Of a DNA stretch of 63,085 nt, positions 1 to 63,085 are shown in pieces. The stretch is from Mizuhopecten yessoensis (lineage: Eukaryota). The stretch spans positions 860,163 through 923,247 of the forward strand of contig NW_018408321.1 of the NCBI RefSeq assembly GCF_002113885.1. The letters are read 5' to 3'. The position numbers were made by a program, and so were the translations under genes. Position 1 is the stretch's first letter, and the number at the start of each line of letters is the position of its first letter. The notes under the pieces were generated by a model. The model did not search any database. It was not told the origin of the DNA and worked only from the letters and a program-made list of their open reading frames with translations.

Positions 1-2559
1 CGTGGTGTGCTACCCGATTCATCCTGACACGACAATTGTTCATAATGGAAAGTGTTGAACTTCTCTTTCTGTAAACGTCCTGTGTTTACAATGGTTTACT
101 TGCATATATCAGAGTGAGATTGTTTCATTGAAGATAGCTTGATGGTTTATATTACACCATGTTTATTCTTGAGTAAGAGAGCTTCGTAGTTTAGGTCACA
201 GCAAGAACACTAGATGAACACAGTGAGAAAGTTCGGTGATTTAGAAAAGAGATGGAGAGTTTGGTTATTTAGATAGAGTAAAGGAGATTGGAGGTTAAGG
301 TTGCAGTAGTAGAGAAAAGTCGATTTTTATCCATGAATAACAATATCATTCTTTTTTTTACAACATAAACAAGCCCGATAGTTTTATAGGTAACAAACTA
401 ACAGGGCTACCTATGCCAGTTATAGGCGATGGTATGATAGATTAGCGTAATGACAAACCTCAGGCTACATTCAACTCATGCATCCAGGACTGCTTTACTT
501 CAAACGAAACTCACATGCAAAAAATGAATTTAAATCGAGCAAAATATAGGATTTGTTGACACAGAATAAATGGAAAATGTCAGCATTTCATACACAATAG
601 TAATAGACCATTGAAGAACGTGTGGACGACAAATCGATGCATAGACTACTGATTCGATATTTTATGTGTGTAAGCATTGTGTTTCAAAGTGAACTGATGA
701 TACCTTCCTTTTTATTTCAGATGAAGATGAGAAGACGACATTGTAAATTACATTTATCACGGGAACGCACGACAGACAACTTAATGTTTGTAAGCTTTGC
801 TTTCGGAGAGGATGATAGACATCAGTAATATAGTGATGATCCAGGTAACTTACATCATGATCATTTCATCGCAGACAACATGACGATGAGCAATAGGAAT
901 CCTGACATCATTGGTGGAAGGTCGAGTCAATCTTTATGTTGATTATAACGAATTACCAATAGCGTTAGCCCCCCCCCCCCCCCCCCCCCCCCCGTGTGTC
1001 CTGATATATGGACATATAAATGTGGTAAAATATACAAAACTGTTTTAAACGATGAAGTAGATAAGGTTACTTTTTATACTTCGCTTTGTTTAAACTAATG
1101 AATATGGTGAATCTGTTTTATGCAGTTTATTTTTTTATCATTTATTTCATTTCATTTCATTTCATTTTTTATTATTCTATTTATTTATGTATCTGTTCTT
1201 GTTTTGTTTCAATGATGGTTAATAAAACAAATTACAAACACAATCTATCTCCAGCATATCCAGCACACACGCAGGCATACACATGAACACATACACATGT
1301 ACACATACCCATGTAGCGAGATATCAGCCATATAGCATAGGACTAGTAATTAGCGCCTAATAATGCAGCTCTTGCGAATTCCTTAAAATTGTATTATTTA
1401 ATGTAGATGTTAATGGTATTAACTGTATATCTATGTACTGTAAAGAGCTTTAGAGTGACTCATTCTAACTAGATAGGGCGCTATATCAAATGTTGTATAT
1501 TTTATGTCTGCATCTTCACATGTGTACACGACAATAATCTAGTTTATTTCCTGTTTGGATTACAACCGTGATAAACTGTTATATTAAAATCTTCATTTTT
1601 AATTGTACACTTTCTGTATTTCTCATGCTCCTGAATTATTTTGATTTTTTTTTTCAAATTGAATAACGAAAAGTTTCTGAATAAAAAACATGTATGGAAT
1701 ATTTTATAACAAGAATAACATATACTATAGTTGAGTTGATATATTTCAAATTTTGTGATAATTTCGCAAATGAGTAGTAGTGCTTTTAATGCTTCGTGTA
1801 TATCAATAATAATAGTTGACATCAAAATAACATTAACTGTATATTAATGTTCTATCATAAATAATTTTGAATATATGTTAATTTGACATTTATCTGTCAC
1901 TGTATTAGGGTATCCTCGTCACTCAACATGATCTTATATACTAGGGGTCTTTTAGGTAGTAATATTGAATATAATATCGGCAGTCATTCTTTAAATACAT
2001 GTTTGTTTTTACGTTTGGTGAAACAATAAAAGAAATTTAGATAGTGATCGAAAATTGACCCCACATGTTAACGCCATAAGGTGTGATTTTGACACCATTC
2101 ACATTACCGAGCCATCAAAATCAGACTGCTTGGCGCTCTCTGTCCACAAAAAAAACTTATCCTGAGCGCCCAGGGACAAATGAGGAATGTGGAAAAAATA
2201 TTTGAAGATAATCAAGGCTTTTTTTCCGCTAATATGCTTACCTTTGTAGCCAAGTCACTGTTACGTTCAGATAATAAGAAATTAGCATAGTACAATGTCT
2301 ATCTGAGCGCTATCAAAATGGCTAAGGGCTTCCTTTGTCGCTATTTAATGATAAGATCCGAGTTTATTTAGTACCTTACATTGTAATGACAGGCGCCCTG
2401 CTAGTGAATGTCCTGTTTTCATACAGGCCTGCGGCACCAATTTGATTACTTTGTTTTGTAAAGATATTATTGTGACAAGCTAGCCCTGGAATCATGTGAC
2501 ATTTTTTTTAATAGAGATATTTAAATATATTTAAGAATTTATGTTTCAAACACAGGCAA

Positions 2560-4440
2560 GCTCCCTGGTATGAAGTTGTCAGAACGCATCTAGTCTTGTT
2601 GTTTTCAGAACAGAGATTTCAACTTGTTCTCAGGACGCATGTGTTTATGTTTTTTTCAGATATTCCCGGGTAAAAGAGGTAAATTTCTTCTTGAACATGT
2701 GTGTATAAGCTATTCTTAGGATGTACGCGTTCAAAATGTTACCAGAACGCAAGATTTCAATATGTTCCCAAAACGCCGTGTTAAACGTCTTCTCATAGAG
2801 CACATTCAACTTGTTTTAAAAACGTATGCATTTAACTTGTTTTCAAAAAACACGTATTCAAGTTGTTCTCTGAAAGCACATTCAACTTGTATTCAAAGCG
2901 TGCGTGTTCAAGCTGTTCTCATGGTCAATATGCTCCATAACGCTAATGTTCAGGTGTTTATTCTCAAGCCGCACGTATTAATACTATTATCAGAAGTCAC
3001 AAATTCAAGTTGTTCTCTGAACACACACGCTCTCGTTATAACTCATATGGTACCTGTTCAAGCTGTTGTCGAAATGAAAATTCTCACGTTGTTTTCAGGA
3101 CGCACATGAGTGGTCAATATGTTAATTAACGCGGTTCCTAGAATTTGTTATCAGATTGTGTAAGGGCGCTTTTGGTTAATTAAATCAGAAAAAAAGGAGT
3201 TATTTTACCTTTGATGGGGTTCATTTGATCAGCATAATAAAACTGGGTGGCCCCTAGATAATCACCGAAGAGAAACCCATTCACAATCATCTACAAGTGT
3301 TAAATATAGCCTAACTAAGTATGACGTATTACTGTAAAAGACCCCACACAGCTGAATATTTTATCAATTATGTATATGTTAAATATACACTTCACCAAAA
3401 CCACTCCAACACTTCACCTACACAATTGCAATCCTTCACCAACACTACTTCTACACTTCAGCAACACCACTTCAGTATTTCACCAAAACAACTTCTTCCC
3501 TTAACCTACACCACCCGAACATTTTACAAACACAAAGTCTACATTTCACCAACACTACATTTTCGCTTCACCAACCACTTCTACACTTCATCAACACCAC
3601 TCCAATATTCCATCAACACCACTCCAATATTCCATCAACACCACTCCAATAGTTCATCAACACCACTCCATTACTTCATCAACTCCACTTACACACTTCC
3701 CTTTCTCATCACTTAACACCACAATTGTATGCACTACTATCATATTCACAGACAATATAACTCCAACATCACTCCGTTACTCACTCCGTTACATCAACAC
3801 TCCTGTGTCATTTACTGGCACCAAAATACCACTACAATACCGCTCCTATACCAGATCCATATATGTATTTATAGCAACTGTGTTTCTGCCTGAGATAGGT
3901 ATTACTTTATTTCAGAAGAAAATCCTGTTTCAGCTAAGCTAGCAATTCTTTTTTTGAAGAGTAAATATGTCCTCTCTTCAGGAGTATACACATTTATCGT
4001 TTCGACAGTGCTAGCATGTCGTGTTTTAAGAAGATTGAACGTTTTTATTTTCAGAACTATAAACATTTTCTATTTCAGAACACACATGTCATTGATAACA
4101 AGCTTCATTCATACACTTAGCCTATAACCTTTGAACTTGATACTAGAGTCATTATCCGTTACAGTATTTTAACTTTGACATGGATACTTACGTCGTGATC
4201 TGTAACAACCTGTGACCCTTGACTTGGATACAAATGGCATTATCGTCACAACATTTGACTTTTGACATGGATACTTGTGTCCTTATCCGCAACAATATTT
4301 AACCTTTGACCTGGACACTGTCGTCGTCATCTGTGGCATTCTTTAAGCTTTGACCTGGATACTATCGTCATTATACGTCGCAACCTTTAACTTTTAACAC
4401 CGACACTAGTTCACGTCATGGTTCGTAACATTTAATCTTC
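2560..4440. repeat. Cluster of degenerate minisatellites (CAAGTTGTTCTC-type 2560-3110; CACCA-rich 3390-3850; roughly 41-bp ACCTTTGACCTGGATAC 4110-4440)
   Basis: Recurring short motifs visible on the plus strand; they explain the low-complexity ORFs here. Confidence 0.65.
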
Positions 4441-4544
4441 AATGATATACAGACTGCTGATATTTGCCCACGGTAAATTGAAGCCCCAGAGCTTAAACGT
4501 GTGATTTATTATAGAGAATCAGCGTGTAATCTGATGACAGAAAA

Positions 4545-6270
4545 CTAGACTAAGATAGTAAACCACTATTATTATAAAGGTACTGTATCTGTATATCATG
4601 GTGTTTAAGAGTGTGGTGACTTCTTGACGTGCTGTATATGTTGATAAAAGACTTAGGTATTAAACAACTATTATAATTAAGGTACTGTATCTGTATATCA
4701 CAGGGTTTAGTAGTATGGTGACTTCTTGACGTGCTGTATCTGTTGATAAAAGACTTAGATAGTAAACCACTATTATTATTAAGGTGCCGTATCTGTATAA
4801 TATCACAGGGTTTAGAAGTGTTGTAACTTATTGACGTACTGTATCTGTTGATAAAAGAGTTTGGTAGTAAACCACTATTATTATTACGGTGCTATATCTG
4901 TATATCACAGGGTTAAGTAGTGTTGTAACTTATTGACGAACTGTATTTGTTGATAAAAGAGTTTGGTAGTAAACCACTATTATTATAAAGGTGCTGTATA
5001 TGTATATCACAGGGTTAAGCAGTGTTGTAACTTATTGACGTGCTATATCTGTTGATAAAAGAGTTTGGTAGTAAACCACTATTATTATTAAGGTGCTGTA
5101 TCTGTATATCACAGGGTTAAGTAGTGTTGTAACTTATTGACGTGNNNNNNNNNNNNNNNNNNNNNNNNNNNNNNNNNNNNNNNNNNNNNNNNNNNNNNNN
5201 NNNNNNNNNNNNNNNNNNNNNNNNNNNNNNNNNNNNNNNNNNNNNNNNNNNNNNNNNNNNNNNNNNNNNNNNNNNNNNNNNNNNNNNNNNNNNNNNNNNN
5301 NNNNNNNNNNNNNNNNNNNNNNNNNNNNNNNNNNNNNNNNNNNNNNNNNNNNNNNNNNNNNNNNNNNNNNNNNNNNNNNNNNNNNNNNNNNNNNNNNNNN
5401 NNNNNNNNNNNNNNNNNNNNNNNNNNNNNNNNNNNNNNNNNNNNNNNNNNNNNNNNNNNNNNNNNNNNNNNNNNNNNNNNNNNNNNNNNNNNNNNNNNNN
5501 NNNNNNNNNNNNNNNNNNNNNNNNNNNNNNNNNNNNNNNNNNNNNNNNNNNNNNNNNNNNNNNNNNNNNNNNNNNNNNNNNNNNNNNNNNNNNNNNNNNN
5601 NNNNNNNNNNNNNNNNNNNNNNNNNNNNNNNNNNNNNNNNNNNNNNNNNNNNNNNNNNNNNNNNNNNNNNNNNNNNNNNNNNNNNNNNNNNNNNNNNNNN
5701 NNNNNNNNNNNNNNNNNNNNNNNNNNNNNNNNNNNNNNNNNNNNNNNNNNNNNNNNNNNNNNNNNNNNNNNNNNNNNNNNNNNNNNNNNNNNNNNNNNNN
5801 NNNNNNNNNNNNNNNNNNNNNNNNNNNNNNNNNNNNNNNNNNNNNNNNNNNNNNGTAGTAAACCACGATGATCATTAAGGTACTCTATCAGTATATCACA
5901 GGGTTAAGTAGTGTTGTAACTTATTGACGTGATGTATCTGTTGATAAAAGACTTAGGGAATAAACCACTATTATTATAAAGGTGCTGTATCTGTATATCA
6001 CAGGGTTTAGTAGTGTGGTGACTTATTGACGTACTGTATCTGTTGATAAAAGAGTTTGGTAGTAAACCACGATGATCATTAAGGTACTCTATCAGTATAT
6101 CACAGGGTTTAGTAGTGTGGTGACTTATTGACGTGATGTATCTGTTGATAAAAGACTTAGGTAGTAAACCACGATGATTATTAAGGTACTCTATCTGTAT
6201 ATCACAGGGTTTAGTAGTGTGGTGACTTATTGACGTACTGTATCAGTTGATAAAAGAGTTTGTAGTAAGG
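4545..6270. repeat. Roughly 102-bp tandem satellite spanning the assembly gap at 5145-5854
   Basis: AAACCACTATTATT unit starts at 4869, 4971 and 5073; the same unit resumes after the N run. Confidence 0.92.
5145..5854. other. Assembly gap
   Basis: Run of N. Confidence 1.
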
Positions 6271-6419
6271 TGACTATTCATGACATACTAAATCTGTATA
6301 TCAAGAGAGAAGAAACTGCGCTCCTCTTCTTGTCGACTTGTTTCGGTTTTCATACGAGGCAGAATATATTGATGATTTATCAGGACTGGTAACAAAAACC
6401 TAGCAAGGTCCCCCAATTT

Positions 6420-7090
6420 CACATACAGATATATCGAACATGTGCTGTCTTTAAATAGCAGCAAGTTAATTGATCCCGTCGATCGTATATAACCTTGAAA
6501 TGAAGAGCACTCAGACTCTTCTACTTCAGCCGCTTTTCTCGATCTTTACTTACAACATGACCAACATGGACGACTTACTTCTAATACGTACGACAAACGG
6601 TATGATTGGAATTGTTTTGAATCGTGAAATTCCCCTTTCCGGATAGTATCATCCAGCTGTTTCTGAATTGCGGAGCATGCTCCGGATTTCATGACTTCCC
6701 TGATAGATGTCTATTACTAGCACAACAAATCAAAAGATGCAGGTAGATGAAGACTATGGACAAGTTTTATGTTCGCCATCAGGATCGTATACGGACACGT
6801 GCCATTTCTCAGTGTTATACGAAGGTCGGTTTTTATTGTTTTTTTTCAATTATTATTCTCATAAGTGTAACTTGTTGTCTTCTTGTCACTAAAATGGCTA
6901 CCGGTATGATGAAATAATATAACTTGTATTTGACCTTAATTTACATGGCAGGTGTGGTTAACAAAGCAGAAGACGCGTACCCTTCCGGAACACCTGGTCC
7001 CATTGTATTGTTTCAACTGTCTTAATGTATTTTTTGTTTGTTCTTATTTTGTTTAGTTTTATCGGTTTCGTTAACACTTCGGTGTTCTTT
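6420..7090 (+). mobile_element. Decayed Penelope-like retroelement 3' fragment (RT C-terminus plus 3' tail)
   Basis: Frameshifted translation TYRYIEHVLSLNSSK..DRI*P..SAAFLDLYLQHDQHGRLTSNTYDKR..IVKFPF. This fits the invertebrate PLE pattern FRYIDDVLSLNN..YPxELEIK..YLDL..LYDKRDDFNFPIVNFPF. Confidence 0.75.
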
Positions 7091-9719
7091 TGTTGCTTTA
7101 TTCATTAACGTACAGTCTTCATACATGTATGTGAATGTAAATTGAAGGAAAAGTCAACTATCCACTTCTTTAAAAACTATTCATATTGTATAAATAATGT
7201 TTTATATTCTTTGCACTGCAGATTTTTTTACGGATATAAAACAAAAGTTGCGATCATTACATGCGCCAAGGTTGGAGCTTTCTAAACATTCCAGTCGAAA
7301 TTGGATTTTTTTTGTCTCACGCCCATTAAATATTGCTGGTATGTGGTTCATTAACATCTCAGGAACAAAACACCAAGTTCGCCTTCCAATATTAGGTTTT
7401 TAAAAGATAAATTAGAATATATATTGATCAAAGAATAGCATAACAAGCTGTAAAATGGAAGTAAACATTTGCCGAAGAAAGCCATTATGTTAGGCGACAT
7501 TGTATGCTATCTGTAACATCTGAGAAGATAAGATCACAGTAGATGTTACTTATCTTATCTCGGTCATAAAACCCTTCATAAAGCGCCCACACCGAATGTC
7601 AGCTATAGATATGTAATATGGTACAATAAAAAAGCGTCCTCTAGATCAAATATGAATGTCCTAGATATGATATTCTTTTGAAATAGAACACGTTAACATT
7701 GACGCCGAAGGAGTTCAAACGGAAACAGTTGACACCATCATCATATATAACAGTGCACTCTCGTGTAGGAATGTCACTAGTTTGTAGTCTGTGTCAGTAG
7801 GCTATATGTATCTATAACTGTGACTGTCTATCTATAATATAAATGAGACCAGTGCAGTGGGAGGAATATAAATCGCCTTTGTAATAAGAAAGATGTGTCG
7901 ATGAGTATGTAAAGGTTACGGTCATTCTGTACTTATTAATATTGGTGATATTTAAATATCAACATATTTGTTATTCATCAAACAATTCACCGGAATATAT
8001 CTCAATTTCCCAAGCTTGTTTCTCAGTTTAGAATGTTGAGTCAAGGGCTCGTATTCATGAAACCGTTCTCCTGCTCAAACTCAGATTCTGTGCCAAAGTT
8101 CATTTTTTTGTTTCCATGATAAGTTCAGAAAATCACATTTTGTCAATAATTTGGAAGAATGTTGGAAAAACTAAAATACCTGTACGTGTGTTTGAAAACA
8201 TAGGTCATGCTTGAGTGTAAGCAAGAACATGAACATGGGCCCGGTCTTTTATAATCCAATCTCAGAAATGCATTAGACATCACTTAATACCCAATAAATT
8301 TATACTGCAGATATCTTATTTATTTTCATTTTTGAGACTTTTAATTCTTAAAATGAGTGCAATGTTATTTCAAGTGCCCTGCTGTGTACTCTGTGCGGTG
8401 GTAAATATACATAATTTGTTTACATTATGCAGAAAACGGGATAAAAGTGTAAGATAATTTCTGTTCTATTGAATGCATCAAATTAAATGCACATAATAGA
8501 ATCATTAAGTGGCTGGGGAACATTACCATTTGTCTATTTTATCGTTGTTTTGTTATATATATTTTTTAACTTTAAAGCCATCATGAATGAAATGTGTTAA
8601 TGCGTAAGGTGATTACCATAGCTCTGTAATCACAGACGTCTACTGGGCCAGCTAGTCGGCTTGTCGACCCGGGACCGTCGTATACACCAACACCATCATA
8701 TCTCATACAAAAAACTCATTTTGATTTTGATTTTATTATTTTTGTTATTTATAAAGTGAGTAAAAATGATAGTATCTTTCCGTGGCCCGAATTCAATATT
8801 TTATGCAATACACTGGTGATGATTAGCGCGATAGAGATTGCTGCATTTCGCTCCAACGACCGTGAAATATAATTTTGTGAACTTCGACCTAATCCATTCT
8901 GCTTGTTCCCGTAGATACAAAGATAGGCCATCCTTTCAACACCGAGACCCCAATTTCGGGTGAGGAAGGGGTCCCCTCGGCTCCTTGATGACATACACAC
9001 CTGGCCTAGCGTACCTGAATAGTATACCTGTACAGATAGGTAAGACAGTAGAATTGAAACTCAATATGTGGTGGGTTTAGCTCTATGAAATTAGCATTTC
9101 TTTTAAAACGTATTTTATCTGTGATATAAAAAGGGAATTATAAAAATAATGCTTAGTATAGGACAGACATGATTTCCCGATCTCCAGTGATGACGTCCAT
9201 TGTGTGTTTTAGGGTTAAATATGGGATTTACTAAGAACATAGTCGAATATTTTATATACGTGACCGGAGAAGCTTTGTGCGGTGTTTCGCAAAGTCATGC
9301 TTCTCGATCTATATATAATGATAATGTTCACACTACACAATTACAGGAAAATAAAAGTTATGATGGTTTAAAACATGATGATAATCTTAAAATAATCTAT
9401 GTCATTTTTTTCTATATCTTATAACACCTTCCAAAAATCGTATTGAGAGTTACGTATTTGTGGATAGATACCCTTTTATATAATTTAATATTTGCATACC
9501 CGATAATTAACTCCCAATACAATACTTTGGCGAATGATCCCTCCCTGTAATGCAGTATGCATAATTACTGCTGCCAGTGGTTCAGATTCTTCAAGTAAAA
9601 GCCATAATGGACAACACAAAATATCTAAAATGTAAAACGAACACGTGTTCAAGCACTACCGTATTACACAAGAGAAACCGAAACTCCGAAATAAAGAGGA
9701 AAGTCACACATATACGTCA

Positions 9720-10960
9720 TTACACAAGTTAAACCAACCCTAGATCACCCAAAGTTACACAAGTGACACCAATGTAGATATAGATCACCCAAAATTTCAC
9801 AAGTTAAGCCATTGTTTATCATCCAAAATTACACAAGTGAAATCAATGTAGATCGCCCAAAATTACACAAATTAAACCATTGTTTATCATCCAAATTTAC
9901 ACAAGTGAAACAATATAGATATAGATCACCCAAAATTACACAAGTGAAACCAATGAAGATCACATACAGACCCAATACACAGATGAAACCAACTTCGAAA
10001 CACACAAAATTATATATTGAAAACTAGACACTAGGACAAGCACAAAATGATTACAAAAGAGAAAAAAAATCCCACTGGATTACACACATACGTCATTACA
10101 CATGTGACATCAACAATACAAAACAAATCACATATAGACATCGTTACCCAACAGACAGCATTACATTACACGGGTGAAACCAACACTTAGTCAAACACAT
10201 TTATCATTGCAGGATCGTAATAATGTTATAACGACTTGATTCTTCACGAAAACGTCTTCCTTACCTCCTGCAGACCACCCCAAGGTCATCGTTCTTCAAA
10301 TCTAGATTTATGCAGATACATTTTGCATTCTCCTAATTTTTATTGAAGATTGTACTCGCCATTTCTATCGTGATCCTATCGTTTAAAGTCCCACAATGAA
10401 AGTGCTTGATGAAATATGCATGGCCTCATTAGAATATTCATGTGAAAAAAGACATAAAACCTAATCTGTTTCTCCACGAGATATGTCAGTGTCACAGAAC
10501 CTGTATCGTTTAATAGATGTCCAGCCACAGGTGTATGTCTTATATTGTCAGCAATGTTGACATTGTTAGTGTAAATTAAAGATTATATGGAGAAGTTGAT
10601 GTTATTAGTGTACATTTACTACGGAAATGTGCTGTAGACTTACTTGTGTAGATTAAATATTATAACAGACAGTTGACGTTCTTAGTGTACAAATGTATAT
10701 CTCATACTATTACAGACAGTTGATATTATAGGTGTACATCTAATACTATAACAGACCGTTGACGTTCTAAGTGTACACATGTGTATTTCNTAACTTTAAC
10801 AGACAATTGACGTTTTTAGTGTATATCTATAACTTTAACACACAATTGACGTTTTTAGTGTATATCTATAACTTTAACAGACAATTCACGTTTTTAGTGT
10901 ATATTTAATACAATAGTTGTTATCAGTTTACATTTAATACTGTAATAGACTATTGGCGTT
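9720..10960. repeat. Two degenerate minisatellites (CCAAAATTACACAAGTGAAAC 9720-9990; ACAGACAGTTGACGTTTTTAGTGTA 10550-10960)
   Basis: Repeated units of about 35-40 bp. Confidence 0.7.
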
Positions 10961-11539
10961 ATTAATGAAAAGTTTATACTATTATTTATACAATTATGAG
11001 CATGTATAGCAACACTTACATACTTACTCCTGCTAACAGTGAGGCGGTACGTTAAGCACCCTAGCTAGGATCAACACTCGGTGTCTACAGGCCAGCAGTG
11101 TACTACTTTTCGTGATTCTACATGTAGTAAATGTCTCTCGGTTTACTGTGATATTCTTGTGACGCAAAATTAACTACTTGCCACGTTAATACGGTTAATT
11201 AATTAATTTTCGGAGTTAATTGATATTCCTATTTTATATCTACTATATTTACATAAATTAATTTCGTGATTGATTGCATGGCTCAATATAACAATAAGCC
11301 CATGACCCTTATAACAAACCCTGGTCGTATTAACGTTTTCGGTTGGAAATTCGTGAAAATAATTGTGAAACGCTTTGAATTTAACAATCAAACGACAAAT
11401 GAACAGTTATAAATTCCATGGCTCACATCCTGAATTTGGTAAAGAGATCGGTTGTCTGTCTTGTTCACTCCGTTTCACCAAATTCTCATTGCATCATTAC
11501 CTACGATATGACCTTGTCGTGTTTCATTGATGTCTCCCC

Positions 11540-11990
11540 GTGATATAAATTTTGTCATCAGAAATCCCACTCATCATCAGAACTCTCACTGTGTCATCAT
11601 GTCATCTCACTGTGTCACCAGAAATCTCGCTGCGTCATCAGAATTCTCACTTCGTCATCACATCATCTCACAGCATCACGTCATCTCAATGTTCAATTTG
11701 AAATATCACTGCACCATCAGGACGCGCTGTACCATCAGACATTTCGCTGCGCCATCCCGTCATCAGAAGTCTCCTTGTGTCATCACGCCATGTCACTGTA
11801 TCACGCCATGTCACTGTATCACGTCATGTCACTGTATCACGTCATGTCACTGTATCACGTCATGTCACTGTATCACGTCATGTCACTGTATCACGTCATC
11901 TCACTGCACCATCACGTCATCTCACTGCACCATCACGTCATCTCACTGCGTCATTCCGTCGCATCATTGCGCCATAAAAAATATCAGTGC
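11540..11990. repeat. 18-bp and 21-bp minisatellite (TCACGTCATGTCACTGTA)
   Basis: About 6 near-perfect 18-mers from 11783, then 21-mers, with degenerate flanks; open in all three plus frames. Confidence 0.88.
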
Positions 11991-12849
11991 GTCATTGGTC
12001 CTTGCTATAACAGCGAACATGCAGGACGTTGGGCGATATCGGGAATATCAATAAACAAACCCGTAATTCCGTGCTCTAGACCCTCATTATTTATTACCAT
12101 TCCCAGCTGTCTTGTGTGGCAGCTGCAGTTCATTTTAAATAACCTTTGTTTGGAGGCTATACCTAACCAGATAACGTAATTAGCTAACCTCGTTATGTAA
12201 AAACGTAAGTATTTACTGCGTATAGGTATAGGATGGAAAAATATTATTCAAGGATTAATCCAACAGCATCGTTTAAATCAAACTGCATAGCAACTTCAAA
12301 TGTCCTATTCTTAGGCCTCACACATATAGTTTAGCTTGTATATCACATGTTAAAGAGGGTTAATATTTCGACAATATACATTCAACCAGTCGACTTGAAC
12401 AAATGCCTAAACATTATTTTTTTTGCAATTAAAATCCGAAAAAAAAAGTAATAAAACATTTAATTAAAATTTATATTAAGAATTTGTTATTACATATCCT
12501 GATTATATTACAGTGAATTTTCACCGCGTCATTACGTTATCATCGAGTCATTTTCCCCAAGTATATAATGGTGTATTGCGCCCACACGCAAACCTAACCT
12601 TACAGTCGGACTAGTCTGGTTGGCTTATGAACCTATGATTTTCTTGAGGAAGGGTTAAATATCAAAATGGTTTTCTTTAGTAATGAGAATAGTATGTTAT
12701 CCAAGGTGTGGCTACAGGTAGTGCTAGATGAACTGAAATCAATCCGGGTTATCTTACACTGGCCACATTATTGCAGTTTATGAAAGTAAACATGAATTGT
12801 GAATTTCAAAATAAGGCGTAATATAATAAACATCAGTAGTAGTCATGTA

Positions 12850-12990
12850 ATCTGCACGCACGCGTGTTTTGCTCAAGAGAAGGGCTGTCGCGTGATAGGA
12901 TCACGTGTATCATTCCATGTCACACAGTAGTCACGTGATGAGTGTATAGCACGTGAACCGCTCTGTAACATTTATTCACGCGGTGCGTTA
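12850..12990. promoter_or_regulatory. Dense E-box cluster (candidate enhancer or promoter)
   Basis: CACGTG at 12902, 12932 and 12950, plus CACGCG-type sites at 12859, about 12890 and 12977, all within about 125 bp of AT-rich DNA. Confidence 0.45.
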
Positions 12991-14379
12991 AAGAGTATGG
13001 AGATTATATGGGACCATGTTGCCGGTGGTATCGAACATCCGATCATGTCTATGCATGTCAGAAGCATGACTGATCCCTGATCTAGATCGTGTAATAGAGC
13101 CAGACGGTTTTACAGAGAAACTTTATCCAACGTCATCCCCTTTACTCTTATGTCTTGTTTATACAATTGATGAGATGCCTCATTAGCAATTAGGTTTAAG
13201 TTGATTTTCCTGAATTATCGGTCGATTACTAGATACCACAGATAACATCGGATACGTGTTGATATTAACAAAGGCGGGACGATAACGCGGGCTCAGTGAC
13301 GCTGGATGTTGGGATGTACGCAGGCGAGGTGAACGCTGACATCAGTATTAGCCTTCTCGTCACCGACGAGGTCACCTGATCAAATGTACTAGGAAAAATA
13401 TCAATTCAATATAGTGATTGTTCATTACAATGATTTAGAAGGATTATAACAACAATGTGCATAGCTGGTGTGCTGTCAGGTAAAGCACATCTAAGTTACG
13501 TGCTGGAGCTGACTCTCTCCTCGGCCATCTCCACCTCCCATAGATACTACTAGTATTATATGTGCCCTTAACAAACCGTGACGTTAAGATACATTACAGA
13601 GAACCATCATCGGCCACTTCAGCAAGCGGCTCGCATATCTGCGTCCTAGAATAGAACTTTTCAGTTTACAATGGCAGTCGTGAGGACAACAAGTAGAGCT
13701 TCTATCACGAGACCACATCTGAGATTGAATTATAAAGAAATGTAATAATATAATTAACAAGAGGCTACTTTAGTGTTCGGATAATTCTTCATTTGATATA
13801 CACATCAGATAGCATTGTCCTGCTTGTTGTATAAATCAGATGGTTTCAATCAGATTGGACACGTACAATTAAGCTTCTTCCACCATATAGAAAGGAGTGG
13901 AACATTACAACTATTAAAAGATTGAAGACAGCTGTAAAGGATGGCCATTATAGAACAATTAGGGTTATTGTAGCTGCAGATGACAACCGCGTTTAGAAAG
14001 AATGAGGATAGCTTTAGATGACAACTACTTTTATAAATAAGAAAGGATAAGGAAAGCTCTAGATTGTAATCGTTTTTCGCGGTTATATGATAGTTGTAGA
14101 TGATTAGAACGTTCCATATTACTGTCCAGTATAAGGAAGAGGTGGCAACAGCTGAAAATCAAGCTACGTTAGTACCTTCCTTCTTCATTAGAAGCAGACT
14201 GTGGCTGTAGATGATGACCGCTCTCCACTGCTGCCAGTGAGAGGATGAGGATGGCAATAGCTGAAAATCAAGCTACGTTAATATCTTCCTTCTTCACTAT
14301 CGGAGACTCTGGCTGTAGATGACGACTTGAAGATAACGACAACTCTTCCTCTCTTACAAATAGGTTAATGAACATAGAT

Positions 14380-16170
14380 GTTAAGTACGGCTGCATTTAT
14401 TTCATGGCATAGGAAGTCGTTTCGGTAATATATTAGATTTCTCTAAGGAAATCTGAAAGAGGAGAATAAATATAAGCATATACTCCAACGTCTTTTTCCT
14501 TGACTTGTATGAGACCGAGGGTGCTAGCAAATGAAGATGGGATTCCTTTCTGTACAGCACGAAATGAAGGTAACTAAACTAAGTGTTGAAACATCTCCTG
14601 CTTTTTGTTAAGAACGAGTACTTCATGTCTGGTAAGCGATAGAATGAGGAGAGTTGTATATCCCAAGCTATCGGACATGAGAGTAGTTGTAAATTGCGGT
14701 CGGTGTTCCTTCCTATCTAGTACTGAGGGTAATTGACAGTTCCAGGCCTCATTCATTTGGACAATAAAGAGTATTGTAACTACATGTAGTGACAATCTCT
14801 ATGTCTTTACCAGAAAGAGAACAGCAGTGTTTTGCTCCTGACCAATTCGCTAAAATATCCTCCTCTGAAGACGTTCTGGAGCGCTCATTAAGTTCATCAT
14901 TCAAATGCTTTCTTACAGTTTATGATCACATTTCATTGACACCTTATTCCATAAGTGTGAGATCTTTCCACTCCAAATACAACGCTAATTTCATTTTCTA
15001 TCTCAGCATAACTTTATTCTGTTTGCGTCAGAGACCTCGAAGAATATCAGAAAAGGAGTCCTCTCATGGCGTTCTTCGTCACTTAGTCCCCCTCATGCTG
15101 CAATACTGGTTCCTTCGACAGGTTAAAAGTATTTCAACACTGGATAACACTTAGTACACTTTTGTTCCTCAAACGTTAACTCCAAAACTTTGAAATTCTG
15201 CATCTACATCGTCAGACAAAAGAATCAGCTTCGCACGTTGATGTAAACTTGTTTTTTTGTGGTTCGCGTCATTGTTGGTCTACGTATTGTTCATTTTGGC
15301 AAAGAGATGTTCAGCATAGAAGACGTTTGTGAATCCCTTCTTTGGCTTCAGTTTTTTTCTTGTTCTTTTAATGTTCTGTTCCTGGTATCTCTGTATAAAT
15401 AGTAGAAGCAGTCACTCTTCATATGACGGTAGGATACCAAATCTTCGTAATTGTTATCTGTATAAAATCCATACTTTAGCAAATGTCAATAAACTATCGT
15501 TTTCAGGGAGATCAATAAACAAGCAGACCTTGATCAGTTCTGGAAAAACATCGTTCAAAAACAGATATTATTCAGAGGCTTTGCCAGAAGACTTGCCGTC
15601 CACGGGCGTTTTGTATCGACTGTCAGTGACGTCCAGTCAGTTGGTTCCTAGACGAGTGCGAGCATGCTCTTATCAATGAGGTATTCTAAGTACGTCGTAG
15701 AATGTTACAACAATCGGTAGATTCCTTTAAAGTAGTTCCACTGGGCCTATCAAGTCAACTACTTCTAAATATGGCTTCTCTTTCAGCAATTGTTTTTATG
15801 TTGAAGCATACCTCGCCTCTACTTGTCACCGAACAAACCACATACCTACATACCGAGGGAGAGTTTTGTCCCTGAGGACAAGACACTACACCCAGTAGGT
15901 TTTTATCATGGAAAGGAATATCACTTATGTGATACTGGCTGAGCCGGCGCCCAGTAAATAAAGGACTCACTTACCGGATTATATAGATAAAGGATTCATT
16001 ACTGGAGAGCTGAGTACTCCAAGGATTGCCCCCAAGGACATTAAAAGAACTAAATCCATCAAACGCTCATATAGTAGATATTTTTTATAAAATCTTGGTA
16101 CTTTTTTGCAAATGGAAAAACCTTGTAAAATTAACCTGATCAATTTATTTGACGATTCAAACACGTGAGG
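14380..16170 (-). mobile_element. Highly decayed DIRS-like (tyrosine recombinase) retrotransposon remnant
   Basis: Broken minus-strand frames: GAILGVLSSPVMNPLSI..SGK (DIRS RT N-terminal VVNPLSV..SGKxRL), QYHISDIPFHDKNLLG (AYHHIDI..HxxYLG), PIVVTFYD (IVVYLDD-like), and SFRAVQKGIPSSF..TLG (YR box II-like) downstream. Confidence 0.5.
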
Positions 16171-16229
16171 TTTTTTTCCGAATTTCCAAACGCGAAAATA
16201 ATAATCGTAAAATCTGTATTTTGTTAATT

Positions 16230-16990
16230 ATCTAACTTTAAGCTATCTTTGAATAACGATAAAATTAGTATCCGTGTTGACCGTATTTTCCTCACGAACT
16301 TGAAATCAAGGATGCTACATACTCTACTTTAGCTGCTTTCTCGGACCTTTACTTACAGTATGACCAAAAGGGACGGCTTTGAAATAAGCGTGACGATTTT
16401 GACTTTCCGATAGCGAAGTTTCTTTTTCTTGAAAGTCACACGCCTGCTTCTCCACCTGGGATGTTCACTTATGATTCGGTTTTCAAGGTCCCGCTCTGAA
16501 TATTGCAATTTTCTTGTCGACGGCTGACGGACAAACTAACAACACAAAGTTTGGAGAGAGGCAGGTTGATGAAGACTAAGCTATGTGATCGCCATCCTGA
16601 TCTCGTTATTAAATATTCTACATCCTTGTGCGATATGAAGGTCAATTTTTATGCTTATAAGTTTACCTGATGATTTCGTTATTAAATATTCTACATCCTT
16701 GTGCGATATGAAGGTCAATTTTTATGCTTAAAAGTGTACCTGATGATTTCGTTGTCACTTACCCCGTTCTTATTTCGAGGAATTGACATTACTTGGATCT
16801 GACCTAGATTTAAATTGGGGGTGTCTCCGACGAATCTGAGGAAGCTTGACCTTAGGGAATACCTGGTCGTATTCTCTCGTACTATTTGAAGGGTCTCCTG
16901 GTTAGTATTTCCTTTGTTCTTATTTCACCTTATTTTCATTTCTTTTGAGTTCAAATTGCGATTTGTTCACACTTCGATATTCTCTCGTTG
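16230..16990 (+). mobile_element. Decayed Penelope-like retroelement 3' fragment, with a roughly 74-bp internal duplication at 16603-16753
   Basis: Translation LSLNND..VDRIF PHELEIKDAT..AAFSDLYLQYDQKGRL*NKRDDFDFPIAKFLFLESHTPASP..DRHPDLVIKYSTSLCDM. Same family as 6420-7090. Confidence 0.78.
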
Positions 16991-19021
16991 TCAAATAAAT
17001 ACAGTTATAGCGCCTGTGTTGTTTGTTACAACAGTTATTCTGATATTGTGTATATAGGAACGATAGAGTGACACGGGTAAGAACCTTTACTCCTATGCTC
17101 TCCTACCGTCAGAAACAACAAATGGAAAATTTTAACGAAAATAAAGAGGATTTTGACCTATAGGGATTACGAATAGGGAATTATGATTAAGCCAGTTCAG
17201 AAGGTAACCTGACTCCCCGACCTGGTCATCACAATACGTCACTAAGCAGTAATGGAACACCTGACCACGCCCCGGTCTGCTCGAGTCGTCCTGACCACGC
17301 TCATTACTCCCAGTAGAGTGACCCCAGCCATTACGTACAGATACAATCCCGGATACAATGTATGAGGCGCTCGGATTGGGCGAATCCCCACACCGGTGTA
17401 CGAATTACTCTCAAGTACAGTGTTAAATATCTTTGATTGTATCCTCACTGCTGTTTTTCTGTAATTGAAGCTCGTGAAAAGGGAGTTTTATTCAAATTTT
17501 AAGAGATAATCAGGCGAGTAACCGTTTCAAATGACAGTGTTTAGGAGCGCCTACTGTCATATAGACAAGTATGTCACGTCGGATACATCAGGAATGTGGG
17601 TCCGTGTGCTAAGAAATGTATTACAATAAGTATAAATCATAAGATTTCTGCAATGCTCTTATTCAAATAACGCCGGTTTTGGGTTTACAATTTATGTCTC
17701 AAGGGTCACTTAACCGCCAAGTAAAACATATATGTATACTTTCACTATATGAAATATGTTCGAACACGACAAAATCTTCTCTTTCATCTATGCTCTATCA
17801 TAAAATTCTGTGGCCCAAATCTTTCAATTTCTGTTAACCAGGTATGCATTTATTTTCCATGTCATACTTAAATACTTACGACACCGTACATTCGAATGTA
17901 AACCCTCATACAGTTAGAAATAAGAGCGGAACTCGGGGACGCAGGGTTGAAACTTTAGTACTACTACTGCCGCTTGTGTCAGTTGTCATCTAACTTTCAA
18001 AGTGCAAAAAGAAACAAATCTATCTTCTTTTGTAATGCGCTCTGTGTCAGAATGATCAATATCAGTCATCCGGTCCACTTTATCTCGGACAGGTACAAGT
18101 ACTTTGCTCACTTACTCTTCACTTTGACATCCAACCTGTACGGACAATACAAATAGGGACGTCTTTATGTGTCGTGCATTCCTAGACTTTAGAATTCCGA
18201 GTCATTAAGCCTCTCAAGATCTGTGTAAAAGACTGCTGCTGTCGGTGCTCCTTCGTTTCAACACTATTTCATTTCTGAATTCTACACACCATGATTTGCA
18301 TGTACTTAACATTTTCAGTTGATCCCTTTTGATCTCCAATGAGAGTACGTGTGTAGGTCTTAGACTGGCACGGTCGGTACTTTGGTGGACCTACTGACGA
18401 AATAGTGTGGGAAAAGCAGTGCTGACACTGAAGGCTTCATGATGGTTACAGAAAACATGTCGGCAATATTTGTAGGCAAACTTGGTTTGAACGGATATTA
18501 ACTTTTATTTTGAGAAAAAAGGGGGAGTGGGAGTCCTCACTCTTCGTATGGTTGGAGGGAGGGGGCTTCTCACGGAAAATTATATAAATTCTAGCAATTT
18601 TTCATTATCTATTTAGTAAATGGCAGTGGTGCTGAAGTGCGCTGTTTTCCTTTTTACGATTTTATAAATTCTGTTGGGATTACAGGATTTGATTGAAGTA
18701 TCATATTTTATAAAGATCAATAGTTGACCTACCGTTACGCTAGTTAATAGTTTTGGCTAATATCCCGTCATAGTCTACTGTTCATGGAAATACATTTTAT
18801 CAATGAAGCTCAGTTTCTGCAAGCGAGTTCTATCCTTTCAATTGACTTTCCATGCGCCATACTTGGCAATACCTCGCTTGATCTTGGTATTGAGCGTTCG
18901 CCCTATCGAGGGATGCTATGAGTCCTGTCTCCTGAATGTCATAAAGCTAAGCCCTTGCTTTTATGGTTAGGCTATTTTCATGTTTATGTCAGTGTTTCTC
19001 AATGTAATTTAACTTTTGTTT

Positions 19022-19163
19022 TAATTAGGAAACTGGATTATCTGGGGGGAACCCACGTGGTCAGGCAGGTGATCCCCATACCTTTTCACGTCCGATTGGG
19101 GAATCGAACCCCGACCGGCTTGGTGAAAGGCGAGTGCGTTATACACTGCGCCACCCGACCACC
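19022..19163 (-). mobile_element. tRNA(Glu)-derived SINE with V/Meta-like core
   Basis: Minus strand GGTGGTCGGGTGGCGCAGTGTATAACGCACTCGCCTTTCACCAAGCCGGTCGGGGTTCGATTCCCC (A box, TTC loop, B box), followed by CACGTGGGTTCCCCCCAGATAATCCAGTTTCCT. Confidence 0.8.
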
Positions 19164-19964
19164 AGCCAATTTGTAACCATACTATAAGTGAATTATGTTT
19201 GGATTATGAAAAAATACAGATAATTTATAGCCCGAAATTTCTCAGAAGAGATGGGAGGGCCAACTCCTATTATCACGCCTACTGCTGCGCCAATGGCTGG
19301 TGAGTATGATAACATGGATCTTGAAGAATACTCTTGACCGAGCTAAGAAGAAAAACTTTTAAAAATATCTGATATATATCCTGGATAATTTTGATATTTT
19401 TTAAACGTTTTACATATACTTTCATCAAAATATTGCAATTTATTTACATTTGTTTCGTATCTAACTTGATCACAACAGTCACACCCTACCATACGACACG
19501 ATAACGACAGCATCCATTAAAGATTTTTGAGATATACCATTTAATGTGTTGCTGTACAAGTTTGATAAACAGACGAACAGGATATAGCTTGTGTCAGAGA
19601 TATTTCTTTTGGGGAAATTATGTGTGCAAGAAAACAACATTTAAAGTGCCGGTTCGGTTTTTTATTGAATGCTATGTTTTCCAAGATAGCGATGCAATTT
19701 TCTTTACATTGTGTGATACAGATGTGGAGATAACTGATGTCGACACATTTTAACTATGGCTAAGGGGAATATCGAGGAACACAAGACATTATGTAGTTCT
19801 TAAAAGAATTTGCCTGCTGTATCGTGTTAGGGGGTTAATGTGAGCCCTCATCGGAATTAGAACGTTTCATCCTTTTCCTCTAGTTGTAGACTACGGAGAG
19901 ACAACACTTGATCTGTTACGGAGAGACAACACTTGATCTGTTACCTCTAAAGTTAAGATTCTTC

Positions 19965-20400
19965 TTTTTTATATCCCCGCTTCAACGAAGTTTTGGGGTA
20001 TATAGTATTCGCTTCGTCTGTACGTACGTCCGTGGTTTCCGGAGCATATCTCAACCAGTTTCACATTTGGGCATCGACCTTTACATTTTGGTACGTCATG
20101 GGAAGGTGGTGGGTTGGATCTAAAGCGAGGTCACTGTTACCCCAATTTGACCTTTGATTTTGACTTCAGTTTCTAAAATAATGTTTTCAGGAGCATATCT
20201 CAGTCGTTTTTGCAGGAATTGGCATCAAAGTTTGTAAAAATGTGCATCGTGTGAAGGTCGTATGTCATATACTAAAATAAGGTCACTGCGACCCTAATTT
20301 GACCTTGACCTCATTACTTACTCATTACAGTATAATACAGGTTTCCGGGAGCATATCTCAGTCAATGTTAAATGAACTGTGTAGATATACGGGGAGCGGT
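19965..20400 (-). mobile_element. HINE-type element, reverse orientation
   Basis: TTTTTATATCCCCGCTTCAACGAAGTTTTGGGGTATA hairpin end, CGTC/CGTA microsatellite, repeated CCGGAGCATATCTCA..GGTCACTG..TTTGACCTT cores. Confidence 0.55.
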
Positions 20401-20883
20401 AAACTTCTGTACACTTACGAAGCACCCGTCATCTGCGAACAGCGAAACCTCAATATAATGTCTTTCAATTCATTTGCGGGTTAGGCATGTTTCGTATAAT
20501 GATCCAGGTGTCCTTGATTTCAAGTTCATGATGATATATACAATCGAAGTGGTCAAAAATTTAAATTTCTTGTCTAAAGACAATTCATTGCCGAAATATA
20601 TTTAAGTGACACTGAAAGACTCTGCAAGAGCATTTTTTCCCCATAGCAACTGATTTCGGTTGGCATTCAGTGCTAATATTTCCATTTGGCATTCATATTG
20701 GCTATGCATGTCATTTGAAAACAGTTCAATGAAAATATTAACCATTTTTGGAGTATTTAGATAAATTAAGAAAAGCTGAAAATTGAACATTAAAGTGCGT
20801 AATTTAGTTCAAGTTATTGTATGCATCGTGTATGCTTGTTCAAAGAATTGAACAGCAGGGGCAGTGGTATCAAAATGTTACCG

Positions 20884-21420
20884 TTATGACGTCAATAATC
20901 GGTCAATGGCATCCATAGCTGATATGAATGCCTTCTGAATATGACATGGTGATATTGTGGCATTGCTATGTAATAGTAGATTAGTGTATGCCAACAGTCT
21001 GCTGTAAAATATTGCACCAAACTCAAAGATATTGCCATCCAGAAATGATATCATCCTATTTTCCACAAAATAAGCTACAAAATAGTTGCCAACCACATGC
21101 TTGTACCGCCCGTCCGCCTTTTTGGAGATAAGAAATAAAAGATATACGGAAATAGCGTAAAGGATGCTCCAGAATGTGCATTCTATCAAATCCATTTCTG
21201 GTGTATAGTGTCGTAATACAACTTTAACTGTAGTATGATGGCAATAAGTACGGTTCGGGTGGTTTGAAGTTTGGCCCCGGATATAATGGCTTGGATGTGC
21301 AAATATCAGTGCCAGCGATAACAGCTTAGTCTTGTGGAGTTTCGGAACCCAGTACAAAGCAGACAGTTCCACATCCTTATCATTAATCGTATTCTGAAAG
21401 GTTGTAATACAGAAGTATGA
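20884..21420 (-). mobile_element. Decayed Penelope-like RT fragment
   Basis: LYWVPKLHK (PLE RT LYWIPKLHK) and MISFLDGNIFEFG (MLEFLIDNIFVEFG), with internal deletions. Confidence 0.7.
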
Positions 21421-22259
21421 TTAGCTGGTATTAGTAGGGTTCGTAACTTTTGTCGACGGATGTGATTATAACAAGTCTAAGGGAAGTAACCGCAACTAGT
21501 AACCCTAACTTGCCCGTTCGAGTGAACAAGTGTCTTCCAAGATTAATCTCGCTTGAAAACATCCCAATTAACCTAACTTACATTGTCTGAATAACCTTTA
21601 CCAAGAACGTATCGTCTTGGTTTCTTCTTCATCAGAATCAATTTCAATTTAATTCTTTCGTCCGATGCTGTTTTTTTGGCAAATATTGTGTTTTGATCTT
21701 CCTTTTTAGACATTTATTCTCTTCAGTTTCTAAGAAAGAAAAGGCCTGCTATATTCCACATCATACTTGGTAAGACGCAATTAAATGTTGAGCCTCTGCA
21801 GAATCTGTTTTTCTGTAGAGACCAACATTTATCTGATATTCTCGTTTGCAACACCTTGGATCCCTATTTATCTTTACTCTCCCAGCTACTCTTCAACCCG
21901 GATCAGACCAGAGAGTATAGAATCAAATATGTCTCGATAAAACAAAGCATAGGATTTCCTAGGACTGATGCAACACAATAGTTATGATACTGCACTTAAC
22001 ATCGGGTATAATCCCAGACGTTTTCCTTGGGGTTAAAATTTAAATCTCCTATATGAATCAATACTTCAAAATGCTTTCCAGACGTTAACATTATTAAAGG
22101 TCAAAGATGAAAATATTTCCTGGACCAAAAGTCGTGCATCTTTTTTGTCTACACTTTTACAAAATCATCAGAAACTAACCCTTGTAATAACCAGAGTCTC
22201 AAGTCAATTACAAGCAAGCATACCTACCAATAATCTGACAGACTTAACAGTCACACTAC

Positions 22260-23068
22260 CCAAGACCATCTTTTGTATATCCAGTCACCAGATATAGTTC
22301 CAAGACCATCTTTTGTATATCCAGTCACCAGATATAGTTGCATGCCCATATTTTCTATATCCAGTCACCAGATACAGTTTCCAAGACTCATCTTTTTTAT
22401 ATCAAGTCCTTATATTCTTAAGTTCAATCAAACTCAAAACTTTATTAAAGCCTTCTTCTCACAAAGCATTTGCCTGGGATTTCTTCAACGGTTTGTCCAA
22501 CTTGAAGCTGTATCAACTTCGGACAAATGTCAGGAATTAGTGTTTTTTGACGGACAATCAGATTGAAGCAGAAATCTTCATGTGTTAGGTGTTGCTTTAA
22601 AATATTTTACTGAATCAATCAAATAAAAAAAGTGTGTAAAATTTAACTTTGATTTAATTTTAAAAGTATGCTGCCTATAAACCACACATAAAGGACAACG
22701 TTACTCATCTTAAACTTTAATGATTATCACAGATTAACACCCAGGTTAACATACATGGGTTATTTGTAGTTAAGATGTACATTTATACATTGGAGTATTC
22801 CTTTAAAATACCTCTAACAACAATACAAATTAATGTAATGTCTTCAATATTGATTTGTAAAATATATAGGTCAACATGTCTCCTACATCCAACATTTCAG
22901 AATAGACACGTGGTGCTGCTACACTTAGTATACATAGTACCAGGTAGTAAAATACAGAATAGACACGTGGTGCTGCTACACTTAGTACACTTAGTACCAG
23001 GTAGTAAAATACAGAATAGACCCGCGGTGCTGCTACACTTAGTACACTTAGTACCAGGTAGTAAAATA
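22260..23068. repeat. 40-bp x3 (22260-22400) and 57-bp x3 (22898-23068) tandem repeats downstream of the CLHC1 stop
   Basis: Direct copies visible: CCAAGACCATCTTTTGTATATCCAGTCACCAGATATAGTT and CAGAATAGACACGTGGTGCTGCTACACTTAG... Confidence 0.88.
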
Positions 23069-23357
23069 CTTAAGGATCACTGACTTAAGTCAATATTCTG
23101 AAAGCACTGCAGGTCTAGGTGTCTTGGAAACTCTCTTCTTTGGTACATCTCCCCTTCTTTATTGTAGTGTAATTTTAACAGTTTTAAACTTGTGGGATCA
23201 TATCGCTGATATCGCTGATATGATGTCAGACTGATATGTAAGACCTGTGTCAAAACTATGATAACTTCCAGACAACACTTTAACCGTTTTGATGAACAGT
23301 TGGAATCTTTGACAAAAACTTGGTGGGAACAGCAGGCACTTTCCCATTTTTAGCGTC

Positions 23358-26300
23358 TTATGACTGCGTTGGGTCAGTTATAGCTGTATCCCCTTCAGTG
23401 AGGTCCTTCTGAGACAGTTCCTTCTGAGGCAGGGCTGCTTCAGGTTGTATTTCCTTGGACGAGGACTCTTGTTTAGATGGTTCCACCTCTGGTTGGGAGA
23501 TCACCAGTGAAGGGGTGCCTTGAGGAAGTGGTACCCCCTGGGTAGGATCAGTCTGAGGCGAGTCTGTTTGGGGTGATTGTGGTGTATTGACTCCAAGTCG
23601 GGTATATAAAGCGCTCCTCATAGCATTGAGAACAGTTATTGAGGCAAGGAGACACATGGCAGTATCCTCGTATCCCTGGTCCTGGAACAACTCCACCAGG
23701 CTGTCCCACTGGACTGAGGTTGTGTACGAGTCATCCAAGACAGCTGCCTGGAACTGGTTTATTTGAGGGTCATCTGGAAAAGTAATGGTAACATGTAACA
23801 GTTACAGGTAGTAACTACAGGTATTAGTACAGGTAAAAACAAGGACCAACAAAGAAACCCAACAGTTATGGGTTAAATTTTAGGTTTTAATGAAATTTAC
23901 TAGTAATATCGACTCATTAATGCTATATAACAAATACTGTATTGTGCCTACAGCAGACTTACCAACCGATGGTTGTTTCTGTTGGTCCTGTATGAATGGA
24001 AGAACCAGGTTGTACTGGTTCTTCTCTAGAACTACCAGTAAGACTACACCAATGGGCAAGGCCCGGCTCCCTTCACCATCCTCCTCCACGAGAGCATGCA
24101 TCAGCTGGACAGAGGGACAGGTCCTCAGGACAGACATGAACTGGTCCCGCGTGAACGGCATCTTGTGTTTGGCGTAGTCCATACCAGCATGGATGCGCCC
24201 CTGCTTCAGCAGACACACTACGGTCTGGCGGTGAAGCTGCAACTTGCTGAACACGTTTTGAGCCAGAGCTTGACTACCGCACCGACATGGCACGTTACAC
24301 TTACAGTGGGCACTGATTCTGTCTCCCAGATCCTGCGACAGGGTCAGTCTGTAACACAAACAAAAAACATTTTAATTGATTGAAAATTCAAAACGAAACA
24401 TTTTCAAATTAACACTATAAAAGGGATGGTTGTATAATAATAATTTGATTATATGTTGTTGTGAGAACTTTATCAAATTAGAGAGAAATCCTGCCCATAG
24501 ATAACTCAAAGAAGAGTGGGAGACAACAATACAACTATGTACATCTATGTAGTTCACAAAACTATTTAAAACCATCCAAAGTTTTGAAGTAATTGACCAA
24601 CTACTGACCTTTCCTGTGAGATCCAGTGAGACAAGAGGTCAAGTCTGTTTTCGTACAGTGCACACTCGACACATTCTAGTGACAGGGTATCGTTAGGTTT
24701 CATACCGATGGCTCCCACTGATGACATCACTGCCTCGCTGAAGGCAAGGAGAGGTGACCGACCGTTCACCTGGACCTTCACATCTGCAAACATTGGCGTA
24801 AACAAGACTCGTTTACTTCTATCACTTGTTTGTAAATTATGTCATATAATTATAATGTGTATAACAAAACTTGTCCTATTGACCACTGAGTATTCCAACA
24901 TCCTGTCACATGTCATATCTCTGTTATCCCATTTCTTTTAAAACAACCAAATAAAACACACCTGTCTAATGCAAACAGTGTGTTGGATTCCACAAGGTTT
25001 GGATTCCAAAAGGTATCAGATTAGACAACAGGTTTCACTGTGCATCCTTACTGTCTCTTTGATGAGGATGATATATATATGTAATTATATATACACCTAA
25101 TAAAAACAAAAAATCTCAACAACATGTCATTAGCACTTTCATCTCATCAAGGAGATTCTTCAGATTATTTATTTAAAGAAGAAATCATGACGTCATACCC
25201 TATGACCTTAGCCCTTACCTCTAAACTTTGCGAGTGTGGCAGACGTCCTTAGTATTCCCTTGGGACTGTTGGCGGCGTGAATGGCTGCCTCCTCATACTT
25301 CCCATCCTCAAACAGCTCATTAAATTTCTCTATATATTCCAGCATCATCTCTGCCTCTTTCTCCCTATTAGGATCGTCGTCATCAAATGATGACTTGGAC
25401 GCTGCGGCTGCTGACCCCTCCCGAGCCTCCCCCTGGTTCTGGTCGGGAGCCAGTTCTGTAAATGGTCACATTAAGTTAGCATAGGTTATATATAAACACC
25501 CTTCTTAAGACTCTGTAATTCACTGATAATAAAACATGTCAAAAATAATATCTGAATAATTTCCATGACACGGCTAGGAATCAGAAGTTTTCACATAAGC
25601 AATCATGAGATGAGGCAAATAAAGAGTAAAAATAAATTTACTCCATGTACATCTTACAAGTATCAAATGGCCTCATTTATGATTTGTCTGAGAGATAGAA
25701 ACACAAAGTAACATCTTAATCTAATTTGAATAAGGACTCCAGTTTTGCTACATGTAATAATGCCGTGTTTGTTTGAATAAAGCTGATAATTTAAGTAAAA
25801 GCATGTACCATTGAGTGTGCCTCTTAAACTGATGTTAAATAATAATTAGTTTCTGTTTTTTCATCTGAACTTATTTTAACATAAAATGACATTAAAACCA
25901 ACAAACATGTTAAATTCTTCAAATGAAACTTGATTCAAGAATTAAGAAACAAATTAAAATCATATGTAATTAACATAAACATCAGTAGCCTATACAATGT
26001 AACTTCCTAACTATTTTTAACCTAACCAATACAGTGTACTTCCTAACTAATATTTCATAGCATGTGTTTCTATTGCAAAGCAAGTACATCTCGTTAATTT
26101 GCCGTAGCTGGCCGTATTCTCCGCTAGTTATCACTACAGCTACTGTATCTGGAAGCTTTAACAGTCCACGCTATACTGGTCTCCTCAAGCTCTATAGAGA
26201 CAGATATTTCCCTTGTATGGTCATGTTCCATCTGTCAATCTAAATCTCCCAATTATTACAGATGCTAGTAAATCTCATAGCAATCAGTAAAACCACAGAA

Positions 26301-29300
26301 TTTACATAATATTTGTAAAATTTAACAGTTTTAGTATTTTCGTAATTGTTCTGTGATGTTAAAATGTTAGTCAGCTGTCACAAGTGATGGCATTTATCAT
26401 TTAGATATGAACAAGTGGACACAGAAAATTTACAGTAACTTATATCAATTTACACAAGTACAACTACGTTATGTGGCGAGTATGTAGCGATATACATTGA
26501 TTTATAAACAGAATGACAGACTTGTTCATATACAAACAAACTGTAAGTAAAGTGACTTAATATGACATCACCAGTCAAGTCTCAGTACAGCACAAAATAA
26601 CACGGTAAACCTGAATCAACAATTTAAGCTGACATTCTTAATCTTATTGTGATGAAAAACTTTGCTCAGTAAGTTAGGCACTTTTTTCATAAAGAGGAAG
26701 TTGTTTCCAGTTAAATTAATTTCAGAATGAATTGTGTGCTGTACTAAATCGAGTATTACCACCAGTTGAGAACTAGAAGGTAAATTGTCTCAGCTGTTCT
26801 CTATTAGCACCACTCTTCAGTGTATACTGGCATGCTCCCATACAGGCCATGTTATTTCAGTGACAAGGAATTAGTAAGAACATATGGTGACTGTTGAACT
26901 CTGCATTGAACAAGAACTTGTCGACAACAAAAACTATGGCATACACAAACTGCTATAGGGTACCTGTTAAATCAACACCAGCATTATATCTGTAATTCAG
27001 ACGGTTACCTGCAAGCAAAACCAGGCCAAACAGTGTTAGAGGCAATGGCTGGGGTGTCCACAAAAACAAGTAAAAAGAGTCACGCTAAAAATTAGCCTCT
27101 AATCCTACAAAGACAACAGTAACTTCAACCCCTACACCCACATGTATAGTAAACCTAAACTCGTCACCATGTACATCCACAATAAACAATTCCCTTTCAC
27201 CAAGTATTATAAATTCATGTCTTTCCCATTCCCCTTTATACCATATACATGTAGCAATCGTTTTCTTTTCTTACCATTCGCTGATCGTTTGAAACGAGTC
27301 AAGCGTTGCACCGTACGTTTAACTTTGTAAGGAAAAGACAAATTTATTTCTCATGTTTCTTTTCTCATGTTTATAACATAACATATAATGACATATAATA
27401 TATCTACACAGAATTAGTTTAATTAATCCTAACCAATTGCCCAGAGAGAAAGTTTCTCCATTTCTACATTAAACAATCAGGTCTAACTACTTCACACTGC
27501 ATTGAGATCTAACGACAGTGAGATCTAACGACATCAGCTATGAGTTCATGTTGTGGTGACCACTGCTCCACCAGTATACAAACTAAATGTTTGACATCCA
27601 GTTCCAGTTTTATAACTTTCGTTACGAGTTTGTGTTACCACAACATGAAATCCTGGAATCCAGCAGCCTAGCTCCTCCTTCAGCCTGCAGATAGCTTACT
27701 TTGGAAAACTCTGATTTCACTTGATATTTAACATTTGGAACAAATGTACCTGATAAATTTCTTTACACTTGGTGATACAGAAAAGATTTATATTTTTTTT
27801 TTTATACATTTGATCTCCCAGTAAATCGGCTCTGTTGGTCTTTTATGCCACCAACTTTACAAATGTCAGGACCTTGTTCATTCCGTTTCTGATATATTTT
27901 AAAACTTTCACAAATATTTAAAATCTTATCTTGAATCCTTCTCCAAAATATTGGTTTGGTTTCAGAGGAAAATGTGTTCTTTCAAATGCTTTCAGAAATT
28001 AAAGTGCCCAAACTAGCAATTTTAAGGTTTCAATGAATGTACTTTACACCAGACCAAACTGAAGACAAACGGTCAATCCCAAATGTAATGTTTGAAATTT
28101 TTTAAGATTTACAATTGTTTTCTTTATAGCTGACTTGAAATGGCTCGTAAATCTGTGAAAGTTTTTGTTTTTGTTTTTGCAAGATCATGAAAGATATATA
28201 TGAAATCAGGAATTTTGTCATCAATTTTATAGCTCTATCGAAATTCATGGAAATCACCAATTTCTTTTTGAAAGATGCACATCCTTCCATAATTCTTTTG
28301 TGATTCCATTATGCTCCATTCTGTTTGACAGACAAAACTGTAAGTCATTAACTTCAATACTAATTAGAGATGACAGTGCAATGATTAGTTGATTAATACA
28401 TGTATTATACTAGAATCATAAACATCGACACAGTTTTACTTTATAACAAATCTGTTTACATGTATCAAATATGCTAAAATGTTAAAAACGTAAATTTGAA
28501 AAAAAATATGGTAAAGAAAATCAATGATTGTTAAAACAGAGTTGAACTGTACATGTTAGAAAAGAAATTACTACTGTTGTGAAATTGTGTACCAGTACTG
28601 ACTTGAAATCAGCTATTGCTATACAAAAGACTGTCGACAGTGGTAAGAGAAGTACTGTAGTAGACCTGTGACAAAGTGTTGTTAATACAAAAGACAGCAA
28701 TGGAAAATCAAATACTATAGCATACAGACCACTTATATATATACGCTGTATTCAAAAATGTTTTCTTATATAAAGAAATATCTCTAAATAAATGTTTAAG
28801 AAGAAAAAAAATATGCATGTACACAAAAACCTTTTTAAACTACGTAAGTTTTTTACTTTGGTAAATAACACATTACCTTTTTCCTGAATCTGCAGACCAG
28901 CTGCATGTGACAGAGCGAAGAAGACGGCATCACCGACCGTTTGATGCGGAGGCTTGACTCGATTGTAGGCCTGGGCTGCCTCCACTGCTATTTTAAGACG
29001 ATGCTGCTTTGCTCGGTACAGTTGACCTTGGAGGGCAAGTTGATCCCTATATAGGACTTTGTTATCCAGTTTCTCCTTAAGCTCAACCTTATATGACTTC
29101 TCTACATATCTTGTCCTCAAACTGATGTCCAGTTCCTTCAACTGGCGGTCAAGCTTTTCCAAGTCTCGATAAAGCAACGGCACATTCGTAGATTCCTCCA
29201 GGGTTAATCCTGCAATATAACATCACAAGTGAAAAATCGGCAACAAATCACAGTTATTCATAGATACAATTAATGCAGTGTTAAATCAGTAACGAGGCAT

Positions 29301-31505
29301 AGCTATTTATTTGGTACATTAATACAGGAATATATCTACTGGGTATGATAATTATGCATCTAGAAAGTCACCAGCTTGAAACTGAATGCGCGAGTAAAGA
29401 TCACAACTTGTGTCATATTTCATTAAGCCTTGAATGTGTTGCAATCCAGCCAAAAACCAGATTAAAGGCAGTCCATAGCTAAATTTTCAATCTGCAACTG
29501 ATCAGACTCTTTATGAATTTCCATATGCTATATAATAATAACACTTCAGTAATTAACATTGTAGATATAAACTCTTAGCCTTGGTACACAAACACACAGA
29601 AGTAAAAGTATATAGCCAGGTACAGTAAATCTATAACAAACTTACCAGGTATTAAACGATGATCCTTCTTGAATTCTCGTTTTGGAGGCTCAGTTACCTG
29701 CCGTTCAAACTCCTCCTGCTCCTTACGTTTGGCCTTTAAGTTTAGCAGCTGTTTCTGAAGTCTGTCATTGTCTCTCTCAATGACACCAATCCTATTTATG
29801 ACAATGAAAATAACAAATATCAACTCAAAGTTTTCATTCAATTTGACATATCCGTTTTTAAAGAACCAACTGCTGTAAATTGTACTATCATTTATCATGC
29901 ATACATTTACAACAGGCTCATAGTCGTGGGCTTTAATGGTCACCTTAGTGAAATTATGAATGACATACAGTGTTGCTAGTTATATAGATTTAAATTGATT
30001 TGTAAAAGTTTGGTTATAAATACACCAGTTGCTTTCAAAGAAGTTTCAAAGCAGATATTTTTTGAAGGTTTTACATTTAGTGACCCTTATGGCTCTGTCT
30101 CTCAGCCTTTTTAGGATTCTTATATTCTTCCAGGGACTGATGATTACCACTAAGTTTTATAAATATCTGAAAGACACTTTCTAAATAGAAGAGAATAGTA
30201 TGTTTGTTTACATGACGATTGAAAGGCCTGACAAAAGACCTAAGGCGACCTAACGAATAGTATATACGTAAACTGTTATTTTAACAAAAGGCTGTACCCT
30301 AATAAGCATCATGTACCCTGCCCCAAGCTGACACAAGTTCAATGTCTCCAAACCCAAACTTATCAGTACATGTCAATAAATATATATTGTACTAATTTGT
30401 TTAAAAATGCTCTCAGTACAGTTGTAGACTAATCCCCTTCTTTCCAGCGCTGAACATATTAATATATGGGATATCTACCTTTCCTCTAGTTCATCGCCTC
30501 TCTTCTTGTAATTCCTCATGGTTGAGGGTTCGGAGGCCATGGCCTTGAGTTTGCCATGAAGGAAGATAGCCTCCCTCTGCCCTGACTTGATCACCTCAAT
30601 GGTGTCCTCATACTCTTTCTTCACCGCCGTCAACAGAGGTTTGTAGGCCTTCACATGCTCAATTATCTTTAAAAAAGAGTGTGCATAGATATAACTGCAT
30701 GGTAACATGTTCATGCTTATTTTTTGTCTTGAATTCCACAAATCACAGTAACTTTTTCATACTGGAGTAAATATGTATAAACTACACCATGTATTTGACT
30801 ATCAATAAACTCATTTGGACCAGATTGCATTGTATACCGTGTATATAAGTAAGATTATTAAAATAAACATGGTTACTCTAGGTAAGTAAAAATATGATAT
30901 AAGACATTACATAACTATAAACCATAATACATTGGACATACAGGTAGTTGAAAAAAACTATAAAAAAACTATATATATAAAAACACACATTTCATGTCCT
31001 AAGTTTTTTAGTGTTTGTCTTTACACCTTTCATACTGTCTTCCAACGGATTTGATACATTTTCAGCTGCAAAAGCATTATGTATTTTACAATTTACAGGC
31101 ATCAGGAGTCTTTATAGAATTTTGATGAAGTTATAACCACACTTCAAGGGGAAAACTTTGTATCTTTACAGTTTAAATGACGATTGAAACTTTTTAAATT
31201 TTTAGAATGTGGTTTGAAAGACAAATAACTTTATTCAACTTTCTTTTTATTTATAATTTACTCATAAGTTTCGTTCAGTGATTGTGATGACCTGGTTTAT
31301 TGGATGTGCTTCTTACCCTGTTAAAAACAGTCTTAAAGATGATATAACGCTGCTCATCTTCTTCAGTATTAATCCTTGACATCTCATAGTCAATGTACTC
31401 ACTGAGGTCCTGCAGGAAACGCCTGTCTACCTCATTTGTAATGATAGGCGGTATCTTGGTATATTTAGAAGTGGTAGAAGTGGGAGTTGAGGATCTACTT
31501 GACAT
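23358..31505 (-). CDS. CLHC1: Clathrin heavy chain linker domain-containing protein 1
   Basis: Exons 31505-31317, 30666-30479, 29791-29646, 29209-28877, 25455-25219, 24783-24609, 24348-23963, 23773-23358. All introns GT-AG and phase-consistent; 2070 nt, 689 aa. Motifs match CLHC1 as I recall it: [105 protein letters not shown]. Confidence 0.93.
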
Positions 31506-33119
31506 TCTAAAAATAAATTCAAGTAAAGATTAACGAAAGTTCCAAGTTCCTTAATAAGTCATCTGGATATAATTTTCATATCTTATCCTCATGATTAGAC
31601 TATGGGTCAAGGTACTTTTTTAAAATTATTTTTACACCTTGTGATCTTCCTAAGCACAGCTACACGACACATCAAAGTCTTAAACCTTTAGGCTTATAAT
31701 TCAGTAGAAGTTTGAACACATTTGACTCTGTCAGTTCGTGCTGAAATTACTCCCGGTCATGCCCATATCAAATTAAAAGTAAAACAACTGCATATATATT
31801 GGCTGAATATAAATTTCTATTACCACAAGCACTTTACATTCTGATTTTTGCATCTTTTCACTTATTCAGTTTTAGTTTGATGCATTACTTTGTGTGAATG
31901 TTCATATGCACAGTGTTTTTTGGCCCTAAATGACTTAAATTGTCCATTGCCATTGGCCATATATATATATAAAAAAAAAAAAATGACATTCTAATCATTA
32001 ATCAAAAACAAATGATAAGAAATTACTGAAAACAATAAAACTACAATAATTATACCCACATAATGGTCAGACAATTATCTAAACAGTAACCATGATAGCT
32101 AGACTTGTGCCAGGAAATTTTCATATATGCTATGTCATGCAGACTTCTTTCCCAGGTGACATATAGTTCAGCAAAAAGTCCAGGCAAACATCAATGACAG
32201 AATGTGATATTACACCACAGGTGTAGCTTTTTTAGCAATGTTTAATTGTGTATTAATTAGACTATCACCATAAAGTTGACATTACTGCAGTAGGATCTTT
32301 AACGTTTTATACCAACTATTGCCATTTTTGTATTATCAAATGACATTAGATCACCTGTCAACTAGTATGTCCTGGGAATAAGGAGATCATCACAAAGTAT
32401 AAAATCTGTAATTGTGAATGATACATTTTCATCACAAGTTTGATTGTGACATAAGTGGTTGGTAATACAATGAAAGACAGAGAATATTTAAAATTACTGC
32501 ATAAATTGTGATGCACTACATATTAAAAATCTTATTATTACTTCTCTGTCCCTGCAGACGTTGTTTGCAAATGTTAGTGTACAAAAGCATGTGTCATCCA
32601 ACTCACAGACCAATAACCAGATTATCTCCTCAATTTCTACAATATATATATATACATGTCTTCTTTTGATCTAATCTTTTGCAAGAGGAAGGAGGGAAAA
32701 AACATAAGTACAAAGTAAATAATAAAACTAACAACATTCTTTTGTTAAAATAAGTGTCGGGAAACATAATTGTATCTAAAAATTTAATATAAATTATTCT
32801 TTTTCATAAAGTTAATTTACAGTGAGACTGCTTATTTGTAGGGTTGTTCTGTTTGCAGTGAAGTAGTAACATATATTAGGTAGATCGACAAATGGGCCGT
32901 ACCATTTTCAAGCAGCTTCGTATTTGTTTAGTTCAGTGCAGCTCGGTTTGATTAAATATCAAAATATTGCAATAATGACGGTATTTTTAACAGTAACGTT
33001 AGCTGCTGTTATAAGTACCGGAATTTTTGCAAATTTTTTGAAAAAGCATGTGAATATTTCAAACAGAGCGTTACCCCGTTAATTGTAACAGACTAAACAT
33101 TAAAACGTTTTCTGCTTAC

Positions 33120-33277
33120 TTTTCTGTTTCTATTGTTATTCCCTAATATCAGCATACATTTTGTTGAAATGGCAAAAGCACTATACACATCAAGGGCACT
33201 GCCTATCGGACGGTGGTCGCCATTTTCAAACAACTCGTAGATAGGAAGTGACGTCACTAATACGGGCATTTTTCAAG
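33120..33277. promoter_or_regulatory. Compact bidirectional promoter for CLHC1 and PSMC4, including the putative non-coding first exon of CLHC1
   Basis: PSMC4 ATG at 33278. Minus-strand donor AAA|GTAAGC at 33119, and an acceptor 1 nt before the CLHC1 ATG. ETS-CRE composite GGAAGTGACGTCAC at 33244-33257; YY1-like CGCCATTTT at about 33218-33226. Confidence 0.7.
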
Positions 33278-39062
<5,785 letters not shown>

Positions 39063-39675
39063 TGCTGAAGTGACATTTAACTTGAGAACCAGAGATCATG
39101 ACCTCAACAACAGAAATGTAAGGGTGATATAACCCTTAAAGTGCTGCATATTTACTTCATTAAATCAATGTTTTTTTGTAAAGGTGACCTGCGTTACTTG
39201 TCTTGATTGGTAGAGATGAATTCCTTGTAGAATTGACAAGATAGGTACTTATACTGAATATAAGGCTTTTCAAAAATATTGGTAAGATTAGTTTAAATGC
39301 TGGATATATAGGATCTGGTCATACTAAAACTAGGACACACAGAGTCTGAAAGGAGATATATTTCAGAGGTGCATTTTTGAATCCATATTTATCCATGTTG
39401 ATATTACCGTACTATAGTTTTGCACTCCTTCCATCTGTGACATCAAAGAGTTTGTCCACCTAGGCATACATGTATCTTCAATACTATTTCACTTGGAGTA
39501 ACCAGATTTGGTTAGTATGGTAAGAACATCTTTGGACAGTCAAGTGTCAAGTACAAAAAGTAGGATACTAACCTATAGTTTGACCTTATCCTTTGAAACA
39601 AAGTTTTTATTGTGCATATTTCTGTACTTTTTATACGCCCGTCGAAGACGGGGACGTATAATGTTATCACGTGAG

Positions 39676-40467
39676 NNNNNNNNNNNNNNNNNNNNNNNNN
39701 NNNNNNNNNNNNNNNNNNNNNNNNNNNNNNNNNNNNNNNNNNNNNNNNNNNNNNNNNNNNNNNNNNNNNNNNNNNNNNNNNNNNNNNNNNNNNNNNNNNN
39801 NNNNNNNNNNNNNNNNNNNNNNNNNNNNNNNNNNNNNNNNNNNNNNNNNNNNNNNNNNNNNNNNNNNNNNNNNNNNNNNNNNNNNNNNNNNNNNNNNNNN
39901 NNNNNNNNNNNNNNNNNNNNNNNNNNNNNNNNNNNNNNNNNNNNNNNNNNNNNNNNNNNNNNNNNNNNNNNNNNNNNNNNNNNNNNNNNNNNNNNNNNNN
40001 NNNNNNNNNNNNNNNNNNNNNNNNNNNNNNNNNNNNNNNNNNNNNNNNNNNNNNNNNNNNNNNNNNNNNNNNNNNNNNNNNNNNNNNNNNNNNNNNNNNN
40101 NNNNNNNNNNNNNNNNNNNNNNNNNNNNNNNNNNNNNNNNNNNNNNNNNNNNNNNNNNNNNNNNNNNNNNNNNNNNNNNNNNNNNNNNNNNNNNNNNNNN
40201 NNNNNNNNNNNNNNNNNNNNNNNNNNNNNNNNNNNNNNNNNNNNNNNNNNNNNNNNNNNNNNNNNNNNNNNNNNNNNNNNNNNNNNNNNNNNNNNNNNNN
40301 NNNNNNNNNNNNNNNNNNNNNNNNNNNNNNNNNNNNNNNNNNNNNNNNNNNNNNNNNNNNNNNNNNNNNNNNNNNNNNNNNNNNNNNNNNNNNNNNNNNN
40401 NNNNNNNNNNNNNNNNNNNNNNNNNNNNNNNNNNNNNNNNNNNNNNNNNNNNNNNNNNNNNNNNNNN
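39676..40467. other. Assembly gap, preceded by a repeat terminus at 39628-39675
   Basis: Run of N. Confidence 1.
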
Positions 40468-42610
40468 TAATTACTGGAGTTATTACCCTTGGTTTCATTA
40501 ATGCGATGCATGCGTTCCATGATGTTGTATTGCACTCATTGATCTACCAGTTATGTTGAATGATTTCTCTTTTAATATCAATTACTCACAAATACTTCAT
40601 ATATTTCAATCATACAAACAACTGCTCATTCAATGTGTGACGGGCGTATTATATACCGCTCGCGGTAACCTTGTTCCTAGAGTTATCAGATTCGGTATGC
40701 AAGTACGTCTTGGATGGCAGAGTAGTTTTCTGATGGGGAATTATGGATTGCCTTGTTTCTATTACAATAGAACTCCCAACACTCATCAAACTTTGTCATG
40801 TGGATATAGTGTATCTTTAGGAGTGCTACTCTAATGTCAGCAACTGTGATCTATCTGTTTAGTAACACAGTTCACTAATTTTGGTTAGACTGCATTTAGC
40901 TTCAATACACTTTCCTAAAAAAAAAACATCCATCAACCATTATATCTGGATATCTGGACAATTTATAGAATATGACACCAATCAAATGGAGGTCATTATC
41001 TGCATCTTAGTTCAGAGCTCTGACATCATCTACTCTTGTACCAGAAGTCCAGCAGTCATCAAACTTTATACAGTATGTTGATACATCTGAAGGAGTACAC
41101 CAACATACCAAATGAAGGTCATCGTGAACCATATGTTCTGCTGCACAGATTTGTTTAGACCATGTGTTTAGCTCCATTTCCCAATAATAAAAGTCCAAGT
41201 CATCAAACTTCATACATGGATCCATCTTAGGAGTACAGGTACTAACTTCTACTAAAGCAATTTTACATTTCATTAACTTTGGTTTGACTTTATGTTTAGC
41301 TCCAATTCTCTGATAGACATCGCATTAATAGGAATATTACCATCAAAGAGGGAGTGAAGTATATGTGGTAACAGATTAGATCAAAACAAACATTTGTGAA
41401 AGATCAGAAACCAAAATAATTATTACATGCATCAGCTAAACTAGTGTTACATAACACACAGACAACACATGTGGACTTAAATTTTTTATTCACTTCGCAT
41501 GGTGGCTACGGCAGTCTTATATTGCCCCCCTACTGGAGCAGACTCTCTCTCTCAAGTCTTTGAGAGCATCTCTCTCTCAAGTCTTTTGAAGCCTCTGTCT
41601 ATATTTCCGTTTTATCAAAACTCATAGTACATGTACATATTTTATTAACTATTCATGACCCCGTACCATCCCTTTTACATATATAATTAGGCATGTGCGA
41701 CAATTTTAATCTAACTTCTAATCTAACTTTCCCCTACCAAAACAACAATACTAGATCATAGGGCAATGACAGTTACCCCCGTCTGTTTTGCGGAGTTCAC
41801 ACACTCTTTTCTATCTCTGTCATCCATGACTGACCTGGTCGCCACTAGATGGATATATAGCCCTATAGCACTATCTACAATTCAGCAGTTCCCTGCAATC
41901 AATGCACGGTGTTACCCAAATCGTAAGATTTGACCTCAGATGTACTTTTGACCAAAGCCCTGCTCTCTATTGATACCCACTGTCTTGCATGTTATAAGAT
42001 TGTTCCATTCTTTCTCATTAAATACTTAATTTTCAGCCCATTTTGTTACACTAGTAACAAAGGTTTTAAATAAACAACAGACATGTAGAAATCTTAGCAA
42101 ATGATTTAATTACAGAATGTCTTATATAAATTGCGTATCACAGACTGTACTCTATAGCACTTGTAAAATACAATTATATTAATTATATTAATACACATAT
42201 CACATTTAACAGGAATGTTTGACAGTAATTATTGTGAAAATTACAAAGGACGGGATAAATATCAACAGATAATGCCTGTTCTATACTTCGAGACTTTAAT
42301 ATCATCCTGTATAATTTCTCATTGAGACTACAAAAACGAAATGAACTTAAGTGTTCTACCATTGAATACCAAATATGAACAAAAGTTTTAAACAAACCCA
42401 AGTTTCTGAATACTGTATCTCAGTATACCAGTACTTGACATAAACACAGGAAAAACAAGGGCACAACTTGTGAGATTTCTGATATGATGATGAAATACAG
42501 ACATACCAAGGTAATTATCTTGTAATTTAGATATTACTGGATATTGTGAGATTGATTCCCTAAAATCATCAAAGTTGTGAATCATAAGTCGAAAGTTAAA
42601 TGCTAAATGT

Positions 42611-42869
42611 TTGGTTAGTACAGTAGAGAAATTATAAATCTAAACACATTAGGGATAAGTATTTTGTTATGTGATTGGTTAGTACAGTAGAGAAATTATA
42701 AATCTAAACACATTAGGGATAAGTATTTTGTTATGTGATTGGTTAGTACAGTAGAGAAATTATAAATCTAAACACATAAGGGATAAGTATTTTGTTATGT
42801 GATTGGTTAGCACAGTAGAGAAATTATAAATCTAAACACATTGGGGATAAGTATTTTGTTATGTGATTG
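42611..42869. repeat. 64-bp tandem repeat x4
   Basis: TTGGTTAGTACAGTAGAG unit at 42611, 42675, 42739 and 42803. Confidence 0.93.
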
Positions 42870-43928
42870 AAGGAAGGTCAATACACTTTTTACTTATGTA
42901 AAGAGTCAGTTACAAGACTTGTTGTCTTACATTTTAATACAATTCGACCATAGTTGCTACACATTATCAATTCATGATTATTGGCCAAATTACTCTGTAA
43001 GCAACCCCTATTATATGTCACAAACAATATGTGTTCTGTTTTTAAAATGTTTCATAACAATAGTAATGACTTTATATTGATTTTATACTAACTTCATTCA
43101 ATGTCCACACCAAAGTAGAATACTAGGCTGGTCTTGCTGCTGAGAAACTCAATCTGTGGGTACATGATATTATTTTAATTCCTTTCAAGCTTGTAACTTA
43201 CTATAACTTCAACATAAATTTAACAACAATTGGTAGAAAAAACAGGTTTGGATAATAAAAAGTTATGTAGTTGTCGGATATGAAATGTTCTACTTGATAT
43301 TTCTAGAAACAATCGGTATAAATAAATTATATTTTGAAATCGTATACTGTGCTGTTGTACAGGGAAAGTGAAGATGAAGAACAGGAAAATCTGCCCAATA
43401 GAAATGTTTATTTTGTGCATCAAATCTCTTCAATAAATTATTCACATTGGACACTGGTCAACCAATAAAATATTTGATTGATGTTTTGTAAAAAAGTAAA
43501 TGGTTTGTAGCAGATGATTGTTTTATTACCTACTACGCTATCACATTACATTTCCACAGCAATATCGCTGGTGGAATAAACTCGGTACATAATCAAATAC
43601 ATGTATATGTGAAATACAGTTGTACAAAATAAATAACATTCTATCAAAACAATTCTAGTACATATAATGTAGCTCATTAACCATGTATAACAGACAATAG
43701 TGTACATAGTAAAACAGGTGTACAATAAGATGATAAAGAATGAAGTCAAATTAAATTGAAATAAATAAAATATATATTAACCAAGGTGATGATTCAAGGT
43801 ATACGGATGCTATACTGTACTTAATGAATGGGATAATACTAAAGAAATGTGTTTATCAATTACTTCAACCATTTAATAAAACGGGGTTATTTATTTAAGT
43901 ACCTACAACAACAAAAATGTGGAGAAAG

Positions 43929-44500
43929 CACTGTATGGTTTGGGCCCCCAAATCCATCAAAATTATAAATCTGCAATAGAACTTTCAAACGACTGTTTCT
44001 TTAATTTTGAATACTTCCCCAGTACTATTATGTAAACATTTATTTGTGTTTTCAATTTTGGCTGCAATGGTATCCAGGTCGTATTTGCATAAATTATTGA
44101 AATTTGATTATTCAGTCAAATTTGACAGGTTTTCACCTAGTTTTTCTCTAAGCTACCATAGAGTGCACTCTTGAACAAACTTTATATTTCTCCTAAAGAT
44201 GTATTACAGGTGCCTACACATTATCCTTTTGATATTAAGCTTGTTCAAGTATGCGCTCTTAGTTTCTAGGAGAAAAACTATGCAAAATATCACAATATTC
44301 ACTGAATATTCATTATTTTCTAATTTATGCAAATTTGAACTTGTTACCATGGCAACAATAATTAGAAATATGAATAAATATTTTCATAATATAATTTGGG
44401 AAGTATTCGAAATTAAAGAAACAGTCATTTCAAAGTTTATTTAAAGGTTTTGAATTTTGATGCATTTGGGGGCCAAAACAGGCCCAAACCATACATAGTC
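43929..44500. mobile_element. MITE with terminal inverted repeats
   Basis: Left end TGTATGGTTTGGGCC and right end GGCCCAAACCATACA, about 570 bp apart; non-coding interior. Confidence 0.6.
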
Positions 44501-45334
44501 CATTTTGAAAAGGCTGGCTACTCAACACTATCATACCATTTTATGCTCAATCTGTTAAGATTTGCTTACAAAGCATTAACAATTGCGTAGTTAAGTTACG
44601 TAATGTTTTAGGATATATAGCAAAGATCTGACCAGAACATGCAGTGAATAGTAAGTACTGTTCTGATTGGTCAATATCAAAGTGTTATTCACAAAGTGAC
44701 GGATATCATTTTTTTTAAAAATAATATCCGTCACAGTGTGACAGATATTAGTTATATTTAATTGATTAACAAATATCCCAGCTGATATGTCGAAGCATGG
44801 CGCATGTCATGTCAAATGTTACTAGATATACTAAATTATATCCTTCAAGCTTTGTATAAATATAAAGAGGTACAAGTTGTTTTCTTTTTGACATAAGCAA
44901 GGATGTTTATTGAGTATAGTTCAAAGATCTAATTCAAAAACATCTTGCAGTTACAAGTAGAAACTAATTATTGAGCAATCTTTCCAACCAGACAAACGGT
45001 TTGTCAGGGTTTTATGACTTTACAACAGCTGTCCACAGATGGTGAAGTCAAATGTCATAACCTCGATATGGTATCATGACATCACAGGCTTTCCTGTTTG
45101 TTTGAAGCATAATTAAAGGCCTATCATATTTAATGCATTTATAGACTTATTTCAAAAATAGCAAATTTAAGCTAAGTGGCTATACAGTGACCTATTTTTT
45201 GAAAAATGATAACAGGAAATAGAATAGGACATCCTCAAATATCTACCAACAAACTATACTTATTGTCATATTTTTTATGAAAGGTAATTTGCACAATGTT
45301 TTATACTGTATTTTAGATTGGAACTTTTTTAACA

Positions 45335-45457
45335 GGAGCAGAAAAATGTCGGTCAGACCGAGGTTCAAATCGCGGGACCCTCTGAACTCGAGACAGACGC
45401 TCTACTCATTGAGCTACCTGGTCGCCGACAATCGACCCAGTCCAGTTTCGCTACACT
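45335..45457 (-). mobile_element. Degenerate tRNA-derived repeat or SINE head
   Basis: Minus strand GACCAGGTAGCTCAATGAGTAGAGCGTCTG..GGTCCCGCGATTTGAACCTCGGTC: A box intact, B box decayed. Confidence 0.6.
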
Positions 45458-46301
45458 TTTAACAAATAAGTATACTATATAGGTATCACTTTGATGTGAG
45501 ATGAAAAGATTTTGTTTTCCACCAAGAGTCGGGAATAAGAAATGTTTGGTTAAATATTTTAAAATATTTTGATTGCAGGAAAATAAATTGGTATAGAAAA
45601 CTTTTTGTTTAATAATGAATTTATAAATTATAATCATTTGTCAAGGAAATATTTTGGTAATGAGCGCTTGGATTAGAAACTAGATTCCATTGTATTAAGA
45701 GACGATATACTTAACACTGTAATCTAGAATATAATTGCACAACGTTTTAAGGATGAAGGAAAGCATTGCTTGAAATGTCTTCACATAAAGAGAAAATCAT
45801 CATTTTATAATTTCATATAAAGTGGAAATCAATTTTGTTAGTTCGTATGGAGTGAAAGTCATCATTTTATTGGTTCACATACTGTGAAAGTCCTAATCCA
45901 AAGTCTCTACCTGAAGAAGCCAGACAATGGCACAAACCGTTGACAAGTACCCAATATCACGGTTGTCATGTCTCACAATTGACATTGCCTACAGTGTGAG
46001 AAAACATCTCGCACACTGAGATGTCCTAACTCACTCACAACGTAACGTATATCATGGCTTGTGGGCCATAAATCTCACGCTTTTGTAAATGTTCTCCATC
46101 CTTAGCTTGTCAAGCCAAGAACCTTCTCCCAAGCTGTTCTGCTTGATTCCCTATTGTGTGGTAATCCAAAGTTTTCACCTTCTTCTTGTAATACAAATTT
46201 ACACCTGTTAACAGTGATCTGAACTTTACCCTTTTTAAATGTTATATAAAACGTTTGGTAATTTTAGCACTGTTTGACACCACATTACACTGATGGATCA
46301 T

Positions 46302-49300
46302 TCACAAAATCTGACATGACTTGGAGGTTTTTGTGTTGTTTGCTGTCTTTTCAATTTTTGGTTTATCTTGTACAGTGTGGGTTTCAGATTTTTCTGGTGT
46401 CAAGACTGTGTTGTTTTTGGATTCAGAGCTTCTTTGGGTTTCTGTGGTGGGACCTCCATTTGGTTTAGAATGGTCAGGTTCCACAGGCCCAGGTTTTGAA
46501 TGAACAGATTGTTCCTCTGTTACTTTGCTGGTCACAACATCTGTTGGTTTTGGAACTGTCTCTGTTGTTGTGACAGACTTATCCTCTGTTGGTTTTGAGA
46601 CAGTCCCTGTTGTGGCAGTTTTATCCTCTGTTGGTTTTGAGGCAGTCTCTGTTGTAGTCGAGTTTTCCTCTGTTGGTTTTGAGACTGTCCCTGTTGTGGC
46701 AGACTTATCCTCTGTTGGTTTAGAGACAGTCCCTGTTGTGGCAGTTTTATCCTCTGTTGGTTTTGAGTCAGTCCCTGTTGTGGCACTCTTATTCTCTGTT
46801 GGTTTTGAGACAGTGCCTGTTGTGGCAGACTTATCCTCTGTTGGTTTTGAGACAATCCCTGTAGTTGTGGCAGGGTTATTTCCTGTTGTTTCGGAGCCTT
46901 TTTGATTCTGTATTTCCTGACTAGACTGACCCTCCTTTGTCTCTAGGACTAATTCATTCACCTGTTATTAAAATGAAACTGACAATTGAAAATGCATGTT
47001 AACCTGAATTCAATACATTTAATGCTGAAACCAACATCATAAAATGACAACATTTTCAGTACCACAGTTTTATAAAATGGATGATATATATAATGGGTTT
47101 TTTATGACATTTACCATGCAGATTCATTTTCAAACGAAAGAAATAAAGATAAAATGATCACACAATATATTTATATTTTTTTCATAAATAAAGATTCATG
47201 TTAAAGACATAATGAAAAATATTAACAGACATTATTTTAAAAGAAACAATTAAGCTAGAAATAATAATCCATTCAATTTCTGTCGATCATTAACATCGCT
47301 TTTCCTGACTTCAAACAATCATTTACCCATATGACTTTAAAGAGAACCTGTGTATTTTTTTTCTTTTGTGCTTTTGTACATCAATATCTTAAAAAAAGGC
47401 CCATAGGGTCTGTATTGCTCACTTGGATATATAAGCAATCATTGAAAACATATTCTTATTAAAAGCAAGTCTCCAGAAGTGGAGCAAAATTGCAGGGCTG
47501 AATCCTGGTGTCATGATTGTAATAGTTTGTTCATGCACAGCAAGCACATCTATGGTTATAGGATGGGGATCACAACTGTTTTGACCTAAGTTATGACTCA
47601 AGGACTATTTAGACTCAAGGGTGGGGCTAATCCCTATAGCATGACTGTATTTGTATATGGTGATTGGATGGGGATCACAACTGTTTTGACCTAAGTTATG
47701 GCCCAAGGACTACTTAGACTCAAGGGTGGGGGGCTAATCCTGATAGCATGATTGTGTTTGTATATGGTTATTGGATGGGGATCTCAAACCCAGGGACTAA
47801 GTTCAAACATCAAGAGTAGGACCCTGAGGCCAATTCTGATAACATGATATTGTGTTTGTCTCTCCATGCCTATGAATGTCATGCATGTAAACTATATGGT
47901 TATGAGGGTAAAGATCATGACTTGTTTCTGTGATAATTTATGACCCTGGGACTTTTAGGTCCCCACAGACAGATCATAGTGTCAATCCTGGTAGAAAGAT
48001 TGTGTTTGTATCTTCAGGCCTGTTAAGCAGGTACCCTTCTATTTTTTTTATTGTCATCATCTAAGGATGCTTTCAACTTAATACAAGAGGCCCAAATGGC
48101 CTGTATCGCTCACCTGGATATCTAAGCAATCATGGCAAAATATTCCCCAAATGAGATCCAAGGGAATATGCCAGACCCCATGGCAAGGCCTATCCTTGTA
48201 GCATATCTGTATTGGATTTTTCATGGCCAGCAATTTTATGTATGGTTATGGGGTGGGGATCTCAACTGTTTCCAAGCTGTGACTCAGAAACAAGGTCCCT
48301 AGGGTTGTGGCCAGACCCAAGGATCAATTTTAATGTCATGACTGCATTCGTCTCTTTTTGCCCAGCATTTGTATTTATAGGTTTGGGGTGGGGATCTCAA
48401 CCGTTTCAAAGTTATGACCCAGGGGTTAAGTCTCCAAGGGTTGGGCCAGACCCTAGAGCCGTCCTGGAAGCAAGTGTGCATTCTTCTCTTTATACTCAGC
48501 AATTGTATATATGGTTATACGGTGGGGATCTCAACCATTTCCAAGTAATACACTTATTTTGGCCCCACCATTTGTACAATTTTGAATCCCTGCCTCCCAT
48601 AAATGCTTCCGACCAAATGTGATCGATATCCATGGCATAGTTCTGCAGAAGAAGTTGCTTAAAGCAATATAGACAAATTGCCCCCTTTTGGCCCCACCCC
48701 TCAGCCCCCTGGGGGGTCAGCCCCACTATTTGTACAATTTTAAAATCCCCACCACCTAGGGATTCTTCTAGTAAAATTTATTTAAATTCCAATCAATGGT
48801 TAAGAAGAAGAAGTCGTTTAAAGAAATTGTTGATGGATGGATGACGGACGACGGACGGACGCCACGGTATAGCATAAGCTCACCTTGGTCCTTCGGACCC
48901 GGGGAGCTAAAAAGAGTTCTTGTAGAATACCCAGAAATGTCATCTGAAACATTTGACAGATTGATGATGAATAATTGACTTGAGAATGGCAGGCTGTAGT
49001 ACGGTATAATTTCACCTTGGTACTTCAAACCAGGTGTGCTAAAAATACAAATTAATATACTTCCTTGGTCATTTGTGGGAAATATACATGCTTATATCAA
49101 AAGTACACATAAATGATAAAACAGTCATGGCCTGACATACATGTCACCACTAGTATACCTTCCTTCCTAGGTAGATCATTATAAAGATAATATAACTTCC
49201 TTCCTAGCTAGGTAGATCATAATAAAGATAGTATAACTTCCTTCCTAGGTAGATCATAATAAAAAGAGACAATGTTCATCACATTATATGTTAATAGAAC

Positions 49301-52300
49301 AGGGAAATATTTTAGCAAAAATGCTTCGGGATCAAAATCTCTTGGAAAATTCATATGATGAAAACAAAGGGTGAGGGATTAAGAAGAACTGAGGTAAGTA
49401 TTGTTTAAACCTAACAGGAGAGTGGGTAGCTTCCATGATATATAAGCTCTGATAGTTTTACTTGCCTTGATGAGATGTATGTCTGTGCTGTCTGTATCCT
49501 CCTGTAGCTCCTGTTTCACCTTAAGGAGGTTCAGAAGCATTGGTTCTGCCTGCTCTGATGCCTCCTCTTTATCTCTGAAAAAAAATCAGCAGAAACTTAA
49601 TTCAAATACCTTAGACGAAACCCAGATCTTCATACGCCTGTGAAATATCACAGGGGCACACAACTACTAAAACTATTGCATTTGTTAGACTTTCAGCTGG
49701 TGGATACGTACTATTCAGCGACTGAAAGTCTTACAAAAGCAATATTTTTAGTAGTTGCGTGCCCCTGTGGTAATCTATTTTTTAAGGTTAGTCCATTAAT
49801 CTATTGTTGAGAAATCATGACCACAAAGATTTGTAAAGAAGTTCTCTTTATTTTCATGTAATTTTGAGCTAATAAAACCTACATGGCACACCCATAGTGT
49901 AAATTTGATAAGTAATATATATTGGGAAAATTTGGTCCAGTCAAACTTTTGCCTTGCACCCATAAAATCTATTTTCGCTAATTGTTAATTTCATCCATCA
50001 CATTTGATTACATCTCTACTAATACTTATAATGTTGTTTACAAATGCCCGGTGTAGTGATAAATTAGCTCTCATTACAGAGAGCAAAAAGCTGAAAGTTT
50101 TACTGCAGCGAAAAACCTCCTGGTATATACTTAGTATCACTCTACTAGTCGGACAAATGGACAAACATGGACAAATCAATGCAATATGCCCACTTTTCAG
50201 CGTAAAATTATCAACAATCCTGTGAACCCTTAATCCAGTAAAATTATTGCCGTCAATATATGACCATGTTGTTCAGAACTTATTTCATCAGCTATATCAG
50301 TATAAGGTGCATACTGATCTTCAAGTATTGAAGTTTTGGGGTTGACTTATACCAAACACTCATTAATGACAAGAGGCCCAAGGGCCTTAGCGGTCACCTG
50401 AGTTATATTATAGGTACTGGTAGCTTTATTTTATTGTTTAGATGTGATGTGGAAATCAGCATGTAAACTAAGTGAAATACAATACTTGTCATGTCATCAA
50501 AGGATAAGAATTTGAAAATATTGGTAAATGTTCCCTTTGGGGCCCCACCCTAGCCCCTGGGGATGGGGCAGGAATCCCAATTTTACAAAGAAATACTCTC
50601 ATTCACCAAAGATGATTCTGACTAAGTTTGAGTAATTTTCTGCTGAAAATGGATGAAATATACCCAAAAGTGTTATTTCCCAATATAAACTATAGTAAAC
50701 TTTACCCCCTTCCCAAGGGAGAACAGATAGCTCAGGGGTCCTGAAATTTACAATTTAAGTAAAGCCCCTGATGATCTTTCTTTCCATGCAGAGAAAATGA
50801 CTGTAGACTAGTACCTCTGAGTCTTGAGAAGATTTTTTTTGATATATTGGTTAATTTTCCCTTTGGGGCCCCGCCCTGGCCCCTAGGGTTGGGGTAGGAA
50901 TTTAAATTTTACAATTTGAAACCATCTTCACCCAAGGATAATTCTCACCAAGTGAAAATAATTTCCTACAGAAAGTTGTCAGAATATACCCAAAAGTGTT
51001 ATTTCCCTATATAAACTATAGTAAACTTTACCCCCTCCCAAAGGGAGAACAAATAGCTCGGGGGTCCTGAAATTTACAATTTAAGTTAAGCCGCTGATGA
51101 TCTTTTTTTCCATGCAGAGAAAATGACTGTACCTCTGAGTCTGGAGAAGAAGATTTTGAAATATTGGTTAATTTTCCTTTGGGGCCCCACCCTGGCCCCA
51201 GCGGTTGGGGTAGGAATCCCAATTTTACAATTTTGTAGCCTCATATACCAAGGATGATTCTGACCAAGTTTGAAAATAATCCATCCACTGGTTCTTGAAA
51301 AGAAGTTGAAAATGTAAAAAGTTTACAGACGACAGACGTAAAGCGATTAGAATATGTCACTTGAGCAAAGCTCAGATGACCTAAAAATAGTCAATTTTCC
51401 CAGCTTCACTGCATGCTTTATCATTATCCAAAGTAAGTGACATCAGCTCAATCTACCAATTTTAAACTTACGTTCGTAATATTTCGTCCATCACATCATC
51501 TGCAACCTTGACCATAGCGAGATAATCGTTGTAGCTACAGGAGAAGGTCCCACTCATGTCAACCACCTTTGAAATGACATACTTCCTCATCTTGTCTGCT
51601 TTGTCACCACCCCTGTTTTTGACATAGTCATACCAAATTCTGTCCTTGAAATTTGCTGCCATGGGAAGAAGTTTCAGAAAGCTGTGTTCACCAGGCAGGT
51701 CCATAGTCTGGACAAAGTGTACAACACGTCTACCCTTCAGTAGTCGCTGGCGACAGAGAGCCAGGTGGAGATTCTGCATGTGTTCTTCTGAACTAACAAA
51801 CTCCTCTGATAGGAAGAGTACAATTGCACGAGCCGTGTCAATGTCTTGGAGAAGTGACTTGTTTCGTTCCCACAGAAATCTGACCTTCAGTTCGGGATGA
51901 AGGTTATCTAGTACATGGTTCAAAACCATGGCACAGTAAGTCGCATCACCAGCAAAGCCAATGGCCACATCACATTCTTGCTTGTCTTGGTCCTCAGGGC
52001 TGGCTTTCACTTCTGGCAGAGCACTTTTACGATAAATTGTGAAATCCTTTACGTGTAATTTGTAGTTGGTTGCCACATATCTGGTTCTTATCGTCTCGAA
52101 AATGTCTTTGTAGTTTACACCTTTTAATTCCTACAACAAATAAAATAAAATCTTATAAGTAATAATTACGTTATCATGCAAATTACCCAAAAATACTTTT
52201 TAGTACAATTTACCAGCAATGAAATTATCATCAGATAATTAGAATTTTAAGCAAGCGAGTACACCAGAAAACCCTACAAAATTATGTGAAGAAAATCAAT

Positions 52301-55300
52301 ACTACTGCTTTATACAGTAGTGGTAGCCATCTTTAAACTGACATTTGCATAAATATCTTCCTATATTTACAACTTACCTTCTCCAACACATTGAAGTGCC
52401 CCTTTTCTCCAGTTTGAAGCCAGTTTATAACCATCTTTAAGATAAAATCCACAGCACCAGCAAAGTTGTCTCCCCTACCATCCACCATGTCGACTTTACA
52501 GAATCCTGCATGGGGGGTTGACGACAGATCTTCTATACAAACTGGTAAAAACAGGATCTTAGTTGGCTGCAATAACAAATAAAATCATGTCAGTGTATTA
52601 CAGGAGTAACAGAACGGATAAAATTAACTTCAAATTGTTTGGTAATTTATAAGACTCTATAAGATCAAGTTCACACATGTTAAAAGCAATCACATTCTTG
52701 TAGTTAAGTTAATATTACTTGTGGATGAAGGCAGAACCGACTTGTATGAAGATCACTGGATCATTATGTAAAATACATTGACAACCAGGTTTAATATGGT
52801 GCTAAATGCTAATGTCTGACCCTGCCATGAAAATCTTGTTTCGATAATTTCCTTGTCCCGGCCAAATGACAGTGCTGCTTGGTCTGACCTCTATCTTTCA
52901 ACCTGTCTGGGTTGGGTGACCCTACCAGGAGCACAAAGCCCCAACCAGCATAGCTATCAAGGTCATTGAGGTACTCACCCCTCACCATGGACAGCGATTA
53001 GGGGGATGTTGATATATAAGATGTTTATAGTTTATTCCCAAAACTAGTTACCATTGTAACAATTGGACTTGTTGAAGGGTACAGTTTTTTGGACTTGTTG
53101 AAGGGTACAGTTTTTTGAACTTATTGAAGGATACAGTTAATTGGACTTGTTGAAGGATACAGTTTTTTGGACTTGTTGAAGGGTACAGTTTTTTGAACTT
53201 ATTGAAGGATACAGTTTATTGGACTTGTTGAAGGATACATTTTTTTGAACTTATTGAAGGATACAGTTTATTCACAAAACTATATAACAATTGGACTTGT
53301 TGAAGGATCTTAAGTCAGAGTTTTAGATATAATATTAATTTGATTTCTATAGACAACAGAATCTTCAAGTGTGATAGAAACTCAATTTTTATGTTTCAAG
53401 TCATTTAGATCAACCAATGGAAATGCTGAAACAGTGAAAATCAACTACCCAATTTTCCCTTTACCAATAGTGATTACGTGATGTCACAAAAATGAAATTA
53501 GAGTTGTGAAAACGTTGTGTTAGGAACCTACATCAATGAGATGTCGCAGTAGGGCGATGTTGTACTCCTCCTGACAAATCAGAGAAGATACATAGGTCTG
53601 GGACACGAGGGCAATAACGCACCGCGCCCCATCCACCGAATCATACAGGGTCTTCTGCCACATACTCCCTGAGGAAAGAATAGACCCATACACATTAGAA
53701 TAGGCATGTGTCACATACTTACAATAATATACTTACAGAGAGGTAGAATATCTCAATATAGGACATACACAAAATATGCAATAACAGGTAAGAAATACTG
53801 TGAAATATTTTCTAAGAACTATGAAACACTGGTAACACTGATAGCCCCCATCCTATTCCCAGCCTACCATTCCTGATAAAATGGTGGAGCATATAAAACA
53901 AACATTTCTATTTCATATAAAGGTCAAGGTCACCATAAATATCAGATTCTATCAGAGAATCCTTAGACGGACGATCGTCTGTTATCAGAGAGGACTTACA
54001 TTTGTAACTATATATATTGGTTTTTATGAGAAGCAATGTAAATAATTCATTTCCAAAAGAATTTCTTATGATTTCTTTTCCAGAAAACAATGGCCAAGAT
54101 TTGTCAGATACCTCAACCAACTGAACAACAAGCACACAATGACTTCAGCTATTGTAAATTGAACAATATATAAACAACAAGCTCACAATGACGTCAGCTT
54201 TGGTAAACTGAACAATATATAAATAACAAGCACACAATCACTTTAGCTATTGTAAATTGAACAATATATAAACAACAAGCTCACAATGACGTCAGCTTTG
54301 GTAAACTGAACAATATATAAATAACAAGCACACAATCACTTTAGCTATTGTAAATTGAACAATATATAAACAACAAGCTCACAATGACGTCAGCTTTGGT
54401 AAACTGAACAATATATAAATAACAAGCACACAATCACTTTAGCTATTGTAAATTGAACAATATATAAACAACCACCACCCAATGACTTCAGCTATTGTAA
54501 ACTGAACAATAAATAAACAACCACCACACAATGACTTCAGCTATTGTAAACTGAACAAGATATAAACAACAAGCACACAATGACTTCAGCTACTGTAAAC
54601 TGAACAATATATAAACAACCACCACACAATGACTACAGCTATTGTAAACTGAACAATATATAAATAACAAGCACACAATCACTTTAGCTATTGTAAATTG
54701 AACAATATATAAACAACCACCACCCAATGACTTCAGCTATTGTAAACTGAACAATAAATAAACAACCACCACACAATGACTTCAGCTATTGTAAATTGAA
54801 CAATATATAAACAACAAGCTCACAATGACGTCAGCTTTGGTAAACTGAACAATATATAAATAACAAGCACACAATCACTTTAGCTATTGTAAATTGAACA
54901 ATATATAAACAACCACCACCCAATGACTTCAGCTATTGTAAACTGAACAAGATATAAACAACAAGCACACAATGACTTCAGCTTTTGTAAACTGAACAAT
55001 ATATAAACAACACGCACACAATGACTTCAGCTATTGTAAATTGAACAATATATAAACAACCACCACCCAATGACTTCAGCTATTGTAAACTGAACAATAT
55101 ATAAACAACACGCACACAATGACTTCAGCTATTGTAAACTGAACAATATGTAAACAACAAACAATAGGCAAATCTATTATAATAGTCATACAAAATTCCC
55201 ATTTTATTTCTTTAGTCTTGTTTGAACAGTTTTTATCTAATACAGGTACTTTTTGTCTGGTACCATGGTAAGTTGTACACTACTGACTAGTGAGTGTACA

Positions 55301-58300
55301 GTTCTGTAACATATTCTCCTTACCCATGGTCAGTTCACTTCGGTCGTAGAAGATCTTAGGTTCAGGTTTGGCCCCTAACAGCTCCTTTAGTAAATCTCCA
55401 GCCTGGTCAGGGTTTTTGTGCGAGTAGGAAATAAAGATGTCGTACTGCTTGGTCCTAGCAGGGCCAGGTAGGTCCAGGATATTGTTCTTGACTTCGTCCA
55501 TCTCTTCCTCTTGGCCAGACAACCTCTCAACTAACATGGAACAGGCATCCTGGATCTTGGTTTCTATACTGTCAGCTTCTTTACGCACTCTGTGAGGGAG
55601 ATTTGACATGTTGATATTTTTCTTCAGAAAACCTTAGGTTATCGGGTTATCTCTATATACATTCAGCAAGTACTACGTATGGCAAAATAACACTGGTAAA
55701 AATAGATAGAGAAGGGAGATAACTCACCGACAATCTTGGTACTGAACTAGAGTGATGTAGACAGGCATGGATTCCACTGTTAGAACATAGAAAGGCTGCA
55801 GAATGTTCCCCTTCCTCAAACGGTTACAGCACATAGCCATGTTAAACTGCTCTAAACACTCCGAGCTGTTCACAAACAGTGGGGTCAGCACAACAATGAT
55901 TCTACAAATAAAAACAAGAGTATAGCAAATGGAACATTTATTTCAACAATCTCAACTCTTAAGCAACTTTTCAACATTGAAGTATCACTCAGAGGTTTTC
56001 TTTAACAAAGTTGTAACACAGCTATTTACCTATCTAAGTTTCACTACATTCATATATTAATACCTTAATTGTCATTTGCTAATGATACTGGAATGCAACA
56101 TCTATCTATAATAATTAAGTGGATGAAGTGTATTTTTAAAAAGAACTTCAGTCAGAAAGCAAAAACCAAGTTATCAGGTGTAATGATCAGTAGCATACAT
56201 ATGCCCTGAATTTATGCAATTTGCACAAATATAAAGAGACTTCTGTTATTTGAACTTTCACCTCCCGTTCTGACCTTGTTCTTAGAGTGGGCCCCAGCAA
56301 CTCTGTCTGTAAATGATGTTTCTCACTTTCAAACATTGTATGATAATTCTTCGTATAAACAAAAGGAACAGTAAAAACTTGTACAATTTGTACTTAACGA
56401 GAGATGTGTGTAAGGTGAATGTGCAATACTCGGTCTATAAGTGGTCGAAATGAAATAATTAAGTTAACAAAGGTCACAGATGTTAAGGTTAAAGGTGGAG
56501 GCAAAAAGAAATGCTATGAAACTTATTTTTTGTTACTTAACCAAACTACCCATAAACTGGTAAATACAGACACAGAGCTGAATTTGCTTCCAAGGAATTT
56601 GGCCAAACTCAAGAGAATAATGCATGGCAAATCAACAGGTATATGTGTCCATGATAAAGAGAAGTAAAATAATCTACAGTAACAATGAAGTGTAAGTTAA
56701 ATAATTACTTCAAACATGAGGACATTTTCTGAAAGATTTGATCTTGCCACACTTCATCCTCCTTAAATATTTGTACATCAGCGCAAATCTTTATATCAGA
56801 TTTCTTCTTCCTGAGAGTTTTCTCAATTTTCTTACACCAATGTTTATCCGCATCTTGGAACATGATGAAAATATCAAATGTCTGTAGGTTTAGACTTTTT
56901 TCCTTCAAAAATATAAAAACGTTTTTTTTAGAATGTTATTAGGATTATGAAAATGTAACAGGAGACTGATTAATTGAATCTTTGTTATTCACAGTTTTTT
57001 TTAGTACTATGATAGATTCTTAGTAAAGATTATTCTGAATTTTTCTAAAATAAGACTGTATAATCTACCATTGAAATACCTGTAACCCTCAAGAAAACTA
57101 TGAATCCTATTACCAGGTCTATCATTGGAGTACCAACCTCAAGAAAACTACCCATCATCCTGCAAAATCTGCCATTTGAGTACCACCCTAAAGAAAATTA
57201 TGAATCATACTGCCAAATCTACCATTGAAATACCACCCTCAAGAAAACTATGCATCATACTACCAAATCTACCATTGAAATACCACCCTCAAGAAGACTA
57301 TGAATCATATTGCCAAATCTACAATTGAAATACCACCCTCAAGAAAACTATGCATCATACTACCAAATCTACCATTGAAATACCACCCTCAAGAAAACTA
57401 TGCATCATACTACCAAATCTACCATTGAAATACCACCCTCAAGAAAACTATGCATCATACTACCAAATCTACCATTGAAATACCACCCTCAAGAAGACTA
57501 TGAATCATATTGCCAAATCTACAATTGAAATACCACCCTCAAGAAAACTATGCATCATACTACCAAATCTACCATTGAAATACCACCCTCAAGAAAACTA
57601 TGCATCATACTACCAAATCTACCATTGAAATACCACCCTCAAGAAGACTATGAATCATATTGCCAAATCTACAATTGAAATACCACCCTCAAGAAAACTA
57701 TGCATCATACTACCAAATCTACCATTGAAATACCACCCTCAAGAAAACTATGCATCATACTACCAAATCTACCATTGAAATACCACCCTCAAGAAGACTA
57801 TGAATCATATTGCCAAATCTACAATTGAAATACCACCCTCAAGAAAACTATGCATCATACTACCAAATCTACCATTGAAATACCACCCTCAAGAAAACTA
57901 TGCATCATACTACCAAATCTACCATTGAAATACCACCCTCAAGAAAACTATGCATCATACTACCAAATCTACCATTGAAATACCACCCTCAAGAAAACTA
58001 TGCATCATACTACCAAATCTACCATTGAAATACCACCCTCAAGAAAACTATGCATCATACTACCAAATCTACCATTGAAATACCACCCTCAAGATAACTT
58101 TGCATCATACTACCAAATATACCATTGAAATACCACTCTCAAGAAGATTATGAATCATATTGCAAAATCTACAATTGAAATACCACCCTCAAGAAAACTA
58201 TGCATCATACTACCAAATTGATCATTGAAATACCACCCTCAAGAAGAGTATGAATCATATTGCCAAATCTACAATTGAAATACCACCCTCAAGAAAACTA

Positions 58301-61300
58301 TGCATCATACTACCAAATATACCATTGAAATACCACCCTCAAGATAACTATGCATCATACTACCAAATCAACCATTGAAATACCAGCCTCAAGATAACTA
58401 TGCATCATACTACCAAATCTACCATTGAAATACCACCCTCAAGATAACTATGCATCCTACTGCCCAATCTACCACATGAGTACATGTACTATCCTTAAAT
58501 TCATTACACATCATAGTTCTACATCTTCTATTGGAATACCACCCTTAAATTAACAGTGCATAATAAAACAAATCTACCAATTAGATATCACTTTCAAGAA
58601 AATGTATCAAACAACCAGATCTATATCTAGAATATCACCCTCAAGTAAACTTTACCATTATTTACAGGTACTTAATAATAATGCTTCAATGCATACCATT
58701 AGTGTTACATGAAATCATTACATATAGGCATTTGGATATGTTTTACTAGATATTTACCATTCTCTTTTTACTTAATTTTGTATAAGTATCCTTTATTTTG
58801 GAGAAAATCTCAGACATGGATTTGTTTTGTGAACCATAGATGACAATCTTGAAGCACTTGAGTGGCAGACCTGCCATAATCCATTGAGCAGCACAGTGAA
58901 GCATGACTGACAGCACATGCTCAGGACTTTTATTCTGAAATCAAGGGAGAGTAACGCAGAAGGTGAGTTTGGACCAAGCACGTCAAATCAATCTTATCTC
59001 AGTACTATGTATACAAACATAAGGTAATCAAATACTAAAAATCAATCGTATCTCAGTATTATATATATACAAACATAAGGTAATCAAATACTAAAAATCA
59101 ATCTTATCTCAGTACTATGTATACAAACATAAGGTAATCAAATACTAAAAATAAATCGTATCTCAGTATTATATATATACAAACATAAGGTTATCAAATA
59201 CTAAAAATCAATCTTATCTCAGTACTATACATACAAACATAAGGTAATCAAATACTAAAATACAAACATAAGGTTATCAAATACTAAAAAACATTATAAT
59301 CTCAGTAATATATATACAAACATAAGGTTATCAAATACTAAAAACCAAACTTATCTCAGTATTATATACAAACATAAGGTAATCAAATACTAACAAGAGT
59401 ATATACTGCGGGGCGGATCAATATATGCCCGTCGAATGTCATATAGTGTTATATACTTTCTTACATTGAAATAAGATCTACAACATTCTAAGAGTGGTTA
59501 GCTGACATGCTATAAAAAATGTATGAGAAAATCCCCGGACAAATAATCAAATACTGAAATGAACAAAGGGCAATAACTTTTGCAATAATCGTCAAATCAA
59601 AATTCTTTTAAGGGAGACTTAACTTCATATCATGATTATAATTTATACCAAGTTTCAAAGAGATCCGTTGAAATATCTAGGAGGAGATTGCCGGACAAAA
59701 AATCAAATACTGAAATGAACAAAGGGCAATAACTTTTAGAAAAATTGTTGAATCAAAATTCTTTCAATGGAGACACAACTTCATATCATGATTATAATGT
59801 ATAATAAGCTTCAAAGAGATCCGTTAAAAAATGTAGGAACTGGGTGCAAATTTTGTGGGATCAAATATATTTTTATGGGACAAGTATGAGGGTCACCACG
59901 ATACGGGTGATTATACCCACACAGACAGAGCTGGAACTGCCTGATGGCCGTCGTAAAGTAGGTCACCACGATACGGGTGATTATACCCACACAGACAGAG
60001 CTGGAACTGCCTGATGGCCGTCGTAAAGTAGGTCACCACGATACGGGTGATTATACCCACACAGACAGAGCTGGAACTGCCTGATGGCCGTCGTAAAGTA
60101 GGTCACCACGATACGGGTGATTATACCCACACAGACAGAGCTGGAACTGCCTGATGGCCGTCGTAAAGTAGGTCACCACGATACGGGTGATTATACCCAC
60201 ACAGACAGAGCTGGAACTGCCTGATGGCCGTCGTAAAGTAGGTCACCACGATACGGGTGATTATACCCACACAGACAGAGCTGGAACTGCCTGATGGCCG
60301 TCGTAAAGTAGGTCACCACGATACGGGTGATTATACCCACACAGACAGAGCTGGAACTGCCTGATGGCCGTCGTAAAGTAGGTCACCACGATACGGGTGA
60401 TTATACCCACACAGACAGAGCTGGAACTGCCTGATGGCCGTCGTAAAGTAGGTCACCACGATACGGGTGATTATACCCACACAGACAGAGCTGGAACTGC
60501 CTGATGGCCGTCGTAAAGTAGGTCACCACGATACGGGTGATTATACCCACACAGACAGAGCTGGAACTGCCTGATGGCCGTCGTAAAGTAGGTCACCACG
60601 ATACGGGTGATTATACCCACACAGACGGAGCTGGAACTGCCTGATGGCCGTCGTAAAGTAGGTCACCACGATACGGGTGATTTTACCCACACAGACAGAG
60701 CTGGAACTGCCTGATGGCCGTCGTAAAGTAGGTCACCACGATACGGGTGATTATACCCACACAGACAGAGCTGGAACCGCCTGATGATTTCATTGATAGC
60801 ATTAGGGCATATTAAGGTCAGAGAAACCAGTGGCCGTCGTAAAGTAGGTCACTAGGGTACTCAATAAATACCTGATGGCCTGTGGCAAGTAGTGGTGTGA
60901 TTACTGTAGTCTCTTTGTTGTTGAATACTGGTACAAACACACGAAACATCTGACGGATATCTTCTACTATTGTGCAATCTCCCCTCGTTCTGTAATAACA
61001 AACATTTATCATTTACTTTCACTTATCAACTTAATTCAAAAGTAACAACTTGGTTTTATTTTCTTATTGGAGGTGGGAATTCATTTTTGAACTAGAAGTT
61101 ATTATTACAAGTATTGAAACTTCTAGTTTTAAGTACATATATATATGTATTTTATGTCATAAACACACAATAAATGAGACCATAAGATATTTTACTGTCA
61201 AATATCTCATTTAAAATAATCTAAGAAAACTTTATATGATTTTGACATAGCAAAGGACTTCACCACATATAGTTGAGGGTTGCGCTATTACCTTTCAAAA

Positions 61301-61466
61301 CAGAGAAGTCGTTTGTAGGGAAGGTGTCCCTCCAAGGGCTGTGAAAGCCAGCAGTGGAATTGTCTTCTCAAGTCTAACTCCATAGACCTACTCAATTGAT
61401 GCACATTCATACCCAGTTCAGTCTTCAGTGCCCCGATTACCGTTCCTCTCATTGGAGCATAGTCAC
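46302..61466 (-). CDS. Macrodomain-like + 3x TIR domain protein with Thr-rich repeat stalk and C-terminal CaaX motif (5' end lies beyond the window)
   Basis: Phase-consistent exon chain on the minus strand: 61466-61292, 60989-60872, 58934-58758, 56902-56709, 55901-55728, 55589-55324, 53668-53532, 52566-52378, 52130-51472, 49574-49466 (GC donor), 46961-46302. Total 2858 nt, about 952 aa, no internal stops. TIR hallmarks: FDIFIMF..WQDQIFQKMSSCLKIIVVLTPLFVNSSECLEQFNMA; YDIFISYSHKN..KIFYDRSELTMGSMWQKTLYDSVDGARCVIALVSQTYVSSLICQEEYNIA; CDVAIGFA..DTARAIVLFLSEEFVSSEEHMQNLHLA. Macro-like motif TTVITPLLATGHQ..AAQWIMAGLPLKCFKIVIY. Ends SKSCQIL*. Confidence 0.88.
46540..46875 (-). repeat. Coding 42-bp (14-aa, KPTEDKSATTGTVS) tandem repeat, about 7 copies, in the last exon of the Macro-TIR gene
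   Basis: In frame within ORF 46302-46961. Confidence 0.9.
47391..49045 (+). mobile_element. Non-autonomous HINE/pearl-type element (outer copy) with an inner copy nested at 48083-48913
   Basis: Both copies start with (AC)AAGAGGCCC..GCCTGTAT(C/T)GCTCAC(C/T)TGGATAT-like sequence. Both end with a 3' stem-loop (GCTCACCTTGGTCCTTCGGACCCGGGGAGCTAAAA; TTCACCTTGGTACTTCAAACCAGGTGTGCTAAAAA). A GACG microsatellite precedes the inner 3' end; internal tandem core repeats are present. Confidence 0.7.
50369..51387 (+). mobile_element. HINE/pearl-type element with roughly 320-bp internal tandem repeats
   Basis: 5' ACAAGAGGCCCAAGGGCCTT..GGTCACCTGAG; about 2.5 core units starting near 50531, 50858 and 51174; GAC microsatellite; 3' hairpin GTCACTTGAGCAAAGCTCAGATGAC followed by AAAAA. 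Confidence 0.72.
51480..51978 (-). other. TIR domain 3 (divergent, catalytic Glu replaced by Asn)
   Basis: CDVAIGFA, LQDIDTARAIVLFLSEEFVSSEEHMQNLHLALCR, VVHFVQ. Asn codon at 51773-51771. Confidence 0.7.
53062..53310. repeat. 26-bp minisatellite (intronic)
   Basis: GGACTTGTTGAAGGGTACAGTTTTTT units. Confidence 0.9.
54110..55160. repeat. 49-bp satellite, about 21 copies, with alternating variants (intronic)
   Basis: AAACAACAAGCACACAATGACTTCAGCTATTGTAAATTGAACAATATAT units at 54172, 54221, 54270 and onward. Confidence 0.95.
55525..56880 (-). other. TIR domain 1 (catalytic Glu replaced by Gln)
   Basis: FDIFIMF (betaA), W..QIFQKM, IIVVLTPLFVNSSECLEQF (betaC-alphaC), ILQPFYV (betaD), LVQYQDCR (betaE). 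Codon CAG (Q) at 55849-55847. Confidence 0.75.
57060..58480. repeat. 50-bp satellite, about 27 copies (intronic)
   Basis: TACCACCCTCAAGAAAACTATGCATCATACTACCAAATCTACCATTGAAA; a variant unit recurs at 57281, 57481, 57631 and 57781. Confidence 0.96.
58985..59392. repeat. Roughly 55-bp minisatellite (intronic)
   Basis: ATCAATCTTATCTCAGTACTATGTATACAAACATAAGGTAATCAAATACTAAAA units. Confidence 0.9.
59393..59840 (+). mobile_element. Truncated HINE-type element (3' end missing) with a roughly 155-bp internal duplication
   Basis: Starts ACAAGAG..GCGGGGCGG..GCCCGTC; duplicated core CCGGACAAA..AATACTGAAATGAACAAAGGGCAATAACTTTT; ends abruptly before the 70-bp array. Confidence 0.55.
59891..60786. repeat. 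Near-perfect 70-bp tandem array, 12.8 copies (intronic)
   Basis: GGTCACCACGATACGGGTGATTATACCCACACAGACAGAGCTGGAACTGCCTGATGGCCGTCGTAAAGTA at 59891+70n; only three substitutions seen, all in the last three units. Confidence 0.97.
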
Positions 61467-61599
61467 CTTTTGTTGTAAGTTAAACAATTAATATTAGTAT
61501 TTATATAATTTCAGCTCTATATTTCTATAATCATAAAATTTTGTTATCTTTCAATCATGGATGAAAAAAGGTTGCAGTCATGCAAATGTCAATCTTTCA

Positions 61600-63085
61600 A
61601 ATGGGCTCTGATGGAGATGGGGTGTAATCAGTGTGATATAACTGTGTAACAATGGGATCAGAGGGAGAAAGTAGCACAAGAATGGGACCAAAGAGACATA
61701 TTAGTGCTACATGGGATCAGAGGGATATATGTGGTAACAATAGAATCAGTGGGATATAACAGTGTAAAAAAAAGATCAGAAGGAGATAGTAGCTCAAAAA
61801 TTGGATCAAAGGAAGATATACTTTTGTAATAATATGATCAAAGGGAGATAGTAGTGAAAAAATGGGATCAGATGGAAATAGTGTAGTAACAATGGGAACA
61901 GAGAAAAATAATATTACAGCTATGGGATCAGACAGAGACAGTAAAGTAACAATGGTATCAGATGGAGACAGTAGAGTAACAATGGGATCAGAGGGAGACA
62001 GTACAGTAACAATGGGATTAGACGGAGACAGTAAAGTAACAATGGGATCAGATGGAGACAGTAGAGTAACAATGGGATCAGAGGGATACAGTAAAGTAAC
62101 AATGGGATCAGAGGGAGACAATAGAGTAACAATGGGATCAGATGGAGATAGTAGCTCAAAAATTGGATCAAAGGAAGATATACTTTTGTAATAATGTGAT
62201 CAAAGGGAAATAGTAGTGAAAAAATGGGATCCGATGGAAATAGTGTTGTAACAATGGGAACAGAGAAAAATAATATTACAGCTATGGGATCAGAATGAGA
62301 CAGTAAAGTAACAATGGTATCAGATGGAGACAGTAGAGAAACAATGGGATCAGGGGGAGACAGTAGAGTAACAATGGGATCAGAGGGATACAGTAAAGTA
62401 ACAATGGGATCAGAGGGAGACAGTAGAGTAACAATGGGATCAGAGGGAGACAGTAGAGTAACAAAAGGATCAGATGGAAACAGTATAGTAACAATGGGAT
62501 CAGAGGGAGACAGTAGAGTAACAATGGGATCAGAGGGATACAGTATAGTAAAAATGGGATCAGAGGGAGACAGTAGAGTAACAATGGGATCAGAGGGAGA
62601 CAGTAGAGTAACAATGGGATCAGATGGAGACAGTATAGTAACAAAGGGATCAGAGGGTGACAGTGGAGTAACAATAGGATCAGATGGAGACAGTAGAGTA
62701 ACAATGGGATCAGAGGGAGACAGTAGAGTAACAATAGGATCAGAGGGATACAGTAGACTAACAATGGGATCAGAGGCAGACAATAGAGTAACAATGGGAT
62801 CAGAGGGATACAGTAGAGTAACAATGGGATCAGAGGCAGACAGTAAAGTAACAATTGGATCAGAGTGATACAGTAGAGTAGCAATGGGATCAGAGTGATA
62901 CAGTAAATTAACAATGGGATCAGAGGGATACAGTAAAGTAACAATGGGATCAGATGAAGACAGTAGAGTAACAATGGGATCAGAGGGATACAGTAGACTA
63001 ACAATGGGATCAAAGGGTGATGGTAGTGTAACAATTGCATCAGAGGGAGACAGTAGAGTAACAATGGGATCAGAGGGAGACAGTA
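61600..63085. repeat. 30-bp minisatellite with a roughly 360-bp higher-order duplication (intronic, runs off the window)
   Basis: ACAATGGGATCAGAGGGAGACAGTAGAGTA units; the block starting GATAGTAGCTCAAAAATTGG occurs at about 61786 and 62147. Confidence 0.95.

What the first reader, a model, noticed from the sequence alone, without database searches (positions are those of the whole stretch)
46302..61466. Candidate new innate-immune module: single-chain macrodomain + TIR x3 + prenylated stalk
Seen in sequence: 11 phase-consistent exons encode a macro-like domain followed by three TIRs and a CaaX tail, with no LRR, transmembrane, death or SAM domain in the visible part. Two of the three macro exons appear in the ORF track in the wrong frame or not at all. 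Established: TIR domains with the conserved Glu cleave NAD+ into ADPR-derived signals (SARM1, plant TNL, Thoeris ThsB); macrodomains bind or hydrolyse ADPR; in type II Thoeris a macrodomain effector (ThsA) reads the TIR product His-ADPR. Inference: this protein joins an ADPR-signal reader or eraser to a TIR writer in one membrane-tethered animal protein. It could sense ADP-ribosylation or ADPR and trigger NADase activity, or act as a self-limiting circuit. I know of no characterised animal protein with this architecture.
Basis: partly seen in the sequence, partly recalled or inferred. Interest (0 to 1): 0.9.

Follow-up and report, generated by a model that had tools for sequence, protein, structure and literature searches.

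The report
Scallop macrodomain, triple-TIR, lipid-anchored gene
This is a real, expressed, single-copy scallop gene for a protein with an ADP-ribose-type macrodomain, three TIR immune-signalling domains and a lipid-anchor tail; it is conserved from placozoans to sea urchins, clearly related to a bacterial two-domain protein, and nobody has tested its function.

Summary
The minus strand carries 11 coding exons (46302-61466), and a twelfth, the first, lies beyond the window. Together they encode the 997-aa RefSeq protein "uncharacterized LOC110459200" of Mizuhopecten yessoensis. RNA contigs from several studies splice the last macro exon onto the first TIR exon.

- **Macrodomain:** residues 1-200 miss Pfam Macro but model confidently (pLDDT 93). 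They match solved macrodomains (PARP9 macro 2 Z 17, macroH2A1.1 Z 16).
- **TIR domains:** Pfam finds three. Only TIR2 keeps the catalytic Glu here (Q/E/N). Family-wide, TIR1 is mostly Gln and TIR2 always Glu.
- **Tail:** 27 of 42 relatives end in a Cys-x-aliphatic-Leu/Ile box, so geranylgeranylation is likely.
- **Copy number and range:** the gene is single-copy here. It occurs in Placozoa, Cnidaria, echinoderms, hemichordates, molluscs, brachiopods, nemerteans and flatworms.

The new result is that macro+TIR1 aligns end to end with a stand-alone prokaryotic Macro-TIR protein (38% identity, E 1e-74). I found that protein in 55 bacterial and archaeal genomes.

The function is inferred, not shown. 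My best reading is a membrane-tethered TIR enzyme that cleaves NAD+ under macrodomain control. I rate it a new variant of a known kind.

The parts
61292..61466 (-). Coding exon 2 (aa 46-104): macrodomain loop 1 and helix 1 (SAFPGDY...GTVIGAL), strands CWLS and LLCFE. The first coding exon lies outside the window at L002:2809-2944.
   Evidence: Exact match to P0091; AG acceptor and GT donor.
60872..60989 (-). Coding exon 3 (aa 105-143): macrodomain helix and loop 2 (TVITPLLATGHQ).
   Evidence: Exact match to P0091; splice sites; a profile aligns this stretch to the PAIGTGN loop of PARP14/15 macrodomains.
58758..58934 (-). Coding exon 4 (aa 144-202): C-terminal helix-strand-helix of the macrodomain.
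   Evidence: Exact match; the RNA contig overhang beyond 56903 maps uniquely to 58759-58788.
56709..56902 (-). Coding exon 5 (aa 203-267): first half of TIR1.
   Evidence: Pfam TIR_2 on the exon; RNA joint 55901|56709 in three runs.
55728..55901 (-). Coding exon 6 (aa 268-325): second half of TIR1, with CLEQF (Gln at the catalytic-Glu position) and the VQYQDCR motif shared with prokaryotic Macro-TIR proteins.
55324..55589 (-). Coding exon 7 (aa 326-414): helical linker, disordered stretch 353-371, start of TIR2 (YDIFISYSH).
   Evidence: RNA joint 55589|55728 in four runs; low pLDDT for 353-371.
53532..53668 (-). Coding exon 8 (aa 415-459): core of TIR2 with SSLICQEEY, which holds the retained catalytic Glu (E448).
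   Evidence: Pfam TIR_2 E 4e-7 on the exon alone; Glu column; aligned to WCKYEL of TLR2; RNA overhang maps to 53645-53667.
52378..52566 (-). Coding exon 9 (aa 460-522): end of TIR2 and a helix.
   Evidence: Exact match to P0091; splice sites.
51472..52130 (-). Coding exon 10 (aa 523-742): linker and the whole of TIR3, a divergent TIR with extra strands; HMQNL puts Asn at the catalytic position.
   Evidence: Pfam TIR_2; 82 relatives found with this exon; column analysis; AlphaFold2 model.
49466..49574 (-). Coding exon 11 (aa 743-778): acidic helical segment that opens the tail; GC-AG intron follows.
46302..46961 (-). Coding exon 12 (aa 779-997 plus TGA): Thr/Lys/Glu/Ser-rich disordered stalk with 7 copies of a 14-aa repeat (42-bp repeat at 46540-46862), a Lys-rich stretch and the terminal CQIL box.
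   Evidence: conservation of the box in 27 of 42 relatives.

Best explanation
This is the scallop member of an old, mostly single-copy animal gene family. Its product is a cytosolic protein held on a membrane by a C-terminal geranylgeranyl group at the end of a disordered stalk of about 250 residues.

Shown here:
- the gene model and its splicing;
- the macro fold;
- three TIR domains;
- the pattern at the catalytic-Glu position;
- the conserved CaaX-type end;
- the full-length relationship of macro+TIR1 to a stand-alone prokaryotic Macro-TIR protein.

Inferred mechanism:
- The macrodomain binds an ADP-ribose-containing ligand. That could be free ADPR, NAD+ or a derivative, or an ADP-ribosylated protein.
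- Binding switches the TIR module on or off.
- TIR2 cleaves or cyclises NAD+. In most species TIR3 would do so as well.
- TIR1 has lost the Glu in nearly all animals but kept the rest of the domain. It would serve as a built-in, non-catalytic partner in the TIR-TIR packing that TIR enzymes need for an active site.
- The output would be local NAD+ loss or a nucleotide signal made at the membrane.

Whether the macrodomain only reads or also hydrolyses its ligand is open.
For: - **Gene and transcript:**
- **Macro fold:** pLDDT 93.3, pTM 0.90. Foldseek E 1e-9 to 1e-7 to macroH2A1.1, YmdB, PARP9/14/15, Af1521 and MacroD2. VIA-align Z 17.0 to PARP9 macro 2 crystallised with NAD+. The only PDB profile hits are macrodomains, aligned at GDIT and at the PAIGTGN loop. 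Prokaryotic relatives give weak full-length NCBIfam hits to O-acetyl-ADP-ribose deacetylase.
- **Conserved pocket-type residues:** G25 D26, S42 A43 F44, D47 Y48, D77, W85 S87, C101 E103, R120, G141 Q143 and K172 are kept in at least 85% of both 27 animal and 63 prokaryotic sequences.
- **TIR domains:** TIR_2 E 1.4e-32 with three stretches.
- **Catalytic column:** all 13 prokaryotic TIRs have Glu. All 37 animal TIR2 domains that align there have Glu (one further model is truncated). TIR1 is Gln in most.
- **Lipid anchor:** 27 of 42 relatives end S-x-S/A/T-C-x-[ILVFC]-[LI], including nemertean and echinoderm members, often after Lys/Arg-rich stretches.
- **Descent from a prokaryotic unit:** P0130 aligns over 355 residues with the brittle-star protein (38% identity, E 1e-74) and with the scallop protein (33%, E 2e-63). 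There are 55 loci in bacterial and archaeal genomes.
- **Folding of the whole protein:** all four domains fold in one model, pLDDT 82.5, pTM 0.62.
- **Published background:** diverse animal TIRs with this Glu make cADPR when expressed in bacteria (bioRxiv 10.64898/2026.04.20.719644).
Against: - There is no biochemical evidence of any kind.
- Pfam Macro, ThsA_Macro and all PADLOC macro models miss the N-terminal domain. The Gly-rich loop 1 of classical ADPR-binding macrodomains is replaced by SAFPGDY...GT, so the ligand may not be ADPR.
- A Glu at the catalytic position does not guarantee activity. TLR2 has it and is inactive (preprint above).
- The best sequence matches of TIR2 among solved structures are adaptor or receptor TIRs: TLR2, TLR15, TIRAP and SIGIRR.
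- In this scallop only one of the three TIRs keeps the Glu.
- A fold test of TIR1 with TIR2 gave no answer.
- Single copy and a tree that follows the species tree are unusual for an invertebrate immune effector.
- The prokaryotic relatives have no conserved neighbour gene and no PADLOC system assignment, so their role in defence is itself unproven.
Confidence: 0.45

Rival explanations
1. It is a non-enzymatic, lipid-anchored TIR adaptor or scaffold. The protein would sit at the membrane beside Toll-like or IL-1-like receptors and bridge TIR-TIR contacts, as TIRAP (lipid-binding) and TRAM (myristoylated) do in vertebrates. The macrodomain would dock it to ADP-ribosylated partners.
For: - The best solved-structure sequence matches of TIR2 and of the prokaryotic TIR are TLR2/15, MyD88, TIRAP and SIGIRR.
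- TIR1 lacks the catalytic Glu in most species, and TIR3 lacks it in scallops.
- Membrane tethering by a lipid is a known feature of sorting adaptors (my own knowledge).
- Three TIRs give several docking surfaces.
Against: - The catalytic Glu of TIR2 is present in all 37 animal members that align there and in all 13 prokaryotic relatives sampled. That is hard to explain without catalysis.
- The ancestral prokaryotic unit exists in organisms that have no TLR pathway.
Confidence: 0.2
2. It is a self-limiting writer-eraser. The TIR module makes an ADPR-derived product or ADP-ribosylates a target, and the macrodomain hydrolyses that product or mark. The signal would then stay short-lived and local.
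For: - Many macrodomains are hydrolases, and structural matches include YmdB, MacroD2 and Af1521.
- There are weak NCBIfam hits to O-acetyl-ADP-ribose deacetylase and to ADP-ribosylglutamate hydrolase.
- An invariant polar set (D47, Y48, D77, C101, E103, R120, K172) could be an active site.
Against: - By motif alignment, the Asn and Asp that MacroD-type enzymes use fall on Ser42 and a hydrophobic residue. This was read by eye and is not a structural superposition.
- The top structural matches are reader-type macrodomains: PARP9 macro 2, macroH2A1.1 and PARP14 macro 2.
Confidence: 0.15
3. It is a conserved metabolic or cell-death regulator rather than an immune protein. It would be an NAD+-sensing switch comparable in logic to SARM1, with the macrodomain taking the place of the ARM domain as the nucleotide sensor.
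For: - The gene is single-copy in this genome.
- It has about one copy in most species sampled, and its tree follows the species tree from cnidarians to bivalves.
- RNA contigs hold it in runs from several studies without any known challenge.
Against: - Nothing ties it to neurons or to injury.
- Abalones carry tandem paralogues, which suggests some lineage-specific diversification.
- TIR enzymes outside SARM1 are mostly linked to defence.
Confidence: 0.15

Closest known systems
Prokaryotic stand-alone Macro-TIR proteins (about 340 aa; e.g. P0130, and loci in Coleofasciculus, Nostoc, Nitrosomonas, Thauera, Nitrobacter, Chitinophagaceae, Methanotrichaceae and a Loki archaeon)
   Same: They are collinear, full-length homologues of macro+TIR1: 33-38% identity over about 350 residues, E 1e-63 to 1e-74. 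They share the motifs GD(I/L)T, VSAFP.DY, CWLS, LCFE, G.GDQG, S..C..E and (V/L)QY.DCR.
   Different: They have one TIR, which always keeps the catalytic Glu, and no stalk or CaaX box. They have no conserved neighbour gene and no experimental characterisation that I could find.
Reader-type macrodomains: PARP9 macro 2, macroH2A1.1, PARP14 macro 2/3
   Same: The fold is the same (Z 15.6-17.0, rmsd 2.6-3.3 over 173-182 residues). The Asp of GDIT and the T-G-N loop 2 are kept.
   Different: Sequence identity is only 9-18%. The Pfam Macro model is not matched. Loop 1 lacks the Gly-rich stretch. The partner domains differ: TIR here, PARP catalytic or histone domains there.
Type II Thoeris (ThsB TIR plus ThsA macro effector)
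   Same: A TIR and a macrodomain work in one pathway.
   Different: In Thoeris they are two proteins and the macro protein is the membrane effector; here it is one chain. ThsA macro is a weaker structural match (Z 12.2-13.1). ThsA_Macro is not hit by Pfam, and ThsB_TIR scores below its cut-off (13-15 bits against 21.2).
SARM1 / TIR-1
   Same: An animal TIR enzyme whose NAD+ cleavage is gated by a nucleotide-binding regulatory domain in the same chain.
   Different: SARM1 has ARM and SAM domains, forms an octamer through SAM, has one TIR and no lipid anchor. None of those domains is present here. SARM1 is a weak sequence match (E about 1e-3 for the prokaryotic profile).
Lipid-targeted TIR adaptors TIRAP and TRAM
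   Same: A cytosolic TIR protein placed on a membrane by a lipid-related signal. TIRAP is among the best sequence matches.
   Different: They have a single TIR without a catalytic role, no macrodomain, and an N-terminal lipid signal instead of a C-terminal CaaX box.

Membership tests
Macrodomain superfamily | Three-layer alpha/beta/alpha fold with a central mixed sheet that superposes on solved macrodomains | tested here: met
   AlphaFold2 pLDDT 93.3, pTM 0.90. Foldseek probability 1.00, TM 0.58-0.75. VIA-align Z 13-17 over 165-186 residues.
Macrodomain superfamily | Match to Pfam Macro (PF01661) above its gathering score | tested here: not met
   No Pfam hit on residues 1-205 of the scallop, Pecten or eight other members, nor on the prokaryotic relatives. 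The link is by structure and by weak profile hits only.
Macrodomain superfamily | ADP-ribose contact motifs: Asp after strand 2, Gly-rich loop 1, and loop 2 of the type S/G-T-G-x-x-G | tested here: inconclusive
   Asp26 of GDIT is invariant, and loop 2 (ATGHQ; consensus ATGNQG) is kept. Loop 1 reads SAFPGDY...GT instead of NAAN...GGG. There was no superposition with a ligand.
Macrodomain superfamily | Binding of ADP-ribose or a derivative | not testable with these tools
   Needs ITC or thermal shift with purified domain.
MacroD-type ADP-ribosyl hydrolases | Catalytic Asn in NAAN and Asp in G-V-D-G-A-I-H | tested here: inconclusive
   By motif alignment these fall on Ser42 and Ile56. The alignment was made by eye, not by structural superposition.
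TIR domain family | Match to Pfam TIR_2/TIR above the gathering score | tested here: met
   P0091: TIR_2 E 1.4e-32, 113 bits against cut-off 28, three stretches; TIR 57.8 bits against 21.3.
TIR NAD+-cleaving enzymes | Glu in helix C at the position of the S-x-W-C-x-x-E motif | tested here: met
   This holds for TIR2 only (E448 in SSLICQEEY, aligned to WCKYEL of TLR2). TIR1 has Gln and TIR3 has Asn in this scallop.
TIR NAD+-cleaving enzymes | Measured NAD+ cleavage that depends on that Glu | not testable with these tools
   Needs an enzyme assay. The Lottia relative's TIR2 is listed but marked as not tested in a 2026 survey.
CaaX-prenylated proteins (geranylgeranyl type) | Cys at the fourth position from the end, aliphatic residue at the second-last, Leu (or Ile/Phe) last | tested here: met
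   The protein ends CQIL, and 27 of 42 relatives end C-x-[ILVFC]-[LI]. The third-last residue is Gln here, which is not aliphatic.
CaaX-prenylated proteins (geranylgeranyl type) | Actual lipid attachment and membrane localisation | not testable with these tools
   Needs metabolic labelling or imaging of a Cys mutant.
Thoeris components | Match to ThsB_TIR (PF08937), ThsA_Macro (PF20016) or PADLOC Thoeris models at family level | tested here: not met
   ThsB_TIR scores 13.3 bits against cut-off 21.2. There is no ThsA_Macro hit. PADLOC gives only weak generic TIR hits.
SARM1 family | ARM repeats and tandem SAM domains before the TIR | tested here: not met
   Pfam finds no ARM or SAM.
ecTIR-DC families of Gerdol et al. 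2017 | Assignment to one of the numbered conserved invertebrate TIR families | not testable with these tools
   The paper is not held. Papers that cite it do not describe the families. The wide invertebrate range and the absence of vertebrate hits fit that concept.

The most novel reading that the evidence does not exclude
Animals from placozoans to echinoderms keep a prokaryote-derived, macrodomain-gated TIR enzyme as a membrane-anchored generator of an ADPR-type second messenger. The macrodomain would sense a nucleotide or an ADP-ribosylated target. The Gln-bearing TIR1 would be a dedicated pseudo-enzyme partner that completes the active site of TIR2 within one chain. This would be a one-chain animal counterpart of Thoeris-like signalling, and a pathway that vertebrates, insects and nematodes have lost.
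Probability: 0.25. Interest if true: 0.85.

Novelty: new variant of a known kind. Interest (0 to 1): 0.62.

Why it matters
TIR domains are now known to be enzymes in bacteria and plants, and recent preprints report the same for animals. How animal TIR enzymes are switched on is known for SARM1 only.

This family offers a second, very different regulatory design: a macrodomain in the same chain, a built-in inactive TIR, and a lipid anchor. A prokaryotic relative is close enough to study side by side.

Because the gene is single-copy and conserved across at least eight animal phyla, one set of experiments would speak for much of invertebrate biology. Those experiments are ligand binding, NAD+ products, localisation and knock-down in an oyster, scallop, sea urchin or coral.

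It also adds a clear case to the list of animal immune-type modules that share ancestry with prokaryotic conflict genes.

Tried and rejected
- **Pfam on single exons** gave only weak TIR hits and nothing for the macro exons. Exon-sized pieces are too short.
- **Pfam, PADLOC and NCBIfam on the N-terminal domain** gave no family.
As the tool advised, I laid the part beside it. The exon 4-5 junction therefore rests on the contig overhang, not on a listed joint. Junctions 1-2, 2-3, 3-4 and 8-12 were not tested with reads.
- **The look-up of sequencing runs** labelled the runs 'RNA?' only. Their contigs skip introns at GT-AG, which is why I treat them as RNA.
- **Complex prediction** of TIR1 with TIR2 gave 'no answer' (score 0.01). 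This is no evidence either way.
- **Conserved operon partner** of the prokaryotic Macro-TIR gene: only antisense shadow ORFs and synteny within Chitinophagaceae turned up. Flanking genes in nine loci are unrelated to one another.
- **Literature:** Gerdol et al. 2017 is not held. Searches for 'three TIR domains', 'Macro-TIR' and similar terms, and for the locus names, found nothing relevant.
- **Rejected: artefact of gene prediction that fuses two genes.** RNA contigs cross the macro-TIR boundary, and the same order of domains is found in bacteria in a single ORF.
- **Rejected: transmembrane receptor.** There is no hydrophobic segment.
- All whole-protein work used the database protein P0091 by reference.

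Full report
**Where and what.** The window is G000:C4994:860163-923247 of a 987.6-Mb assembly in 82,659 contigs. The gene lies on the minus strand. Stop-to-stop frames gave ten candidate exons. Taken singly, they gave only weak Pfam TIR hits and nothing for the putative macro exons.

**Finding the full protein.**
- A search of 1.84 billion representative proteins with the largest exon (51471-52130) found 82 relatives. Among them is a 986-aa Pecten maximus protein, P0001, with three TIR stretches.
- tblastn of P0001 against the window and the 20 kb upstream gave twelve collinear exon matches at 60-89% identity. The weakest are the tail exons (48-69%).
- The first of them is at L002:2807-2944. 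That is outside the window, behind a 2300-N gap that I did not touch.
- A later search returned P0091, NCBI 'uncharacterized protein LOC110459200 [Mizuhopecten yessoensis]', 997 aa, from a contig of exactly the window's contig length. Every residue of P0091 maps onto these exons.

**Gene model.** With the splice dinucleotides the CDS parts are:

| Exon | Window coordinates | Note |
|---|---|---|
| 1 | about 65894-66029 | outside the window |
| 2 | 61466-61292 | |
| 3 | 60989-60872 | |
| 4 | 58934-58758 | |
| 5 | 56902-56709 | |
| 6 | 55901-55728 | |
| 7 | 55589-55324 | |
| 8 | 53668-53532 | |
| 9 | 52566-52378 | |
| 10 | 52130-51472 | |
| 11 | 49574-49466 | GC donor |
| 12 | 46961-46302 | includes the TGA stop |

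The parts sum to 2991 nt, which is 997 codons. All whole-protein analyses used P0091 or P0001 by reference.

**Transcripts.**
- Twenty runs from nine studies hold exon 10.
- On 55290-57095, contigs of four studies cover exons 5, 6 and 7 and skip the introns at 55589|55728 and 55901|56709. The skipped parts end CT..AC on the plus strand, which is GT..AG on the gene's strand.
- The overhang beyond 56903 matches 58759-58788 and nothing else in the window. That is the 3' end of macro exon 4. The overhang before 55323 matches 53645-53667, which is exon 8.
- One contig of 1333 letters continues 684 letters upstream of exon 5. That is enough for exons 4 to 1, but only 30 letters of the overhang are printed.

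So transcripts do join macro and TIR exons. The other junctions rest on the RefSeq model, the splice sites and orthologues.

**N-terminal domain.**
- Fifteen relatives align over about 205 residues with invariant G25-D26-I27-T28, W85, C101, E103, R120 and W161.
- A profile of this alignment hits only macrodomains in the PDB (PARP14 and PARP15). The hits are weak (E 0.2-0.3) but collinear at GDIT and at the P-A-I-G-T-G-N loop.
- AlphaFold2 gives pLDDT 93.3 and pTM 0.90.
- Foldseek finds more than 200 matches at E below 0.001. They are led by macroH2A1.1, YmdB, PARP9/14/15, Af1521 and MacroD2.
- VIA-align gives Z 17.0 to PARP9 macro 2 with NAD+, 15.9 to macroH2A1.1, 15.7 to PARP14 macro 1-2, 15.1 to Af1521 and 12.2-13.1 to ThsA macro.

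The fold is a macrodomain beyond reasonable doubt. The sequence family lies outside Pfam Macro.

**TIR domains.**
- P0091 scores TIR_2 E 1.4e-32 with three stretches.
- I cut all TIRs of 38 animal and 13 prokaryotic members with a family profile and read the column of the catalytic Glu. The register was fixed by the alignment of SSLVCQEEY to SEWCKYEL of TLR2 and by the one invariant Glu of the prokaryotic set.
- All 13 prokaryotic TIRs have Glu. All 37 animal TIR2 domains that align there have Glu; one further model is truncated.
- TIR1 has Gln in most members, occasionally Leu, Met or Lys, and Glu in four.
- TIR3 has Glu in most lineages but Asn in the three scallops.

The residue before it, which is Glu in all three domains of some species, varies in prokaryotes and is not the catalytic one.

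**Tail.**
- Residues 743-997 are 21% Thr, 12% Lys, 11% Glu and 11% Ser. They hold seven 14-residue repeats encoded by a 42-bp tandem repeat.
- The repeat unit differs even between scallop genera, so only length and composition seem to matter.
- The last four residues are CQIL.
- Of 42 relatives, 27 end S-x-S/A/T-C-x-[ILVFC]-[LI]. These include a nemertean and sea urchins, and the box often follows Lys/Arg-rich stretches. Most of the others look like truncated models.
- A last residue of Leu points to geranylgeranyl transferase I (established knowledge). Attachment itself is untested.
- No transmembrane segment exists.

**Whole protein.** AlphaFold2 on residues 1-745 with 34 relatives gives pLDDT 82.5 and pTM 0.62. 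Only 353-371 fall below 50. All four domains fold. TIR3 carries extra strands before and after the core. A two-chain test of TIR1 with TIR2 gave no answer.

**Range and copy number.**
- The macro profile finds only the four exons of this gene in the whole genome.
- Relatives occur in bivalves, gastropods, a chiton, octopus, Lingula, Lineus, Macrostomum, echinoderms, hemichordates, corals and Trichoplax. No vertebrate, arthropod or nematode hit appeared.
- The search tool's length window leaves proteins of 360-410 aa unexamined.
- Abalones have tandem paralogues.

**Prokaryotic relatives.**
- The macro profile also found proteins of about 340 aa in metagenomes, with the same domain followed by one TIR.
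- One lies on a 29.5-kb contig among a porin and pentose-phosphate genes, next to a TIR-STAND gene.
- A scan of one genome per species found 55 loci in Cyanobacteriota, Pseudomonadota, Bacteroidota, Chloroflexota, Actinomycetota, Planctomycetota, Acidobacteriota, Gemmatimonadota, Verrucomicrobiota, Methanotrichaceae and a Promethearchaeota bin.
- P0130 aligns end to end with macro+TIR1 of a brittle star (38% identity over 355 residues, E 1e-74) and of the scallop (33%, E 2e-63). The alignment includes the (V/L)QY.DCR motif at the end of the TIR.
- The prokaryotic TIR is about equally close to animal TIR1 and TIR2 and more distant from TIR3. That fits a triplication of the TIR in the animal stem.
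- In a tree of 90 macrodomains the 27 animal sequences form one side of a branch (SH-aLRT 100). Their order is corals, then hemichordate and echinoderms, then lophotrochozoans, with gastropods and bivalves apart. The prokaryotic side mixes phyla.
- The tree is unrooted and was built with the quick method. A single old event is supported. Transfer from prokaryotes to animals is only the more economical reading.
- No neighbour gene is conserved across phyla. PADLOC and NCBIfam recognise only the TIR part generically.
- Residues kept in at least 85% of both animal and prokaryotic macrodomains form a polar set typical of a pocket: D26, S42, D47, Y48, D77, S87, C101, E103, R120, Q143 and K172.

**Literature.**
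- I found no paper that uses Macro-TIR or similar terms, and none that names the loci.
- A 2026 preprint shows that many animal TIRs with the catalytic Glu make cADPR when expressed in bacteria. Its tables list the Lottia member's second TIR (V4A2X4_2, Glu), marked as not tested.
- Another 2026 preprint notes whole clades of unstudied animal TIRs.
- The 2017 catalogue of conserved invertebrate TIR families is not held. From memory I expect this family to be one of them, described without the macrodomain, but I could not check this.

- **Best reading (about 0.45):** a lipid-anchored TIR enzyme gated by its macrodomain, with TIR2 as the catalytic unit and TIR1 as a non-catalytic partner.
- **Rivals:** an adaptor without catalysis (0.2), a writer-eraser pair (0.15), and a non-immune NAD+ switch (0.15).

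I class it as a new variant of a known kind. It is a TIR protein with a regulatory nucleotide-type domain, in an architecture and with an ancestry that I did not find described.

Noticed in passing
window 57062-58474, 59891-60786, 54124-55160: Three introns of the gene hold long minisatellites: 50 bp x 28 copies, 70 bp x 12.8 copies at 99% identity, and 49 bp x 21 copies. They produce runs of spurious ORFs in the ORF list and blocked one read-laying request.
   Followed up: partly
window 61646-63085, continuing to about L002:2720: A 30-bp satellite (48 or more copies, 80% matches) fills the start of intron 1 on both sides of a 2300-N assembly gap. It reads as long open frames on both strands (PSDPIVTLL... 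and GSEGDSRVTM...), which are not genes.
   Followed up: partly
window 49464-49465: The intron after coding exon 11 starts GC (GCAAGT), a GC-AG intron. All other introns of the gene are GT-AG.
   Followed up: yes
window 46540-46862: The 42-bp coding repeat of the stalk (14 aa, 7.6 copies) has a different unit in Pecten maximus (KPETQTEQA type). The stalk repeats therefore turn over quickly while the CQIL end is kept.
   Followed up: partly
window 56091-56544: Short low-depth RNA-run contigs lie inside intron 5 (56091-56469 in X1, 56413-56544 in X3). They may be unspliced precursor, a repeat transcript or DNA carry-over.
   Followed up: no
window 55418, 55547, 56768: The RNA contigs differ from the assembly at a few exon positions. 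For example, 55418 G>A appears in all four runs. This is probably allelic variation.
   Followed up: no
window 20884-29943, minus strand: Several ORFs of 120-160 aa (for example 23358-23738, 23880-24359, 28752-29183) have no Pfam match. They may be exons of another gene upstream of the finding.
   Followed up: partly
L004:11047-13878: In one bacterial contig the Macro-TIR gene lies tail to tail with a 943-aa TIR_2 / NB-ARC-like / TPR protein. In Nitrobacter vulgaris (L027:2446-7686) the neighbour is a 1746-aa CHAT / TPR-S protein. Both are conflict-system types, but neither is conserved across loci.
   Followed up: partly
Haliotis rubra contig of 3,657,377 bases (P0011, P0152, P0165): Abalones carry at least three paralogues of the family on one contig, unlike the single copy in the scallop.
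   Followed up: no
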